Of a stretch of DNA of 64,000 nucleotides, positions 1 through 64,000 are shown piece after piece (positions within the stretch are counted from its first letter, which is position 1; each line of letters starts with the position of its first letter). The notes beneath the pieces were generated by a model. That model had not been told where the DNA came from. It made no database searches and worked only from the letters and a program-made list of their open reading frames with translations. The DNA comes from Nitrospirales bacterium (GTDB taxonomy: Bacteria > Nitrospirota > Nitrospiria > Nitrospirales > UBA8639): contig CBDCWC010000002.1 of assembly GCA_965223295.1 (NCBI GenBank), forward strand, positions 305,101 to 369,100. Direction: 5' to 3'. Both the position numbers and the translations under genes were made by a program.

Positions 1-23
1 CAAGTTCTCAACATGTTCATCCC

Positions 24-3000
24 GTGGGGATGACATCTCAATCAGCAGAGTGGGCAGAAAAGCTCAAAGGGCAAACCGTCGTGGAAAACTCTGTCGAAGG
101 ACGAGCGGAGCGGGCTGCCAAAGTTGAGCTTCAGCATCAACGTCTTATGGACCAAATGCAAAAAGAAATGGACCACAAGGGGGCAGATACCGGCACCTTT
201 AATGGGATGTCCATGATGCATCAGTATGGTGGAGGAAAAGGGAATGGGTTGCTGATGTCTGATCCGGATGTTCAGCCTGTGTCAAATAAGGGTGGACGAT
301 GTCCCGCAGGAGCGCCGGTCAAAGAGTATGATGTTTCCGCTATTAATGTGGAAATTACTCTGAATGCGTGGTTGGACTATTATCCGGGGTATATGTATGT
401 CTTGACCGAAAATCTGGACAAGGTTCGTGCCGAAGAGGCAAAGAATGCTGCAGCTCGAGAGACGCCAGGTCACAGTGATCCCGGTGGAATTATTGCGGGG
501 GTGCAGAATCAGTGGATTCAACCCTTGGTCATTCGTGGCAATCAAGGGGATTGTGTCAAAATTGCTTTGCGTAACCAGTTAGAATTTGGCGAAGAAGTCA
601 GTCTGCACATTCACGGTTCGGATATGGTGATGAGCGATACGGGGAAACCTGCTCTTACGACCAACCCGGCTTCGGTAGCTGGAGAAGGCCAAACCGTTAA
701 TATGGAATGGTACATTCATCCTGATACGCAAGAAGGTGGTCGCCAATTCCATACCAATGGGAGCAATGATCGTGAGCTCACGGTTATGGGCCTTGCTGGT
801 GCATTCATCGTCGAACCTCGGGGTTCCAAGTATTGGGAGCCGTTGGGGACCGGTCCGGCCACAGTGGCCAAGAGTGGCTGGCAGGTGATGATCGAAAATG
901 GGACGGGACCGGCCTTTCGAGAATTCGTCGTCATTTACCATGAGATCGGCGATGAAGCCTTCCGGCCTGTCAATAAGCATGGGGACTTCCTTCCACAGCG
1001 AGATCCGTTGACGGATGCCTATAGACCTGGCGCCCGGGCGCTAAATTACCGAAGCGAACCGTTTGGCATCAACAACATGCATATTCAACATGAGTACTTT
1101 GGGTTTGAAGACGAGTCCATGGCGTATAGCAGTTATACCTTTGCTGATGCCTCTCCGACGATTCCCCGGAGCTATTTAGGCGACCCAGCAAAGTTCCGTA
1201 TTATTCACGGTGGTTCAGAAGTGTTTCATTCCCATCATCCACATGGAGGATCGATACGCTGGCAGCGCAGCCCCAGGGCCACGCAAATGCCGGTTTGGAG
1301 TACCGGACAAAACGGACCACAAAAATATCCGGTCATCCGGACAAAATCTGATCGGGTTGATGTGGAACTCATCGGTCCAGCAGAAGCGTTGGATATGGAA
1401 ACCGAATGTGGTTCAGGTTTGTGCCAATGGTTGGCTGGAGACTTTTTATATCACTGCCATGTTGCACATCACTATGTGGCGGGCATGTGGGGATACTGGC
1501 GAGTGTACAACACCCTCCAAGTGCCTGGTTTCCAAAATGACGTGATGCCGCCAGTTCGTGAGCTTCCTGATCGAATTGGTCGGATTACCAAGCCAGTGAC
1601 TTCGGACAAATTGGTTGGGAAGACTGTCAATTGGTTTGGAGATCTCTTTAAGATTGTGGCTAGTGGGAAAAGCGACTGGAAGAGTGATCCACCGGTCGTC
1701 ACAATCAAAGATTGGGTAGAAATGCAGTTAGCGAACCAAGGAAAACCTGGAAACACGGATGATGAAAAAGGCCAGCTTGTCGCCTATGACGCCACCGTGA
1801 TGGATTGGGTGTGGGATGGTAATACAGCCATGAGTGAAAAAGAGGCCACTCTGGGGAAAAACCCTAAATACCAACCAGAATGGCAGGGGTATAAACCAGG
1901 AGAACGGCGACCTATTTGGTTTGAGCCAAAAACCGGAAAGGTTGCTTGGCCATGGCTGACTCCGCATTTTGGAAAACGGGTACCCTTCTCTAAGGATCAT
2001 AATGGAGCGCCATGGCTTGAACCCATCAAGCATGCTGAGGATGGAACGCCTAGCGTCTATCCTGCGCAGCCCGGAGAAAACGGACGGTGGAGTCTCTGTC
2101 CAGAGCGGGCTGGTCGTCAAGAATATAATGTTCACTTCATCGAAACCGAGATCACGTTAGCGGATGCTCAGGGGAGTGAACCGGCGATCGTAGATAAGCA
2201 TGGGTTGATCTATGTCGTTCATGAAGAGGAAGAGGCCGTGCGAGCCAATAACGACCTGAAGTATCCTCTGATTTTGCGAGCCAATATTTATGATTGCGTG
2301 GATTGGCTCCTCACAAGTGAATGGACGGACGATGATCTCACGAACTTCCAATCATCGAAAATTAATACCCATTTTCACTTCATTCAGTTTGATAACCAAG
2401 CCTCGGATGGTGTGATTTCGGGTTTTTCGTATGAACAGTCCATGCGACCGTTCCATCAGTTTAAGAAAGAAAAGAAAAAAGGATTGCCGGTCCCGATGAA
2501 CGCCAAGCTGACCAAGGCGGCCAAGGCCGGTGATAAGACTATCCATATTAGTAATGCCAAACAGTATCATGTTGGGATCCCCATCATGGTCGGCGTGGAT
2601 CAGGTAGGTAAATGGGAAATCGTTCGAATTGCTAAAATCGACGGGAAGACCCTGACCTTTACTCATCCGTTGAAACACGACCATGCCGTTGGTGAGATCG
2701 CGACAGTGGAATACGTCTGGCAGCGGTTCTGGGCTGATGCGGATGTCGGCACCACCTTCTGGCACGATCATGCTTTCGGTGGAACCACTTGGCCTCATGG
2801 GGCGGTGGGAACGATTATCATTGAGCCCTTCGGATCAACATGGCATAACGCAAAAACCGGGGAACGTATTCGCACCGGTCCAATTGCTGATATTCACAAT
2901 ACTGAGCGGATTGGTCATGATGTTGGCGGCAGCTTCCGTGAATATATGCTGCACATTCAAGATACGGTTCCGCATACGGTCAATGTCGTGACTGCCGGGA

Positions 3001-4787
3001 ATCCTCCTGGGCAGCCGGTAGAAGTAGCGTTGGAGGCTGGAAGAACGGTGGCCTTCATTATGCCTGCGACTGAATTGATCAAAATGACGCCTATGCCATT
3101 CCTCAATGGAGGAACGCACACGACAGGAGGGACGTTTAACTGGAGGGCTGAGCCGTTTGCCCAACGGTTGGCGAACAATCCGGATACCTCGCAACTCTTT
3201 AGCAGTGCGGCGCATGGTGATCCATTTACGCCGATGCTTCGTGCATATGTGGGAGATACGATGGTGCTTCGGATGTTGGATGTGACCATGAATGAAAGTA
3301 ATGTTATGACGCTCGCAGGGCATACGTTCTTGTCAGAGCGGTATGCTGAAGATGCCAATCGGAAAAACTCGTTGCATATTGGTATCGCAGAGCGGTATGA
3401 CTTGGTTCTGCCAGATGCCGGCGGACCACGGCGGCAATCTGGAGACTACATGCTCTTCAACGGAAGATTTTCAAAATTTTCTGAAGGGTCGTGGGGAATT
3501 ATTCGAGTGCTCGACAAGCCTGTTGACGATCTCCAACCCTTGCCAAATCAGGCAACGGGTAGTGAGGGGATTCCCGAGGCACTGCCTGTGTGCCCGGATG
3601 ATGCTCCAGTGAAAAAATTCAATGTGGTCGCCATTGACTATCCGCAAATGGACTTTAATCCGAATGTGCCCGAAGCCATTGAAGTGGACTTTGAGCGAAA
3701 GATTGAGGTCAAAAATCCTGACGCCAAGATTTATGTCTTGGAAGAAGATTTGACGCGGGTAGCCGGTGAGCAACCGATGCCGCTGACGCTGCGGGTTAAC
3801 GTGGGCGATTGTATGAAAGTGAAGCTCACGAATAAGATGAAGGAAAGTCGGGCATCGTTCTCTGCCATGGGTATGGCCTTTGATCCAAAGGATTCTTTGG
3901 GGGTGAACCTCGGAAACAATCCTGGAGATCAAACTGTGGCCCCAGGCGAGAGTCGGACCTACACCTACTATGCCGATCCCTTCAACGGGGAAATGCAAAT
4001 GGTGGTGTGGGATTTCGGAAATGTCGCGATGAACGTCAGAAATGGGTTGTTCGGAGGAGTGATCATTGGTCCGGAAGGGTCACAGTATCGAGATCCTAAA
4101 ACCGGAGCGGACATTTCTCTGAAAAATAGCTGGGTCGCTGACGTGATCGTGGACCGGACGATCCCGGGCCAAGAAAATCGCGCCAATTACCGTGATGCGG
4201 CCTTGTATTTCCAAGACGAGGACAACATCATGGGGACCGCCTTCATGCCCTATGTGCAGAATGTGGCAGGTCTCACGGGCGTGAACTATCGGACGGAACC
4301 TTATCCGTACCGAGAAGAAGCCGGATGTTCGTTGGGCCGGATGTTCCAGCCTTGTGAGGTAGATAATCCAAAAGATCCAGTCACGCCCACCATTATGGCC
4401 CATTCAGGTGATGCGGTCCGGATCCATGTCTTTGGCGCGGCGAGTGAACAGAATGGGATGTTCACCATTGAAGACCATGAATGGCCGATTGAGCCATTTA
4501 TGGAAGGCGCTGACATGATTAGCACGGTAGAATTTGCCAGTTCTGAAGGGTTAGATGTGTTCCTGTCCTCAGCTGGTGGTCGTAATGCCAATAGTGGTGA
4601 TTATGTTTGGTCCAATGGGCGGCTGAATTATGCCCAGTCAGGCCAATGGGGTTACTTCCGAGTATTGCCTCCAAATGATCAAAGGATTCAATCACTCCGA
4701 GGAACCGCATCGGCCGGAAGTAAATCAGCTGAATTGGATCAGGATCAAGCTGAGCCCATTAAGCCTACCCCCACGTCTTTTAAATAA
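24..4787 (+). CDS. Large multi-domain multicopper oxidase (MnxG/ceruloplasmin-like), 5'-partial
   Basis: 1587-aa ORF with Cu-ligand motifs SLHIHG, HSHHPHGG, LYHCHVAHHYVAGMWG (type-1 HCH-x3-H-x3-GM), NTHFHF, FWHDH. The frame stays open to the window edge (SSQHVHP before the GTG at 24), so the true start is probably upstream. Confidence 0.85.
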   Translation: MGMTSQSAEWAEKLKGQTVVENSVEGRAERAAKVELQHQRLMDQMQKEMDHKGADTGTFNGMSMMHQYGGGKGNGLLMSDPDVQPVSNKGGRCPAGAPVKEYDVSAINVEITLNAWLDYYPGYMYVLTENLDKVRAEEAKNAAARETPGHSDPGGIIAGVQNQWIQPLVIRGNQGDCVKIALRNQLEFGEEVSLHIHGSDMVMSDTGKPALTTNPASVAGEGQTVNMEWYIHPDTQEGGRQFHTNGSNDRELTVMGLAGAFIVEPRGSKYWEPLGTGPATVAKSGWQVMIENGTGPAFREFVVIYHEIGDEAFRPVNKHGDFLPQRDPLTDAYRPGARALNYRSEPFGINNMHIQHEYFGFEDESMAYSSYTFADASPTIPRSYLGDPAKFRIIHGGSEVFHSHHPHGGSIRWQRSPRATQMPVWSTGQNGPQKYPVIRTKSDRVDVELIGPAEALDMETECGSGLCQWLAGDFLYHCHVAHHYVAGMWGYWRVYNTLQVPGFQNDVMPPVRELPDRIGRITKPVTSDKLVGKTVNWFGDLFKIVASGKSDWKSDPPVVTIKDWVEMQLANQGKPGNTDDEKGQLVAYDATVMDWVWDGNTAMSEKEATLGKNPKYQPEWQGYKPGERRPIWFEPKTGKVAWPWLTPHFGKRVPFSKDHNGAPWLEPIKHAEDGTPSVYPAQPGENGRWSLCPERAGRQEYNVHFIETEITLADAQGSEPAIVDKHGLIYVVHEEEEAVRANNDLKYPLILRANIYDCVDWLLTSEWTDDDLTNFQSSKINTHFHFIQFDNQASDGVISGFSYEQSMRPFHQFKKEKKKGLPVPMNAKLTKAAKAGDKTIHISNAKQYHVGIPIMVGVDQVGKWEIVRIAKIDGKTLTFTHPLKHDHAVGEIATVEYVWQRFWADADVGTTFWHDHAFGGTTWPHGAVGTIIIEPFGSTWHNAKTGERIRTGPIADIHNTERIGHDVGGSFREYMLHIQDTVPHTVNVVTAGNPPGQPVEVALEAGRTVAFIMPATELIKMTPMPFLNGGTHTTGGTFNWRAEPFAQRLANNPDTSQLFSSAAHGDPFTPMLRAYVGDTMVLRMLDVTMNESNVMTLAGHTFLSERYAEDANRKNSLHIGIAERYDLVLPDAGGPRRQSGDYMLFNGRFSKFSEGSWGIIRVLDKPVDDLQPLPNQATGSEGIPEALPVCPDDAPVKKFNVVAIDYPQMDFNPNVPEAIEVDFERKIEVKNPDAKIYVLEEDLTRVAGEQPMPLTLRVNVGDCMKVKLTNKMKESRASFSAMGMAFDPKDSLGVNLGNNPGDQTVAPGESRTYTYYADPFNGEMQMVVWDFGNVAMNVRNGLFGGVIIGPEGSQYRDPKTGADISLKNSWVADVIVDRTIPGQENRANYRDAALYFQDEDNIMGTAFMPYVQNVAGLTGVNYRTEPYPYREEAGCSLGRMFQPCEVDNPKDPVTPTIMAHSGDAVRIHVFGAASEQNGMFTIEDHEWPIEPFMEGADMISTVEFASSEGLDVFLSSAGGRNANSGDYVWSNGRLNYAQSGQWGYFRVLPPNDQRIQSLRGTASAGSKSAELDQDQAEPIKPTPTSFK

Positions 4788-4821
4788 CCGAAAGCGGTTA
4801 GAGAAACGCGGGGAGGTTCTG

Positions 4822-4858
4822 AACGGGGGAGTCCTCAATGGGCTCCCCCGTTTTTTTT
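4822..4858 (+). terminator. Rho-independent terminator
   Basis: AACGGGGGAG...CTCCCCCGTT hairpin followed by a T run, about 35 bp after the oxidase stop. Confidence 0.9.
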
Positions 4859-4958
4859 GATGACGATGGAATAATTGAGAGTATTGAATAATACAAAACT
4901 AATACAAAACATAAAAGGCAAATTTGCTCATGATCACGTCGGGTAGCAAAAGTTTCGG

Positions 4959-5078
4959 AGGCGGTTCAAAAAAGTTCATCCGGCAAGGCCGCAGCCATTT
5001 TTGCGCGTAGAGCGTACTGGTCCTACGTGAGCACGGAACAATGGCGAGAACGCCGCTGGTGACTTTTTTCAACAGCCC
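4959..5078. mobile_element. MITE/REP-like element, family A, copy 1 (120 bp)
   Basis: Imperfect terminal inverted repeats AGGCGGTTCAAAAAAGTT / GGGCTGTTGAAAAAAGTC; closely similar to 12331-12450 along its whole length. Confidence 0.8.
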
Positions 5079-5149
5079 CTAATTTTACTTTGGGCAATTC
5101 AGGAGAGGATTTGTGTATAATCAACTGAGATGAGATTGCGCAATGCCCA

Positions 5150-6034
5150 TTGTCTCCGAAAAGTGGGACAGGTATGAGTGGAACGATGATGACTTCTTTA
5201 GGAACGATGATGACTTCTTTACTGAAAACACATTTATGTATGCCTTTCATGTTGAGCTGTTGTTTGGCTTTGGGAGCAGGAATGATTGGCTGTCAGAATG
5301 TCGAAGCTAATTATCAGGAGGGTGTTACAGCGCTGGAAGCCGGCGAATATGAAAAGGCCTTGAAGCAATTTCGTTCGGCTGCCGAGGCTGGGCATGCGGG
5401 AGCTCAGGCTGCTCTTGGAGAACTCTATGTGAGTGGAAAGGGAACTGATCGTAATGCGTTGGAAGCCGCGAAGTGGTACCGACTGGCTGCTGAGCAGGGT
5501 CATGTGGATGCACAAGTGACGTTGGGATGGATGTTCAATGCAGGCACTGGGGTTCCTCAGGACTTTACCGAAGCCATTAAGTGGTTTCAATTAGCTGCAG
5601 AGCAAGGACATCCAGGTGCGCAAAACAATTTGGGGGTTCTATATCGTCAAGGGCGAGGAGACCAAAATGATGTGAAAAAGGCTGTGGGCTGGTTCCAAAA
5701 AGCCGCAAACCAGGAGATGGCTCCAGCCCAATATGCACTCGGGCAAATGTATTTGAATGGTGAAGGTGTTGAGCAAAGTGTGGTGAAGGCTGTTAAGTGG
5801 TATACGCGAGCAGCGGCACAGGGTCTTTTAGAGGCTCAGGCTGACTTAGGGTATTTATATGCTTCACGGGAAGATAAAGTCCCACAAGATTTTCTCATTG
5901 CCTATAAATGGCTAACATTGGCGGCCCAAAAAGGGGACAGGATCGCTAAAAAAGATCTGGAAAAGTTGGAGCTCACGATGACCCCTGACCAAATCAAGAA
6001 AGCGAAAGAGCTTGTTAGGAAAGAGGCTGGCTGA
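5150..6034 (+). CDS. Sel1-like repeat (TPR) protein, probable lipoprotein
   Basis: Repeated A-x-x-W-F/Y-x-x-AAEQG-H-x-x-AQ-x-x-LG-x-x-Y-x-x-G units; hydrophobic segment ending in MIGC (lipobox-like). Start uncertain, possibly ATG 5240. Confidence 0.85.
   Translation: MSPKSGTGMSGTMMTSLGTMMTSLLKTHLCMPFMLSCCLALGAGMIGCQNVEANYQEGVTALEAGEYEKALKQFRSAAEAGHAGAQAALGELYVSGKGTDRNALEAAKWYRLAAEQGHVDAQVTLGWMFNAGTGVPQDFTEAIKWFQLAAEQGHPGAQNNLGVLYRQGRGDQNDVKKAVGWFQKAANQEMAPAQYALGQMYLNGEGVEQSVVKAVKWYTRAAAQGLLEAQADLGYLYASREDKVPQDFLIAYKWLTLAAQKGDRIAKKDLEKLELTMTPDQIKKAKELVRKEAG
5180..5221 (+). repeat. Perfect 21-bp tandem duplication
   Basis: GGAACGATGATGACTTCTTTA twice, in frame (GTMMTSL x2) at the 5' end of the Sel1 ORF. 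Confidence 0.9.
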
Positions 6035-6104
6035 TGAAGACGATGTTTTTATCATATAAAGTGGATAACCCCCTAGATAAGGTCATTGATATGTGGAGGA
6101 ACTC

Positions 6105-7025
6105 ATGAATTGGAAATTATCTGTTATAGGAGTCATTGGGATAGGGTTCGGACTATTCCTAGAGGCACCAGTTTGGTCCTACGAGGAAATCAAAGTTACA
6201 AATGGAGGAACAATCCAGGGTGCGGTGACCATCGAAGGGGGGAAGCCGAGGCCCATGGCCTTCAATTTGGTGACGATTCCAGACCCGGTGTTTTGTGGAA
6301 CCATTTCTACAGGGACAGGATGGCGTCTTGTGGATGATTTTATCATTGGGCCCAAGGGAGAATTAAAGGATGTCGTGGTCATGCTCAAGGGCGTGACCAA
6401 AGGCAAACCATTTTCATTGCCGAAGGTCAGGATTGAGTCAATCGATTGTGAGTTTCTTCCATTTGTGAACGTCATTAAGGATCGCGATGAAATTGAAGTT
6501 GTGAACATGGATCCAGTCGAACATGATATTCAAGGTTATGAAACGGCCAGAAAGCGTGGTGCCCGAGTTCTGTTTAATCGACCGTTACCCATGAATCCTT
6601 TTCTTGAGTATGCGGGGATGTTTGGGAAGAAATATATGGCGGGCGAACCCATGGTAGAACAAATTCACTTACGAAAAGGGCGGAATGTATTTGTGATGCA
6701 ATGTGGATTTCATCCCTATATGTTTTCCTGGGGATTAGTTGCCGAGAATCCGTATTTTTCTATCACCAAAGAAGATGGCAAGTTTATGATTAAGGATATA
6801 CCTCCAGGAGAATATGTATTGGCGGCCTGGCATCCAGGGGTCAATAAGTTTATAGAACAAACGGTGAACGTCAAAGCCAAGGGTATGACTTCGGCACAAT
6901 TTACCTTTCAGTCGCCGCAGGGTCGGCGGAGTGCTCATGAAATAGAAGACAACCCTCGGTTTGGGTTAGAGTTATTGGAAGAGGGACAGGAAATTGTTCC
7001 ATCGAAACGTCGGCAAATTCCGTAG
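6105..7025 (+). CDS. Secreted protein with carboxypeptidase-regulatory-like (Ig/cupredoxin-like) domain
   Basis: Signal peptide, GGTIQGAV N-terminus, QCGFHPYM, DIPPGEYVLAAWHP. Start placed at ATG 6105 after GGAGG. Confidence 0.7.
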   Translation: MNWKLSVIGVIGIGFGLFLEAPVWSYEEIKVTNGGTIQGAVTIEGGKPRPMAFNLVTIPDPVFCGTISTGTGWRLVDDFIIGPKGELKDVVVMLKGVTKGKPFSLPKVRIESIDCEFLPFVNVIKDRDEIEVVNMDPVEHDIQGYETARKRGARVLFNRPLPMNPFLEYAGMFGKKYMAGEPMVEQIHLRKGRNVFVMQCGFHPYMFSWGLVAENPYFSITKEDGKFMIKDIPPGEYVLAAWHPGVNKFIEQTVNVKAKGMTSAQFTFQSPQGRRSAHEIEDNPRFGLELLEEGQEIVPSKRRQIP

Positions 7026-7156
7026 GGCGCTGTGGCGTGTGAGGGGGCTTGAGCACTATGGACAAAACTGAGGAACGAACCCAATATTCCTGAAGATCAT
7101 TCTGACCGGTTCGAAGTCTTTCCACGAGTTCTATAATGGCGAAAGGAGGGGCAGTT

Positions 7157-7777
7157 ATGAACACGAAATGTCGTGTGGTCGGATTACTCGTGAGTTTCGT
7201 TTTTGTATTTGGGTCTATGGGAGCAGCCTTCGCTGCTGATGAGGAGACGGTTGAAGTCAGCTTTTCACCTGAAGTTGTGGCTAATTATATTCATGCCGTT
7301 ATTGCAGCGGATCGCGGGTTGTATACCACTCATGTGGTGGACCGATTGCAGGAAGAGCGCGTAGTGGTGGCCGTTGAAGCGTGGAAGCAACGAAAGGCCC
7401 TTCCGCTCCCTGCACAAATGTTGCTCATGGCGGGACGTGTTGTCGAAATGGGTGGGTCTGGTCTTCTCTATCGCCTGGCAAGTCTCTGGCCTATTTATGA
7501 GGAAAATGGCCCAAGTAACGTCTTTGAAGAAGCAGGGTTGAAAGTGGTGGCTGAGGATCCTGATGAGGTTTATAGCGGCATTATCACGAGAGGGGACAAA
7601 CGATTTTTTAAGGCCATCTATGCAGATCGAGCGGTCTCTAAGGCCTGTGTAAATTGCCACAATGGACATATTTTGAGCGGCAAGCGAGACTTTAAGTTGG
7701 GGGATGTCATGGGGGGGATTATCATCTCGTTCCCTTTACCCATGGAAAAAAATGAATCCCCTGATTCGGCTGGTTAA
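7157..7777 (+). CDS. Tll0287/DUF3365-like c-type heme protein
   Basis: Signal peptide, single CxxCH (CVNCH) followed by FKLGDVMGGIIISFP; RBS AAGGAGGGG before ATG 7157. Confidence 0.75.
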   Translation: MNTKCRVVGLLVSFVFVFGSMGAAFAADEETVEVSFSPEVVANYIHAVIAADRGLYTTHVVDRLQEERVVVAVEAWKQRKALPLPAQMLLMAGRVVEMGGSGLLYRLASLWPIYEENGPSNVFEEAGLKVVAEDPDEVYSGIITRGDKRFFKAIYADRAVSKACVNCHNGHILSGKRDFKLGDVMGGIIISFPLPMEKNESPDSAG

Positions 7778-7811
7778 TCTTAGGGGGCGTTGTTCTATTC
7801 GGTTAACTTTC

Positions 7812-7893
7812 AGGGTCTGTTGAAAAAGGCCGTTGACCGCCAAGGTTTTCCTGTGACATGTGGCCCTCGGTATCTTCATGTTTCAACGCTCCT
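7812..7893. repeat. Possible degenerate short MITE related to family A
   Basis: Ends AGGGTCTGTTGAAAAAG and reverse-complement AGGAGCGTTGAAAC resemble family A termini; lies in a convergent gene junction; interior not clearly homologous. Confidence 0.35.
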
Positions 7894-7906
7894 CATGTAG
7901 AACTAT

Positions 7907-10900
7907 TCAAGAGAGAAGCTGTTTCGTGATAGCTCCCTGATCGTAAAATTGGCGAGGTTCAATCATTAACGCGTTTTTGTGACTTTCAGACACATTCCAT
8001 ATTGGTTGAAATCGTTGCACCAAAAGGCTAATGGAATGTGTGTCTCGTTGCAAAATGCCTCCGATAATTAATAAACAATTATCGGAAAAAATCTCATTTT
8101 GTTGTTTATTGGCAAACACATGATGTGGAATGGCCAAATCCAGAAAACCAAACTCATCTTCTAATGTGCCGAATGTCATGCCCTTGGCTGTTTGTGGCCG
8201 CTGTCTGACCAGTAGTAATCCACAGACTGTAATCATTTGTCCATTTTCTGTTTGACGGGCCATTTGGGTTGATAGATAGGGCAAGATTAGAGCCTTTCTG
8301 AGTCCTTCCATCGGATGTCCATGGAGTGAAAGATGGAATGTGTTGTAATCTTCTGTGATCGTTTCGTGTTGACTGAGTTTGTGGAAAACAGGACGATCAA
8401 TACGACTCAATGGGAGAGGTGAAAATATATTGGGTTGTTGCGATTGATAGTTCAGTTGATATTCTAGGATTTGCCATAGACTATGGCGTTGATCGAGCCC
8501 GAAACATGAAAATACATTTCCCATTGCTAAACGATGGATGATATTGTTGCGTAATGTGACTCGGCGAAGAAAATCGTGCAAGTCATGAAATGGTCTTTGA
8601 TTGATGAGCTGTTGCGCTTGCCGTTTCTCTAATCCTTTGACCACGCGCCATCCCAAACGTACGGCGTTGTTTTCTAGGGTACAGTCCCACTGTGATTGAT
8701 TAGGGTGAACGGGTAAAATTTGTACGCCATGGCGTTTAGCATCGTCAATGAGCGTGTGGACAGCATAGAATCCCAGAGGCTGGGAGTTAATGAGCGCGCA
8801 CAAAAAGATAGCTGGATAATGACATTTCACATATGCCGAGGCGTAGGCTAACAGCGCAAAACTTGCTGAGTGGCTTTCAGGAAATCCATATTGCGCAAAG
8901 CCTTTGATCTGTTGAAAGACACGTTCAGCAAAGGTTTGGGGAAGTCCGTTTCGTTGTAAGCCAGCCATTAAACGTGCGCCAGTTTTTTCAATAGAGCCTT
9001 CCGAACGCCATGCCGCAATCGCGCGGCGCAACTCATCAGCTTCTCCCGGTGTAAAGTCTGCCAGCTCAATAGCCATTTTCATGACTTGTTCTTGAAACAG
9101 CGGAATGCCGAGGGTTTTGCCTAAAATAGTCCTGAGCTTTGGATGAGGATAGTCGACTTCCTCTATCTTGCGGCGTCGTTTCAAATACGGGTGAACCATT
9201 TTTCCTTGGATTGGGCCTGGACGAACGATAGCAATTTGAATGACGAGGTCATAAAAATTTTTTGGCAAGAGCCGGCCCAGCATTGAGATTTGGGCGCGGC
9301 TTTCAATTTGAAAGGTTCCAACGGTGTCAGCATGTTGAATCATGCGAAATGTCTTCGGGTCATTGGCAGGAATTTCGTGGAGCTGCATGCCAATCGCATC
9401 CAGACTCTTTCGAAGGGTAGAAAGCATTCCCAGGGAAAGGATATCGATTTTCAAAAGCCCCAGATAGTCCAAGTCATACTTATCCCATTGAATGATCGTT
9501 CGTCCTTCCATGCGAGCGGGTTCAACAGGCACGATGTCAATGATTGGATCAGCCGATAGGGTAAAGCCTCCACTATGAATAGAAAGATGACGAGGAAATC
9601 CTTTCATCTCTTCGGTGAGTTCTTCGACCTGTTGTTGGCAATGTGGAATGTTCGTCTTGGCTGCTAACGAATCAAAGTTCTTCTCTATGTTTTTTGCTGA
9701 TTGATTGCCAATGTTCAAGCCTAGGCTTTTACTGACTTCACGAAAGGCCTGACGACGACGATAGGTCACAACCGCGCTGATCATGGCGGCACGATCTCGG
9801 CCATACTTGTCATAGATATAATGGATTACTTCTTCCCGCCGTTCATGTTCAAAGTCCACATCGATATCAGGCGGCTCTCCACGTTCGGCCGAAATAAAAC
9901 GTTCAAATAGAAGATTCATCTGAACAGGATCAATGGCCGTAATGCCTAGGCAATAACACATCACACTGTTTGCAGCGGAGCCTCGCCCTTGGCAGAGGAT
10001 CTTTTGCTTTCTCGCAAATTGTACGATGTCATAAATTGTTAAAAAGTAATCGGCAAAGCCTAAGTTTTTTGTGAGCATGAGTTCATGCCGAATTTGCCGT
10101 GCGACCTCTTTTGGAATCTTTCCATGATAGCGTATACGGGCTCCTTGCCATGTTTCATGTTCTAAATAGCTTTGTGCGGTATGATTTTGTGGAATCCATT
10201 CTGAAGGGTAGCGATAGCGCAGCTCACTGGGACAAAAGGTACAACGTTCAGCAATCTCTAGAGTATTAGAAAGAGCTTCTGGTATATCAGCAAACAATTG
10301 CTGCATCAGTTGAGGTGACTTGAGGTAGTGCTCGTTGTTAGAGAACAATCTGAATCCACTAGATTGCACAGATTGCCCATGTCGAATGGCCGTGAGAACA
10401 TCATGCAACTTTTGGCGTTCAGACACGTGATAATGCACGTCATTAGAGGCCGCAATTTTGCTGCCCCACCTCTGAGCGAGTTTCCGTGCCGTGTTGAGAC
10501 GTTGTTGGTCATGGCCGTCTTTGAAACGAGATACAGGAATGTACAAACGATCGTCAAAGAGTGTTTTGAGGAGAGGAAACGGGGCCTGTTCATGGGGTAG
10601 GGCAAGCAGGCCGTCATGGCCAGGTCGTGTCATAAAGTGTTGCAATTCGTCAATCGTAAGCGAGGCTTTTCCTTTAGGCTTATCTTGATGGCTGGTCGTA
10701 ATCATTCGGCATAAAAGGCTATAGGCTTGGCGATCTTGTGCGAGGAGTGTAAGGCGGGGATGTTGGGAAAGTGCTAGCGAGGTACCAACAATTAACTTAA
10801 GTGCTGGATAGTGTTTGGCAGCCCAATAGGCTTTGGGAATCGCATAGACACCATCATGATCCGTAATGGCGATAGCTGATAGTCCAAGTTCGGCGGCGCG

Positions 10901-10975
10901 GTGAATCAGTTCTTCAGGGTGAGAGGCTCCAGTCAAAAATGAAAAATTGGTCTTGCATTGCAATTCGGCATACAT
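7907..10975 (-). CDS. dnaE2: Error-prone DNA polymerase III alpha subunit (DnaE2/ImuC)
   Basis: PHP domain (YAELQCKTNFSFL, AITDHDG), GRGSAANS, PPDIDVDFEH, RHLSIHSGG, YGFPESHSASFA, C-terminal OB fold; last gene of the imu cassette. Confidence 0.95.
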   Translation of the reverse strand: MYAELQCKTNFSFLTGASHPEELIHRAAELGLSAIAITDHDGVYAIPKAYWAAKHYPALKLIVGTSLALSQHPRLTLLAQDRQAYSLLCRMITTSHQDKPKGKASLTIDELQHFMTRPGHDGLLALPHEQAPFPLLKTLFDDRLYIPVSRFKDGHDQQRLNTARKLAQRWGSKIAASNDVHYHVSERQKLHDVLTAIRHGQSVQSSGFRLFSNNEHYLKSPQLMQQLFADIPEALSNTLEIAERCTFCPSELRYRYPSEWIPQNHTAQSYLEHETWQGARIRYHGKIPKEVARQIRHELMLTKNLGFADYFLTIYDIVQFARKQKILCQGRGSAANSVMCYCLGITAIDPVQMNLLFERFISAERGEPPDIDVDFEHERREEVIHYIYDKYGRDRAAMISAVVTYRRRQAFREVSKSLGLNIGNQSAKNIEKNFDSLAAKTNIPHCQQQVEELTEEMKGFPRHLSIHSGGFTLSADPIIDIVPVEPARMEGRTIIQWDKYDLDYLGLLKIDILSLGMLSTLRKSLDAIGMQLHEIPANDPKTFRMIQHADTVGTFQIESRAQISMLGRLLPKNFYDLVIQIAIVRPGPIQGKMVHPYLKRRRKIEEVDYPHPKLRTILGKTLGIPLFQEQVMKMAIELADFTPGEADELRRAIAAWRSEGSIEKTGARLMAGLQRNGLPQTFAERVFQQIKGFAQYGFPESHSASFALLAYASAYVKCHYPAIFLCALINSQPLGFYAVHTLIDDAKRHGVQILPVHPNQSQWDCTLENNAVRLGWRVVKGLEKRQAQQLINQRPFHDLHDFLRRVTLRNNIIHRLAMGNVFSCFGLDQRHSLWQILEYQLNYQSQQPNIFSPLPLSRIDRPVFHKLSQHETITEDYNTFHLSLHGHPMEGLRKALILPYLSTQMARQTENGQMITVCGLLLVRQRPQTAKGMTFGTLEDEFGFLDLAIPHHVFANKQQNEIFSDNCLLIIGGILQRDTHSISLLVQRFQPIWNVSESHKNALMIEPRQFYDQGAITKQLLS

Positions 10976-10992
10976 CAATTCCAGATACCTTG

Positions 10993-12258
10993 TTAATCAA
11001 AATATCCATGAAGATAATAATCATTCGAACCGGGAATCTGAAAAATCCATAATCGTTCCCCAGTATGCGTGTGTATCGTGTAATAGTTTCTGTCAAAGGA
11101 GTGATCCCACCATTCTCCGCAGAGGTGCTCGGGCCCATCGGTCTCGATGATGTTCCATTGTGTTGTTCTACAGACGATAGATGAATAGCTCTTCTTTATG
11201 TGTTCGGGGTGCCTGAGGAGCCGGAGAGGGCGTTTCGGAAACGGAAGGCTCACGGTTGATGGGAGCTCCATAGTTTTTTGCCATGCCCGTTCTGGACAAT
11301 AATGTTCAATCGGAGAGGCCAGAAAAGATGTCCCCTTTCCCACTCGTTCTGTAATTCGTGCAATGAGTGATGTCCAGGCCTCGTGCTCGTCTTCTTGGCG
11401 ACTGAACAGGTTCGTCTGTGACCCATGCCATGGTGAGGTTTCTAGGGCTTGTAGCGAGAGAAAGATCACAGGTGACTTTAAGGGTTCTGTGTTGAGTGTT
11501 CGATGCAACCGCTCGCGCATGATAGCCAGAATGGTTTGAGGATTCGATTGAGGTAATGGGAAATCAATAATCCATCTGCGCATCGGTTCTCGAATTGTCG
11601 AATACGGTTCTTGTTTGATCACAAATTCTAGTGTTCCCATTCGTTCAGCTCGTCCGCGTAGCCGGACCGTCAATCGATTAAGCAACCTCTTAAGCATAAA
11701 CAAGAGCGGTTCTAGGTTTTGAATCGCGTAGCTTTCATCAATATCAATGGCTTCCACAATGTGCTCTTGTTTCGTAAAGAGCGGCCAAAGAAGGGACGTC
11801 GCATCGTTGGCGCGTTGAGCAATGAATAAGCCGAGTGTGCCAAATCTGGAGCCCCAAGTTGATGCTGGAAATTTGAGGAAATCTTCAATCGTACAAATTC
11901 CGAGTTGCTTGAGCGCAACGAGCATGTTGTCTGCGGTAGTACCTGAATAAAATGGGTCCCAATAATCCGTGATGGCATCAATTGGCAGCCTCAACTTTGT
12001 TGTACATTGATAGCGAGCGAGAGCCAAAGCTGTTGGGAGATCTTCACCGATAGCAAGGCTGGCTTGGACTTCAAAGGATGCCAGCATCTCTTGCAAGCCA
12101 GCTAGTACGACCTCCTCTGTATAAAGATGGCGAGATTTACCAATTCCTAAAAAAACCGCTTCATGACTCACAGCAATTTGTGGTGTCCAGTGTAGGCAGG
12201 CTTCAGCAAGAGCTGAAAGGGGAGACGGTGAGTCAAAGAGTAAGCACAGGACTTTCAT
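10993..12258 (-). CDS. imuB: ImuB, catalytically inactive Y-family polymerase-like protein
   Basis: Clamp-binding-like QTNLF, C-terminal GPEH..GEWW...RNYY...G..LWIF...YYLHGYFD typical of ImuB; sits between imuA and dnaE2. Confidence 0.85.
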   Translation of the reverse strand: MKVLCLLFDSPSPLSALAEACLHWTPQIAVSHEAVFLGIGKSRHLYTEEVVLAGLQEMLASFEVQASLAIGEDLPTALALARYQCTTKLRLPIDAITDYWDPFYSGTTADNMLVALKQLGICTIEDFLKFPASTWGSRFGTLGLFIAQRANDATSLLWPLFTKQEHIVEAIDIDESYAIQNLEPLLFMLKRLLNRLTVRLRGRAERMGTLEFVIKQEPYSTIREPMRRWIIDFPLPQSNPQTILAIMRERLHRTLNTEPLKSPVIFLSLQALETSPWHGSQTNLFSRQEDEHEAWTSLIARITERVGKGTSFLASPIEHYCPERAWQKTMELPSTVSLPFPKRPLRLLRHPEHIKKSYSSIVCRTTQWNIIETDGPEHLCGEWWDHSFDRNYYTIHTHTGERLWIFQIPGSNDYYLHGYFD

Positions 12259-12330
12259 GGTGGACTATTGAATAATGAAGATATCAATGGACATATATGC
12301 CCATCGTGATGTTAGGTACGAAGAGCTTTG

Positions 12331-12450
12331 GGGCAGTTCAAAAAAGTCCATCCAGCAAGGCCGCAGCCATTTTTGCGCGCGGAGCGTACTAATACTACGT
12401 GAGCACGGGAAAATGGCGAGAAAGCCGCTGGGGGTTTTTTTCAACAGCCC
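12331..12450. mobile_element. MITE/REP-like element, family A, copy 2 (120 bp)
   Basis: TIRs GGGCAGTTCAAAAAAG / GGGCTGTTGAAAAAAA; aligns with 4959-5078; contains the imuA stop codon. Confidence 0.85.
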
Positions 12451-12971
12451 CATGGTTGTTTGGTCACCATGACAGTGAGATCACCTGTGATGCCTTTCTG
12501 ATGAACATGAAGTTGCATGCGAATTGGCCATGCAGATTGTAGATAGTCTGAAAGAAGAATTAACACACAATTGGCTCTTTCTGTTGTTAGCTGCAAGCGT
12601 CGTAACATGGTCAAATTAAATGGTGCCGTATCGACAATCACGACCTGAAATAATTGACTGCGTAGGAGTTGGAGTGTCACCCACGGGACGTCTTTCCCAG
12701 CTTCATTAAACAGGAGCCGATCCAGGGCGACGTGTCGTTGAAGGACGGCGCAGGGATAGAGCGAGAGCACCGATTCTACCCAGGCCGCCTGTAAGTGAGG
12801 GTTTTCAGCAAGAAACTGCATCACAAGTTCAGTTTTCCCTTTTCCCGCAATTTCGGTCATGATTCCTCGTAGTATCCCAGATGGTATGAGTGAGCATTGG
12901 AATGTTTCCCTAGTTGGTGACTCATGAATTGCTCGAATCTGAGCGCGCAGCTGTTCTAATGATGACGACAT
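12441..12971 (-). CDS. imuA: ImuA-like RecA-fold protein
   Basis: Degenerate Walker A (AGKGKT), LLRSQLFQVVIVD, LRRLQL typical of ImuA/SulA-like proteins; position in cassette. Start reassigned to ATG 12971 because the upstream ORF extension is MITE sequence. Confidence 0.75.
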   Translation of the reverse strand: MSSSLEQLRAQIRAIHESPTRETFQCSLIPSGILRGIMTEIAGKGKTELVMQFLAENPHLQAAWVESVLSLYPCAVLQRHVALDRLLFNEAGKDVPWVTLQLLRSQLFQVVIVDTAPFNLTMLRRLQLTTERANCVLILLSDYLQSAWPIRMQLHVHQKGITGDLTVMVTKQPWGC

Positions 12972-13112
12972 GGGCACCTCTAAAAACTGATGATTTTTTC
13001 TGAGAGGAAGGAAGCGGTGCGCGGAAAACCGCAGTGTATGGGCCAATACATGAGGATTTGAGCACGCCGCTGACGCCGCCATCGGGAAAAAGGATAGTTT
13101 TTAGAGGTGCCC
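12972..13112. mobile_element. MITE family B, copy 1 (141 bp) with 4-bp TSD
   Basis: 17-bp TIR GGGCACCTCTAAAAACT; flanked by ACAT on both sides (12968-12971 and 13113-13116); homologous to 28663-28843 in opposite orientation. Confidence 0.92.
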
Positions 13113-13118
13113 ACATGT

Positions 13119-13709
13119 TTATGGTAATGAGCGAAGCACACCGACTAAGACCCCTTCAATTCTAAATAAGTGAGGTGGCTTTACCGTTATGGCATCATAC
13201 TGAGCATTTGCCGGACGCAATTCGATTGCTTGACGTTTCTTGTAAAACTTTTTGAGTGTTGCTTCACCATCAATCGATGCAACAACGGTCTGCCCGTTAT
13301 GAGCTGTGAATTGCTTGCGGATGATCACATAATCACCATCAACAATCGCATCGTCGATCATTGAATTCCCTCGTACTTGAAGCACATAGTGATCAAACCC
13401 AGTCTTGAGGAAATTCGCTGGGACTTCTGTCAATTCGCCATGCATAACATGTTCGATGGGTTTGCCTGCCGCCACTTTGCCCAAAAGAGGAAGGCGATTG
13501 GCTGTTTGGGTGACAGCCACGCTCCTTTGTCGAGCCTGGGTTGTGAGATGCCCCTGTTCTTTGAGCCGTCGGACATAGGCTGACACGGTTCCTCGTGATT
13601 TGAATGAAAAATGATTGGCAATATCTTGATTGGATGGCGCATAGCTATGCCGATGTGTAAATTCCCGGATAAAGTCTATGACCTGTTTCTGTTTTGGGGT
13701 TAAAGCCAT
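13119..13709 (-). CDS. lexA: LexA repressor
   Basis: N-terminal wHTH (LTPKQKQVIDFI...YAPSNQDIA), cleavage site LGKVAAG, catalytic Ser (RGNSM) and Lys (ATLKK). Confidence 0.95.
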   Translation of the reverse strand: MALTPKQKQVIDFIREFTHRHSYAPSNQDIANHFSFKSRGTVSAYVRRLKEQGHLTTQARQRSVAVTQTANRLPLLGKVAAGKPIEHVMHGELTEVPANFLKTGFDHYVLQVRGNSMIDDAIVDGDYVIIRKQFTAHNGQTVVASIDGEATLKKFYKKRQAIELRPANAQYDAITVKPPHLFRIEGVLVGVLRSLP

Positions 13710-13765
13710 AAAAAATCATAATCGCTCAGATATCGCTCAGTCAAGAGAACAGTTTTTTATGGCTT
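13703..13765 (-). promoter_or_regulatory. lexA promoter (sigma70-type, probably leaderless) with candidate operator
   Basis: Minus strand TTGACT (13744-13739), 18-nt spacer, TATGAT (13720-13715), then 5 nt to ATG with no SD. Spacer is CTGAGCGAT-AT-CTGAGCGAT. Whole region is flanked by a 13-bp perfect inverted repeat. Confidence 0.7.
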
Positions 13766-13877
13766 CAAACCCAAGAATTCAATCATCTTTTCGTTTGTAT
13801 TCTTCTGGCTTATGAGGGTATCGTAGCGACAGATGTGGTGAATTTTTTAACTATCAATGACATAAGGAGAGAGTCTT

Positions 13878-14324
13878 ATGAGAATGGTTATTCCTATGAT
13901 TATTTTGGTTCTTTTCCCTGTTTTGGTCTTTGCGCAAACCAATCCGGGGATGCCTCCCAATATGCCGATGGATAGGGAAAAGATGCAGAGGATGCAGGAG
14001 ATGCAGAAAAATATGCAAAATATGGATATGGGAAAATTGCAAGAAGCTATGGCGTGTATGAAAACGATTGATCGGTCGGCGTTAAAAGGATTAGACGAAG
14101 AAGGAAAGAAAATACAAGCCGAGCTGAAAGAGTTGTGCAGAAGTGGAAATCGTGATGAGGCACAGGAAAAGGCTATGGAGTACGGAAAAGACATGATGAG
14201 CAGGCCAGAAATCAAGAAAATGCGTGAATGCAGCAAGAAGGCTGAGGGCATGATGCCTAAAATGGGTTTTGAAGATTTGATGGAAGAGGGAAAAGATCGT
14301 CATGTCTGTGATGATTTTCCTTGA
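13878..14324 (+). CDS. Secreted Met/Gln-rich hypothetical protein with 4 Cys
   Basis: AAGGAG RBS, signal peptide ending VFA, helical Met-rich body. Confidence 0.8.
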   Translation: MRMVIPMIILVLFPVLVFAQTNPGMPPNMPMDREKMQRMQEMQKNMQNMDMGKLQEAMACMKTIDRSALKGLDEEGKKIQAELKELCRSGNRDEAQEKAMEYGKDMMSRPEIKKMRECSKKAEGMMPKMGFEDLMEEGKDRHVCDDFP

Positions 14325-14336
14325 ATCACTTGAGGG

Positions 14337-14427
14337 TATATTCCCCGCTGCTTGCGGCGTCATAAACTACTCGCATGAGCGAGTACATTCATAATACCCC
14401 GTCCGTTTGCGGCGGGGATCATTTATT
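14337..14427. repeat. Triple-hairpin element resembling IS200/IS605-family ends (non-autonomous remnant)
   Basis: TTCCCCGCTGCTTGCGGCG, TACTCGC-ATGA-GCGAGTA and ATACCCCGTCCGTTTGCGGCGGGGATCATTTATT; first and third hairpins are related. Family assignment is from recalled similarity only. Confidence 0.5.
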
Positions 14428-14555
14428 AGCGCCGTAAGAACGTATGAGAGAACAAGTTGTTTTTAAGACATTTAGGAAAATGTGTTTCCTTTTTATGCAT
14501 TTCCCTTTCTCTAGAGCATGTGAAAGTAGATGAAGGGGGAGAATGGAAAGGCATA

Positions 14556-14969
14556 TTGTTGGTGAGACATTGGTGCCAATTTTTTACGTGTGCCATTATG
14601 CTCTGTTGGTCTATGGCGGCATGGGCGGAAATCGATCGAACTCTTCTGGTTGGAGATTGGTGTTTGGTGGATCAATCGATGCTGGGATATCGCTTTGAGT
14701 CCTCACCACCCAAAGTGATACGTGACAATTTGAAGACGAAAGTCGGACAACGTTATCAATTTATCGATAACCATACGGTGGACATACAGATGAATGATAA
14801 GACGAGTGCCAGGTTCACGTACAAAATTTCTGGCAAGAAACAAAACCGGATTCGCATTAAAAAGTGGGAGAGCTTTGCCGTGACTTCTTTGACAGACTCT
14901 GAAATGGTTGCGAAGGCCCTCGGTACAGTGAACCATCGTTTTATACATGGAACATGTGCAGAGCCGTGA
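14556..14969 (+). CDS. Secreted hypothetical protein, lipocalin-like (LVGDW) fold candidate
   Basis: Signal peptide ending AWA, then LLVGDWCLV. Start uncertain (TTG 14556 or GTG 14562). Confidence 0.65.
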   Translation: MLVRHWCQFFTCAIMLCWSMAAWAEIDRTLLVGDWCLVDQSMLGYRFESSPPKVIRDNLKTKVGQRYQFIDNHTVDIQMNDKTSARFTYKISGKKQNRIRIKKWESFAVTSLTDSEMVAKALGTVNHRFIHGTCAEP

Positions 14970-15023
14970 GGTTTGAGTAGGGGGAATGAGCGTAAGTTAT
15001 TGAGTAATGAAATGAGGTGGAAC

Positions 15024-15425
15024 ATGATAGTACGGATCATCATGTTGGGTTTGGTTTTCCTGCCTAGCGGTCCCTTGTTCGTAAGTGCGGGAAAATGGAG
15101 TGGCTATATCACCGTATCCACAAAGGATGATGTGGTGCTGAGTTATCGACAGCGACTGCAAAAAGACGGGTGGTTTGTGGAATGGCGAGCGGAAAATAAA
15201 GGTGCTGATTGGGTAGAACCATTCACAAAATCTCGGATGTATCATTGTGCAGATGGAACCAAAAACAAGGAAAAAGAGAAAACGCTGGGTCCCTATCCTC
15301 CTGGTGATGTGCGAAGGGGAGGGATCAGGGATAGAGGAATTTGTCCAGGGAGTGAAATCCAGAACGTTGAAGTAGACATTGAGTTGCGTCCAGTTTCTGA
15401 CGCGATTCGAAGGATGTGGCAATAA
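15024..15425 (+). CDS. Secreted hypothetical protein with 2 Cys
   Basis: GAGGT RBS before ATG 15024, signal peptide ending VSA. Confidence 0.7.
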   Translation: MIVRIIMLGLVFLPSGPLFVSAGKWSGYITVSTKDDVVLSYRQRLQKDGWFVEWRAENKGADWVEPFTKSRMYHCADGTKNKEKEKTLGPYPPGDVRRGGIRDRGICPGSEIQNVEVDIELRPVSDAIRRMWQ

Positions 15426-15487
15426 CGTATGGAGGCAAGGGTTATCCTCAGATAACAAAACGATCAGACAGAAAGACGGAGGACTCT

Positions 15488-16789
15488 ATGAATGTGTATA
15501 AGTTGTGTAGGTTGTTCTTGGTTGTGGTCGTACTCGTACTCGTTAGTCCAATGGCTTCCGGCTATGCCCAAGGGCCTGGAGGAACATCCAACGAGGAACA
15601 GATGCAGCAGATGTTGGATATGATAAAAGGAATGAGCAAGGGGGCGGGACAGGGGAAAGGCATGGATGAGAGGACCCAAAAACAGCTAGAAAATATGTTT
15701 AAGGGGATGGGTCAGAAGATGGACAAACGTCAGGTCGCTCAGACCAAAAAGGAACAGGAACAGTTTGAGACGGAGACCGTTGGTCATGGGACCGCCATCG
15801 TGGAGGTGGAAGGGAAACGCTATGACCTGACGGTCACCACATGTGAACTCTGGGGGGGCGACTCTCGCGAGTTTAAGATCGAAGCGCGACAACCTCCTGC
15901 TAAGGGTGCCTGGAAACTTTCGATGAGGGCAGGCAAAAGTTCCAGGGTTGGACTGACATTTCAAGTTGGACGTAAGAAGGGCTATTGGCGGGAAGGAACG
16001 GGATCAGTAGACAAATCCTCCTCTTTGACCGTGAAGGACAATGGGCTTCAATGGACAGGCCTGGTTGACGAAAAAGACAACGTTCCAATAACGATCCAGG
16101 TCACTTGTGGTGCGGAGATGGTCAATTACTCCAAGCCAGCCAATCCGGGACAAAACACTTCTCCTCATGTCTTGACCTTGTCGTTGGGTAAGGAAATCTA
16201 TACCTTCCAGATAGGCTATTGCTCCACAGAAGCCTACCGAACTGGAAACTTAATGGTGGAATTTGATGTTACCGCCATGGGCACGTTTCGAGGAAGTCCA
16301 GCTATTCTTTTCCTGTCGAAAAGCCATCCGGTTGGGAGTCAGGGGAGAGATTTTGAAGAACTGGAATTATTGCTCGGGGAATTGACTGCAGAACAACGAA
16401 CGCTTCCCCCATTGAAAGTCAAACAAGAGCTTGACGAAAAGGTGAATGCCTTTTCCAGAGAAGCGAACGCGGCCATTCAAAAAAAGTATGATAAAGAGCG
16501 GGCCGTCATTCAGGAGAAATACGGTAAAGATGTGCCTCCAGACAAAGCCGTAGAGGCAACGGAGGCCTACCTAAAGATGGGGGATGCACAAGGCAAAGAG
16601 ATGGACAAGGTTCGAGAGCAAGTCAAGGCCATGCGATTTCCTGAAGCTAAAAATAATGGGACATTTACGATCAATGGAAAAGAGGTGCTGTATAAGGGGC
16701 CAAGACTTCGAATCCTCCATGGCAAAGATGTCCCCCAGTTCAAGAATTTAGAAGGTATTCCAGAAGTGCTGCTCACTTGTGAGACATAA
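15488..16789 (+). CDS. Secreted hypothetical protein with two paired-Cys beta domains
   Basis: GGAGGA RBS, signal peptide ending GYA, Met/Gln-rich N-terminus, TTCEL..VTCG and GYCST..LTCET. Confidence 0.75.
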   Translation: MNVYKLCRLFLVVVVLVLVSPMASGYAQGPGGTSNEEQMQQMLDMIKGMSKGAGQGKGMDERTQKQLENMFKGMGQKMDKRQVAQTKKEQEQFETETVGHGTAIVEVEGKRYDLTVTTCELWGGDSREFKIEARQPPAKGAWKLSMRAGKSSRVGLTFQVGRKKGYWREGTGSVDKSSSLTVKDNGLQWTGLVDEKDNVPITIQVTCGAEMVNYSKPANPGQNTSPHVLTLSLGKEIYTFQIGYCSTEAYRTGNLMVEFDVTAMGTFRGSPAILFLSKSHPVGSQGRDFEELELLLGELTAEQRTLPPLKVKQELDEKVNAFSREANAAIQKKYDKERAVIQEKYGKDVPPDKAVEATEAYLKMGDAQGKEMDKVREQVKAMRFPEAKNNGTFTINGKEVLYKGPRLRILHGKDVPQFKNLEGIPEVLLTCET

Positions 16790-16829
16790 CCTTGGTCTGT
16801 TGGTAGTCCTGATTGTAGTTTTGGAATAG

Positions 16830-19520
16830 TTGGATATTCTGGAAAAATATTCTTTGATGGGTGATGATTTCAATCGAGTGAAGTATCTCCTGCTATTCTT
16901 GCTGGGAGTTTTCTGGATTGTGATGCCAATGTCTTCTGCTGCAGAAGAGTGGCCGATCAAAGAGTTTAAGGTTATTCGCAATAACCCATCTCCAACGACC
17001 TGGGCTGATGTTCAAACTGCAAAACTCCGTGTGAAATTAGGCACGTCTCCTCAAAAGTATGCCGATGCCGTAGAAGCCCGATACAACTATGAACAAAGTA
17101 ATTTTAGTAAAAAAGTGTCCTTGGCCACGGCGCAAGAAATTGAAAAATGGTTGCACGCGGTGGCGCAAGCCTATGAGGATATGGGCTTTCTGAACCCTCA
17201 CTATGGCAATACCAGTATGGTTTCTGGCCAAAAGAAATTCTTAGTATACGTGTATCCTTTTTACGATGCGTATGCGGCATACAATGGGATTTGTGCATCT
17301 AATCCCAAGACGCACATTCGAATAGATTCTGTTCGCAGTATTAAACCCGATGGTTCCCTGACCGCCAAAGCTTATCAAGATATTGCGCATGAACTCTTCC
17401 ACGCCGTTCAACATCGGTATGATCTATTTTCGAAAAGTTGTAATGTCGGTGAGTGGATAACTGAAGGGACTGCCGAAGCCGTTGGCATAGAAATGGCCAG
17501 AAAGTTATATCCGAAAAAAGCCCCGTACACCATCTGTCAAATAGGAAAGCGTTTTTACAACCAAAGACTTTACACGAATGCTGGCTCAAGTGTTGGTGCA
17601 AGTCCTCCCTGCCAAGAAGCCAAACTTGACTATCAAGCACTGTCATTTTGGCAATTTTTAGGAGAATATGCCCACAGGAAGTTTATGGGAGACTATGCCG
17701 AGAAGGGGTATCTTGCGACGGAAGAATTTGTCCCACCAGACTTTCGTTATCTCCATAACTTTTTTAGTAGAACCCACAGCATGGGAAGCCCTGCGAAGGA
17801 ATATGTCTGGCTGAATAAGGTTCTCCGGCAAAATAATCGGTACGGGAAACATCAATTTGGCATCATACTTCATACAGCCTACTCCCGATTTGTGGGAACC
17901 TTTGCATCATATTGGAAAGAAAAGCGAATGAGTCGATATCCTGGTGCTGTGGGAGGGGCCAGCCAGGCAGCTCAAGAAGAGAAATGGATGAAATGGATTT
18001 TTGGAGCCTGTGCACCGGTGATTGTCAATAAAGGAGCTTCCATTCCACCAGTGACATTGGCGATCGGACCAGTTGCGGCTCAATGTCTTAAGATGACCTT
18101 TAATGGCTTTGAGAAAGATGAACGAGTTGGGTTAACGTTTTTCGCATCGGGAGACAACCAGAGTATCGATCAGGAATCACTCGCGATTAGTACAGATGGA
18201 GGGAAGAAAATTATTCGCCGACATCCTGCTGAACAAGTGGCGGACAGAATTGGGAAATTCCCCAAAATTGCTGCCACGACAGACCCTCAATATTTCATTG
18301 TTTCAAATGTGGCCAAAAAGGCTGCGACCACGAAGGCCATTGAACCTGTTTTGACGATTGTTCAGGAAAGTATTTCCACCAACTTAGCTAAAGAAAAAAA
18401 AGATCCAGAGGATCCAGACCCATCTGAAAAGCAAGAGCGTGAACATGCCAGAAAGTCACGGAGCTGGAAAGGCCAGGCTTGGCAGGATGATCGGAGGACA
18501 TGCAAAAGGCCATTTGAGGCTGCCCCGTGTGGCCGAACCACTAACCTTCACTTGAGTCTCGTGCCTGACACGGCCCACCTTCTTGATACGCTGAAAGAAC
18601 CCTCTATGACCTGGGAACGGAAGTTTCGCATGTTTGACGATGTAGTTCAAGATGGAGGCGAATCCTTTGTTTCAGATTATTTGGATGACCTGTATGAGAT
18701 CCAACAGCAAGATGGATGGGAGGTAAATATCATCATTTCCCAAATCCAACCTGGATTTACAGGAACCATTTCGAATGCCCATATCCAGGTGGCCAAAGCT
18801 GTTCCTCAGCGTGGTAGCTATAAGGCCTTAGGGCCTTGGGCTGGATCTTGTACAAAGGGCTATCGCCCGGCTACCGGGCAAGTCATGATTGAGGAGTTTT
18901 CAAAATATGTGTTGAAAGGAACTTTTTCTGCACAATTGGTCGATAGCAAGATGTTTGAGCCCTGTCAAACAGCTCCTATTGTTCAGTCTGATGGGGGACC
19001 ATTCAGCATTACCGAGATAGGTGGACATCTGAACATCGATATACCGCCACCCTCAGACGAAGCGATCATCGATCGGACTATCGAGGATACGAACGAGCTC
19101 TTGCCGGACTTGATTACTGATGATCTGCGGGAACATATTAAGGAGAAAGCCAAACAAGAACGGGAAAAGCAGAGACAAGAGAAACAGGAAAACTCGTCTA
19201 CGAAAAACGGGACAGGTTCGATGCCATCATGTGATTGCCAATGTCATATGGAGAAGACCTATTGTGAGGCGGATCCGACATCACGTTGCTGCCAAACTTG
19301 CGAACCTGTTTTTTTAATGTGTAATGGCAATAAGAAAGGGCATTCGGATCCTGTAACAGCCGATGACGTTCGGGAGATGCGGAAACAGTATGAAGCCTAT
19401 CTGGATGCTCATGGAATGGCGGGAATGGCCGATATCAAACAGCAAATGATGCAAGCATTCGATGAGATCCCAACAGCCGAAGAGAAGCGCATGTTCATCA
19501 AAGTTCTCCCCGAGAAATGA
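16830..19520 (+). CDS. Large secreted protein with gluzincin-type Zn-metallopeptidase motif and Cys-rich C-terminal module
   Basis: Signal peptide; AHELFHAVQH followed by WITEGTAE; C-terminal CDCQC..YC..CC..C..C cluster. True start likely 16857 or later. Confidence 0.7.
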   Translation: MDILEKYSLMGDDFNRVKYLLLFLLGVFWIVMPMSSAAEEWPIKEFKVIRNNPSPTTWADVQTAKLRVKLGTSPQKYADAVEARYNYEQSNFSKKVSLATAQEIEKWLHAVAQAYEDMGFLNPHYGNTSMVSGQKKFLVYVYPFYDAYAAYNGICASNPKTHIRIDSVRSIKPDGSLTAKAYQDIAHELFHAVQHRYDLFSKSCNVGEWITEGTAEAVGIEMARKLYPKKAPYTICQIGKRFYNQRLYTNAGSSVGASPPCQEAKLDYQALSFWQFLGEYAHRKFMGDYAEKGYLATEEFVPPDFRYLHNFFSRTHSMGSPAKEYVWLNKVLRQNNRYGKHQFGIILHTAYSRFVGTFASYWKEKRMSRYPGAVGGASQAAQEEKWMKWIFGACAPVIVNKGASIPPVTLAIGPVAAQCLKMTFNGFEKDERVGLTFFASGDNQSIDQESLAISTDGGKKIIRRHPAEQVADRIGKFPKIAATTDPQYFIVSNVAKKAATTKAIEPVLTIVQESISTNLAKEKKDPEDPDPSEKQEREHARKSRSWKGQAWQDDRRTCKRPFEAAPCGRTTNLHLSLVPDTAHLLDTLKEPSMTWERKFRMFDDVVQDGGESFVSDYLDDLYEIQQQDGWEVNIIISQIQPGFTGTISNAHIQVAKAVPQRGSYKALGPWAGSCTKGYRPATGQVMIEEFSKYVLKGTFSAQLVDSKMFEPCQTAPIVQSDGGPFSITEIGGHLNIDIPPPSDEAIIDRTIEDTNELLPDLITDDLREHIKEKAKQEREKQRQEKQENSSTKNGTGSMPSCDCQCHMEKTYCEADPTSRCCQTCEPVFLMCNGNKKGHSDPVTADDVREMRKQYEAYLDAHGMAGMADIKQQMMQAFDEIPTAEEKRMFIKVLPEK

Positions 19521-19538
19521 CACATGCTACAAATAATA

Positions 19539-19555
19539 AGGGGTCAGACACGAAT
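19539..19555 (+). repeat. 17-bp direct repeat, copy 1
   Basis: AGGGGTCAGACACGAAT, identical at 21233-21249. Confidence 0.75.
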
Positions 19556-19680
19556 TAATGGACTCCAATTTTGTCCCTAACTGTATAACGGGAACAACGT
19601 AGTCTCTAAGGTGCGAGAGGACATGGATCCTTAAGCGTTTCATTTGCTTGCTCTCATAGGTATCCATAGCTTTTGAAAAT

Positions 19681-19995
19681 TCAATTGGTACGAGTTTTGG
19701 TGCATCCCTTCGTGATCTGTGAGAGTTTGTCCATAAATGCATCGTGGTTCTCTCCGAGTTGGGAAACAACTTTTCTATCTCCTTGCATGAGCGCCAACGC
19801 CATAGCTTGTTCTTTGGGCGACATGATCTCATTGGCAGTTGCTTGCCCACATTCGCAATTCTCTGGCGTATCCTTTTTCTCTGCAATACAAAAGTTTTGT
19901 AATGAGTCATGCTGAGATATGTTCGAACCCAGGGCATATGTTCCGAGGCTGAGATTGCCTACAAATATAGCACACCAAATACAAAGTAATTTCAT
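19681..19995 (-). CDS. Small secreted Cys-containing hypothetical protein
   Basis: AAAGGAG RBS, signal-like N-terminus, C-x10-CxC...C pattern. Confidence 0.6.
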   Translation of the reverse strand: MKLLCIWCAIFVGNLSLGTYALGSNISQHDSLQNFCIAEKKDTPENCECGQATANEIMSPKEQAMALALMQGDRKVVSQLGENHDAFMDKLSQITKGCTKTRTN

Positions 19996-20139
19996 GATGA
20001 CTCCTTTCTTCTAAGGGTGATTTGCTACATTAGTCATTTTCCGTTTTCTTTTTAGAAAGAATTTCTCGTTTCCTCACCTCCTTCTTATTCGGATTCTCCA
20101 AACCTAAGGGTTTTGGGGTGATCTGAGTGAGCATATTTG

Positions 20140-20175
20140 TATCTTTTTAGATATTGACTCGTATCTAAAAGGATA
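20140..20175. promoter_or_regulatory. Tandem palindromic sites, candidate enhancer (UAS)
   Basis: TATCT-TTTT-AGATA, 8 nt, TATCT-AAAA-GGATA; 22-bp spacing, about 125 bp upstream of a -24/-12 motif. Confidence 0.5.
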
Positions 20176-20296
20176 ACATTTCTATCATTTGCTGTTGAAT
20201 CAGCCTATGTATTCCAGACCTCATGCATGGTAAACGTTCCAAGAAAATAGAAAGTGTTTCAGTAAATTCTCTGGATATGAAGAAGGAGGTTAGCTT

Positions 20297-20312
20297 TGGT
20301 ATAGACCTTGCT
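20297..20312 (+). promoter_or_regulatory. sigma54 (-24/-12) promoter
   Basis: TGGTATAGACCTTGCT = GG-N10-GC, 57 bp upstream of the REC-PAS gene. Confidence 0.7.
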
Positions 20313-20368
20313 TTAATTTCTATTATTAGATCCCTTGACAGTTTCTTGCTTTCGAAAACACATCAAAT

Positions 20369-21214
20369 ATGAAAACCCATACTTTCTTACATCGAGAGGG
20401 AAAGCATCGTCTCTTCCCTGCTTCTTCGCAATCGTCCTCTCTTCTTATTGTTGATGATGAGCCAGATGTTGTGCTCACGTTGCAGGATCTGTTTAAAGGG
20501 GAAGGCTATCAAGTTGATGTTGCCACGAATGGAGCCGATGCTTTAGGGCTGGTCAAAACATGTGTATATGACGCAGTGATATTAGATATTCGGCTTCCTG
20601 ATGTTGATGGCTTGTTTGTTCTTGAAAAGATGACAAAAGTGGTTCCCGGGCTTCCTATTATTATCTTGACAGCCTGTACGACCCTAGATTCTGTGGTTGG
20701 ACCACTTGAAGAACAGGGTGCTTTTGACTATTTGCACAAACCGATTAACCGTCAGGCGATTAGGACGGCAGTTCGCCATGCTCTGAAGGCTCAGAGACTA
20801 GCAAAGAAAATCGAACAGGCTCATCATGCTTTGCAGGAAAGCGAAGAGCGATTTCAGGCGGTTTTTCATGCGGCGATTGATGCGATTGTGCTAGCCAATC
20901 ATCAGGGGCTCATTATGTCTTGGAATCCTTCAGCGGAAGAGATGTTTGGCTATAAAGCCGAAGAAATTTTTGGAAAATCTCTGACGCTTATCATGCCACT
21001 CCGGTATCGGAAGGCTCATGAGGAAGGGATGAAAAGAATTCAGGCAACGGGTGACCCCCGGGTCTTACGAAAAACCCTTACCCTTCATGGATTACGAAAA
21101 AACGGAGAGGAATTTCCCATTGAACTGTCCTTGAATTCTTGGATCAATGGCCCGCATCCCTGCTATTCAGGATTTATCCGTGACATTTCCAAGCGTGAAA
21201 GTCAACCGATGTAA
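20369..21214 (+). CDS. Response regulator receiver + PAS domain protein
   Basis: LIVDDE, ILDIRLPDVDG, IILTA, YLHKP; then PAS (WNPSAEEMFGY, GLRKNGEEFPIELS, FIRDIS); no output domain. Confidence 0.85.
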   Translation: MKTHTFLHREGKHRLFPASSQSSSLLIVDDEPDVVLTLQDLFKGEGYQVDVATNGADALGLVKTCVYDAVILDIRLPDVDGLFVLEKMTKVVPGLPIIILTACTTLDSVVGPLEEQGAFDYLHKPINRQAIRTAVRHALKAQRLAKKIEQAHHALQESEERFQAVFHAAIDAIVLANHQGLIMSWNPSAEEMFGYKAEEIFGKSLTLIMPLRYRKAHEEGMKRIQATGDPRVLRKTLTLHGLRKNGEEFPIELSLNSWINGPHPCYSGFIRDISKRESQPM

Positions 21215-21232
21215 TATGCAGATGATAATACT

Positions 21233-21249
21233 AGGGGTCAGACACGAAT
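21233..21249 (+). repeat. 17-bp direct repeat, copy 2
   Basis: AGGGGTCAGACACGAAT, identical to 19539-19555. Confidence 0.75.
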
Positions 21250-21338
21250 AAACTCTTTCTTCCCTTTATTTTCTATGTGAGCCGTTACATTATTTTATGT
21301 GACGCTCAGTTAGAAGGGTGTCAGAAGTGGGTATCTCA

Positions 21339-22145
21339 TTACTGAATCGTTTTCGATTCTTTGACATCCAGCCAGTCGCGGAGCCAGTCGCCGAGAAGAT
21401 TAGCGGCCAGCACGACTGCCATCAGTGTCAGACCAGGAATCAAAACCAGGTGTGGTGCCACCAGCATATAGCGGGTGCCATCGCGGATCATGCTTCCCCA
21501 TGATGCTTCAGGTGGTTGAACACCTAACCCTAAAAAAGACAAGCCTGCTTCGGCAATGATGGCGCTGGCAACACCAAAGCTGGCTTCGATGAGGAGGGGG
21601 GCTGTGATTAAGGGAAAGAGATGGTGCCACATGATACGCCAAGAGGAAGCTCCTAACGCTTGCGCGGCGATTACGTGATCAGCATGTTTGAGGGCCAACA
21701 CCTGTCCGCGCGCAAGTCGTGCATAACCTACCCATCCAACGATGACCAATGCAAAAATCACATTCTCGATCCCGGGTCCAAGGGCTCCTGCCAAAGCAAT
21801 GGCTAGTAGTAAACCAGGGAAGGCTAACATGATATCCACAATTCGGACGAAGATCTGATCCACCCATCCACTGAAGTACCCGCTTGCGATCCCTAAAGTC
21901 GAACCAATCATGAGACCTAATGCCACAACGCTAATAGCCACGAAGAATGAAGTGCGAGCTCCGTTCATGAGACGATCAGCTATGGAGCGTCCCAGTTCAT
22001 CAAAACCTAACCAATGGAATAGGTCAGGTCCTACAAGGATATGAGTCAGGTCAATCCTGTTGGGTGTGAGAGGGAGGAGAGGCTGCAGGACAGCAACGAG
22101 ACCCCATATGCTGATAATACTCAGTGGTAGCCACAAACGTATCAT
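21339..22145 (-). CDS. Peptide/nickel ABC transporter permease (DppC/OppC family)
   Basis: HWLGFDELGRS, GARTS, EAGLSFLGLGVQPPEASWG; ATGA overlap with upstream permease. Confidence 0.92.
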   Translation of the reverse strand: MIRLWLPLSIISIWGLVAVLQPLLPLTPNRIDLTHILVGPDLFHWLGFDELGRSIADRLMNGARTSFFVAISVVALGLMIGSTLGIASGYFSGWVDQIFVRIVDIMLAFPGLLLAIALAGALGPGIENVIFALVIVGWVGYARLARGQVLALKHADHVIAAQALGASSWRIMWHHLFPLITAPLLIEASFGVASAIIAEAGLSFLGLGVQPPEASWGSMIRDGTRYMLVAPHLVLIPGLTLMAVVLAANLLGDWLRDWLDVKESKTIQ

Positions 22146-23071
22146 GAATGGCGTTGCCAATTGATGCGCGGGTCGAGCCAGGCATATAGCAGATCAGTTG
22201 TGAGGTTGACCAGCACGTAGGTGAGGCTGATACAGAGCACGGCGGCTTGAACAACGGGGTAATCGCGTTGTTGAATGGCTTCAATCACAAGGAGCCCCAA
22301 TCCAGGCCATGCAAAAACCGTTTCCGTAATTACGGCGCCGCCCAGTAAGCCTCCCAGTTGAAGACCGAGTAGAGTGAGGATTGGTAAGAATGCGTTAGGC
22401 AAGGCATGGGTAAACACCGCTTGTAGGGATGAAAGGCCCTTAGCCCGAGCAGTCCGGAGAAAATCTTCTCCTAAAATTTCTAAAAGCGTACTTCGTAGCA
22501 TGCGTGCTAAAATCGCGGCCATGGCAGTGCCTAGAGTTAGTGCTGGTAAGAACACGGCATTCCATCCTTCCTGTCCGCTGACGGGAAACCATCCCAGCCA
22601 AAGACTGCCGACCAGAATCAAGAGCGGTCCCATCCAGAAATTTGGAATAGACATTCCTAATAGGGCAAATCCCATAGCCCCATGGTCATAAATTGAATGC
22701 TGGCGAATGGCTGCTAAGAGGCCAAGCGGGAAAGCCATAATCCCCGCGACGACTAAGGCCGCCACGCTGAGATGGAGTGTTGCAGGGATACGTTCGAGAA
22801 GCAGTTCGAAGATGGGACGGCCGGAGAATAATGAATGGCCAAAATCAGCTTGGGCTAGTCCCGTAAGATAATTCCACCATTGTTCGTAGAGGGGGAGATG
22901 GAGCCCTAATTTTTGACGGAGGGCTTCACGGTCTACGGCCAAAGCTGCCTCACCCAACATGACATCAACTGGGTCACCCGGGATCAGGTGAATCAAAAAA
23001 AAGACAAGACTCAACACTCCGAGCAAACCCACCAACGCACTGCTGATTCTTGTCAGAATGAAATGAGACAT
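22142..23071 (-). CDS. Peptide/nickel ABC transporter permease (DppB/OppB/NikB family)
   Basis: LIPGDP, RTARAKGL, GGAVITETVFAWPGLG, RDYPVVQ. Confidence 0.93.
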   Translation of the reverse strand: MSHFILTRISSALVGLLGVLSLVFFLIHLIPGDPVDVMLGEAALAVDREALRQKLGLHLPLYEQWWNYLTGLAQADFGHSLFSGRPIFELLLERIPATLHLSVAALVVAGIMAFPLGLLAAIRQHSIYDHGAMGFALLGMSIPNFWMGPLLILVGSLWLGWFPVSGQEGWNAVFLPALTLGTAMAAILARMLRSTLLEILGEDFLRTARAKGLSSLQAVFTHALPNAFLPILTLLGLQLGGLLGGAVITETVFAWPGLGLLVIEAIQQRDYPVVQAAVLCISLTYVLVNLTTDLLYAWLDPRINWQRHS

Positions 23072-23132
23072 CGTGTGATGGAGGATCGGCCGACGTTGTT
23101 GTTGCGCAATAGGGAAGAATGGTCAGTCATTA

Positions 23133-24656
23133 TTATGAGACGTTGTCCATAACTATCTGAGCTGAGAGTCTTGCTTCAGATGCCCATTTGATATCTAACA
23201 GGCCGTCGTAATTACCATCAAATTGGAGGGAATAGCCCTCAAGCGCATTACTTGACACCACATAATGATCTTCATACCAGAGCGGGACATAGGGCAAGGT
23301 CTCCAAGAGACGGGCTTGCAGAGCTTGGTAGAGTTCTCGCTGCTGGCTGGGTTCAGTCGCATGTTCGGCTGTTGTGATCAAATGATCGGTTTGTGAATCG
23401 GCATAATGCCCTCGGTTTGCCCCTTGTGGAGGAGTGGCCTGGCTATGGAAAACATGCCGGAAAATATCAGGAGTTTTCAGACCGACCCATGCCAGACTGT
23501 ACATTTGAAAGCGTCCAGTTTTGATATCACCATAAAATGTGCCCCAGTCATGACTGTGAATCGACACGTCAATGCCAACTTGCCGGAGCTGATCTTGAAG
23601 GATCGTGGCTAAACGTAATCGAAAAGGGTCCGTTGAAGTTTTATAGATGAGTGTGGGGCGTTGCTTACCTTTGAATCCAGCTTTCCGTAACAGCATTTTG
23701 GCTTGAGCTGGATCGTACGAGTACCCTTTTAAAGTAGAACTGCCGAGCCAATGATCGGGTGCAAACAGTGCCTGAGCTGGCCGGGCTCGCCTTCTTAGTA
23801 CCAACTGGAGAATGGCTTCACGATTGATGGCATGGGCAATGGCTTTCCGTACCAATAGGTTCCCCACAATTGGATCCTGATGATTAAACCCAAGATACGC
23901 AAACTTTTCTCCCTGGCGCTGGGCAAGTCTTAGGGAAGGTTGCTCTGCAAGATAGCTGACCAACTCAGGGGGGAGATCATTCTGGAGCAGATGAATTTCT
24001 CCAGCCAGCAGTTTCAGGGCTCGTACGGTTGGGTCGGGTACGCGCAAAAATTCAATATGTTGGTTATCGGTTCGGCGTCGGAGTGTGACCCGAGTGTCAT
24101 CTGGTCTTGCCTCTAAAAGAAATGGTCCACTTCCGACGGGTTCATCGTGAAAAGAATGCTTTGAAGCAATAAGGTTTGCCGGCAAAATGCCGATAATAAC
24201 ATAGCCAGGAAATAATGAATCTGGATGCCTCAAGTGAAAGTCCACAGTCGACTCTGAGGGGGTATCAATTTGGCGAATCGTGTAGAGAAGCCCTTGATGC
24301 GGAGAGGGGGTCTCTGAATCGATTAACGACATATAGGTTGCCTGGACGTCTCGAGCCGATAATCGTGTGCCATCAGGGAATGTGGGCCGGGGTTCGCGGA
24401 GAGTGAATCGATAATGTGTTGGCGTAAGAACTTCCCATGTTGCAAGGGAAGGAATGGGGCGAGCATTCTCCGTAAAATCGACTAGGCGTGAATAGAGGAG
24501 CCGATTGATTCGGCCTGATGTCGCATCGGTGGCATAGCGAGGATCGAAATTTGTGGGGGAGTTGGCAAGGCCGAAGCGAATGGTGAGATCAGGGTTGGCT
24601 TCCGTGCAGCTCAAGGCAAAGGAAAGGAAGATCAAGAAAAGCCAGAAATGCATCAC
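23133..24656 (-). CDS. ABC transporter substrate-binding lipoprotein (family 5)
   Basis: Lipobox-like ALSC, FDPRYATD, PVGSGPF, VRKAIAHAINRE, YDPAQAKMLL. Confidence 0.9.
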   Translation of the reverse strand: MMHFWLFLIFLSFALSCTEANPDLTIRFGLANSPTNFDPRYATDATSGRINRLLYSRLVDFTENARPIPSLATWEVLTPTHYRFTLREPRPTFPDGTRLSARDVQATYMSLIDSETPSPHQGLLYTIRQIDTPSESTVDFHLRHPDSLFPGYVIIGILPANLIASKHSFHDEPVGSGPFLLEARPDDTRVTLRRRTDNQHIEFLRVPDPTVRALKLLAGEIHLLQNDLPPELVSYLAEQPSLRLAQRQGEKFAYLGFNHQDPIVGNLLVRKAIAHAINREAILQLVLRRRARPAQALFAPDHWLGSSTLKGYSYDPAQAKMLLRKAGFKGKQRPTLIYKTSTDPFRLRLATILQDQLRQVGIDVSIHSHDWGTFYGDIKTGRFQMYSLAWVGLKTPDIFRHVFHSQATPPQGANRGHYADSQTDHLITTAEHATEPSQQRELYQALQARLLETLPYVPLWYEDHYVVSSNALEGYSLQFDGNYDGLLDIKWASEARLSAQIVMDNVS

Positions 24657-24824
24657 GGTATCTCAGTCTTTGGGTAAGGGCTTGCTGTGAGAAAGCAAAT
24701 TCTTAATGGACTTGGAACTATTTCTGTAATTTTACAAGTATAGCCGATGTCAGGGAAGAGAAAAACGTGTATTGGAGGAATTCCCTATCATCAGGCTGCA
24801 TAGCATGAATAAAGGAGAGCAGGA

Positions 24825-26249
24825 ATGAGCCGTACGATTACCCTCCCTAACTATGGAAATGCCACTGATGAAATCATGGCCAAGAAAAATGATGAAACCC
24901 CTGTTCAGGAGGCCGCAGCTCCCAAGCCTCTTCGCAGAGTGACCAGCCTACCTGCTCCTACCTCGATAGCTGAGACCGGATTGCCGGAAGAACTACTCGT
25001 GCAATTGTTAGTACGGACGTTGTTTACGCAGGGAGAGCTCACCGAGAAGACTGCAGGTGAGATTATGAAACTCCCCCTTGGTGTGATGAAGGAACTATTT
25101 GCGCTGGTTCAGCGAGAAAAATACTGCGAGATCAAAGGCCATGGGGAATCGTTAGGTGTCTTGCTTCGCTATGTACTGACTGAATCTGGTCGTGAGCGAG
25201 CCAAGGGCTATATGGAGTTGTGTCGGTATGTGGGGCCAGCACCCGTGACTTTAGACGAGTATGTGACGATGATCAAAAATCAGCCGGTTCATGACCTCAC
25301 GATTGATCGACAAACCGTGACCTCCACGACCGAGCATTTGGTGCTCACGCCTGGAACGGTTGACCAAATTGGTGAGGCGGTCAACTCGGGTTGGGCGATA
25401 TTTTTGTATGGGCCTCCTGGAAATGGGAAAACAGTGTTGGCTGAAGCCATTGGGAAAATGTTGGAATCGGTTGGAGGTGGAGAAGTCTATATTCCTTACG
25501 CCATAGAAATTGATGGGCAAATTATTCAAATATATGACCCGATTACGCATGTGAAGGTGGATACGCCTCAAGAAGAGTCCCGTTCTTTGATTGAAGCTAA
25601 AAAGGAATACGATACTCGTTGGGTACTCTGTAAACGTCCCATTGAGTTTGCTGGTGGTGAGTTAACCATGGCCACTCTTGATTTATCCTTTAACCCTTCC
25701 GCAAAGTATTACAAGGCGCCGCCACACATCAAGGCGAATGGAGGGGTATTTCTTATTGATGACTTTGGCCGCCAGTTAGTCCGTCCCAGAGATCTGCTAA
25801 ATCGCTGGATTGTCCCTTTGGAAAAACGAGTCGACTACTTGACCTTGCATACAGGAAAGGTTTTTCAGATTCCTTTTGAAACCATTGTCTTGTTTGCTAC
25901 AAATTTAGAGCCGGCCAAGCTGGCGGATGAAGCCTTTCTTCGCCGTATTCGGAACAAGGTATACATAGCCGATCCGACTCCGGAACGTTTTAAGCAGATC
26001 TTTGAAGAAGTGTGCAAGAGAAAAGGGGTGCCTTTCGAAGAAAGTGCTGTTGACTATCTCCTTAAAGACATTTACGAAAAATATCAACTGAACATGCGGA
26101 GTTGTCACCCTCGGGATATTTTGGAGCAAATCATTAGTATCGCGAAATTTAATAGTGTGCCACCGAGTTTATCTAAGAAGTTCATTGACCGAGCCTGCCA
26201 CACGTATTTCTTTGTGGAGGCAGCCGAGTACGAACAAAGTTCAAACTAG
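24825..26249 (+). CDS. AAA+ ATPase of unknown function with N-terminal winged-helix-like region
   Basis: Walker A GPPGNGKT, Walker B FLIDDFGRQ, ATNLEP..LADEAFLRRI. Confidence 0.85.
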   Translation: MSRTITLPNYGNATDEIMAKKNDETPVQEAAAPKPLRRVTSLPAPTSIAETGLPEELLVQLLVRTLFTQGELTEKTAGEIMKLPLGVMKELFALVQREKYCEIKGHGESLGVLLRYVLTESGRERAKGYMELCRYVGPAPVTLDEYVTMIKNQPVHDLTIDRQTVTSTTEHLVLTPGTVDQIGEAVNSGWAIFLYGPPGNGKTVLAEAIGKMLESVGGGEVYIPYAIEIDGQIIQIYDPITHVKVDTPQEESRSLIEAKKEYDTRWVLCKRPIEFAGGELTMATLDLSFNPSAKYYKAPPHIKANGGVFLIDDFGRQLVRPRDLLNRWIVPLEKRVDYLTLHTGKVFQIPFETIVLFATNLEPAKLADEAFLRRIRNKVYIADPTPERFKQIFEEVCKRKGVPFEESAVDYLLKDIYEKYQLNMRSCHPRDILEQIISIAKFNSVPPSLSKKFIDRACHTYFFVEAAEYEQSSN

Positions 26250-26297
26250 AGACGTTTCCCTCTTCTCATTCTTTTCTCACGCCATAGTCCTCTTTCC

Positions 26298-26334
26298 AAG
26301 GACAGAAGGAGGAGCTTCCTCCTCGTCTGTCCTT
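26298..26334. terminator. Long hairpin downstream of the AAA ATPase, possible terminator
   Basis: AAGGACAGA-AGGAGG...CCTCCT-CG-TCTGTCCTT; no clear T tract. Confidence 0.4.
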
Positions 26335-26569
26335 ATCGGTTCAATACCACCACACCTCTGTCTGAGGAATCTAGAATGCAGGATTGGCCGATCCTTTTTT
26401 TCGCCTCGTGGCCTGATCTATGGTAGTCTTTTTTTGCGATTAGCAACTAGAGTAATCGTTGTTGTACCCGAATAAGAAAACGCGTTTCCTGTACTGATGA
26501 AATTTTTTTAAAAAAATTTCAGTAGGTGCCCGCATATTTTCTGATCCGTATTCTTATGGAGAACTTGTT

Positions 26570-27262
26570 ATGACTGCAACTGTCCTAGTTGTTGATGATG
26601 AAAAAGATCTAGTGGAGCTGGTCCGTTATCATTTGGAAAAGGAAGGTCTGGTATGCCTGGAAGCCAGAGATGGAGAGACTGCACTCCAATTGGCCAGAGA
26701 ACGGATGCCCGACCTGGTTGTCCTCGATCTCATGTTGCCAGGTGTAGATGGTTTGGAGGTGTGTCGCAAACTTCGAAAAGATCACAAGACTGCTTCAATC
26801 GCTATTATTATGCTGACAGCAAAAGCAGAAGAAGTTGATCGCATTGTTGGCTTGGAAATGGGTGCGGATGACTACATGGTGAAACCGTTTAGTCCACGTG
26901 AGCTTGTGGCTCGTGTGAAGGCTGTGTTGCGACGAGGACAAACGCAAGACCTTACGACTCACAAACGAATAGGGACGCTTGTGGTTGATGAGGGAAAGCA
27001 TCAGGTGTCTGTGGAAGGGAGAGTGGTGGAACTGACGGTCAAAGAATTTGATCTCTTGTGTGGCTTGATAAAGGCTAACGGACGTGTGCTGAATCGCGAT
27101 CAGATCATGGAAGCGGTCTGGGGCTACTCGAATGCCGTCGATATTGAATCTCGTACGGTAGATGTGCATGTTCGTCGACTCAGGGAAAAATTAGGCGATG
27201 AGCAGAAGCGCATCGTGACCGTAAAGGGCGTCGGATATCGTTTTGATGCGGAGATGGATTGA
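26570..27262 (+). CDS. phoB: OmpR-family phosphate regulon response regulator
   Basis: REC (VVDDE, VLDLMLP, GADDYMVKPFS) plus wHTH (SRTVDVHVRRLREKL); upstream of phoR and pst. Confidence 0.88.
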   Translation: MTATVLVVDDEKDLVELVRYHLEKEGLVCLEARDGETALQLARERMPDLVVLDLMLPGVDGLEVCRKLRKDHKTASIAIIMLTAKAEEVDRIVGLEMGADDYMVKPFSPRELVARVKAVLRRGQTQDLTTHKRIGTLVVDEGKHQVSVEGRVVELTVKEFDLLCGLIKANGRVLNRDQIMEAVWGYSNAVDIESRTVDVHVRRLREKLGDEQKRIVTVKGVGYRFDAEMD

Positions 27263-27294
27263 TGTGTGCTTATTCATGAATGGAGAGACAATGA

Positions 27295-28653
27295 ATGAGT
27301 AATGCTCCTTTCGTTCGTGGGGGCTGGATGCTCGCCTCCATGGTTGTGGTTGGAGGAGGTGTTGCTTGGGGATGGGCTTGGTGGTTCATTGGTTTACTTG
27401 GGTTTGGGCTGCTCAGTGCTGCGTATATGACCGCGAGAAATGCTTGGAATCAGAGTCGTGATAATGATGAAAAGATTCGCACAAGTGTGAATGAGTTGCA
27501 GCAGGTCGTACATGGTCCAGATGTTCGTTCTTCTCTTCCTGTCTCGCCTGAGGCTGTCGGTGCTGCACTTAAACAAGCTGTCGCTCAAGCCAAATCCCGT
27601 ATGGCCAATCTTGAAGATGAGCGCGCGAAGATTGTGGCGATTATGGAGAATTTGGTGGAAGGCGTTTTGGCTTTTGATCCTCAAGGGCAGGTCTTGTTCA
27701 GTAATCCCAGCGCATGTCGGATTCTTGGATTAGATGGACAGCAATTAATGGGACGGTCAGTGTGGGAAGTTGTTCGTCATGCCGAATTAGCAGAACTCGT
27801 CGAGCGCAGCCGAAAGCTTGATCTTCATGACAGTCACCGTGTGGAGATGAATCTTCATGCCCCCACGCCTATGGCGGTAGAAGTCTATGGATTGCCGTTT
27901 CCCCTGGTTCATGAGAAAAATGGAAGTGTACTCGTATTACATGATGTTACGGAATTACGACGTTTAGAACAGGTCCGCGCGGAATTCATTGATAATGTGT
28001 CGCATGAGTTGCGAACACCGCTGGCCGCGATCATCGGTTATTTGGAAACGTTGATAGATGAACCCACTCTGGATACGCCCAATAATCGCAAATTTGTCCA
28101 TGTGGCACACCAACATGCCGAGCGGCTCAGTCGACTTGTGGATGACTTGCGAAGCCTCTCAGAAATCGAATCAGGAAAAGTGGTCTTGCGATGCGAAGCT
28201 GTTGGATTACAGGACATTGTGAATGAAGTAGTTGAAATGTTTCAACCTCAAGTCCAGAAGAAGCAGATTCATCTGGACAACCAGATTGATGATGGGGCAC
28301 GAGTGTGGGTTGACCGTGACCGTATCATCCAAATCCTTTTGAATCTTGTCGACAATGCCATTAAATATTCATCAGAGAGAGGGAGTATTGTTTTTCAGAT
28401 GCAGCGATTGGACAAGTCTCTAGTTCTACACGTGAAAGATACAGGACAGGGGATTCCTTCGACTGACTTGGTGAGGATCACCGAACGTTTTTACCGCGTG
28501 GATCGGGCTCGCTCACGGGAAGAGGGAGGAACTGGTTTGGGTTTATCTATCGTCAAACATCTGGTGAATCTACTGAACGGGCAACTTCGTATTCACAGTG
28601 CATTAGGGAAAGGTACGACAGTAGAAGTGGAGTTGCCAATCTCTACCAAATAA
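27295..28653 (+). CDS. phoR: PAS-containing sensor histidine kinase
   Basis: N-terminal TM, PAS, H-box VSHELRTPL, NLVDNAIKY, RFYRVDRARSREEGGTGLGL. Confidence 0.9.
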   Translation: MSNAPFVRGGWMLASMVVVGGGVAWGWAWWFIGLLGFGLLSAAYMTARNAWNQSRDNDEKIRTSVNELQQVVHGPDVRSSLPVSPEAVGAALKQAVAQAKSRMANLEDERAKIVAIMENLVEGVLAFDPQGQVLFSNPSACRILGLDGQQLMGRSVWEVVRHAELAELVERSRKLDLHDSHRVEMNLHAPTPMAVEVYGLPFPLVHEKNGSVLVLHDVTELRRLEQVRAEFIDNVSHELRTPLAAIIGYLETLIDEPTLDTPNNRKFVHVAHQHAERLSRLVDDLRSLSEIESGKVVLRCEAVGLQDIVNEVVEMFQPQVQKKQIHLDNQIDDGARVWVDRDRIIQILLNLVDNAIKYSSERGSIVFQMQRLDKSLVLHVKDTGQGIPSTDLVRITERFYRVDRARSREEGGTGLGLSIVKHLVNLLNGQLRIHSALGKGTTVEVELPISTK

Positions 28654-28662
28654 TTTTCTATA

Positions 28663-28843
28663 GGGCACCTCTAAAAACTGTCCTTTTCCCGATGGCGGCG
28701 TTAGCAGCGTGCTTACAGCCTTCGGCGCGCACAGACTTGGTGCTCTTCGCATCGTTCGCCCTCATGTATTGGCCCATACACTCCGGTTTTCCGCGCGCCG
28801 CTTCCTTGCCCTCAGAAAAAATCATCAGTTTTTAGAGGTGCCC
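28663..28843. mobile_element. MITE family B, copy 2 (181 bp) with 4-bp TSD
   Basis: Perfect 18-bp TIR GGGCACCTCTAAAAACTG; TATA on both flanks (28659-28662, 28844-28847). Confidence 0.92.
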
Positions 28844-29013
28844 TATAGTGTTTACGAAGCTTTTCCTCTAGTTCCTCATTTCCGATGTGTTCTATCGGGA
28901 ATCCATCTCAGAGGCAGGATGATCCTCATGAAACGTGACTGAAAAGTTTTGTTGGATGAGTGCTGCACTTCTCTAAGTTTTCTACTTATTTTCTACTTTG
29001 TTTTCCGCAAAAA

Positions 29014-29053
29014 CGTTACACAGTTGTAACCTGATCCCAACGTGCTAGCAACA
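29014..29053 (+). promoter_or_regulatory. Candidate Pho-box array
   Basis: GTTACA (29015), GTAACC (29026), CCAACG (29037), GCAACA (29048) at an 11-bp period, resembling the pstS boxes. Confidence 0.5.
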
Positions 29054-29121
29054 TGTTCTGATTAGGATAGGGTAACCGAGTTGATCTTGTGATGAATAAC
29101 GAACAACCTTGGAGGTGGAAA

Positions 29122-29373
29122 ATGATGTCAATGAGGAGAAGGGGGACTGGTAAATGGTTTGTTGATGAGTATGAGAAGCAAAACGTTTTGAATTACATTG
29201 AAAGTGAAGAAACTGTCACATTGGAAATGATTGTCCAACGATTTCCATGGCTTCAATGGGGCGATTTGTTTTCGATAGTGGGAGGATTTCGGCGAGATGG
29301 TTTGATTGCTGTACATCAAGTTGGCTCTCGTTTGGAAATACGAATGATAAAACAACTCACCCATATGGTCTAG
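29122..29373 (+). CDS. Small hypothetical protein, winged-helix-like
   Basis: GGAGGT RBS before ATG 29122; pattern TLE-x4-FPWLQW-x2-LF-x6-RRDG-x-I suggests a wHTH. Confidence 0.6.
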   Translation: MMSMRRRGTGKWFVDEYEKQNVLNYIESEETVTLEMIVQRFPWLQWGDLFSIVGGFRRDGLIAVHQVGSRLEIRMIKQLTHMV

Positions 29374-29401
29374 GTTTAATAGAGTTTTTGAATTTGGTGG
29401 C

Positions 29402-29457
29402 ATGTAACACGTTTGTAACATGGCTGTCACATTGGGGAAATCTTACAAAGATACAAT
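29402..29457 (+). promoter_or_regulatory. Pho boxes and -10 of the pstS promoter
   Basis: TGTAACA (29403), TGTAACA (29414), TGTCACA (29425), 11-bp period as in PhoB boxes; TACAAT at 29452-29457. Confidence 0.8.
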
Positions 29458-29493
29458 ACTTCACTTGATTGTAATAGAAGAGAGGAAAGCTTC

Positions 29494-30507
29494 ATGAAAG
29501 GCACAATAAAAAGAACTGCTAAGAGAATTGGGACCGTGGTTATTGGGTTATTATTGGGGTGGTCTGGGGTCGGTGGATTTGATTCGTCGACGGCTTGGGC
29601 GAAGGAGTCGATGGAGGATCTAGCATGGACAACTTACAGCAAAGTGAGTGGCATTTCAGGCAATATCAATAGCATTGGCTCCGACACGCTGAATAACTTG
29701 ATGACCTTATGGGCGGAAGGATTTCGAAAGCAATATCCCAATGTCAAGGTTCAGATAGAGGGGAAGGGGTCGAGTACTGCGCCTCCAGCCTTGATTGAAG
29801 GCACAGCTCAATTGGGTCCGATGTCGCGAAAGATGAAAGGAAAAGAGATTGATAAGTTCGAGGCGAAATTCGGATATAAGCCAACGCCAGTTCCCGTTGC
29901 AATTGATGCCCTAGCGGTCTATGTCAATAAAGATAATCCAATCAAGGGGATGTCAATGGAAGAGGTTGACGCGGTCTTTTCCAAGACGAGAAGACGTGGG
30001 CATAGGGTCAACATTGCACAATGGGGAAATGCCGGGCTGACTGGGCCATGGGAAAAAACACGGGTCAGCATCTATGGTCGGAATTCAGCTTCAGGCACCT
30101 ATGGATTTTTCAAGAAAAAGGTTCTGAACAATGGAGATTATAAGGATGAGGTGAAAGAACAGCCTGGCTCTGCTTCCGTTGTGCAAGGTGTGACAGAAGA
30201 TCGAGGGGGCATTGGCTATAGCGGTATTGGATATAAAACCTCAGGAGTACGGGCCATTCCTTTATCGGCTAAAAGAGGAAAACCATTTTATGAACCGACC
30301 TTTGAAAATGCGGGTACAGGAAAATATCCCTTGGCTCGTTTTCTCTATGTGTACGTGAATAAGGCACCTGGAAAACCCTTGTCTCCACTAGTCAAAGAAT
30401 TCTTAACCTTTGTCTATAGCAAAGAGGGACAACAGGTTGTCATTAAGGATGGATATTTCCCTTTACCTCAGAATCTTATCACTAAAAAACTTGGGGATCT
30501 TCAATAG
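29494..30507 (+). CDS. pstS: Phosphate ABC transporter substrate-binding protein
   Basis: [43 protein letters not shown]. Confidence 0.95.
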
Positions 30508-30620
30508 AAAGGTTCTCGTGCCTTATGACGAAGATTAAGAATAGCGATAATGTCATTTTTCAATGTCCGCAGTCACATTGCTGAGGGCATTGATGCCTTG
30601 AATAACCCCATACTCATCCT

Positions 30621-32927
30621 ATGAATAGCGCACAATCCAGGGTTGGTCCAGCTCCCTCCCTCCCTCGGACTTCTTTTTTTTCGAGAATCGGAGTTCGGAC
30701 TATCAGACGATGGACGGATAAGCTGGCCACGGCCATTGTGACCTTTGGGGGATTAGCGACCATTCTGAGTATTCTTGGTATTTTTCTTTATCTTTTTATA
30801 GAAGTTGTTCCGTTATTTTATTCGGCTTCAGCAACAGAAGGATCAAGCATTTCTGTGAAGGCTCAGAGTTCTGCAGGTGAATTGCCGAGTCAGGTTGGTG
30901 TGGGTGTTGATGAGTACATGAAAGTTGCCTATGTCATTCACGGGGGGCATATTGCGGTGTTCCATGTAGAATCGGGAAAGCCGATCCCTGTTGATAAGTC
31001 TTTGAATCTAGAAGAGGAGTTTATTACGGCTGTTGGCCGGTCAGGCACTCAAGGCAATAGCTATGGTCTTGGAACAGCAGATGGTCGAGTGATTCCCTTG
31101 GCAATCGATTTTCGGGTGAACTTTCTTGATGGAGTCCGGAGTATTCAACCGGAAGTGTCAATCGGCGATCCATTAGTGATTTTTGAGACATCGAAGCCCA
31201 TTGAGCGATTAGCTTATCGTGAAACGAATGATGGTGGCTCAGTTTCTGCTGCCGTGAGTGAGACAGGGAAGATCCAGATTTTGAAAATGGTTGAAGAAGA
31301 AGGAGGCCTATTTTCTTCTGAAGTAGAACAAACTCTGAGTCGAGGACAACTCCCATTGGAAGCCACGAGCGTGCCCACGGCCCTACTCTTGGACGGGGAA
31401 GGTGAAACGTTGGTTGTGGGAACAACACAAGGCCAACTCTTGTATTGGAACATTACAGCAGCGGAGGCTCCCAGGCTGATGGGGACTTATCAAGCTGCCG
31501 CATTTTCAGAAGAGAGTATCACGGCACTGTCATATCTAATCGGCGATCGAACCATTGTCGTAGGAACGAGTACAGGAAACGTGTCAGTTTGGATGCCCTT
31601 TGTTGACCCAGATAAAGGTGGAGATCCTCGGTTAACAGAAGTTCGGACATTTTCTCAACATCAAAAAGCTGTCACTACAATATCTCCATCGCAGCGGGAT
31701 AAGGGATTTTTGACCGCCGATGCCAGTGGAGAAGTGTTTCTTCATCATTCCACTTCTGGGCAAACATTAGCGAAGATTTCTGGTCAGGGAAGCCCAGTTC
31801 AGTCTGTCATGTTTTCCCCAAAAGGTGATGGCGTGATTTTGGCGGATCGCTCTGGAAAGGTCATGACCTATGAGATCGAGAACGAACATCCTGAAACAAC
31901 AATGGCGTCAATTTTTAGGCCTGTTCTTTATGAAGGGTATGACCAACCTCATCATATTTGGCAATCCTCCAGTGGATCTGATGACTTTGAACCCAAATTC
32001 GGCTTATGGCCACTTATTTGGGGAACGTTAAAGGGAACGTTTTATGCCATGTTATTGGCAACGCCACTAGCCATATTCGGGGCTATCTATACGGCGATGT
32101 TTATGCATCCGGACCTTCGGTCAGTGGTCAAGCCAGTGGTGGAAATTATGGAGGCGTTGCCGACTGTTGTGTTGGGTTTCTTAGCCGGTCTCTGGTTAGC
32201 CCCCTTACTTGAGAAAATTTTTCCAGCGGTTGTAGGGATGTTTTTCATGATTCCACTAGCGTTGGTCTCGATGTGTTTGCTCTGGCAGGTCCTACCTGCT
32301 TGGGTGAGACGTGGGGCTGGATCGACAACAGAATTTTTGGCTTTTGTGGTTGTCTTGCTAGGATCCCTGTATCTCTGTATTTCTTTCAATACACACATTG
32401 AATCGTGGTTGTTTCATGGAGACTATAAGGAATGGCTATCCTCCACATTTGGTGTAGGGTATGACCAACGTAATGCCATGGTTATTGCCTTTGCCATGGG
32501 CATGGCGGTCATCCCCACGATTTTTAGTATTTCCGAAGACTCGATTAATAATGTCCCACGGCAGTTAATTGCTGGTTCACTGGCGTTGGGTGCGACGCCT
32601 TGGCAAACTTTGACCAAGTTAGTCATCGTGTCCGCCAGTCCAGGGTTATTTTCAGCATTGATGATCGGTCTGGGCCGGGTCGTTGGAGAGACGATGATTG
32701 TGCTTATGGCTACGGGAAATACGCCAGTGATGGATATGAATCTCTTTAATGGGTTTCGTACCTTGTCTGCGAACATTGCCGTGGAAATGCCTGAAGCTCC
32801 AGAAGGGGGAACATTGTTTCGGTTGCTCTTTTTGGCAGGGCTGATTTTGTTTGCTTTTACCTCTGTGGTGAATACGATTGCTGAAATTATTCGTCAAAGA
32901 CTTCGTGCGAAGTATAGTCAGTTCTAA
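30621..32927 (+). CDS. pstC: Phosphate ABC permease PstC with large periplasmic beta-propeller-like insertion
   Basis: C-terminal GTLKGT, KPVVEIMEALPTVVLG, GETMIVLMATGN; WD40-like central region. Confidence 0.92.
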   Translation: MNSAQSRVGPAPSLPRTSFFSRIGVRTIRRWTDKLATAIVTFGGLATILSILGIFLYLFIEVVPLFYSASATEGSSISVKAQSSAGELPSQVGVGVDEYMKVAYVIHGGHIAVFHVESGKPIPVDKSLNLEEEFITAVGRSGTQGNSYGLGTADGRVIPLAIDFRVNFLDGVRSIQPEVSIGDPLVIFETSKPIERLAYRETNDGGSVSAAVSETGKIQILKMVEEEGGLFSSEVEQTLSRGQLPLEATSVPTALLLDGEGETLVVGTTQGQLLYWNITAAEAPRLMGTYQAAAFSEESITALSYLIGDRTIVVGTSTGNVSVWMPFVDPDKGGDPRLTEVRTFSQHQKAVTTISPSQRDKGFLTADASGEVFLHHSTSGQTLAKISGQGSPVQSVMFSPKGDGVILADRSGKVMTYEIENEHPETTMASIFRPVLYEGYDQPHHIWQSSSGSDDFEPKFGLWPLIWGTLKGTFYAMLLATPLAIFGAIYTAMFMHPDLRSVVKPVVEIMEALPTVVLGFLAGLWLAPLLEKIFPAVVGMFFMIPLALVSMCLLWQVLPAWVRRGAGSTTEFLAFVVVLLGSLYLCISFNTHIESWLFHGDYKEWLSSTFGVGYDQRNAMVIAFAMGMAVIPTIFSISEDSINNVPRQLIAGSLALGATPWQTLTKLVIVSASPGLFSALMIGLGRVVGETMIVLMATGNTPVMDMNLFNGFRTLSANIAVEMPEAPEGGTLFRLLFLAGLILFAFTSVVNTIAEIIRQRLRAKYSQF

Positions 32928-32934
32928 TGTACCA

Positions 32935-34566
32935 ATGAAAACATTTCTTCAAAAATTCTGGAACTCGGGGACGCTGTTCATTTGGATATGTGGGGGAGCC
33001 GTGGCGACCTCCGTATTAATGGTCAGCGGGGTGCTCTTGCTCATTATGGTGAATGGGTTAGGGTATTTTTGGCCATCCAATCTCGTAGAGTTCGAACTCT
33101 CTGACGGCAAGAAAATTTTGGGCGAGGTCAAACATCGGGAAGTGATTCCCAGTTCTGTATCGGAGCGACTTCCCGAAGGAAAGAGTCGGCTCAATTTGAA
33201 AATCGGCAATCGTGATCTGTATGGATTGGATTTTCGGTGGATTGATGAAGATCAAATTGTTCGTAACCACATGCCATTAGCGGCTACAGTCTTCGAGCGC
33301 CGAGAATGGGGGAATTTCTATGGTTATGTCGAGGAAATCAGGCAAGGGGAATCCGTGCTGGTTTCTGGCGAAGAAAGTTGGAAATTGCTTAATCCTCTCA
33401 TAGAAAAGGCCAATGCGCTGCACGAAGAGATTGCCTCTATTGAAAAAGATGAAATTGGTGATATTAATCATGAGATTGAGCAGGCACGTTTGCGTATCAA
33501 AGGATTGGAGCTACAAGGAAAGAGTGGGTCTTCAGAAATTTCCGACCTGACCGCAGATGTGAGAAACCTTGAATCCCAATATGAACAACATGTTCAGGGT
33601 TTGGACGTGCTCCGAGAACAACTACGGGAGTACGCTATTGTGTTGCGAGATACGAATGGCGAGATAAAGGAACTGCCGATTGGGCAAATTATAGCCGCTC
33701 TTCGGCCAAATGAGATGAGTGTGTTCGAGAAAGCTCTCACGTACGTAAAAAACTTTTGGAATGTATTGACTGAGGAGCCTCGTGAAGCCAATACCGAAGG
33801 TGGAATTTTCCCCGCTATTTTTGGAACCGTTATGATGGTATTGATCATGAGTGTGGCTGTTGTGCCTTTTGGTGTGTTAGCCGCGTTCTACCTTCGTGAA
33901 TATGCTAAGCAAGGCCCTCTGACTCGTGCCGTGCGGATTGCGGTCAATAACCTTGCTGGCGTGCCCTCAATCGTGTTTGGAGTGTTTGGCCTCGGCTTCT
34001 TTGTCTATGCGGTAGGAGGTACGATTGATACGTTCTTTTATCCTGAAGCCTTTCCGAATCCAACCTTTGGGACAGGCGGGATTTTATGGGCTTCTCTGAC
34101 CTTAGCCTTGATGACTGTCCCGGTTGTGATTGTGTCGACGGAAGAAGGATTGTCGGCGGTCCCCAAAGAATACCGGGAAGGGTCAGTTGCACTTGGTGCC
34201 ACAAAAATAGAAACGATGATTCGAGTCATTTTGCCTACGGCACTTCCAGGAATTCTTACTGGCCTGATCTTGGCAATCTCCAGAGCCACCGGGGAAGTGG
34301 CACCACTCATGTTAACCGGAGTGGTGAAGCTTGCGCCGTCTTTACCAGTCGATGGTCTGTTCCCTTTTGTCCATCTTGACCGAAAATTTATGCATTTGGG
34401 TTTTCATATTTATGATGTAGGATTTCAGTCGCCGAATGTCGAAGCAGCAAAGCCTATGGTGTATGTCACGACGCTGGTGCTGGTTTTGGTTGTGGTCATG
34501 TTGAATATTACCGCTATTGCTGTGAGAAATCATATGCGGAAGAAGCTGCGTGGGGCTTCTGTTTAG
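32935..34566 (+). CDS. pstA: Phosphate ABC permease PstA with coiled-coil insertion
   Basis: EPREANTEGGIFPAIFGT, NLAGVPSIVFG, RATGEVAPL. Confidence 0.93.
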   Translation: MKTFLQKFWNSGTLFIWICGGAVATSVLMVSGVLLLIMVNGLGYFWPSNLVEFELSDGKKILGEVKHREVIPSSVSERLPEGKSRLNLKIGNRDLYGLDFRWIDEDQIVRNHMPLAATVFERREWGNFYGYVEEIRQGESVLVSGEESWKLLNPLIEKANALHEEIASIEKDEIGDINHEIEQARLRIKGLELQGKSGSSEISDLTADVRNLESQYEQHVQGLDVLREQLREYAIVLRDTNGEIKELPIGQIIAALRPNEMSVFEKALTYVKNFWNVLTEEPREANTEGGIFPAIFGTVMMVLIMSVAVVPFGVLAAFYLREYAKQGPLTRAVRIAVNNLAGVPSIVFGVFGLGFFVYAVGGTIDTFFYPEAFPNPTFGTGGILWASLTLALMTVPVVIVSTEEGLSAVPKEYREGSVALGATKIETMIRVILPTALPGILTGLILAISRATGEVAPLMLTGVVKLAPSLPVDGLFPFVHLDRKFMHLGFHIYDVGFQSPNVEAAKPMVYVTTLVLVLVVVMLNITAIAVRNHMRKKLRGASV

Positions 34567-34630
34567 GGACTTTTCTGCCTGATACTTCTATGTCATCTAT
34601 TCGTTTCATTCCACGGGGGAAATCGATACA

Positions 34631-35509
34631 ATGGGGAACGTTATCCAAAAAACTCATAAGTCCCTGAAGGTCGAGATTGTGGGGAAGCAACCCAGGTCTG
34701 CGCCATTAGTAGAACAAGAGTCAATAACTATGGATAGAGCCGAAGAACAGCCGATGCAACCAAAGTTTTTGGTGCAAGATATGAACTTTTTTTATGGCGA
34801 CCATCAAGCCTTGTTCAAAATTAATTTGAATATTCCTGTTCATCAGGTGACGGCGTTTATTGGGCCGTCTGGTTGTGGAAAATCGACTTTGCTGCGCTGC
34901 CTTAATCGTTTGAATGATCTCGTAGATGGGAGTCGCGTGGTCGGTAATATTCTTTTGGATGGTCAAGATATCTATGACCCTTCTGTGGACGTCACCGATT
35001 TGCGAACCCAAGTTGGCATGGTGTTTCAAAAAGTGAATCCATTTCCGAAATCCATCTGGCAAAACGTGACGTATGGTCCACAATTGCGTGGCATCAAACG
35101 TAAATCCGATCTTGATGATATTGTGGAGAACAGCCTTAAGGGCGCTGGTTTATGGGATGAAGTCAAAGATCGGTTGCACCAAACAGCGTTAGGGTTATCT
35201 GGAGGCCAGCAGCAACGTTTATGTATTGCCCGTGCCCTTGCCGTTAATCCGGATGTCCTGTTGATGGATGAACCCTGCTCGGCTCTGGATCCCATTTCCA
35301 CTGCCAAAGTTGAAGAATTGTTACATTCCCTCAAAGAACAGCTGACGGTTGTGATTGTTACACATAATATGCAACAAGCAGCTCGAGTTTCTGACTTGAC
35401 GGGATTTTTTCTCATGGGTGAATTGGTTGAGATAGCTGAAACCAAAAAGATCTTTACGAAACCAACTGATCATCGAACCGAAGATTATGTCACCGGGCGA
35501 TTTGGATAA
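34631..35509 (+). CDS. pstB: Phosphate ABC transporter ATPase
   Basis: [45 protein letters not shown]. Start may be downstream (about 34730). Confidence 0.96.
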
Positions 35510-35548
35510 ATTTCATGATGACCGTTGAGTATAGAGGGAACACAGACT

Positions 35549-36208
35549 ATGGTACGTCACTTTGATGAAGAGCTCTCGAGTCTCAAGCAGAAAATTTTAC
35601 GAATGGGCTCTTTAGTGGAAGATCAAATTCGGCAGGCGTTGAATGCTTTAGTTCGGCGTGATGATACCTTGGCAGAAGAAGTGATATCCAATGATCATCA
35701 AGTGAATGCGATGGATGTGGACGTCGATGAGGTTTGCCTAGAAATGCTGGCCTTACAGTCTCCTGCCGCAAGAGATCTTCGTTTTATTACGACGGCAATG
35801 AAAATTTCGACTGAATTAGAACGAATGAGTGACTTGGCGGAAAATATTTGTGAACGTGCGATCGAGCTGCACCAAGAGCCTCAGTTGAAACCTTATATTG
35901 ATATTCCATTAATGGCGGATCATGCCATAAAAATGGTGGGAGAAGCCTTGGATGCGTTTGTCCGTGGTGATTCAGGATTAGCGAGAAAAGTTCTCGATGA
36001 GGATGATTATATCGATGAACTCAATGAGCAAATTTTCCGGGAACTCTTATCGTTCATGATGGAAAATCCTCAAACGATTTCCCGTGCGATCCGTCTGTCT
36101 TTTATCTCGAAATATATTGAGCGCATTGCCGATCACGCCACCAACGTTGCCGAACTGGTCGTCTATATGGTGGAAGGCAAGATCATTCGACATATGACCT
36201 CTCCCTAA
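35549..36208 (+). CDS. phoU: Phosphate signalling protein PhoU
   Basis: RHFDEEL, LQSPAARDLRFI, ELERMSD, YIERIADHATN. Confidence 0.95.
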   Translation: MVRHFDEELSSLKQKILRMGSLVEDQIRQALNALVRRDDTLAEEVISNDHQVNAMDVDVDEVCLEMLALQSPAARDLRFITTAMKISTELERMSDLAENICERAIELHQEPQLKPYIDIPLMADHAIKMVGEALDAFVRGDSGLARKVLDEDDYIDELNEQIFRELLSFMMENPQTISRAIRLSFISKYIERIADHATNVAELVVYMVEGKIIRHMTSP

Positions 36209-36295
36209 GTCTTTCTTCTCTCCGAATTCGTTCCTTTTCCTAGCATCCAATCCAGGATAAGATAGAATGGATAGATAAACTCTTTCGATGAGTTA

Positions 36296-37699
36296 TTGTC
36301 AATGAAGCAACCCAATTCTCAGAAAATTTCCCAAAGTCGTGGTATCTCTGCCAGCGTGACACCGGATACGGCCATGAATATGTTGTCACAACAGGAAGTC
36401 GAGAAACTGCGTGAGACGAGTGAAGGCGGCCTTCATGAACTGTTTAGAAATAGTGCGTTGGCGGTTCTTACAAGTGGGAATGATACGGACGATACCAAGG
36501 CTTTTTTCTCTCGCTACGTTGATTTTGATATCGGTTTAGTCCAGCGGGATCGAGGCGTCAAGATTGAACTTACCAATGCGCCGGCCAGGGCGTTTGTGGA
36601 TGGAAAGTTGATTCAAGGGATTAAAGAGCATCTCTTTTCCGTCTTGCGTGACATTATTTATGTCCATAACGAAATTCAACACGATGAAAAATTTGATTTA
36701 ACGACCTCGTCTGGAATCACCAATGCCGTCTTTCATATTTTACGCAATGCTGACGTGATTCATTCTGTTGAGGATCCTCATCTTGTCGTATGCTGGGGAG
36801 GTCATTCAATTGGTGAGCGTGAATACCGGTATACGAAAGAAGTGGGACATCAACTAGGCTTGCGCGGCATGGATATTTGTACGGGCTGTGGGCCAGGGGC
36901 GATGAAGGGACCTATGAAGGGAGCGGCTCTAGCTCATGCCAAACAACGGATCAAAGACGGGCGGTATTTAGGGTTAACAGAGCCTGGCATTATTACCGCA
37001 GAAGCCCCGAATCCCATTGTGAATGAACTGGTTATCATGCCAGATATTGAGAAACGCCTCGAGGCGTTTCTTAGGGTTGGACATGGTTTCTTAGTATTTC
37101 CGGGAGGAGCTGGGACGTTGGAAGAAGTTCTTTATCTCTTAGGTATACTCCTTCACCCAGATAATGAAGAAATTCCTTTTCCCCTCATTTTTACAGGCCC
37201 AAAGGGGAGCGAAGACTATTTCGAGACGATTGATATGTTTGTGAAACAGACACTTGGGATCCAGGCTGCACAACGCTATCAAATTGTTATCGATGATCCT
37301 CAACGTGGTGCTAATGAGATGATGTCCGGCATTCAGCAAGTGCGGGAATTTCGTAGAAAAACCCACGACGCATTCTATTTCAATTGGCATCTAACGATTG
37401 ATCTTGAGTTTCAACAGCCATTTAGACCAACACATGAGTCAATGGAAAAGTTAGACTTACATCTTGACCAACCCATCCATATGTTGGCGGCCAATCTACG
37501 CCGAGCTTTTTCAGGTATAGTGGCCGGCCATGTCAAAACTCACGCGCTCAATGCCATTGAGCAACATGGGCCGTTCAATATTCATGGCGATCCGTCGATT
37601 ATGAAATTAATGGATGACCTTCTCCAATCTTTTGTGACTCAAGGTCGGATGAAAATTGACCAACACAACTTCCAGCCCTGCTACGAAATCATTGCCTAG
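36296..37699 (+). CDS. ppnN: Pyrimidine/purine nucleotide 5'-monophosphate nucleosidase (YgdH, LOG family)
   Basis: LFRNSALAVL, VVCWGGHSI, TGCGPGAMKGPMKGA, IEKRLEAF, FPGGAGT, NLRRAFSGIVAG. Confidence 0.9.
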   Translation: MSMKQPNSQKISQSRGISASVTPDTAMNMLSQQEVEKLRETSEGGLHELFRNSALAVLTSGNDTDDTKAFFSRYVDFDIGLVQRDRGVKIELTNAPARAFVDGKLIQGIKEHLFSVLRDIIYVHNEIQHDEKFDLTTSSGITNAVFHILRNADVIHSVEDPHLVVCWGGHSIGEREYRYTKEVGHQLGLRGMDICTGCGPGAMKGPMKGAALAHAKQRIKDGRYLGLTEPGIITAEAPNPIVNELVIMPDIEKRLEAFLRVGHGFLVFPGGAGTLEEVLYLLGILLHPDNEEIPFPLIFTGPKGSEDYFETIDMFVKQTLGIQAAQRYQIVIDDPQRGANEMMSGIQQVREFRRKTHDAFYFNWHLTIDLEFQQPFRPTHESMEKLDLHLDQPIHMLAANLRRAFSGIVAGHVKTHALNAIEQHGPFNIHGDPSIMKLMDDLLQSFVTQGRMKIDQHNFQPCYEIIA

Positions 37700-37856
37700 A
37701 AGTTGAAAATTAACAATCGAGTCGTGAGAAGGACTCTGTTACGCAGTTTTCTTTGGATGTTCTAGAAAGCTTCTCAGAAACTTCTTGAAAAAGTTGCTTA
37801 TTTGAGATTCAGCGAAATTGTTAGTTGAGTAGAGACTTTTTTTAACCAACAGAAGA

Positions 37857-39647
37857 GTGATTTATCTGTCCACCGAGGATTACGAATGCATGCCGAGCCA
37901 TTCTGATCTACGCCAGCTGCTCCGTCAGCTGGATGGACAGGGATATAAAGCCTATAAAAGTCTCGAAGGTTCGTATAACTTTGGGACATATACGCTCTAC
38001 ATTGATCATGTTCAGGGAGATCCGTTCGCTGAACCTTCAAAGGTTCGTGTTCGGATTGCTCATGATGTTTCAGGGTTTCCTGAAGATCTGTGGGCTAACA
38101 AAATTCGAGCTGTGGCTTTTCGGGATTATGTGGCCAGAGCGATACGCGCAGCTATCGCGGAGGTTGTGCGGGGCAACCGAGGAATTGGCAAAAGTGGGAT
38201 GGTTACTATTGATGCTGGAGGTCAGGAGGTCTTGGAACGAACGGCAGTGGTTTTGGGTGACAATTGGGTAGAAGCCCGCATGGAAATTGGGCTTCCTGCA
38301 CGAGGGCGGACGATTCTTGGTGAGCAGGCTGAAGCCATGTTGTCTGAGGAAATTCCGACCATTATTGATAGGGCATTACGATGGAAAGCAATTCCTGAGG
38401 CTCTGTGTCGGGACTTTGTCAATCAGGCAGAAAATTTCCATGCGATTCAATCGCAGTTAGCTTCCAAGAGACTCGTGGCGTTTGTGGCTGACGGGGCCAT
38501 GTTGCCTCGTGCTAGTGGCGCCTGGGATCTTCCGCTTGAGGCTGCTCAAGTGGCTAAATGGCATGCACCCGATTCGCTTTCTGTCTCTTTCCAGGTCCCT
38601 CATCCCGTCAATGGAGTAGCAAATTGCTCTACAAGGGTGAGGGGGCTGGGTGTTCCACAGGGTGTAACGCTGATTGTAGGGGGCGGCTATCATGGAAAAT
38701 CGACGTTACTGCAAGCCTTACAACGAGGGGTCTATCCGCATATCCCTTCTGACGGTAGGGAATTGGTGGTCATGGCTCCCAATGCAGTAAAAATTCGTGC
38801 GGAAGATGGACGGCGGGTAGAACAAGTCGATATCAGTGGTTTTATTCAACATCTTCCCAGGAAAGGGTCAACCACCACTTTTTCCACAAATGATGCGAGT
38901 GGGAGCACAAGCCAAGCCGCTAGCATTCTTGAAGCGTTGGAAGCGGGTGCTCAAGTTCTCTTGTTGGATGAAGATACCAGTGCCACGAACTTTATGGTTC
39001 GAGATGCGCGAATGCAAGCCTTGGTTCAGCGAAAGGATGAACCCATTACTCCCTTTCTTGATCGTGTGCGAGAATTGTATGAAACCTTTGGGGTGTCTAC
39101 GGTTCTGGTGATGGGTGGATGCGGTGATTATTTCGATGTGGCTGATCAGGTCATCAAGATGAATGAATTTTCTCCCGTGGATGTGACGAAAGAAGCCCGG
39201 AGTGTGGCTGTACAATATCCTTCAACACGGACACGGGAAGTGGGCGATTCGTTTTCCGCTAGTAAACCGCGAGTGCCTCAGCGCGAATCCATCAGTGCGG
39301 TCAAGGGCCGGCATCAAGCAAAAATCGTTGCATGGTCTCTCCATGAACTGGGTTTTGGGCAAGAGAATATAGATTTGATTGGTGTAGAACAGATTGTCGA
39401 TGTGAGTCAAACTCGCGCCATAGGGCAAGCCTTGCAGTTGGCGGCAAAGCGAATAATAAATGGAGTCAAGACCATTAAGGAAGTTCTTGAAGATGTTGAG
39501 AAGTTGTTCGATCAACAAGGGCTTGATGTTCTTTCACCATTTGCGATTGCCGAGCATCATCCGGGAAACTTCGCACGGCCAAGACGATTTGAAATGGCGG
39601 CAGCGTTAAATCGTCTTCGTACCGTTCACATGCAACAGAAGGATTAA
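37857..39647 (+). CDS. ABC-class ATPase domain-containing protein (stand-alone, no permease)
   Basis: DHVQGDPFAEPS, GGGYHGKST, RAEDGR, STNDASGSTSQAA, LLDEDTSATNFM. Confidence 0.85.
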   Translation: MIYLSTEDYECMPSHSDLRQLLRQLDGQGYKAYKSLEGSYNFGTYTLYIDHVQGDPFAEPSKVRVRIAHDVSGFPEDLWANKIRAVAFRDYVARAIRAAIAEVVRGNRGIGKSGMVTIDAGGQEVLERTAVVLGDNWVEARMEIGLPARGRTILGEQAEAMLSEEIPTIIDRALRWKAIPEALCRDFVNQAENFHAIQSQLASKRLVAFVADGAMLPRASGAWDLPLEAAQVAKWHAPDSLSVSFQVPHPVNGVANCSTRVRGLGVPQGVTLIVGGGYHGKSTLLQALQRGVYPHIPSDGRELVVMAPNAVKIRAEDGRRVEQVDISGFIQHLPRKGSTTTFSTNDASGSTSQAASILEALEAGAQVLLLDEDTSATNFMVRDARMQALVQRKDEPITPFLDRVRELYETFGVSTVLVMGGCGDYFDVADQVIKMNEFSPVDVTKEARSVAVQYPSTRTREVGDSFSASKPRVPQRESISAVKGRHQAKIVAWSLHELGFGQENIDLIGVEQIVDVSQTRAIGQALQLAAKRIINGVKTIKEVLEDVEKLFDQQGLDVLSPFAIAEHHPGNFARPRRFEMAAALNRLRTVHMQQKD

Positions 39648-39680
39648 CTGTTCCTGTCAGGATATTCAAGCACACCATAC

Positions 39681-40964
39681 CTATAAGGTGACCCAGTCTT
39701 CCAGGAGGGCATCCATTTGAAATTCGATTTCCTCGGGAGGCAAGATTTTGACGATCTCAGGGCCCTGGCTTTCCGTTCCTAAGACAGAAAAATTAAAAGG
39801 TATAGGTTCTGAAAATGGTTGATGTGCTGAATTCTGAATCAACAATATGGTGGGATGAAGCAGATTTTCTTTGGAGTTTGCCGTGACGATGCCTCGCTCG
39901 CCAGTGCTGAGTTCGACAAAACTATAGGTCGGATAAATACCAATGAGATTAATAAAGTTGGTTGTTAACTCCGCATCAATGAGACCTTTCTTGGCCTGTT
40001 GATATAAGTTCTGAAGTGCGCTGCGGACGGTTTGTGGTTTTCCGTTTTTCTGACCGCTTAGCAGTTCATCATATTCATCGACCAAGCGTAGGATTCGGCT
40101 GGCCGGCTGAATAGTGGACGGATCAATATCTGTCGGGTAGCCGGATCCATCCAAAGCAACATGATGTTCGCGAATTAATTGCTGGACGCTTTCCGATAGC
40201 ATAGATTCTTGTATGAGTAAGTCCAGCCCACGTTGCGGATGAGTGTGGTAAAGCGCTAATTCTGATTCAGATAGTTGTTGAAAAGGTTTCTGGATCGTTT
40301 GAGGCATGTTCACGAGTCCCGCATCATGGAAGAGTCCAGCGGTTGCCAGATCTTGGCATGCGGATTCTTCTAACCCCACCGCTCGTCCTAACAACACGGA
40401 TAGGGTGCTGACCGCTAATGCATGATCATACAAGGCTGGGGAAAACTCCCTTGTGCGGATGAGGGAAATCGCAGCTTCTTCATGGTCAAGTGTGTTGGCC
40501 ATGATGGAGTGAGTGATGTCATTCACTTTCTCAACCGCGACTCCTCCCGTTTTCGAAAGAGTTTCAAGAATATCCTGAACGCCTTCCAACATGTGCTGGT
40601 GATTTTCTTTAATTTTGTGGAGTTCTCCTCCGAGAGATTTCCCTTGCACGGCATGAGGGAGATTCTCTATTCGTTCGATTTCAGTCTGTAGGGAATTTTC
40701 TGGTAGTTCTTGATGTGACTCAAGAGTAGAAGATTCAAGTACTTCGGGTTGAGGTTCAGTTTCTGAACCTGTGATCTCATCTAACCCCCGGTCCGTATCA
40801 ATGGTGATTTCTTTGATTCCGCATTGATGCAATTTGGTCAGGTCTGAAGATGATCGAATGAGAAACCGGTGCCGAAGGAACGGAGTGTCTAACCAGGAAC
40901 AGTCAATCCCACAGAGATACATGCCCACTTTGGCTGATGAAATTGGAATGGTTTTCTTTGCCAT
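39681..40964 (-). CDS. HD-GYP domain protein with N-terminal DUF3391-like region
   Basis: KVGMY..IDCSWLDTPF, YDHAL, LFHDAG, HHVALDGSGYP. Confidence 0.85.
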   Translation of the reverse strand: MAKKTIPISSAKVGMYLCGIDCSWLDTPFLRHRFLIRSSSDLTKLHQCGIKEITIDTDRGLDEITGSETEPQPEVLESSTLESHQELPENSLQTEIERIENLPHAVQGKSLGGELHKIKENHQHMLEGVQDILETLSKTGGVAVEKVNDITHSIMANTLDHEEAAISLIRTREFSPALYDHALAVSTLSVLLGRAVGLEESACQDLATAGLFHDAGLVNMPQTIQKPFQQLSESELALYHTHPQRGLDLLIQESMLSESVQQLIREHHVALDGSGYPTDIDPSTIQPASRILRLVDEYDELLSGQKNGKPQTVRSALQNLYQQAKKGLIDAELTTNFINLIGIYPTYSFVELSTGERGIVTANSKENLLHPTILLIQNSAHQPFSEPIPFNFSVLGTESQGPEIVKILPPEEIEFQMDALLEDWVTL

Positions 40965-41294
40965 ATTGGTCGAATCCTACTAGTTTGTAGAATGATAGGG
41001 CGTGTTTTCTGAATGTTCTTGCACCCTATTTCCATTATCGGATTGAGCTTTGGGGTTCTTTATTAAGGATGTGCAGTCAAGGCAAAAGATTGAGTGAGTA
41101 GGATTGTCAAACCTGTTTGGTATTTTTATGGAGTGAGGGCCATGCGGAAAAATTTTTCTTGAGAAAGGAGCCTGTTCACCGTGGACTTACAATAAGGCAT
41201 CGCAAACAAAGGAAAATCGCTCAGAGCCTCCTAAGACTTAAGTTCACTATTTCGGCAGCCGAAAGGGAACTAAAAGTCATTATGGAGGACTGCG

Positions 41295-42095
41295 ATGGTT
41301 GGACTTCCGGCATGGTTCTGCAAACCGTTCCTTCGGGCTTCAGTTCGTTCAACAGCGTCTTCCCCATCTAGCTGGATCGTCCCTGTTCATTTTTTCGTGC
41401 TGTCTTTTGTCTTTTCGGGCTTCTTCGGCGTGGTTTCCATCGGGATGCCCTTGAAAGTTGAGGCGGCTCCTGAAGTTTCTTCACCGTTAAAGCATGTTCG
41501 AACGGTGATTCCTATTCTCGGAACGACCATGAACGAACAAGCTGAACCAGTTGGGATTGTTGCCGAAATTGAACTAGAATTTCTTGAGCGTCGAGACCAT
41601 GACGGTTTGGATGTGCAATTTCAGACGACGCCTGGAAATTTTTCTCCTTACGCTCAACAGTCGGTCATTCAAGCGTTGCATCGGGTGGTAGAAGCGGCCG
41701 CCTTGAATCCGGATTCTTGGACCATTCGTTTCCGGTTGCCGTATCCAGGTGTGACATTATATGGTGAAAGCTTATCCGCTATGGCGGCACTGAATATTGT
41801 GGCTCTTGCCAAGAATGAGCCGGTGGACGAAGAGACTGTGTTGACAGGGACTGTGACAGCTGATGGACATGTCGGGACCGTAGGCGGAGTTCCATTGAAA
41901 ATTTTAGCTGCGCATGAACAACATTATCGCAAAGTCTTGATTCCTGAAGAACCTGATGTTGCTGATGATGATTGGGAAACCCCTTTCCTGATGGAAGTCC
42001 GGCCTGTTGGCTCCATTAGCAAAGCGTATTTGGCTTTGACCAATCGACCGCTTCGGAAATCCAAACAATCCTTGACGGCAGGGTTAACTCCTTAA
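41295..42095 (+). CDS. Stand-alone Lon-type (S16) serine protease domain with N-terminal hydrophobic segment
   Basis: YGESLSA (catalytic Ser position), LTGTVTADGHVGTVGGVPLKI (catalytic Lys). Confidence 0.75.
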   Translation: MVGLPAWFCKPFLRASVRSTASSPSSWIVPVHFFVLSFVFSGFFGVVSIGMPLKVEAAPEVSSPLKHVRTVIPILGTTMNEQAEPVGIVAEIELEFLERRDHDGLDVQFQTTPGNFSPYAQQSVIQALHRVVEAAALNPDSWTIRFRLPYPGVTLYGESLSAMAALNIVALAKNEPVDEETVLTGTVTADGHVGTVGGVPLKILAAHEQHYRKVLIPEEPDVADDDWETPFLMEVRPVGSISKAYLALTNRPLRKSKQSLTAGLTP

Positions 42096-42200
42096 GACCA
42101 CCCCTTTCTTTCAAGCAACCATTTCAGACATCATTGTTTTTTTGATGAATGTTCAGAGGTCGATGGCTTGAGTTGCAGTATCGTCTCTAGGAAATAACAA

Positions 42201-42842
42201 TTGATGAAGTCTGAACGTCGGCTCTGTTTAGCCGTTGATATTGATAATGTCCTAGCAAGAGCTGAACCGGAAGTGCAGCGTCTGTTCCAGGAATTGACCG
42301 GAACCATCTGGCCATTTGGGACGTATGGCAGCGCCGGAGGTTTGGATGCCAGTGAAATAGAGCAGACGCTTCTTGAGGAAATTTTTGACCGTTTTCATGA
42401 AACATCCATTCCTGGGTTACCGCTATTCCCAGGCGCAAGGCAGGTATTGCATGCAGTTCAGCCTGATTGTCGAATCATTATCGTCACGGCCAGGCGCCCC
42501 TATTCCCGTCCGCAAACCTTACAATGGCTGATGGACCATCATATCCCTTTCGAGGCTCTCTACCATACCGAGGAAAAAACGAAGATTCCTGAAACCATTA
42601 CTCACGCCATTGATGATCATCCGCATCATCTCGAATGCTATCAAGAGCTCGGGGCGAAGGTGTTTGTGATGGATCATCCCTGGAATCGTCACGTGACCGA
42701 TCCCCATATAGTTCGCGTGACAGGTTGGGATGCCTTCCAGCAGTGGTGGCATGTTCGGCATATAAAAAATTCCTGGCCAGATCGTGTACCAGAAGCTCCT
42801 ATGCCTCATCAATTGTGGAAACGATTGCCGGTTCCAGCCTAA
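42201..42842 (+). CDS. HAD-superfamily 5'(3')-nucleotidase (NT5C-like)
   Basis: AVDIDNVLA, IIVTAR, AIDDHP, DHPWNR. Confidence 0.8.
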   Translation: MMKSERRLCLAVDIDNVLARAEPEVQRLFQELTGTIWPFGTYGSAGGLDASEIEQTLLEEIFDRFHETSIPGLPLFPGARQVLHAVQPDCRIIIVTARRPYSRPQTLQWLMDHHIPFEALYHTEEKTKIPETITHAIDDHPHHLECYQELGAKVFVMDHPWNRHVTDPHIVRVTGWDAFQQWWHVRHIKNSWPDRVPEAPMPHQLWKRLPVPA

Positions 42843-42996
42843 TGGTGCTGAATTTCTAATTTTCTGTCAGAAGTATTTCCTGCCAGCCAAGCAAGATTTT
42901 TTTAATTGAGACGATAAGGATCTCAAAGTAGAGCTTCCATTCTGCGTATCATTTGAAAGAATCATAAGGAAATATCGCCATTCTGTTGAGAATGTC

Positions 42997-43482
42997 ATGG
43001 TTTACCCTCCTATTCAAACCATATTGTTAGCTGAAGATAGTCCGAATGATTGTGAGGTCATACGGGAAGCCTGGGCAGAGTCTCCGGTCGGGGATCGACT
43101 GCGGGTAGTGAATACAGGAGCAGAACTGCTGGATTATTTAGGCCGACAAGGAGCCTTTGCTTCTCCAGAAGCTTCGCCTCGTCCTAGCGTAATTTTACTG
43201 GATTTAAATATGCCTCTTATGTCAGGTGCTGAAGTCTTGAAAGAAATGAAACAAGACACAAGTCTGGCCTCCATTCCTGTTGTGGTGTTGACCACATCGA
43301 AAGCGCCACGGGACATTGTTCAAACTGCTGGGTTAGGCGTCAATGGGTATATACAGAAACCCAATACCTATGGAGGCTATTTGACAATCTTCACCAATCT
43401 TCGAAAGCACTGGGGTGAAATTCTTGATCGTCCGTTTTCCAATGGAGGGTCCGATTGGAGTGGCAATCTAGCCTGGTGCTAG
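42997..43482 (+). CDS. Single-domain response regulator (Rcp1/CheY-like)
   Basis: LLAEDS, ILLDLNMP, IPVVVLTTS, YIQKP. Confidence 0.9.
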   Translation: MVYPPIQTILLAEDSPNDCEVIREAWAESPVGDRLRVVNTGAELLDYLGRQGAFASPEASPRPSVILLDLNMPLMSGAEVLKEMKQDTSLASIPVVVLTTSKAPRDIVQTAGLGVNGYIQKPNTYGGYLTIFTNLRKHWGEILDRPFSNGGSDWSGNLAWC

Positions 43483-43732
43483 ATTTCTTGATAGCGATTT
43501 ATCACGGCTGGTCCTTTTTCTTGACCGACATAAATCAAAATTTGAGTCCCATCGAATATGTGATGATTTAAGACACAATCGATCCCCAGATCAACCGACC
43601 TCCCAGAGCGTTGGCGAGGGTTTTTACTTATTGCTTTGAAAGTAAGTATTTTCATCCCTACCTAAAGTTCTCTCACCACGAACCGACATGATTCTATATA
43701 GACTGATGGGAGGGTGAAGAATTACGCACCGT

Positions 43733-44827
43733 TTGTGCTCACTGGGAGTGGAAGCGGGTCACCTGAAACGATTAGAAACCATGAGGAAAATGAGAATGGT
43801 TATGAAAACACATTTTTTCTTAACGAGCACGGTGGTGGTGTTGGGAGTATCATTGTTCAGTACAAGTTATGCAGCCAATACTTCCGAATATTTGCATTTG
43901 ATCCGACATCGTGATTCCAGCGGCAATTTGCTGGTGGCACCGGCTCAACACCAGGCCAAACCATCAGTCATGCAAAAAACCGTGATGCCGGCACAGCCAA
44001 AGACCTTTGAGCGACGGAGCACCGATTGGGGAATGAGTCTTCAAGAAGTAAAAGAAAATGAACCCGTGCAGCCATCATGGGAATTGATGTCACCCGTGTT
44101 GGCCAATAGTGAACAGCGTGTTGGGTATCACACCAAGATTGAAGACATTCCTGCTGCCCTGACCTACTCCTTCTATGAAAACCATCTTGGTCAAGCCAAA
44201 TATGTTTTTGAGCCCGAGCATGAGGATGCGGCTGAATTTGTTGGGGATTTTCATGCTGTGAAAGATTGGATTACTCAAAGTTATGGCTCACCGACTCACG
44301 TTGAAGAGATTTGGTTGGACGATCTCTATCAATATGATGAAAGTCTGTGGGGTCAAGCCGTGCTGCGTGGGCATTTGGTGATGGTTGCTGAGTGGGAAAA
44401 ACCAGGAACCGATATTGTGCTCGTCTTAGATGGGGGAGATGATACCGTTGGATTAGTTGCAGATTTTGCGAGCACCACCGTTGTGCGCCCTGTCGTCTAT
44501 GATACATCGAGTCAGGAAGACAATATTGATGAAGCGGTCATGATGGAAGAAGGTACGATGGAAGAAGTCGTTCCCTCAGAGCCCATGCCTAAGCCAATGG
44601 TCGAAGATGCAGCAGCAGTTCCGAACATGGCGTCGGAACATGAGTTAACCGACACTCACACCGAACCGAGCCTGGATTCTCCAGCCTATGAAGATGAAAT
44701 ACGAGAATTAGAGGAAATAGAGTCCATGCTGATGGAGACCTCAGAAGGTCCATCCGTCGAAGATTCACTGCATGACCCGGTTCCATCGGTAGACTCTGAA
44801 GAGCATTCTCAAGCGCCTGCGATGTAA
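43733..44827 (+). CDS. Secreted hypothetical protein with acidic C-terminal tail
   Basis: Signal peptide after MKTHFF (start probably later than the ORF call); core WGMSLQEVKE...WLDDLYQ...WGQAV..GHL..VAEW; Glu/Asp/Pro-rich tail. Confidence 0.7.
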   Translation: MCSLGVEAGHLKRLETMRKMRMVMKTHFFLTSTVVVLGVSLFSTSYAANTSEYLHLIRHRDSSGNLLVAPAQHQAKPSVMQKTVMPAQPKTFERRSTDWGMSLQEVKENEPVQPSWELMSPVLANSEQRVGYHTKIEDIPAALTYSFYENHLGQAKYVFEPEHEDAAEFVGDFHAVKDWITQSYGSPTHVEEIWLDDLYQYDESLWGQAVLRGHLVMVAEWEKPGTDIVLVLDGGDDTVGLVADFASTTVVRPVVYDTSSQEDNIDEAVMMEEGTMEEVVPSEPMPKPMVEDAAAVPNMASEHELTDTHTEPSLDSPAYEDEIRELEEIESMLMETSEGPSVEDSLHDPVPSVDSEEHSQAPAM

Positions 44828-45058
44828 AGCAGATTAAGATCCTCACTATTAGAGTTAGAGATACGGCGGCTTTTCGAAAAATTTTCAAAGATTTCTGATT
44901 GCTATCTTCTTGAAAGGGGAGAAGTGACCTTCTTCCTTCATCATGCCCTTTCGATCCTCAGCAGTCTTCTCGCTTCCAGCGAATTTCTTCTTCCAAAGTA
45001 GAGCGGGTAATCAACCAATCAGGAAACACCTGGTGTGTTTCCGGTCTGTTGCTTCTCT

Positions 45059-45673
45059 TTACCAGTACCAATAAGGATCATGCCAGTAAAAACGGCCTCG
45101 TGGACCCCAGAAAGGATAGGCATAGGGATAAGGGCCCCAATACGGGTACGGATAGCTATAGCGGGGGTAGTTTGTCGAATGATCAGGCCAAATTTTGAGT
45201 TCTTGGATGATCAGGGTTGGGTAGGTGTAGTCTGTTTCATCAAGATCTTGCGTGACAGATCCTGACAACTCTCCAACGAGAGTGACGCGGGTGCCGGCAG
45301 GAACCGTAGCAGGATCCAAAAATTTCTTTTGATAGGCAATATACCGGCCTTGAGAATGGGTCAGATCGGTGGAGGGTTCGCGTTCTTGGACGAGAGGGAG
45401 TTGCAGGATGATCAACTCGGTAGAGTCCTGGAGTCGTTTTGCCGAAAGGATTTGGCCTCCCAAAATCACCATTTTTCCTTTATGGTCATCTGGAAAATTC
45501 TTAATTTCAGCAAAAGACAAGGAGTCATTGAGCTGATTGGCCAAATCGGGAGAAAGCGTGGCCTTGTAAGGCTTTACACACCCTGCTAAAAGGGCTAGAG
45601 CACTGAGTCCTACCACGAATCCAAAGAGGGAGGACAATACTGGGCGCCATCGGCTTGTGGTTGAATAGTTCAT
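45059..45673 (-). CDS. Slp family outer-membrane lipoprotein
   Basis: Lipobox LAGC, VILGGQI, FLDPA, Tyr/Pro/Trp-rich C-terminus. Confidence 0.85.
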   Translation of the reverse strand: MNYSTTSRWRPVLSSLFGFVVGLSALALLAGCVKPYKATLSPDLANQLNDSLSFAEIKNFPDDHKGKMVILGGQILSAKRLQDSTELIILQLPLVQEREPSTDLTHSQGRYIAYQKKFLDPATVPAGTRVTLVGELSGSVTQDLDETDYTYPTLIIQELKIWPDHSTNYPRYSYPYPYWGPYPYAYPFWGPRGRFYWHDPYWYW

Positions 45674-45707
45674 CTGTCAGGCCTCAAGGAGGGTAGAATG
45701 ATCATGG

Positions 45708-46034
45708 TTAGGGCTTTTTCTTGGGAGTCGCAAAGTTGATTTCAGTGGCGACCCAATCTCGATCTTGAGGAAGCCCATTCTTTGTGACTTCCGCAACAAG
45801 GCGATCCCCAATTTTCGGACGAGCATCCTTGCTGTGAATGCCGTTGTGTTGAAACACCGTTTCGGGTCGAAACGCCAGAGAAACTTTTTGGCCCTTCGTG
45901 GTTGTCACGACCACATGATCTGTTTCCATGGAGATCACGGTTCCCATGACATGCGCAGCATCTCCGTGCCCCCAGGCAAAAGCGGGAAGTATGAGGATTG
46001 AAGCAAGAATCAACAGGCGAAAAGGCAACTTCAT
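45708..46034 (-). CDS. Small secreted OB-fold-like protein (DUF5666-like)
   Basis: AAGGAG RBS before ATG 46034, signal peptide, AWGHGDAAHVMGTV, KIGDRLV. Confidence 0.7.
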   Translation of the reverse strand: MKLPFRLLILASILILPAFAWGHGDAAHVMGTVISMETDHVVVTTTKGQKVSLAFRPETVFQHNGIHSKDARPKIGDRLVAEVTKNGLPQDRDWVATEINFATPKKKP

Positions 46035-46059
46035 TGAAATACTCCTTTTTGTAATCACA

Positions 46060-46668
46060 TTAATGATGATGGGGAGCGGCAGGTTCGACGTCTTCCCCAG
46101 ATAAAAATTTATCGAGCATATCTTGTTGTTCATATTCGGCACGAGTCATCGGATTGTCTCGTTTCATTTCAGCGATCTCTTCCGGGGTAATATCTGGAAG
46201 ATGCCGAATAAACCACACCAGTTTCCAGCTTTCTTGATCGTCTTCAGGTGGTCCTTTGCCCCAGGCAGGCATCCCGGTAAAGCGGACGCCGTAATGTATC
46301 ACGTAGAAAATTTCTCCATCGGCCATTGATTGAATGACGGGATCCCGGAGATCTGGAACTGGAGGGTAAAAGTTTGGTCCCATTGATGTTTTTCCGCTTC
46401 CATCATTTGCGTGGCAGGTTGCACAATGATCAGCAAAATGATGTCGAGCGTCCGCAAGAACTTCTGGAGTAGGAATGACAGGGTTTGACATCTTGAGAAA
46501 GCGACTGGGAGTTGCCAGGTGACGGACAAATCTTGCCATTTTGACTTCCCATTCGGGAGGAGTTCCTTTTGCGGAAAATGTGCCAGGCAGGAACCACAAG
46601 GCAGCTAAGATTCCTGCAATAAGGAAAACCAAACCAATGAAAAATAGCCGTTTAATTCGTCTTAACAT
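46060..46668 (-). CDS. Membrane-anchored class I cytochrome c
   Basis: N-terminal TM, CATCH, DGEIFYVI..G...TGMPAW, C-terminal HHH. Confidence 0.88.
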   Translation of the reverse strand: MLRRIKRLFFIGLVFLIAGILAALWFLPGTFSAKGTPPEWEVKMARFVRHLATPSRFLKMSNPVIPTPEVLADARHHFADHCATCHANDGSGKTSMGPNFYPPVPDLRDPVIQSMADGEIFYVIHYGVRFTGMPAWGKGPPEDDQESWKLVWFIRHLPDITPEEIAEMKRDNPMTRAEYEQQDMLDKFLSGEDVEPAAPHHH

Positions 46669-46844
46669 TACACTCCTGTATGCTTTAGTGTACCTGGTCC
46701 GAGAATTTCGTTACAAGCAGCCATGAGTACGAGACAATACATGGGTACAAACCAGATGGAATAGCTCGGCTATTGTACCATAGCGAGATGGCTGATCTTG
46801 GGAAGTCTTGATATCCCTTTCCTCTCATATATGGCGCATACATC

Positions 46845-48419
46845 GTGAATGAAATTTCGACAACATGGGTACAAGGGCTGAAAAACCCGAAATGTTACTC
46901 GCATTCGGTTGATCAGGTGAGACTGGTAGAAACCCATATTTCTTGGGTGGTATTAACCGGACGGTATGCCTACAAAATTAAAAAACCCGTCGCGTTTTCG
47001 TTTGTGGATTTTTTGACATTGGAAAAGCGTCGGTGGTTTTGTGAGGAAGAAATACGCCTGAATCGTCGATTGGCGCCTGATGTGTACCTGGGGACCGTTC
47101 CTATTTCGGGATCGCCTACTCACCCTCACATTGATGGTCAAGGGCCGCCTTTTGAGTTCGCAGTCAAGATGAAACAATTCTCGTCCGAATCAGAGATGCA
47201 CGAAATTTTGTTTGGTGGAAAAACGGCTGAAAGCACGATTATTCAATTGGCAGATAGGATAGCAATATTTCATGCAGAAATTGACAAGTCCAAAGAGGAC
47301 TCATCCTATGGAAATCCCGATAGGGTTTGGCAAGCCATAAAAGAGTGTTTTGAGGAAATACCCCTCCATTTCCTGAGTCACACGACTCAGAAATGTATGA
47401 CAACAATCAATAGTTGGTTACAGGAAGAATGGCATCGTGTGCACGATGTTTTCCTTCAGCGGAAAAAAACTGGCTTTGTCCGAGAATGTCATGGTGACCT
47501 CCATTTAGGAAATCTTGCCATATTCGAAGGGAACGTATGCGTGTTTGATGCCTTGGAATTTGAGCCGCGTTTGCGCTGGATTGATGTCATGAGTGAGATA
47601 GCCTTTTTAGTGATGGATTTACAAAAAAACGGGCGTTGGGATTTAGCCTTTGTGTTGTTGAATCGCTATGTGGAACAGACGGGGGACTATTATGGCTTGG
47701 CTGTTTTCCGGTTGTATCAGGTCTATCGAGCATTGGTTCGAGCCAAGGTAACTGGTCTACGAATAATGCAGTTAGAAAATCAAAACAAGGACTCGAAACG
47801 AGTTCGCCAAGAGATGGTGGCCTATCTTGATTTAGCGAATCAACTGATCAAGCCACCTGCACCCTTCTTGCTCCTGATGCATGGTGTCTCTGGAGCAGGC
47901 AAGACAACTCTATCGATAGAGGTCATTAAGAGCTTAGGCAGCATTCGCATTCGGTCTGATGTTGAACGAAAGAGGTTGGGTTCGGACAATAGAACTACAA
48001 ACTCAGAGGCAAAGGTGGAAGCGGATTTGTATACCTCAGGCATGACCCAGCGTACGTACGATCGGTTGCAGGAGTTAGCAGGAACGCTTTTGCAGAATGG
48101 GTATTCAGTGGTCGTTGATGCAGCCTTTCTTCGACAATATCAGCGACATCCATTCATACTATTAGCAAAAGAGCGAGGCTGGCCTTTTATCATTTTAGAC
48201 GTCGTTGCTCCCCAGACGGTTTTGGCACAGCGAATCAAGGGGCGTTTGCAAGAAGGGCAAGATGCGTCTGATGCCACGGTTGAAATAATGGAACATCAAC
48301 AGGAAGCCATGGAGTCTTTTATGCCAGCAGAACAATCACATGTAATTCGTGTGGATTCAACCGACCCAGAGTCAATTGTATTGGCCATCAAAAAACTGAA
48401 AAGAATACTTGAAGGTTGA
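46845..48419 (+). CDS. Aminoglycoside-phosphotransferase-like / AAA_33 P-loop kinase fusion
   Basis: ETHISWV, YKIKKPV, ECHGDLHLGN, DALEF, then HGVSGAGKT and IRSDVERKRL. Confidence 0.88.
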   Translation: MNEISTTWVQGLKNPKCYSHSVDQVRLVETHISWVVLTGRYAYKIKKPVAFSFVDFLTLEKRRWFCEEEIRLNRRLAPDVYLGTVPISGSPTHPHIDGQGPPFEFAVKMKQFSSESEMHEILFGGKTAESTIIQLADRIAIFHAEIDKSKEDSSYGNPDRVWQAIKECFEEIPLHFLSHTTQKCMTTINSWLQEEWHRVHDVFLQRKKTGFVRECHGDLHLGNLAIFEGNVCVFDALEFEPRLRWIDVMSEIAFLVMDLQKNGRWDLAFVLLNRYVEQTGDYYGLAVFRLYQVYRALVRAKVTGLRIMQLENQNKDSKRVRQEMVAYLDLANQLIKPPAPFLLLMHGVSGAGKTTLSIEVIKSLGSIRIRSDVERKRLGSDNRTTNSEAKVEADLYTSGMTQRTYDRLQELAGTLLQNGYSVVVDAAFLRQYQRHPFILLAKERGWPFIILDVVAPQTVLAQRIKGRLQEGQDASDATVEIMEHQQEAMESFMPAEQSHVIRVDSTDPESIVLAIKKLKRILEG

Positions 48420-49124
48420 ATTGTCAAAAATCGGGAATCTCTTATGGCTAACAAGATCTTTTGCTTATTTTATGCCATTAGCGCGGATGTTGTGGAGCTA
48501 TCTAAAGGATGCCCAACCTTGTTATTGAGATGGATTGGTTGAGTGTGGGATGTAGAAAAGTATTGTGAGTTCTCTCATATGTCCGCAGCTCGTTAAATCA
48601 AATCTACGACCTTTCTTTTCACCAGGTCTCTTTCCTATCCGTCACATAGTCTTGTCGTGCGCCCGTTTCTTTGGCTCGAAGCGCAGAGTTATGAGACAAC
48701 AAGAGCAGGACGGGATCTGTTGCAATTCCTTCTAGCTTATGTGCCGGCGATGAACGGGTGGTCGTATACATAGTCTATGGGATTCCTTGGAATGGAGTGA
48801 CTGATTCTATTGTGCCTTGAGGAATTGAAAGAAACACGCTCAGTATTGAACTGGGTAAGAAAAGAAAGGGAGAGGTTGGAACTCTTAGATATTGAGGATT
48901 ATTCATGTGTGCCTACAGCTATGAGTATCGTGTCTTACAAGCCCACTATGCATCTAACCATTTTTTGAATGATTTCTGACTCGGGCCTGTCATGTCTGGA
49001 CGCTCCCTAGCGGTACTCTTCTTTCCCGGATAACCTCAAACATTTTCTTGTATAGAAGAGAGACATTATGGTTCACTGATGACAAGAGAAATACTTGCTT
49101 CATTCTTTCCTTTAAATTCACGAT

Positions 49125-51182
49125 ATGGAGGCGACTATTTCATCTGTTCTTTCAACTGACCGTTTGTACAAGACTTTGCTGAGTGTTGCCGAGGTTATTG
49201 CGGTTAATCGGGATCTTCCTGCATTGTTTGAGGCCCTTGCACGGCATATTCCGCAGGTGGTCCATGTGGATTTTCTTGCGTTGGCCCTTCATCACCCTGA
49301 ACGACAGATCATTCAAGATTATATTATCCAAGCAAATGTACCTGCTGATATTGAAGGAAAAAAGGAATGGAGTATAGATAGCCATCCGGCAGGCACCGTG
49401 GTGCAAAGTCAGGAGCCGGTTTTAGTCTCCGATCTCACGATCGATCAACGCTACCCTGACGTGTTTTCCTATATGCGAAAAGATAGGGTAAAGTCCCTGT
49501 GTGCGCTTCCGTTGACGACTGCCGTGAGGCCTTTGGGGGCCTTGATTTTTGCCAGTCGTGAAAAAGGAACTTACCGTGAATCAGATGTTGATTTTCTTTC
49601 ACAAATGGCAAAGCATATTGCGGTAGCCATCGATAATGTTCTTCACGTCCAGGAACTCACCAAAGAACGGGATTGCTCGCGCCTTTTGTTGGAAGTCAAT
49701 AATGCCGTGGTTTCTAATCTAGAGCTAGACGAACTCTTCTCGTCCATTTGCACGTCATTGCGTCGGGTTATCCCTCATCAAATTACCAGTTTGTATCGAT
49801 ATCTGCCTGAAACACATTCCTTCACAAGGCATGTCTTAGATGCGTCAAGTACAAAGGGTGTCCTTCAACCAGGAGAGAGTATTGGCTTTGATGAATTGCC
49901 AGCAGGCCAAGCGGTTTACAACCGTGCGGCTATCGTGATGAATGAGGCAGAGCTAAAAGACAATCAATCACCTACGGCGCAGCAATTGTTAGCTGAAGGT
50001 ATGAAAACCTGTTTTTATGCTCCTCTTGTTGTGCGAGATGAAGTAATCGGCACATTGAACATGGCGAGTTCTCAGGAAGGAGTGTTTAGTGAGGAAGCCT
50101 CCGAATTACTTATGCAAGTGGTCAAACAAATTGCTATTGCGTTCGATAACGCCTTGGCCTACGAAAAAATTCAGACATTAAAAGAAGAACTCGCACAAGA
50201 GAATGTGTATTTAAAAGAAGAGATTCGGACGGAGCAGAATTTTGAGGACATTATTGGAGAGAGTGCCGAACTGAAGGAGGTGCTCCAGCAATTGGAAATC
50301 GTAGCTCCTACGGACTCAACCGTATTGATTCAGGGGGAAACGGGAACAGGAAAGGAGTTGATTGCACGGGCTCTGCATCAACTGAGTTCTCGCAAAGAAC
50401 GGGCGTTTGTCAAGCTGAACTGTGCAGCGATTCCGACAGGTTTATTAGAAAGCGAATTATTTGGGCATGAAAAAGGAGCATTTACCGGAGCCATTGCGAC
50501 GAAAGTTGGCCGATTTGAGCTTGCCCATCGGGGGACAATTTTCCTGGACGAAGTCGGTGAAATTCCTTTGGAGCTGCAATCCAAGTTGTTACGCGTCCTG
50601 CAAGAGCAAGAGTTTGAACGTTTGGGAAGTACGCGCACGATTCAAGTGGATGTGCGCTTGGTGGCGGCGACTAATCGTGATTTGCCCAAAATGGTTGAGA
50701 CTGGACAATTTCGAAGCGATTTGTATTATCGGTTGAGTGTGTTTCCTTTAACGATTCCCGCTCTTCGTCAACGTGTGAAAGACATCCCTATCCTGGTTCG
50801 CTACTTTACCCAACGTTATGCCCAGCGCATGAATAAAACAATTAGCACCATTCCAAGCAAGGCGATGGAAATACTGTCACGCTATCATTGGCCTGGTAAC
50901 ATTCGTGAGTTAGAAAACCTGATCGAACGGGCTGTGATCCTGACGCAAGGTGAAGCACTTGTCATTCCTTTGGCAGAACTCAAAGCGGCACCGCAATTTA
51001 CGAAGCTATCTCCTCAGCCCACCGACACGTTGCAAAACGTCGAACATGATCATATCCTTCAAGCCCTTCGTGAAACGAAATGGGTTGTCGGCGGAGCGGC
51101 CGGGGCAGCCCATCGATTAGGTATGAAGCGAACGACCCTGATCTCAAAAATGAAAAAGCTGAATATCTCCCGCCCACAATAG
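49125..51182 (+). CDS. FhlA-like sigma54-dependent activator (2 GAF + AAA+ + HTH)
   Basis: Two GAF regions, [47 protein letters not shown]. Confidence 0.93.
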
Positions 51183-51187
51183 TTCTT

Positions 51188-51238
51188 GTGTCGTCGCATC
51201 ATCATTTGTCGATATATCGTCATTGATAGTTCGACATA
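51188..51238. promoter_or_regulatory. Enhancer (UAS) copy 1
   Basis: GTGTCGTCGCATCATCATTTGTCGATATATCGTCATTGATAGTTCGACATA; near-identical to 53643-53694; contains palindrome TGTCGATATATCGTCA. Confidence 0.75.
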
Positions 51239-51278
51239 CTTCCTGTTTCTTGTTTTCTTCTGATTTAAAAGCCAGTAA

Positions 51279-51291
51279 AAACAAGTAGTTA
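51279..51291 (+). promoter_or_regulatory. Candidate IHF site
   Basis: AAACAAGTAGTTA, one mismatch from WATCAANNNNTTR, between UAS and sigma54 promoter. Confidence 0.5.
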
Positions 51292-51316
51292 GGAATGAGT
51301 GTGGGCTCTTAGGAGT

Positions 51317-51332
51317 TGGAATGGCCTTTGCG
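51317..51332 (+). promoter_or_regulatory. sigma54 (-24/-12) promoter
   Basis: TGGAATGGCCTTTGCG = GG-N10-GC. Confidence 0.85.
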
Positions 51333-51372
51333 ATGTTCTGGACAGAATATACATTCAAACCAGGAGGTCATC

Positions 51373-51855
51373 ATGAGAAAAGGCATTCATATCATCAGTC
51401 GGTTATTCGCAGTAGCGGGGCTTACTGTTTTGGGACTGAGTATTCCGGCTTGGGCTGTTGAAGAGCCAGCGAACGGCTTGAACCAACTCATCCAAGGATT
51501 CCAAACAGAATGGAGACAACCAGTCTCCTCGGTGATCGAAAAGAGTCCATCCGAGTTCACAGAGTTGAATGTGAATCTCTCAGACATTGGTGGCTCACAT
51601 TTTCATGCCCGAGGTGTTTTTGGTCAATAGATGCAAGAATCCGCAGAGGTGACAAGGCCGATGGATATCAACTTGATGAGGCCACCTGCCTTCTCCTCAT
51701 GGGTAGACAAAGCAGAAACGAAGTTCCCTGCCAGTCGTGTTGGTTCGAAGAAGTCCGTGCTTGGGAAATTGTTCTCCAAAGTAGAGTTTTTACCAAATCG
51801 CTTCACTGTGGCCAGATCAAACAATCCAGAGGGAATGGTGTTGTTTGCATTCTAA
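51373..51855 (+). pseudogene. Secreted hypothetical protein split by one in-frame TAG (or two abutting small genes)
   Basis: AGGAGG RBS, signal peptide, TAG at 51628-51630 followed directly by in-frame ATG and 74 more codons with no separate RBS. Confidence 0.5.
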
Positions 51856-51956
51856 GGCCGCAAGTGGGTCTTTGAAAAAAATATTGTATTGCAACTGCAA
51901 CGATTCTACATTGAATGCACATTATTCAATCATCTATCCATGAGGGAGCTGTAGAC

Positions 51957-52640
51957 ATGAAGGAAATGACTATCATCGTGAGCCTCTTGGGGCTAGGACT
52001 TTTAGTGACTGTTCTGGCGTTTGGGAAACCTGGCCTTTCCCTGAGCGATCAAGAACACCGTTTGTTTGAGGCTGTCGCCAACAATGATGTACTCACGGTG
52101 CAGACCTTAGTGAAGAATGGCGTGAATATCAACACACAGGATGTTCGAGGGCGCACTGCTTTATTGGTCGCAGTCGAGAAGCATGATGTTGAGAGCGCGA
52201 AGGTTTTACTCGATGCAGGCGCGGATGTGAATATTCAAGATCAAAAACAAGATAGTCCGCTCTTATTAGCTGGAGCTGAAGGCATGGTCGACATCATGAA
52301 ACTCATGCTGAAAGCGAAACCAGACTTTACGCTGTATAATCGCTTCGGTGGCACCTCGCTCGTTCCGGCTGCTGAGCGGGGTCATGTGAAGATGGTGAAA
52401 TTGTTAGTGAATACAAAAGTCGATATCGACCATGTCAATCATCTGGGCTGGACAGCCTTGTTAGAGGCCATTGTCCTGAGTGATGGGGGGGCGCGTCATC
52501 AACAAATTGTCCAGATTCTGGTAGATGCCGGAGCGAATGTGAATATTGCTGATAAGGAAGGTGTCACTCCCTTGCAGCATGCCCGACAAAAAGGGTTTCA
52601 AGAGATTGTCAAGATTTTAGAATTGGCTGGAGCCAAATAG
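51957..52640 (+). CDS. Secreted ankyrin-repeat protein
   Basis: Signal peptide; GRTALLVA, SPLLLAGAEG, GGTSLVPAAERGH, GWTALLEA, GVTPLQHA. Confidence 0.92.
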   Translation: MKEMTIIVSLLGLGLLVTVLAFGKPGLSLSDQEHRLFEAVANNDVLTVQTLVKNGVNINTQDVRGRTALLVAVEKHDVESAKVLLDAGADVNIQDQKQDSPLLLAGAEGMVDIMKLMLKAKPDFTLYNRFGGTSLVPAAERGHVKMVKLLVNTKVDIDHVNHLGWTALLEAIVLSDGGARHQQIVQILVDAGANVNIADKEGVTPLQHARQKGFQEIVKILELAGAK

Positions 52641-52691
52641 TCAGAACAGCACAGCATAACTTTTTATCTTACAAGGAGGATCAAACAAACG

Positions 52692-53219
52692 GTGAACACA
52701 CAACGAATCACTGCAAAACTTGGCTTGCTCACTTGTTGTTTCGCGGGACTGATGATTGGGCAGGCCCAAGCGGCGGACTTACCGAAAGAAAGTGTACTGC
52801 CGCTGGCCATGGCAACGAAGGCCGCGCATGCAACCGTCGATAAATGTTTAGCTGATGGCTACCGGGTTAGCGTGACGGTCGTAGACCAAGGTGGAAATAT
52901 TCGTGCCGTCTTACGACAGGATGGCACCGGGCCACACACGCTCGAAAGCAGCCGGAAGAAAGCCTATACCTCAGCCAGTATGAAACAGCCCACGGCGAAG
53001 CTCGCCGACTTAATAGCAAAGATGCCAGCGCTTCAAGGTTTGCAACGCATGAATGACCATATGCTGCTATTAGCTGGCGGGTTGCCGATTAAATTCGGTG
53101 ATGCCGTGGTTGGCGGGATTGGTGTGGGTGGCGCACCGGGCGGCCATCTAGATGCAGCTTGCGCACAGGCAGGTCTCGATAGTATCGGTGCCGCGCCACA
53201 GCTTGAGGCGAAAAAATAA
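52692..53219 (+). CDS. GlcG/HbpS family heme-binding protein, secreted
   Basis: Signal peptide, SVTVVDQGG, SRKKAYTS, GGLPI, VGGIGVGGAPGGHLDAACAQAG. Confidence 0.92.
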   Translation: MNTQRITAKLGLLTCCFAGLMIGQAQAADLPKESVLPLAMATKAAHATVDKCLADGYRVSVTVVDQGGNIRAVLRQDGTGPHTLESSRKKAYTSASMKQPTAKLADLIAKMPALQGLQRMNDHMLLLAGGLPIKFGDAVVGGIGVGGAPGGHLDAACAQAGLDSIGAAPQLEAKK

Positions 53220-53252
53220 ATTTCAGAAACTTTATAAGATCGTTAAATAAGG

Positions 53253-53289
53253 AAGAGGCGGCTCTATTGAGGCCGCCTCTTTTTTTTTT
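53253..53289 (+). terminator. Rho-independent terminator
   Basis: AAGAGGCGGC...GCCGCCTCTT hairpin followed by a long T run. Confidence 0.92.
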
Positions 53290-53411
53290 GAGAACAAGTG
53301 TCGTAACACCATTTCTCACTCGGAGTGTTGAATAATGTGTGAAAACTTGTACTTCCGTTGACAGACAGTGTCAGGTTCATTGCTCTCTGACGTGTTAACG
53401 AGTTTTTCTCT

Positions 53412-53489
53412 GGTCATGCCCGCAGTACGAAGCGGGCATCCAGTCCTCTCTTGTCGTCAACCTGGATTCCCGCCTTCGCGGGAATGACC
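53412..53489. repeat. REP/dRS3-like inverted pair
   Basis: GTCATGCCCGC..GCGGGCATCCAG ... CTGGATTCCCGCCTTCGCGGGAATGAC, a typical REP doublet. Confidence 0.85.
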
Positions 53490-53642
53490 TGGCTCCCAAA
53501 CTCCTATGGCTCCTGTCTTAAACCTTATTGAACATTGTCAGAGAGATGAAATATAAGTTTCTACAAATAATGAGGATATCAAAGGCTGCATTTCGCCATA
53601 ACACCCTTGCCGATCAACAGACCTTTGCTTGATTTATTTGCC

Positions 53643-53694
53643 GTGTCGTCTCATCATCATTCGTCGATATGTCGTCATGTCTTTGTTCGACACA
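53643..53694. promoter_or_regulatory. Enhancer (UAS) copy 2
   Basis: GTGTCGTCTCATCATCATTCGTCGATATGTCGTCATGTCTTTGTTCGACACA; ends GTGTCG/CGACAC are a perfect inverted pair. Confidence 0.75.
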
Positions 53695-53772
53695 CGCTTC
53701 TTGCCGTTTTGGCAATCTAGAAAAACCTCCATTCATTTAAGTGTTTGTAGATAATCTAGTACTCTGTGGCCT

Positions 53773-53788
53773 TGGCATGCCTTATGCG
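53773..53788 (+). promoter_or_regulatory. sigma54 (-24/-12) promoter
   Basis: TGGCATGCCTTATGCG = GG-N10-GC, 131 bp from UAS start (130 bp for copy 1). Confidence 0.88.
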
Positions 53789-53869
53789 TGGTTTAAACAT
53801 GAGAAGGGCAACAAGATCAAGAGTATGAAACCCACATCTTAGACACTTTTATCTACAGGAGGCAAAATC

Positions 53870-54367
53870 ATGAAAGCATTTTTTCAAACAGATGACAGAT
53901 GGACCGGGTTGATCTTACGAGTCATGTTGGCCGTGGTTATTTTCCCTCATGGTGCCCAAAAGCTGTTGGGATGGTTTGGTGGAAACGGGTTTGAGGGAAC
54001 TATGGGATTTTTCACACAGCAAGGGATGCCATGGTTAATCGCATTCTTAGTCATTATTGGTGAGGCGCTGGGAGCGGTGGCATTAGTGCTGGGGTTCCTG
54101 ACTCGATTTTCGGCAGGAAGTATTGGAATCATTATGCTGGGCGCTATTGCAATGGTGCATTGGCCACATGGATTCTTTATGAATTGGTTTGGTCAACAGG
54201 CAGGGGAGGGATTTGAATTTCATCTCTTAGTGATTGGCATGACTCTCGCTTTAATCGTCAATGGTGCTGGAAAGTGGTCAGTTGATGGCGTAATTGCACA
54301 AAAATTCAGTGCGTCTTCATTCGAAAACAATGATGTCGGTCAAAAATTGGCCACATCAGCGGCCTAA
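53870..54367 (+). CDS. DoxX family membrane protein (CatD/YqjF-like)
   Basis: [49 protein letters not shown]. Confidence 0.92.
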
Positions 54368-54389
54368 TTTATATGGGAAGAAAACGCAT

Positions 54390-54646
54390 ATGCTTCGCTT
54401 GACTCTCGAAAAACCTTCTTCTGGATCAACCCTTACACTCGAAGGACGATTGGTTGGTCCGTCCAGTCCGGCCCTGAGCTTGTCGAAGCGAAGGCCACGG
54501 CCATTGTGGGAGAGGTCACCGCGAGAGCATCGCAGGATTCGAAACAGAAACCTATGGCCTTGTCCCGACATAATCTCTATCGCAACTTCTGTACGCTTGA
54601 TCATGGTGAGTTTGTTTACGAAATCACCTGTGGAGAAAAGGAGTGA
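54390..54646 (+). pseudogene. Probable internally deleted, frameshifted STAS-like gene
   Basis: MLRLTLEKPSSGSTLTLEGRLVGP resembles the start of small STAS-like proteins; a different frame then gives ELVEAKATAIVGEVT, resembling their C-terminus. Based on recalled similarity. Confidence 0.4.
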
Positions 54647-54651
54647 GTGGT

Positions 54652-54852
54652 ATGAAGCATTTTATTGCTATGCTTATACTGACCTTCTTCACATCCAGCA
54701 TGGCCGTCACCAAAGATCTTCCTCCCAACACGGCAAAGATCGTGTACGTTCATGCTGGTCCCGAAGTGATCAGGACACAACTAATGCGATCGCCTGTGCC
54801 GTATGCGGGCTTTAGCCAAAGTGACCTGCATGATGCCCTAGCTTCAAATTAG
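54652..54852 (+). CDS. Small secreted hypothetical protein (66 aa)
   Basis: AAGGAG RBS, signal-like MKHFIAMLILTFFTSSMA. Confidence 0.45.
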   Translation: MKHFIAMLILTFFTSSMAVTKDLPPNTAKIVYVHAGPEVIRTQLMRSPVPYAGFSQSDLHDALASN

Positions 54853-54904
54853 CGGGCGGCCACCACTCAAAAATAACGAACGCTCTGGAGAGAAAGGAGG
54901 CGTT

Positions 54905-55351
54905 ATGAAAACACAATATTTGGGACATGTCGTGTTTTATGTCAAAGATTTGGAACAGTCGCTCAAATTTTATCGAGACCTTTTAGGATTTCAAGAAGTT
55001 GGACGTGTGTTTGAGGGAAAGGCTGTGGCTTTAACCACGGGCCGGACTCACCAGGAGCTGCTCTTGATTCAAGTGGGTGATGTCCCAGGGCCTGCATCTG
55101 GTTTGCGTCGAGGCCTGTACCATATTGGGCTTAAGATTGGTGATAGCCTAGATGAACTCCGGTCTGCTAAAAAAGAAATTGAACAAGCTGGAATTTCAAT
55201 TTCTGGAATGAGCGATCATACGGTAAGTCAGAGTCTCTATCTTCATGATCCTGATAGAAATGAAGTCGAGTTGTATGTTGATGATCCGGCAAGCGATTGG
55301 CAGAGGAATCCCATGTTGGTCTTATCGCCTATTAAGCCTCTTGTGTTGTAA
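54905..55351 (+). CDS. VOC/glyoxalase family protein (catechol 2,3-dioxygenase-like)
   Basis: LGHVVFYVKDLEQSLKFYRDLLG, GLYHIGL, SLYLHDPDRNEVELY. Confidence 0.9.
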   Translation: MKTQYLGHVVFYVKDLEQSLKFYRDLLGFQEVGRVFEGKAVALTTGRTHQELLLIQVGDVPGPASGLRRGLYHIGLKIGDSLDELRSAKKEIEQAGISISGMSDHTVSQSLYLHDPDRNEVELYVDDPASDWQRNPMLVLSPIKPLVL

Positions 55352-55458
55352 GCAATCGTGTGATGATTCTAGACGCCGGATGGCGGTTGAAGGGTTTGAA
55401 TGAAAATTTCGGCAATAGAACACGCTCATCTAGTTCAATTTTTTACACAGGCCATCTT

Positions 55459-56691
55459 ATGATGAAACAGATCGCGACCTTTCCTTTACTCTTGGCCTTT
55501 TTGGCTACGGCTTTAGGTCTCACCGCGTGCGAACAAGAAGCCGGAACGGCACCAGCGCCTCCGCCACCGGAAGTGAAAGTGATTACTGTTGAGCCAAAGA
55601 CCATTCCTGATGAGGTAGAGTTTATTGGTCAAACGGATTCATTTCGGCCTGTCGAGATTCGAGCTCAAGTGACAGGAATTATTAAGAAAGTATTTTTTAC
55701 TGAAGGGCGAGATGTGCAAAAAGGCGATAAGCTCTATCTGATTGATCCCATCCCATTTAAAGCGGCAGCTGGAAGTGCTAAAGGGCAAGTGGGGCAGACA
55801 GTCGCACGTTTAGCAAAAGCCCGGGCAGAGTTAGCCCGCGTTCGGCCTCTGGTTGAAGAACAAGCCGTGAGTCAAAAAGATGTGGACGACGCAATAGCTG
55901 AAGAGTTAGCGGCCGAGTCGGCGCTTGTCTCGGCGAAAGCCGAATATGACAAAGCTCGCTTTGACTTGAAAAATACCCTGATTGTTGCGCCTGTGTCTGG
56001 GCGAATTGAAAGAAGTCAGCTTTACGAAGGCCGTCTCGTGTCAGCACAAACAGACCTTCTCACCAGTATTCATCAAATGGACCCGATGTACGTGAATGTC
56101 AATGTGCCAGAAAGTTATATCCTACGGCGGCAACGCGAGTTGTCTGAACAGCGTGTGGAACGTCCCGATCTCTTCCAGCTGCGGGGGCTTATGACGATGG
56201 CCGATGGCTCAACGTATCCCCATGAGGGGACATTGGATTTCGCGGGAACGGGGTTTCGTTCAGAAACCGGTTCGTTGCAGTCTCGTTTTGTGTTTCCCAA
56301 CATTCGTCAACGCTCAGTTCCTGGTGATCGGGATGATCGTCCAATTTATGCGCTGTTTCCAGGCCAGTTCGTCAAAATTCTGGTTAAAGGGTATATGCGA
56401 ACAAACGCGATGCTGGTGCCGCAGCGCGCGGTGCAGCAAGGGCCGCAAGGGACATTTCTGTTTGTTGTGGGAGAGAATGATGTCTGTGACCTTCGTCCAG
56501 TTAAAGCCAGCTTATGGAAAGGTGCTGAATGGGTCATTGAAGATGGGTTGCAACATGGAGACCGGGTAGTCGTTGAAGGATTTCATCGAGTTCGACCCGG
56601 CAATCAAGTCAAACCGATTCCCTATCAGGCTACGCTGTCCCCAACCCAAGAGCATACTGTAGACGAGTCGAAATCCGCAGAAGTGTCATGA
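55459..56691 (+). CDS. RND efflux membrane-fusion lipoprotein (AcrA/MexA family)
   Basis: Lipobox LTAC, VEIRAQVTGII, EGRDVQKGDKLYLIDP, APVSGRI, LVPQRAV. Confidence 0.93.
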   Translation: MMKQIATFPLLLAFLATALGLTACEQEAGTAPAPPPPEVKVITVEPKTIPDEVEFIGQTDSFRPVEIRAQVTGIIKKVFFTEGRDVQKGDKLYLIDPIPFKAAAGSAKGQVGQTVARLAKARAELARVRPLVEEQAVSQKDVDDAIAEELAAESALVSAKAEYDKARFDLKNTLIVAPVSGRIERSQLYEGRLVSAQTDLLTSIHQMDPMYVNVNVPESYILRRQRELSEQRVERPDLFQLRGLMTMADGSTYPHEGTLDFAGTGFRSETGSLQSRFVFPNIRQRSVPGDRDDRPIYALFPGQFVKILVKGYMRTNAMLVPQRAVQQGPQGTFLFVVGENDVCDLRPVKASLWKGAEWVIEDGLQHGDRVVVEGFHRVRPGNQVKPIPYQATLSPTQEHTVDESKSAEVS

Positions 56692-59600
56692 GCCCTCAAT
56701 TCTTTATTGACCGTCCGATCTTTGCGTCAGTGGTCTCGATCATGATTATGGTTGTCGGTCTGGTGGCCATTCAAACGCTGCCTGTGGCGCAGTTTCCAGA
56801 AATTACTCCTCCCATGGTCCAGATTGATGCCGATTATCCCGGTGCGAGTGCTGAGGTTGTTGCCGAATCGGTCGCACGGCCCATAGAACTGCAGCTTCCT
56901 GGTATCGACAATTTACTCTATTACGACTCCACGAGCACGAACGATGGTCATATGACAATGCGGCTGACGTTCGAGATTGGGACAGATGTGGATATTGCTC
57001 AGGTCCAAACGCAAAATCGGCAGAAACTGGCCGAGCCTCAATTGCCTCCAGAAGTTGTGCGTCAAGGGATTTCGGTAAAAAAAACCTCTCCTAATCTGCT
57101 TGCGGTGATTGTGCTGGATTCCGATAACCCAAATCATGACGCGTTTTTTCTATCTAACTATGCCATTCTTCGTGTGCTCGACAATATTAAGCGATTGCCC
57201 GGCGTTGGCGATGCGTCGGTCTACGGTCAACAAAGTTACAGTATGCGCATTATTCTCGATCCTGTTCGAATGGCTCAGCTTCAGATCACTCCAACTGATA
57301 TTGCGACAGTGGTCCAAGAGCAAAACCGTAATTTTCCTGCTGGGACTCTCGGCCGGGAGCCTGCCTTGCCTGCGACTGAATTAACCATTCCAGTGATTAC
57401 GCAAGGTCGGTTGACGGAAGTCAAAGATTTTGAAGAGCTCATCGTCCGTGCCCTGCCTGATGGATCAATCGTCCGGCTGAGTGACGTGGCCCGGATTGAA
57501 CTTGGTGCTCAATCTTATAATCTCGAAGGCCAGTTTAATGGAGAGTCCACTGCATTACTGATTACGTTCTTATCTCCGGGGGCCAATGCGCTTGAAACGA
57601 TTGGACGTATTCGAACTGAATTAAAAGCCCTGACGCCAGCCTTTCCGCAGGGGATGACCTATGACATTCCCTATGACACGACTCGCTTTATCGAAGTGTC
57701 GATTAAGGAAGTTCTCCAGACCTTACTCGAGGCCATGGTCCTGGTCCTACTCGTGGTCTTTGTGTTTTTACAAAGCTGGCGTGCGACATTGATTCCAGCA
57801 CTTGCCGTGCCGGTTTCTTTAATTGGGACGTTTGCGGGAATGGAGGCTTTAGGGTTCTCGATTAATACATTAACCCTCTTTGGCATGGTCTTGGCAATCG
57901 GTATTGTCGTTGATGATGCGATTGTCGTAGTGGAAAATGTGGAACGGCACATGACCCAAGGGGGACTCTCGCCGAAAGCGGCGGCAAAGCAAGCGATGTT
58001 TGAGGTCACCGGACCTGTCATTGCCATTGTCTTGGTTTTGAGTTCTGTGTTTATTCCTGTCGCATTTTTAGGCGGGATTACGGGTGAACTCTACAAGCAA
58101 TTTGCGATCACGATCGCGTTGTCTGTTGCACTTTCTGGACTGGTGGCACTGACGTTAAGTCCAGCTCTCTGTGCACTGGTTTTGAAACCCCAACATGAAG
58201 CCCCCCAAGGCTATTGGCGACTCTTTAATAACAGCTTTGATTGGGTGCAACAACGATATTGTGCGATTGTTGCCGTGATGCTCAGGCACACCGCTCTGTC
58301 TACTCTGGTGTTTGCTGTTTTGCTATTGGGAACCTGGGGTCTATTGAAGGTTGTGCCTGGAAGTTTTTTGCCTGAAGAAGATCAAGGCTATTTTATCGTC
58401 GCGGCGCAGTTGCCTGACGGAGCTTCTAAACAACGAACAGATTCGGTGCTTCAAGAACTTGCAGATTTTTTTGGAGATGACTCTGCGGTGTACGGGACTC
58501 AAGCGCTCTCTGGACAAAATTTTATCTTTAATACCCGAGGAAGCAATAGCGCGACGATGTTTGTCCCTCTCAAGCCATGGGACGAGCGAACAGATCCAGC
58601 TTCGCATGTGAAAGCGCTGATCGGACGGGCCTACCAAAAGTTTGCGGAAATTACCGAAGGCCTTGTGTTGGCCTTCAATGCCCCGTCTATCCGCGGGTTA
58701 GGTGCGACAGGCGGCTTCTCTTTACAGGTGCAGGATCCGAGCAGTCGCGAGTTTTCTGAGTTTGCTGACGCGGTTCAAGCTTTTCTGGAAAAGGCCAAAG
58801 AAGATTCAGCTATCGGCAATGCCACGTCGAGTTTCCGCGTGACGGCTCCTCGTATGTATGCACGGGTGAATCGTGAACGCGCCAAGGCGTTAGGTATTCC
58901 TATTTCCGAAGTCTTTGATACGATGCAGGCCTACTTCGGGAATTTATACATCAATGATTTTGTGAAATTTGGCCGTGTGTACCGTGTCCAAACAGAAGCC
59001 GAGCCTGAGTATCGGTCCAGTCCTGAAGATATCAGCAAAATTTATGTGCGTGCGCAAAATGGACTCAGCGCCTCGATGGTTCCACTCAATACGGTTGTGA
59101 CCATGGAATTAGCCAGTGGGCCAGACCCCGTGACACATTTCAATGGTTTTAATACGGCTTTGGTGATGGGTTCGGCAGCGCCTGGATTCAGTTCAGGGCA
59201 GGCGTTGGATGCGTTGGAGCGAGTGGCGCAAGAGGTGTTGGTGCCCGAAGGGTATAGCATCGATTGGAGCGGGATTTCTTTTCAAGAACGAAAGGTTGGC
59301 GGGCAAACCACCATGATCTTACTCCTTGGACTCTTAATGGTCTTTCTGGTTCTTGCGGCTCAATACGAAAGTTGGTCCATTCCTTTTGCTGTTCTCTTTG
59401 CTGTGCCGTTTGGCATTTTGGGAGCCGTGACCGCTGTTTGGCTGAGAGGGTTGGACAATGATATTTACTTCCAGATTGGATTACTCACATTAATTGGATT
59501 GTCGGCCAAGAATGCCATCCTGATTATTGAGTTTGCCAATGAGCTCTATCATGAAGGCCGTTCTGCCGTGGAGGCAGCGCTGGAAGCCGCCCGACTCCGT

Positions 59601-59861
59601 TTCCGTCCTATTATTATGACATCAATGGCCTTTATCCTGGGCGTGATTCCTCTCGTGGTCGCCTCTGGAGCCGGTGCGGCGAGCCGCCATTCCATCGGTA
59701 CTGGAGTATTTGGAGGGATGTTAGCTGCCACATTTCTTGCGGTCTTTTTCGTTCCGTTCTTTTCTGTCGTGATCATGAAATTTCGGAAGGATACGCGAGA
59801 GGTTGATGAAGCACCTTATTTGACGGTCAAAGAAGCCCTTCAGCAACAAGAAGAATTGTAA
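56688..59861 (+). CDS. RND efflux permease (HAE1, AcrB/MexB family)
   Basis: FFIDRPIFA, IGIVVDDAIVVVEN, GLSAKNAILIIEF, RFRPIIMTS. Confidence 0.96.
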   Translation: MSPQFFIDRPIFASVVSIMIMVVGLVAIQTLPVAQFPEITPPMVQIDADYPGASAEVVAESVARPIELQLPGIDNLLYYDSTSTNDGHMTMRLTFEIGTDVDIAQVQTQNRQKLAEPQLPPEVVRQGISVKKTSPNLLAVIVLDSDNPNHDAFFLSNYAILRVLDNIKRLPGVGDASVYGQQSYSMRIILDPVRMAQLQITPTDIATVVQEQNRNFPAGTLGREPALPATELTIPVITQGRLTEVKDFEELIVRALPDGSIVRLSDVARIELGAQSYNLEGQFNGESTALLITFLSPGANALETIGRIRTELKALTPAFPQGMTYDIPYDTTRFIEVSIKEVLQTLLEAMVLVLLVVFVFLQSWRATLIPALAVPVSLIGTFAGMEALGFSINTLTLFGMVLAIGIVVDDAIVVVENVERHMTQGGLSPKAAAKQAMFEVTGPVIAIVLVLSSVFIPVAFLGGITGELYKQFAITIALSVALSGLVALTLSPALCALVLKPQHEAPQGYWRLFNNSFDWVQQRYCAIVAVMLRHTALSTLVFAVLLLGTWGLLKVVPGSFLPEEDQGYFIVAAQLPDGASKQRTDSVLQELADFFGDDSAVYGTQALSGQNFIFNTRGSNSATMFVPLKPWDERTDPASHVKALIGRAYQKFAEITEGLVLAFNAPSIRGLGATGGFSLQVQDPSSREFSEFADAVQAFLEKAKEDSAIGNATSSFRVTAPRMYARVNRERAKALGIPISEVFDTMQAYFGNLYINDFVKFGRVYRVQTEAEPEYRSSPEDISKIYVRAQNGLSASMVPLNTVVTMELASGPDPVTHFNGFNTALVMGSAAPGFSSGQALDALERVAQEVLVPEGYSIDWSGISFQERKVGGQTTMILLLGLLMVFLVLAAQYESWSIPFAVLFAVPFGILGAVTAVWLRGLDNDIYFQIGLLTLIGLSAKNAILIIEFANELYHEGRSAVEAALEAARLRFRPIIMTSMAFILGVIPLVVASGAGAASRHSIGTGVFGGMLAATFLAVFFVPFFSVVIMKFRKDTREVDEAPYLTVKEALQQQEEL

Positions 59862-59862
59862 G

Positions 59863-61281
59863 ATGCCATTAATTTTCGTTTTTATGCTTATGGCTCTCAG
59901 TGGCTGTGCCGTTGGCCCTGATTATTCTCGGCCTGAGTTGTCAGTGCCTCAAGATTTCCAGCGAGCTGAAACGGCTAGCTCTGTCGAGTCACTAGCGAAT
60001 GTTCCCTGGTGGGAACTCCTAAAAGATTCGACTTTGCAAAAACTTGTTCATACGGCACTTGAAAAAAACAGGGATCTCCAGCAGGCGGTCGCAAGCATCG
60101 AAGAATTCGAAGCTCGTTTGTATGTGGCACGAACCGGTTTTGTGCCACAAGCCACAGGGAGCGCCAGATTTCCCGCTCTGGGGCGAACCAGTAACGGTGT
60201 CCGGTTTCCGGGTGCCCCTGGAACATTTAATTATTCCCTTCAGGGCGATTTATCCTGGGAACTGGATGTGTGGGGGCGCATTCGCCGATCAACAGGAGCG
60301 GCATTAGCTGATCTGTTAGCTCGTGAAGAGAATCAACGAGCGGTTGTGCTTAACTTGGTGAGTGGTGTGGCCCAATCTTATTTTGATTTATTGCAATTCG
60401 ATATGCAGCTCGATATTGCTAAAGAAACCCTTGAATCCTGGGAGGAATCGGTAAAGATTGCACAGGCGAGGCTGAAAAGCGGCGTCACCTCACGGCTTGA
60501 TGCCGATCAATTCGAAGGTGAGCGAGCGAATGCGGCGGCGCGAGTGGCACAGCTTGAACGTTCGACGATTCAGAAAGAAAATGAGCTGAGTGTTCTTCTT
60601 GGCCAGCACCCCACTCCCATTGCCAGAGGGACGCGTCTGACCGATCAAGTGGTCCCACCTGAAGTGCCCGCGGGGTTACCCTCAGAATTATTGCGTCGTC
60701 GTCCAGATATTGTGCGAACGGAACATGAGTTGGTGGCGGCCACGGAACGAATCGGAGTGGCGAAGGCTGACCGCTTTCCAAAGATTAGCCTCACAGGTAT
60801 TCTGGGCGTGGCGAGCCCCCGGCTTTCCAAACTAATTGGATCAGACACCAAATTTGGTGCGGCTGGGTTCGACATTTTGGGTCCGGTGTTGAATGCCCAA
60901 ACACTGGGTTTTCAGCAAGATGTGGCGGAAGCCCAAGCCAAGCAAGCTCTCGCGCAATACGAGCAAACAGTTCTTGTGGCATTCAAGGAAGTAGAGGATG
61001 CGTTAATTGCGGTGCAGACTGCCCGGCGGCAGCGTCAGGCTCAAGTTGAGCAGGTGGAGGCTCTGCGTTCAGCTCTGCGGCTTTCGAATCTTCGCTATAA
61101 GGGTGGAGTCACGAGTTACATTGATGTCCTCATTGCTAAGCGCAGTTTGTTTGAAGCCGAATTGTCTCTGGCCGAAACTCACCGTCTTCACCTGGTCTCG
61201 ATAGTCCAGTTGTACAAGGCCTTAGGTGGAGGCTGGCAAGTCGAAAACTCACCAAATATGACGGCAAAGAGTACACGCTAG
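59863..61281 (+). CDS. Outer-membrane efflux lipoprotein (OprM/NodT family)
   Basis: Lipobox LSGC, VGPDYSRP, SWELDVWGRIRR, LLRRRPDI, LYKALGGGW. Confidence 0.95.
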   Translation: MPLIFVFMLMALSGCAVGPDYSRPELSVPQDFQRAETASSVESLANVPWWELLKDSTLQKLVHTALEKNRDLQQAVASIEEFEARLYVARTGFVPQATGSARFPALGRTSNGVRFPGAPGTFNYSLQGDLSWELDVWGRIRRSTGAALADLLAREENQRAVVLNLVSGVAQSYFDLLQFDMQLDIAKETLESWEESVKIAQARLKSGVTSRLDADQFEGERANAAARVAQLERSTIQKENELSVLLGQHPTPIARGTRLTDQVVPPEVPAGLPSELLRRRPDIVRTEHELVAATERIGVAKADRFPKISLTGILGVASPRLSKLIGSDTKFGAAGFDILGPVLNAQTLGFQQDVAEAQAKQALAQYEQTVLVAFKEVEDALIAVQTARRQRQAQVEQVEALRSALRLSNLRYKGGVTSYIDVLIAKRSLFEAELSLAETHRLHLVSIVQLYKALGGGWQVENSPNMTAKSTR

Positions 61282-61410
61282 AGGTTGTCTAAAAAATCGT
61301 TCACTGTCCTGGTCTTCTCGATGTTTCAGGAGCACGGCGAGAAGCTGTATGATTCTTATGGCTGCCTTTATTGAAAGGCCTATTGGCTAGTCCTCCTACT
61401 TGTATTAATT

Positions 61411-62226
61411 TCAGAGACCGAACTTCGACTTGATGCCTTTCAAAAAGGTGGTGTCATCGGCTACCTTGCGTTGGGCTATCATCTGAGCAGCATCGTCACC
61501 GGCTGTGTAGCGAAGCTGGTTGCTTCCGTCAGTTGCTGCTTTGTAAATCACTTCAGATACGACAACAGGTTCCGACCCCGCCTCACCAAGTGGTCCCATT
61601 GCCTCGGTTGCCTTGCCAACTAACGCTTGATACTCCTGTATGGTCTCATCATTCGAAAAATCGAATGACCGGCCACCAAAATCGGTTTTAACCATGCCTG
61701 GCTCGACAATCTTGACCTTCACTCCAATCGCTTCCATCTCAAAACTGAGTGCTTCTGACAATCCCTCCACTGCGAACTTTGACCCGTGATAAAGCGTGCC
61801 AAGAGGAAACCCTACTTTGCCTCCAACTGACGCAATGTTGATGATGATTCCCGAGTGGTTTCTTCGAAAGTGAGGTATGATGGCCTTCGTGGTTTCCAAA
61901 AGCCCGATTACGTTTACGTCGAATTGCCGTCGAATCTTCTCAACGGGTACTGCTTCTAGCACGCCATAGGCTCCGTACCCAGCGTTGTTGAGCAGCACGT
62001 CAATTTTTCTGAAACGCTCGATTCCTGCCGCAACGGCTTGGTTAATCGAGGCACTGTCTAGAACGTCCAGTCTTTCAACCAGAACGTTGTCGTACTTTTT
62101 GAGGTCTTGCTCAGCTTCGGGCTTCCGCATGGTCGCAATGACGTTCCACCCCTTTTTCTGAAAGTATTGTGCTGTCATGCGACCGATGCCGCTGCTTGCT
62201 CCGGTAATCAGAATAGTCTTGGCCAC
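61411..62226 (-). CDS. Short-chain dehydrogenase/reductase
   Basis: TGASSGIG, NNAGYG, YHGSK (YxxxK), VEPG; AGGAG RBS before GTG. Confidence 0.95.
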   Translation of the reverse strand: MAKTILITGASSGIGRMTAQYFQKKGWNVIATMRKPEAEQDLKKYDNVLVERLDVLDSASINQAVAAGIERFRKIDVLLNNAGYGAYGVLEAVPVEKIRRQFDVNVIGLLETTKAIIPHFRRNHSGIIINIASVGGKVGFPLGTLYHGSKFAVEGLSEALSFEMEAIGVKVKIVEPGMVKTDFGGRSFDFSNDETIQEYQALVGKATEAMGPLGEAGSEPVVVSEVIYKAATDGSNQLRYTAGDDAAQMIAQRKVADDTTFLKGIKSKFGL

Positions 62227-62278
62227 GGTCTCTATCTCCTCACGTACAGGATTGATGTGTTTCTATTTAGTGCTGTTG

Positions 62279-63886
62279 TTAAAAGTCCTTGCGTTTCAAT
62301 TTGCCAACCAGTAAAACCCAAAGCATGGCCCCGATACGACTCCACGATGGCCGGATTGCATATTTAGTGGCCTGTTTGCAAAGGTCATAAAAGTTTCGCT
62401 TGTTGGTCAGCAGCATGTGGCCTGGCGACATGAAAGAGCAGGTAACAATTGACTTGTCCACGTTTTCGAAACTCATCAGATTTCCGAAGTTCCCGTGACC
62501 TGAAACAAACTCCTTACCTTCTTCGTTGCCGCCCCAGGTCAGATACGGATTCATGAAAACAAAGGGCGGCATGGTGTTCACCGCAATCCCGCCATATTCA
62601 AGGTTGGTAACTGCCTGGTCGACAATTCCCTGATGCTTTGTCTGGGTGTCATCATCGACCAGAATGCAGGCCCCAAGAGTTCCGAGCAGCTTGGAATTAC
62701 AGAAACCTACCGCTTGGGAAAGGAACGCTGAAGCATCTGCTGGGGTGTCTAAGGCAACCTCACCAAAGACCTGGCAGAACGCTTCATGGGTAACGCCAAA
62801 ACCGTTTTCGGGAATGTCCTCAATGAGCTGCACCTCAGAGTTGGCTATGGCGCCGTCTTCAGGACGAATGACCTTGCCGCTGGGATGTTGCATGCGAAAC
62901 TCGGCAAATATTTTCTCAGTTCCAGGATAGTAGGTAGTTGATCCAGGCGTTCCCTCACGTATAGCTTTCTCCATTGCATCTAGAAAGTTACGACGTTGTG
63001 GCCAATTGCGACACGTCACGAGCGTTTGGACCCGGCCGCAAACGGCTCCGCCGTTTAGTTTTCCCATCGTGACAATCTGCATCGCGTGATGCTCTATTTC
63101 TTTCTCGGTCCACGGTCGGTCTCCAGGAATAATGATGCAGGGATTGTTTCCCCCGCATTCTGAAATCAATTCCGCTGGTGAACTGGCCATGATAGCCTTC
63201 GCGGTGGAACTGCCGCCAGTGAAGTAAATCTGCTTGAGTCGGTTATCGCCAGTGAGATCTTGCCCTCCATCGTGATTGCAAAAACTGACCGCACGGTAAT
63301 CTACAAGTGGCTTGAGTATCTCTTCCCAAACGGCATCGCTTTCGGCGTTTAGATGATGCGGTTTGTGCACCACAGCACAGTTCTCAATAAATAAGGCTCG
63401 AATCATCTCGAATGATGACCCATAGTTGCCCGCACCAAGTACAGCGATAATGCCGCCTTCTTTATCCAACGGGTTTACTTGCTTGGGCTCACCTTTGACT
63501 CGCAAGATTCCCTTCTGGTCGGAATTGAGAAGCTTGTCCTTTGCCTGAATCGGAAAAACGACCAAGTCATACAGTCCATCCGCAACTTTGTGTGTTTCCT
63601 TCGGTTGCGGCATCTCCCCTTTCATCAATAGTTGATAGACGTCGATGCAAGCGCTAACATTGCTTGCCAGCGGGACGACGGTGGCCTGCATTGAGGTTCC
63701 CACCTGATGAATGTTGGATGATTCGTTCGGCGTGAGTTTCTTCATCCGGCAATCGGCCTCGACCAATTTGGGCCATTGGCGTTCAATGCTCTGCTGAACC
63801 TCTTTCAGCAGTCGCAGCTTCTCTTTGGCTGAAGTCTTCCTCCACTTCTCTGGTTCTACCCAATCGAGGGCTTCGTTTGCTTTCAT
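62279..63886 (-). CDS. Aldehyde dehydrogenase superfamily protein (divergent)
   Basis: GAGNY, VHKP, YFTGGS, SECGGNNP, NGGAVC (catalytic Cys), EAFCQV; GGGAG RBS before ATG 63886. Confidence 0.8.
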   Translation of the reverse strand: MKANEALDWVEPEKWRKTSAKEKLRLLKEVQQSIERQWPKLVEADCRMKKLTPNESSNIHQVGTSMQATVVPLASNVSACIDVYQLLMKGEMPQPKETHKVADGLYDLVVFPIQAKDKLLNSDQKGILRVKGEPKQVNPLDKEGGIIAVLGAGNYGSSFEMIRALFIENCAVVHKPHHLNAESDAVWEEILKPLVDYRAVSFCNHDGGQDLTGDNRLKQIYFTGGSSTAKAIMASSPAELISECGGNNPCIIIPGDRPWTEKEIEHHAMQIVTMGKLNGGAVCGRVQTLVTCRNWPQRRNFLDAMEKAIREGTPGSTTYYPGTEKIFAEFRMQHPSGKVIRPEDGAIANSEVQLIEDIPENGFGVTHEAFCQVFGEVALDTPADASAFLSQAVGFCNSKLLGTLGACILVDDDTQTKHQGIVDQAVTNLEYGGIAVNTMPPFVFMNPYLTWGGNEEGKEFVSGHGNFGNLMSFENVDKSIVTCSFMSPGHMLLTNKRNFYDLCKQATKYAIRPSWSRIGAMLWVLLVGKLKRKDF

Positions 63887-63947
63887 GTTAGAACTCCCGA
63901 GGTTCACATGTTTCGCTGGACGGTCGATGCTGCTTGCGATTACACTG

Positions 63948-63996
63948 ATAGCCGACCGACGGTCTGGAGTATAGCCGACCGACGGTCGAATATCAA
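63948..63996 (-). promoter_or_regulatory. sigma70 promoter with two tandem palindromic operators
   Basis: Minus strand TTGATA-N17-TATACT (63996-63968); ATAGCCGACCGACGGTC at 63948-63964 and 63971-63987, each containing GACCG-A-CGGTC. Confidence 0.8.
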
Positions 63997-64000
63997 TGCC

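Follow-up and report, generated by a model that had tools for sequence, protein, structure and literature searches.

The lexA promoter of this Nitrospirales genome (3.78 Mb, 3 contigs) raises the question of what a perfect direct repeat is doing between its −35 and −10 hexamers, which protein reads it, and how many genes answer to it. The locus lies within a 64,000-nt stretch of DNA (hereafter, the window), where the minus strand reads TTGACT-gagcgatatctgagcgat-TATGAT-ttttt-ATG and heads a lexA-imuA-imuB-dnaE2 cassette. Judged from sequence comparison, the repeat is very probably a LexA site that shuts off the repressor's own gene along with three error-prone DNA-repair genes.

The lexA promoter region, which reads cTTGACTGAGCGATATCTGAGCGATTATGATTTTTTATG on the minus strand, is resolved into its elements in Table 1. 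A promoter scan recovers TTGACT-18-TATGAT with 10/12 matches, and the minus-strand promoter with its perfect 11-bp-period repeat is exactly as the initial annotation had claimed. The 18-nt spacer is GAGCGATATCTGAGCGAT. The proposed operator extends from the last base of the −35 hexamer to one base short of the −10 hexamer, with its half-sites at 13739..13733 and 13728..13722 of the minus strand. In its longest perfect form, the repeat is the 9-mer CTGAGCGAT, present in two copies (13740..13732 and 13729..13721) at the 11-bp period. As the −10 hexamer and the ATG are only 5 nt apart, there is no room for a Shine-Dalgarno sequence at lexA, in contrast to recA of the same genome, which has a normal one. 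Taken as bare patterns, these repeats are not rare: the genome contains 14 perfect 9-mers at period 11 (14.4 expected), and GAGC-N7-GAGC, the motif put forward in the initial annotation, occurs 66 times against about 90 expected by chance, an estimate from base composition rather than from shuffled sequences. The significance of the site therefore comes from its position and its conservation. The 20-nt tandem as a whole is unique in the genome, and the consensus TGRGCGR-N4-TGRGCGR derived below has one exact match, at lexA.

Table 1. Elements of the lexA promoter and genes of the cassette, numbered from the first base of the window.
Feature	Position	Strand	Description
-35 hexamer TTGACT	13739..13744	-	Promoter scan; its last base opens operator half-site 1
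Proposed LexA operator TGAGCGA-TATC-TGAGCGA	13722..13739	-	Direct repeat with 11-bp period; fills the promoter spacer
-10 hexamer TATGAT	13715..13720	-	Promoter scan
lexA start codon ATG	13707..13709	-	5 nt past the -10; predicted leaderless mRNA
lexA	13119..13709	-	196 aa; winged-helix DNA-binding domain and S24 autopeptidase; Pfam PF01726 (LexA_DNA_bind), PF00717 (Peptidase_S24)
MITE-like insertion, 126 bp	12972..13097		Between lexA stop and imuA ATG; blastn gap against L004 and L005
imuA	12441..12971	-	176 aa from the ortholog-supported ATG at 12971; NF033429 ImuA 1.7e-13, below cut-off; cassette position
imuB-like gene	10993..12258	-	421 aa; weak Pol IV similarity; between imuA and dnaE2
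dnaE2 (error-prone DNA polymerase)	7907..10978	-	1023 aa; NF004225, 1198 bits against a 939-bit cut-off

The product of lexA matches TIGR00498 above its cut-off (4e-51) as well as the solved LexA structures 3k2z and 3jso. Across 34 aligned homologs, neither the Ala-Gly cleavage site nor the columns of the catalytic Ser and Lys show any change, and cleavage of the repressor is therefore to be expected. The order lexA, imuA, imuB, dnaE2, on one strand and behind one promoter, is also found at five other loci (L004, L005, L150, L151 and L155). The assignments of imuA and imuB combine weak profile matches with position; orthologs of the imuB-like gene that are 81-85% identical occupy the same cassette in two related genomes (G041 and G042). 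The MITE-like element has 16-bp terminal inverted repeats (GGGCACCTCTAAAAAC...) and is present in 57 copies in the genome, and the insertion is missing from the two closest relatives (L004 and L005). It could weaken lexA-imuA co-transcription in this particular genome, and within the operon transcript it may fold into a hairpin.

Orthologous promoters were gathered through two genome searches, protein-homolog look-ups, and a pattern scan. The initial annotation had named a lack of conservation in such promoters as an outcome that would refute it; the site is kept in 9/9 of them. The corresponding LexAs are 58-93% identical to the one studied here, and all named members of this set are Nitrospirota. 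The nine promoters align as cTTGAC-TGrGCGr-ynny-TGrGCGr-y, where cTTGAC is invariant throughout and, of the 14 half-site columns, 10 are invariant and 4 vary between A and G only. All four columns of the 4-nt spacer vary. The −10 hexamer stays at the same position (TATTCT, TATTGT, TATCAT, TATGGT or TAATCT in the orthologs), and the stretch that follows it varies both in sequence and in length, with an ATG or GTG after 5-7 nt. From this column pattern, we take the conserved unit to be TGRGCGR, in which two positions vary (A/G), the A of GAGC among them. GAGC is thus not the conserved core that it was first thought to be, and GAGC-N7-GAGC was abandoned in favor of TGRGCGR-N4-TGRGCGR. The tandem site is still present in a Nitrospira genome (L152/L159) where lexA is followed by a glyoxalase gene rather than imuA; another tandem, TGAGCGG-CTTT-TCGGCGG, lies 30 nt further upstream there. 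A search of the L152/L159 genome for imuB gave no match. G043, in which lexA is unlinked from imuA, was intended as an independent check of regulation in trans and contains no imuB match.

Although the initial annotation had envisaged a general SOS box, to be sought at recA and other genes, a TGRGCGR tandem in promoter context was found at lexA only, both in this genome (G000) and in G041, G042, and G043. Tandems with one mismatch number nine in G000, against about 10 by a rough chance estimate, and all lie inside long ORFs. The two-mismatch intergenic matches in G000 include none with promoter context, and the nine near-matches inspected in G041-G043 likewise have none. The region upstream of recA (G000:C2:449300-449530) contains neither a TGRGCGR tandem nor a GTAACC palindrome, and no DNA-damage control of recA is evident from the sequence of this organism. 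With the site absent upstream of recA and the near-matches of four genomes either coding or outside promoters, the notion of a general SOS box was given up. At a larger scale, a pattern combining the −35 hexamer and the operator has 55 matches in about 185,000 species genomes (about 70 by a chance estimate), and it is followed by a −10 hexamer, an ATG, and a lexA gene in 4 of these, all from Nitrospirota. A scan of genome contigs with CTGAGCGATNNCTGAGCGNT returned 114 stretches, among which the two from Nitrospirales are already known lexA loci. The others come from unrelated, mostly high-GC genomes and, judged from their record titles, are probably chance matches. Each genome has one exact site, at lexA, which covers imuA-imuB-dnaE2 solely as part of the lexA operon. 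Since neither the pattern scan nor the regulon search gave another promoter-context site, the site appears private to the lexA promoter. The TGRGCGR tandem would be the private operator of a mutagenesis cassette and not a global SOS box, and the predicted regulon in this genome is the cassette alone.

Because no second promoter of this type (class A) was found, we examined its phylogenetic neighbors, which are of the TTACGCA type (class B), for action in trans. More distant LexA homologs share the layout of the class A promoter: TTGAC, a 7-bp unit occurring twice at an 11-bp period, and then the −10 hexamer. A period-11 repeat matching at at least 6/7 positions is present in 55/89 lexA promoters from several phyla, 36 of them with a perfect repeat. 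The control periods 8-10 and 12-14 are found in 5-12 promoters each, and about 8% of shuffles reach 6/7. The tandem TTACGCA-N4-TTACGCA occurs in Bdellovibrionota, Desulfuromonadales, and Acidobacteriota/Thermoanaerobaculia, and TTACGGT in one Pseudomonadota MAG and one Oligoflexia MAG. TACGGAA is the unit of the Bacteriovorax group, TTCACCT that of Syntrophobacteraceae, and GTTCGGT and KTTCTAT are those of Patescibacteria. The Patescibacteria promoters that were fetched carry GTTCGGT-N4-GTTCGGT at the same promoter-embedded position. The distance from the beginning of the tandem to the lexA start is 27-61 nt in classes A and B, most often 29-32 nt, a range that includes all class A proximal sites.

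Two of these units were seen repeatedly at lexA with the 11-bp period: TTCACCT-N4-TTCACCT in Syntrophobacteraceae and allies (L170, L181, L202, L204 and L214) and TACGGAA-N4-TACGGA in the Bacteriovorax group (L167, L169, L172 and L184). Each has its own helix-3 signature in the LexA protein, SLNAVYKHLKQL and SLGSVQDYIKYL, respectively, and to our knowledge, neither is a described unit.

Outside lexA, the class B tandem behaves as the site of a regulon. A Halobacteriovorax genome contains seven exact TTACGC-N5-WTACGC tandems, where about 0.2 are estimated by chance. Two Bacteriovoracaceae genomes carry the TTACGCA tandem in their recA promoters (recA: TIGR02012, 6e-167 and 2.5e-169), and one of the two carries it in a Y-family polymerase promoter as well (Pol IV-like, 2e-35). 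As presence at recA and a polymerase is how a LexA regulon behaves, these sites support the same role for the class A site. The TTACGCA-N4-TTACGCA tandems of Bacteriovoracaceae/Halobacteriovorax were located at L311 (G047), L313 and L315 (G048), and L305-L309 (G044); besides recA and the Y-family polymerase, the promoters concerned include that of an ORF that looks ImuA-like by eye, without a profile match. This distribution differs from the published picture for Bdellovibrio bacteriovorus, with a TTAC-N3-GTAA box and recA outside LexA control (as summarized in PMC3323433 and PMC8565304).

These comparisons bear on whether the repeat has a regulatory role at all, or is instead a product of chance or slippage duplication preserved by close kinship only. 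Perfect 9-mers at period 11 are as frequent in the genome as chance predicts, and conservation among the five closest sequences, which are relatives with 77-93% LexA identity, is partly explained by plain linkage. We nevertheless consider it very unlikely that the repeat lacks a function, as its half-sites hold even where LexA identity drops to 58%, with the spacer, the discriminator, and the DNA upstream diverging around them; period 11 is in large excess over the 89 lexA promoters; and a related tandem, TTACGCA, is found again in promoters of recA and a polymerase.

The protein that reads the repeat is indicated by co-variation: seven repeat-unit classes match distinct LexA helix-3 signatures. 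All class A LexAs have S-R-G-T-V-S-[AD]-Y, the TTACGCA-type LexAs have SLGTVQNY, SFGSVQRY or SYGTVHKH, and the remaining classes differ again. The classes are told apart by residues 39, 43, and 44, which match P40, E44, and E45 of E. coli LexA by alignment and fall inside helix 3, reported in the work on 3JSO to be the helix that reads the bases. Class A proteins with Ala44 have TGAGCGA sites, and those with Asp44 mostly have TGGGCGG. In a maximum-likelihood tree of 89 LexA proteins, the eight class A entries form one branch (support 100/99), and those with names are all Nitrospirota. This branch is nested among TTACGCA/TTACGGT-type LexAs from Bdellovibrionota and allies, with a TTACGGT-type protein as its nearest neighbor. 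The tree includes no alphaproteobacterial LexA, and the distance to that lineage is therefore not read from it. The TGRGCGR specificity would belong to a small Nitrospirota LexA clade and would be derived from TTACGCA-type LexAs. The initial annotation had instead seen the repeat as a one-base variant of the alphaproteobacterial GAAC/GTTC box. Aligned by strand and by their register after TTGAC, TGAGCGA and the Patescibacteria unit GTTCGGT agree at 1/7 positions. Together with the position in the tree, this makes the supposed one-base relationship look like a coincidence of strand and register.

A different regulator might bind the repeat, either a LexA-like paralog with XRE-HTH and S24 domains or a cassette protein such as ImuA. 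The genome does encode a second S24 repressor-like protein, and it is this one that is conserved across the genus. The XRE-HTH S24 repressor (about 180-190 aa) lies outside the window (G000:C2:709480-710070; L002 and L034, with relatives L007-L028) and is the LexA-like protein conserved through the genus and the order. Its promoter, however, carries another, palindromic element: TTGACA and a spacer are followed by ATGTAACCATTGGTTAC and immediately by the ATG, so that the palindrome GTAACC-N3-GGTTAC abuts a leaderless start, and it is kept in about 20/22 genomes examined. The class A repeat unit, in turn, tracks helix 3 of the adjacent LexA over seven classes, and the site persists where imuA is absent (L152/L159). 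Binding by a protein other than the adjacent LexA is, on this evidence, very unlikely. We also considered the XRE-S24 protein as the true global regulator and rejected it, as its palindrome is conserved at its own promoter and not enriched elsewhere in G000; one other near-match to GTAACC-N3-GGTTAC in this genome appears to be in coding DNA, judged by sequence without an ORF check.

L005 is homologous to the window only from a point one base ahead of the −35 hexamer onward (L005 position 2963, window position 13745), and the site thus persists in a different upstream context. In this comparison, the promoter, operator, and cassette behave as a single transferable block. We further observe a patchy distribution of the clade A lexA cassette in the genus, most genomes of which match in the S24 domain only. 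Both the L005 boundary and this patchiness could be taken to mean that the direct repeats are the end of a mobile cassette, namely a recombination or attachment site, yet this is extremely unlikely given that L004 is syntenic with the window well upstream of the site, the repeat sits inside the promoter, some 30 nt ahead of the start codon, throughout classes A and B and in varied contexts, no recombinase lies near the repeat loci, and neither repeats at both cassette ends nor empty sites in relatives were seen.

We therefore return to LexA and regard it as highly likely that TGAGCGA-TATC-TGAGCGA is the autoregulatory operator of the repressor encoded just downstream. A direct-repeat operator within the spacer of a leaderless, autoregulated lexA promoter, as proposed in the initial annotation, is likewise supported at the level of sequence. 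A LexA dimer would bind the two half-sites, whose spacing of one helical turn puts both on one face of the DNA, and as the operator fills the spacer from the end of the −35 to near the −10 hexamer, bound LexA would keep RNA polymerase off the promoter. Upon DNA damage, RecA-stimulated self-cleavage of LexA would free the promoter, and a leaderless lexA-imuA-imuB-dnaE2 transcript would be made, turning on error-prone translesion synthesis and resetting the repressor. Binding, repression, the leaderless start, and co-transcription are steps that we infer.

When compared to described LexA systems, the kind of site is familiar, whereas its particular letters look specific to a small group of Nitrospirota. 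The closest likeness is to the TTACGCA tandems, which share the arrangement of TTGAC, 7-bp unit, N4, 7-bp unit, and −10, many with an ATG 6 nt further on. TTACGCA-type LexAs are the nearest relatives of class A (48-53% identity), which is nested within them. The two types differ at 4/7 half-site positions (TTACGCA versus TGAGCGA) and at helix-3 residues 39, 43, and 44, and while the Bacteriovoracaceae tandem is also found at recA and a Y-family polymerase, the class A tandem appears private to lexA.

In Pseudomonas putida, a lexA2-imuA-imuB-dnaE2 cassette is repressed by its own dedicated LexA, whose gene is co-transcribed with it (Abella et al. 2004, 2007, as summarized in PMC3901139). The two systems are alike in gene order, in pairing a dedicated LexA with its own cassette, and in having a second S24-type regulator in the genome. 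They differ in the box, which for P. putida LexA2 is palindromic, and in the nature of the second regulator, which in P. putida is a canonical LexA1 with a large regulon and here combines XRE-HTH and S24 domains and lacks an evident regulon.

Direct-repeat LexA boxes are known from Alphaproteobacteria, Balneolaeota, and Patescibacteria (PMC8565304, PMC7739468, PMC9578287), and an imuA-imuB-dnaE2-type cassette is often the sole LexA-regulated unit (PMC8565304, PMC7739468, PMC3323433). The alphaproteobacterial box, GTTC-N7-GTTC, is that of Caulobacter, Rhodobacter, and Rhizobium (PMC9578287, PMC8565304, PMC3323433). It resembles the site described here in being a direct repeat rather than a palindrome, in its 11-bp period, and in overlapping lexA and imuA-imuB-dnaE2 promoters. 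Unlike that box, the Nitrospirota site has a 7-bp unit, TGRGCGR, that is built on GCG and varies at its third base, lacks the GTTC (GAAC) core, is associated with a LexA nested among Bdellovibrionota types (in a tree without alphaproteobacterial LexA), and comes with no regulation of recA or uvrA that we could find. Direct-repeat motifs have also been reported for Patescibacteria (Sanchez-Osuna et al. 2017, as cited in PMC7739468) and for Balneolaeota (TTACACATATTTTWTACATA; PMC7739468). These cases share the recognition of direct repeats by LexA and differ in their units and LexA clades; they also differ in that those motifs define multi-gene regulons. The expectation that the box had not been described before agrees with the searchable literature, in which we found no published description of its letters. 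This literature yielded no LexA motif for Nitrospirota and no TGRGCGR or TTACGCA units, an absence that is not conclusive.

LexA is unusual among regulators in how frequently the sequence it recognizes has changed, and each new box helps to trace the co-evolution of repressor and operator. The site described here provides a candidate LexA box for Nitrospirota, a phylum that includes nitrite oxidizers, and it would derive from a TTACGCA-type direct repeat rather than from the alphaproteobacterial one. We see an even balance for and against a fuller scenario, in which a Nitrospirota clade switched from TTACGCA-type to TGRGCGR recognition through few helix changes (Leu/Phe/Tyr39 to Arg, Gln/His43 to Ser, and residue 44 to Ala or Asp), and in which the promoter, operator, leaderless lexA, and genes for error-prone polymerases move as one unit, a self-contained mutagenesis module that is induced by damage. 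The analysis points to three helix positions (39, 43, and 44) that can be tested by residue swaps, and the 89 promoters with their seven repeat classes are a ready data set for LexA specificity. If the scenario is true, the recognition code of the LexA winged-helix domain would be readable from the seven or more unit classes that share this fixed promoter layout. As the sole evident target of the repressor is a patchily distributed error-prone polymerase cassette, damage-induced mutagenesis in these bacteria would be an accessory, self-regulated function rather than part of a global SOS response.

Follow-up and report, generated by a model that had tools for sequence, protein, structure and literature searches.

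The analysed window is a 64,000-nt stretch of the genome of a Nitrospirales bacterium (GCA_965223295.1, contig CBDCWC010000002.1, 305,101-369,100 of the forward strand), and all coordinates given here are positions within it. It encodes an FhlA-family sigma-54 enhancer-binding protein (EBP) followed on the same strand by two predicted operons, each preceded by a module comprising a predicted enhancer array (UAS), an IHF-like site and a predicted sigma-54 promoter (Table 1).

Table 1 Features of the activator locus and its two predicted operons, in order along the window.
Feature	Position	Strand	Sequence or basis
FhlA-family sigma-54 EBP (activator), 685 aa	49125-51182	+	Pfam, NCBIfam, BLASTP
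UAS 1, predicted	51189-51236	+	Repeat similarity; layout shared with orthologues
UAS 1 site A	51189-51204		TGTCGTCGCATCATCA
UAS 1 site B	51207-51222		TGTCGATATATCGTCA
UAS 1 half-site C	51231-51236		TCGACA
IHF-like site 1	51279-51291	+	AAACAAGTAGTTA; between UAS 1 and P1
Sigma-54 promoter P1, predicted	51317-51331	+	TGGAATggcctTTGC; GG 51318-9, GC 51330-1
Secreted protein gene, 161 codons, interrupted	51373-51855	+	Comparison with closest relative
Ankyrin-repeat protein, N-terminal signal or anchor	51957-52640	+	Pfam Ank_2, 4e-41
Secreted HbpS-like (GlcG/DUF336) protein	52692-53219	+	Pfam HbpS-like, 3e-32
Intrinsic terminator ending operon 1	53245-53290	+	Inverted repeat, then T10 run
UAS 2, predicted	53644-53692	+	Repeat similarity, module layout
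UAS 2 site A	53644-53659		TGTCGTCTCATCATCA
UAS 2 site B	53662-53677		CGTCGATATGTCGTCA
UAS 2 half-site C	53687-53692		TCGACA
IHF-like site 2	53735-53747	+	ATTTAAGTGTTTG, one mismatch; between UAS 2 and P2
Sigma-54 promoter P2, predicted	53773-53787	+	TGGCATgccttATGC; -24/-12 pattern
DoxX-family membrane protein	53870-54367	+	Pfam DoxX, 7.5e-22
Small STAS-domain gene remnant	54390-54575	+	Three-frame comparison with relatives
Secreted metallo-beta-lactamase (MBL)-fold protein remnant	54643-54852	+	Comparison with relatives
Single-domain VOC protein (glyoxalase/dioxygenase/Fos-type)	54905-55351	+	Pfam Glyoxalase, 2e-15
Tripartite HAE1-type RND efflux pump	55360-61281	+	NCBIfam
RND pump adaptor	55360-56691	+	
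RND pump permease	56688-59861	+	
RND pump outer-membrane factor	59863-61281	+	

The activator has the domain order GAF, GAF, AAA+ with GAFTGA, and HTH_8 (Pfam and NCBIfam), and its Walker A (GETGTGKE) and GAFTGA motifs are intact. It shares 39% identity with E. coli FhlA across residues 18-683 (BLASTP), and its residues 20-683 are covered by positions 16-688 of the 692 in the NCBIfam FhlA equivalog model NF011958; the description as FhlA-like in the initial annotation thus holds over the full length of the protein. As the score of 566.4 bits falls short of the curated equivalog cut-off of 830, the protein is regarded as an FhlA homologue and not as an equivalog. In the FhlA alignment, conservation appears much lower in the N-terminal half than in the AAA+ and HTH regions, and a search for solved relatives of this half gave no informative one. 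The recognition helix within HTH_8 reads KRTTLISK, and among the ~21 EBPs encoded in the genome the KRTTLxSK helix is unique to this protein. The genome also encodes rpoN (Sigma54_DBD, 198 bits, G000:C3:1901322-1901804).

Operon 1 was found to contain the previously described genes for a secreted, an ankyrin-repeat and an HbpS-like protein and to end at a terminator (fold -27.4 kcal/mol, z -6.15), with the correction that the first gene is cut by an in-frame TAG; its product matched no Pfam family. Judged from the sequence, the ankyrin gene probably starts at ATG 51957, though the longest ORF begins at 51915; the orthologues begin MKEMTIIV, and the protein is 83-90% identical in relatives. The best solved relative of the HbpS-like protein is the extracellular haem-binding protein HbpS from Streptomyces (3fpv, 4e-26). 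In operon 2, the reported order of doxX, STAS remnant, small protein, VOC gene and RND pump genes was retained, the "small protein" being the N-terminal remnant of an MBL-fold protein. The gene for DoxX is also the first after the module in many relatives. Only 8 bp separate the VOC gene from the pump genes and no terminator-like site was found on the plus strand between doxX and the pump; we assume that transcripts from P2 reach the pump genes through ~540 bp of pseudogene remnants.

Each array consists of a 16-bp site (A), 2 bp, a 16-bp palindrome TGNCGA-N4-TCGNCA (B) and then a TCGACA half-site (C). The repeat first written as TGTCG-N6-CG(A/T)CA is thus real but better described by the palindrome formula. 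UAS 1 begins 7 bp downstream of the activator stop codon. The two blocks that had been called near-identical (51188-51223 and 53643-53678) share 92% identity over 36 nt, and with a 1-nt indel allowed the similarity extends as far as TTCGACA. Their distances to the promoter GG, earlier given as 130 and 131 bp, were both reproduced (51188 to 51318 and 53643 to 53774, respectively); the arrays themselves start 128-129 bp ahead of TGG, within the 80-150 bp upstream range of enhancers, and site B starts 110 bp (as in relatives) ahead of P1 and 111 bp ahead of P2. The IHF-like motif is located ~26-38 bp before TGG and, having initially been noted in copy 1, is present in copy 2 as well; three HU/IHF-family genes are found in the genome. 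The GG/GC elements of both promoters match TGGCAC-N5-TTGCW with canonical spacing, P1 deviating from the consensus at -24 (TGGAAT).

A scan of the 3.78-Mb genome for more UAS copies, which the initial annotation had proposed, found only these two arrays, even at up to 10 mismatches. In a composite scan for a site with at most 2 mismatches and a -24/-12 pattern 95-150 bp downstream, double A+B matches occurred at the two modules only, and the remaining matches numbered 12 against 12.4 expected by chance. The -24/-12 pattern occurs 5 times across the window against 2.9 expected; since this count is not above chance, the promoter calls rest on their conserved position in related modules.

Sixteen Nitrospirales genomes yielded 22 modules that combine array, IHF-like site and promoter, all with the A-N2-B-N8-C layout. 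Site B precedes TGG by 110-113 bp in the family found in the window and by 111-128 bp in the other modules. The array, the IHF-like motif and the -24/-12 elements stand out as conserved blocks in otherwise diverged spacers, and the column block A..CA-N5-TT.T of the IHF-like motif is conserved in 15 aligned modules. In relatives the modules precede genes for DoxX, STAS, secreted MBL-fold, VOC, RND pump, secreted ankyrin and HbpS-like proteins, and these genes adjoin activator orthologues of 55-82% identity. The comparison supports the earlier suggestion of a repurposed FhlA-like activator with a detoxification/efflux regulon, with the difference that the repurposing concerns the whole order and not this genome alone.

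We consider it likely, with a probability of roughly 80%, that the activator drives both neighbouring operons via the arrays and the sigma-54 promoters; binding, sigma-54 dependence, operon extents and signal are all predicted here from sequence. The activator HTH would bind both three-site arrays, with dimers coming together into an AAA+ hexamer. Bending of the DNA at the conserved IHF-like site would allow contact with sigma-54 RNA polymerase at the -24/-12 elements 110-111 bp downstream, and ATP hydrolysis would open P1 and P2. P1 would then direct expression of the genes for the secreted protein, the periplasmic ankyrin protein and the HbpS-like protein, and P2 that of doxX and of the VOC and RND efflux pump genes. 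The tandem GAF domains presumably gate the activity via a small molecule or redox signal; the gene content points, as our best guess, to oxidative stress or to a quinone- or aldehyde-like organic electrophile, and not to formate.

Three genes of the regulon have decayed, and the circuit may therefore be losing function in this genome. The opening gene of operon 1 has a premature TAG (51628-51630) where the closest relative has CAG; the STAS gene carries an internal deletion plus a frameshift (intact genes in relatives encode 91-103 aa, and an intact relative matches STAS_2 weakly); and of the MBL-fold protein only the signal peptide and first residues are kept (an intact relative has 297 aa and a Lactamase_B match of 7.7e-13). 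It is nevertheless unlikely that the circuit is a decaying relic, with ancestral wiring but a regulon that has ceased to be inducible or of use: the two arrays, their promoters and the activator gene are intact, as are doxX and the genes for the VOC, ankyrin, HbpS and pump proteins. Three of the retained components are also better conserved than the activator with its 55-82%: VOC is 74-95% identical in 12 related loci, HbpS 94% in three relatives (60-63% in two other loci), and the pump, which likewise lies downstream of modules in relatives, 72-93%.

With the same wiring, the activator could instead sense formate or a similar small carboxylate, making this a formate or organic-acid response, which we judge quite unlikely. 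To our knowledge, no formate-binding residues have been defined in the FhlA N-terminal domain. The FhlA homology is full-length, the GAF region at the N-terminus included; use of formate by Nitrospira has been reported, and all Nitrospira genomes have an annotated "FhlA" (PMC5596200). Against this stand the weaker conservation of the N-terminal half, the score below the equivalog cut-off, and regulon genes (DoxX, VOC, MBL, RND, HbpS, ankyrin) without a link to formate metabolism. In line with the stated absence of formate hydrogenlyase, no such target was found, no formate dehydrogenase H (Fdh-alpha) match exceeded the cut-off, and no array lies close to the Fdh-alpha-like or HycE-like matches, the latter being 31-35% identical and adjoining the former as in complex I operons.

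Evidence that the activator itself recognises the arrays comes from covariation: residue x of KRTTLxSK tracks the variable base N of the TGNCGA half-site. Where x is Q, C is the majority base in 24 of 28 loci; T, H or S goes with A (8/8 loci) and I with T (5/5). The T/H/S-A association has the same direction in 4/4 independent tree pairs, although with ~4 independent switches the sign test reaches no better than p 0.125. Four genomes (G171, G093, G083 and G101) each encode both kinds of paralogue, the T form having A-type sites and the Q form C-type sites; such differences within one genome argue against base composition as the cause. The covariation thus supports direct binding of the activator to the array, with the reservation that independent events are few. 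It also bears on whether the arrays could be operators of another DNA-binding protein, such as a repressor encoded elsewhere, with the adjacent activator incidental. The genome does encode ~21 EBPs and many other regulators, but none of the other EBPs has this helix, the array begins within a few bases of the activator stop codon in many of the fetched orthologues, its distance to the -24/-12 promoter is fixed and helical-phase-like, and its hexamers are shared with E. coli FhlA enhancer regions, making such an arrangement highly improbable.

We give almost no credence to similarity of the blocks through recent duplication or a dispersed mobile repeat without regulatory role, the latter a refutation the initial annotation had envisaged: dispersed repeats do occupy 53332-53620 just upstream of UAS 2 (a 235-bp element in 3 copies and a 55-bp element in at least 20), but they stop at 53620, both arrays lie outside them with two copies genome-wide, similarity ends at the array while the spacers differ, and orthologous loci retain the array even where protein identity drops to 55%.

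A literature search found no paper describing this FhlA-like efflux/detoxification regulon. We tentatively propose, at less than even odds, that the FhlA-like multi-GAF activators of Nitrospirales control an undescribed sigma-54 efflux/detoxification stress regulon with a one-residue, one-base operator code. If so, residue x in KRTTLxSK would pair with base N in TGNCGA (Q-C, T/H/S-A, I/L-T or W), and with such a code two or three paralogous circuits could share a genome without cross-talk. The covariation would also offer a simple way to predict and re-engineer which operators a Fis-type HTH recognises.

Nitrospira and relatives are the main nitrite oxidisers of soils, oceans and wastewater plants, and we know of almost no work on their gene regulation. 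According to a genome paper, "FhlA" is the one transcription factor common to all Nitrospira, and comammox strains nevertheless lack its known regulon (PMC5596200). The present locus may explain why "FhlA" occurs in Nitrospira without its classical targets, and the proposed regulon, if real, would give it a role throughout Nitrospira, comammox strains that lack formate hydrogenlyase among them. Together with its relatives, the locus suggests a concrete and testable answer: activators with their own readable operators driving DoxX, VOC, MBL, RND-pump and periplasmic ankyrin/HbpS genes. TetR- or MarR-type repressors are the usual regulators of HAE1-type RND pumps, and control by sigma-54 and a GAF sensor would be unusual. 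The ligand, if found, would indicate a stress relevant to nitrifiers.

Of the known systems, E. coli FhlA, with which HyfR was grouped, is the closest. It has the same GAF-GAF-AAA+-HTH_8 order and a nearly identical recognition helix (KRTTLLSRMKRL), and in both cases a -24/-12 promoter is preceded by TGWCGA/TCGWCA half-site hexamers, of which the upstream regions of E. coli hyc-hyp and fdhF contain 3 each compared to 0.2 expected. The half-sites of E. coli are spaced by N9 and N11, whereas those described here include N4 palindromes and are arranged regularly as A-N2-B-N8-C. The targets differ as well, being detoxification, efflux and periplasmic stress genes here and formate dehydrogenase H and hydrogenase 3 in E. 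coli, and, unlike in E. coli FhlA, the ligand is probably not formate.

NorR of E. coli is a receiver-less, GAF-gated EBP that assembles its active oligomer on three closely spaced sites and drives the norVW detoxification operon. It resembles the activator in GAF gating, the three-site cluster and a detoxification target, and the NCBIfam NorR model matches activator residues 293-681 (3e-117) with 392 bits, not reaching the curated cut-off of 476. NorR differs in its single GAF domain, which senses NO through a non-haem iron, and in its GT-N7-AC site. In the quinone and catechol regulons of B. subtilis and S. aureus (MhqR, CatR/YodB), DoxX-like proteins are paired with VOC-type ring-cleavage or glyoxalase-like enzymes, and the MhqO/MhqP and CatE/CatD pairs are induced by quinone-like electrophiles. 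The resemblance is one of gene content only; these regulons have MarR-type repressors, sigma-70 promoters and no RND pump. PMC6798810 supports the quinone response of MhqR. A comparable promoter layout is described in PMC6296734 for the P. putida PP2810-13 operon, which has a sigma-54 promoter, three activator subsites and IHF dependence and is under CbrB; CbrB is a two-component response regulator with non-palindromic subsites, and differs from the activator in both family and signal.

The protein encoded directly ahead of the first array has the GAF-GAF-AAA+-HTH_8 architecture of an FhlA-family sigma-54 enhancer-binding protein (EBP), as the initial annotation had proposed, and shares 39% sequence identity with FhlA from E. 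coli K-12 over residues 18–683 (BLASTP). The NCBIfam FhlA model aligned to nearly the full length of this activator, scoring 566 bits where the cut-off is 830, and both the Walker A (GETGTGKE) and GAFTGA motifs are intact. The genome, of 3.78 Mb and 47% G+C, in which the window spans C2:305101-369100, encodes rpoN and three HU/IHF-family genes; with ~21 strong sigma-54 activator (PF00158) genes in 3.8 Mb, its regulatory set is very sigma-54-rich. The 705-bp non-coding gap before the activator gene contained no array, no -24/-12 match, no notable repeat and no recognisable promoter.

The first array begins 7 bases past the activator stop codon, and a second copy of the block lies 2455 bp downstream (36 nt at 92% identity), the similarity extending to TTCGACA if a 1-nt indel is allowed. 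Each array is followed by an IHF-like site and a -24/-12 promoter, a combination here termed a module. The reported near-identical blocks before two such promoters were thereby confirmed, and the distances claimed from block start to promoter GG, 130 and 131 bp, proved exact. An IHF-like site had been described for copy 1 and is present there, but it is not limited to that copy, as copy 2 also carries one.

Features of the activator gene, the two modules and their surroundings (window positions)
Feature	Position	Sequence or size	Remarks
ORF 5' of activator	46845–48419 (+)	524 aa	C-terminal AAA_33/zeta-toxin-like kinase domain
Activator	49125–51182 (+)	685 aa	Two GAF, sigma-54-interaction AAA+, AAA lid, HTH_8 (Pfam)
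UAS1	51189–51236		Three-site array (A, B, half-site C)
UAS2	53644–53692		Three-site array (A, B, half-site C)
Site A, both arrays		TGTCGTCNCATCATCA	Then 2 bp to site B
Site B		TGTCGATATATCGTCA (copy 1); CGTCGATATGTCGTCA (copy 2)	Near-palindrome
Half-site C		TCGACA	8–9 bp after site B
IHF-like site		AAACAAGTAGTTA (copy 1); ATTTAAGTGTTTG (copy 2)	Motif A..CA-N5-TT.T
Promoter P1		TGGAATggcctTTGC	110 bp past site B start
Promoter P2		TGGCATgccttATGC	111 bp past site B start
Ribosome-binding sites	51362; 53857	AGGAGG
In-frame stop, first gene of operon 1	51628–51630	TAG	CAG in closest relative
Dispersed repeats	53332–53620		Between the operons
Two gene remnants	54390–54852		Between doxX and VOC gene
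Dehydrogenase genes	61411–63907 (-)	271 aa; 542 aa	Short-chain dehydrogenase; aldehyde-dehydrogenase-like; convergent with pump operon

No third copy of the 36-mer was found in the 3.78-Mb genome with up to 10 mismatches allowed. A composite genome scan, combining a B-type site (≤2 mismatches) with a -24/-12 pattern 95–150 bp downstream, returned 16 matches; four correspond to sites A and B in each window module, and the remaining 12 compare with 12.4 expected by chance. Within the window, the -24/-12 pattern by itself shows no enrichment (5 matches vs 2.9 expected), so the case depends on arrays and promoters occurring together and on their conservation. A looser scan of the genome, which accepted any pair of TGNCG-N6-CGNCA sites 17–19 bp apart, was too permissive, with 92 matches that included a dispersed terminator-like repeat family. 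The search for further enhancer copies suggested at the outset has thus been carried out, and its only close matches were the two window arrays. Scanning for hexamer clusters was rejected as an array finder, since it missed the true arrays owing to their degenerate A sites. An Rfam search of positions 48000–62000 detected no RNA family.

The arrays are not themselves a dispersed mobile sequence, given that the repeats between the operons stop at 53620, short of UAS2, and the 36-mer has two copies. Two elements make up these repeats, one of ~235 bp found three times in the genome and one of ~55 bp found at least 20 times. The other two copies of the former, at C2:991864-992094 and C3:447467-447706, are ~89% identical, and the repeat region also contains the GC-rich hairpins CCCGCAGTACGAAGCGGGCA and TTCCCGCCTTCGCGGGAA. 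A further dispersed family, TGACGTGAGCACGGAA...TGGCGAGAACGCCGCTGGCGGCTTTTTTCAACAG, occurs at least 10 times (e.g. C2:242513, C2:266794, C2:290704, C3:314034, C3:994186 and C3:1152775). It resembles a MITE or REP element carrying a terminator and gave false positives in the loose operator scan.

Four lines of evidence, drawn from sequence comparison, point to the neighbouring activator as the predicted binder of the arrays. First, an array abuts the activator stop codon across the order. Second, the activator has a 14-residue recognition-helix stretch comparable to GLKRTTLLSRMKRL in E. coli FhlA, and in E. coli the regions upstream of hyc-hyp and fdhF, read directly from sequence, each contain three TGWCGA/TCGWCA hexamers against 0.2 expected, although their half-site spacing differs from that of the window array. 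Third, the variable residue x of the helix motif KRTTLxSK covaries with the variable base N of TGNCGA/TCGNCA in a sample of 42 loci having at least three half-sites within 110 nt past the stop codon. The majority base was C in 24 of 28 loci with glutamine at x, A in all eight with threonine, histidine or serine, and T in all five with isoleucine, while the one locus with leucine, the residue of E. coli FhlA, showed a T/A mix. On a tree from which the HTH was left out, the T/H/S-A association ran in the same direction in 4/4 independent pairs and Q-C in 2–3 of 4 with none opposite; with so few independent events, significance is not reached (best p 0.125). Four genomes (G171, G093, G083 and G101) each encode a threonine paralogue with A-type sites and a glutamine paralogue with C-type sites, so that base composition does not account for the pattern; these four genomes are, however, related to one another. 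Fourth, only one of the ~21 EBPs of the window's genome, the activator, carries the KRTTLxSK helix. A strict clade-specific operator, with T-, A- or C-type sites in each family, was considered and rejected because arrays mix types, site B of the window itself being TGTCGA...TCGTCA.

Of 201 genomes sampled from the order, 104 encode full-length relatives of the activator (E ≤ 1e-150), and many of the orthologues fetched have the same array directly 3' of their stop codon. Among 22 loci examined, 22 array-plus-promoter modules were identified, distributed over 16 genomes, with site B lying 110–113 bp from the TGG in the window's family and 111–128 bp from it in other families. Aligning 15 modules of the window's family showed four features conserved amid otherwise diverged spacers: the -24/-12 elements, the IHF-like motif, an A-rich patch and all three sites. 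Modules precede doxX, the VOC gene or the ankyrin operon; one genome has a module immediately ahead of the pump adaptor gene. In the closest relative (locus L001, 14168–15229), the second array is intact, with ~1 kb of differing sequence between it and doxX and no -24/-12 match at the usual distance; its operon is rearranged, the VOC gene having no RND pump behind it. A ~65% identical paralogue clade of the same genus (L016, L018, L020, L022) has, within ~30 bp of the activator, a gene starting MQGFLDHIVLNIEDDE that may encode a glyoxalase/VOC fold. In this clade one module position is upstream of a VOC gene that precedes the activator, and another is ahead of doxX, farther downstream (L054-L058).

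Comparison of the window proteins with related loci (tblastn) showed that a set of genes recurs next to the activator in varying order, encoding DoxX, a small STAS protein, a secreted metallo-beta-lactamase (MBL)-fold protein, a 148-aa VOC protein, an adaptor-RND-OMF pump, a secreted ankyrin protein and a secreted HbpS-like protein. Identity to relatives is 74–95% for the VOC protein and 72–93% for the pump, and the HbpS-like protein is 94% identical in three loci. The best solved relative of the latter is the extracellular haem-binding protein HbpS of Streptomyces, and the VOC protein gave weak matches to extradiol dioxygenases, glyoxalases and Fos-type enzymes. The terminator that, as claimed, closes operon 1 (secreted protein, ankyrin, HbpS-like) is strong (-27.4 kcal/mol, z -6.2). 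In operon 2, nothing resembling a terminator lies on the + strand from doxX to the pump, and the VOC-adaptor gap is 8 bp. The convergent dehydrogenase genes may be functionally related to detoxification, and neither an array nor a sigma-54 promoter was found before them.

Decay in the window affects three genes; the activator gene, the two modules and the genes for DoxX, VOC, ankyrin, HbpS and the pump remain intact. The 161-codon gene for the secreted protein of operon 1 is split by the TAG into ORFs of 85 and 74 codons; the TAG may be a genuine nonsense mutation or an artefact of sequencing. In operon 2, the STAS gene is indeed a remnant, having lost its middle to an internal deletion and suffered a frameshift relative to intact relatives. 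The "small protein" of the initial annotation exists as a 69-codon ORF, but corresponds to the N-terminus (signal peptide and initial residues) of the MBL-fold protein. L001 and three further related loci (L039, L043, L057) have intact copies of both the STAS gene and the MBL-fold gene.

The conserved modules, gene neighbourhood and covariation support the reading of this locus as a putative FhlA-type circuit for detoxification and efflux genes. We infer a mechanism in which activator dimers would occupy sites A, B and C, a signal sensed by the GAF domains would free the AAA+ domain for assembly into the active hexamer, and IHF would bend the spacer. At P1 and P2, ATP hydrolysis would then remodel the closed complex formed with sigma-54, with transcription expected to start near 51342 and 53798, ahead of the ribosome-binding sites.

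Judged by its gene content, the circuit would not be the classical FhlA regulon. In line with the reported absence of formate hydrogenlyase, no match to Fdh-alpha in the genome reached the curated cut-off, the two best adjoin HycE-like matches of 31–35% identity in a layout resembling that given by complex I operons (NuoG, NuoD), and no array lies near any of these genes. For this FhlA relative, formate is a minority possibility as the signal. Solved structures do not allow the ligand to be deduced, because matches to the N-terminal 360 aa of the activator were limited to one GAF domain's C-terminal helix and no solved relative of DoxX was found.

'FhlA' has been described as the only transcription factor common to all Nitrospira, with comammox genomes lacking its regulon (Camejo et al. 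2017, PMC5596200), and sigma-54 regulators beside nxrAB are mentioned elsewhere (PMC6606698, PMC7522533). Literature searches (Nitrospira with DoxX; sigma-54/GAF/efflux; Nitrospira transcriptomes with RND/glyoxalase) retrieved no description of the present system. EBPs with adjacent enhancers are textbook knowledge, and the wiring of an FhlA-family sensor to an efflux and detoxification regulon appears to be undescribed. The predicted circuit is coherent, built of standard parts with a neat specificity signature, and ties to an open question in the biology of Nitrospira. DoxX is paired with VOC proteins in the quinone and catechol regulons of Bacillus, and both AnkB of P. aeruginosa and HbpS of Streptomyces are linked to peroxide stress. 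The DoxX and VOC genes of the window recall the former, and its periplasmic ankyrin and HbpS-like proteins the latter, a likeness of gene content only in either case; by analogy, these resemblances suggest that the activator may respond to an organic electrophile or oxidative stress.
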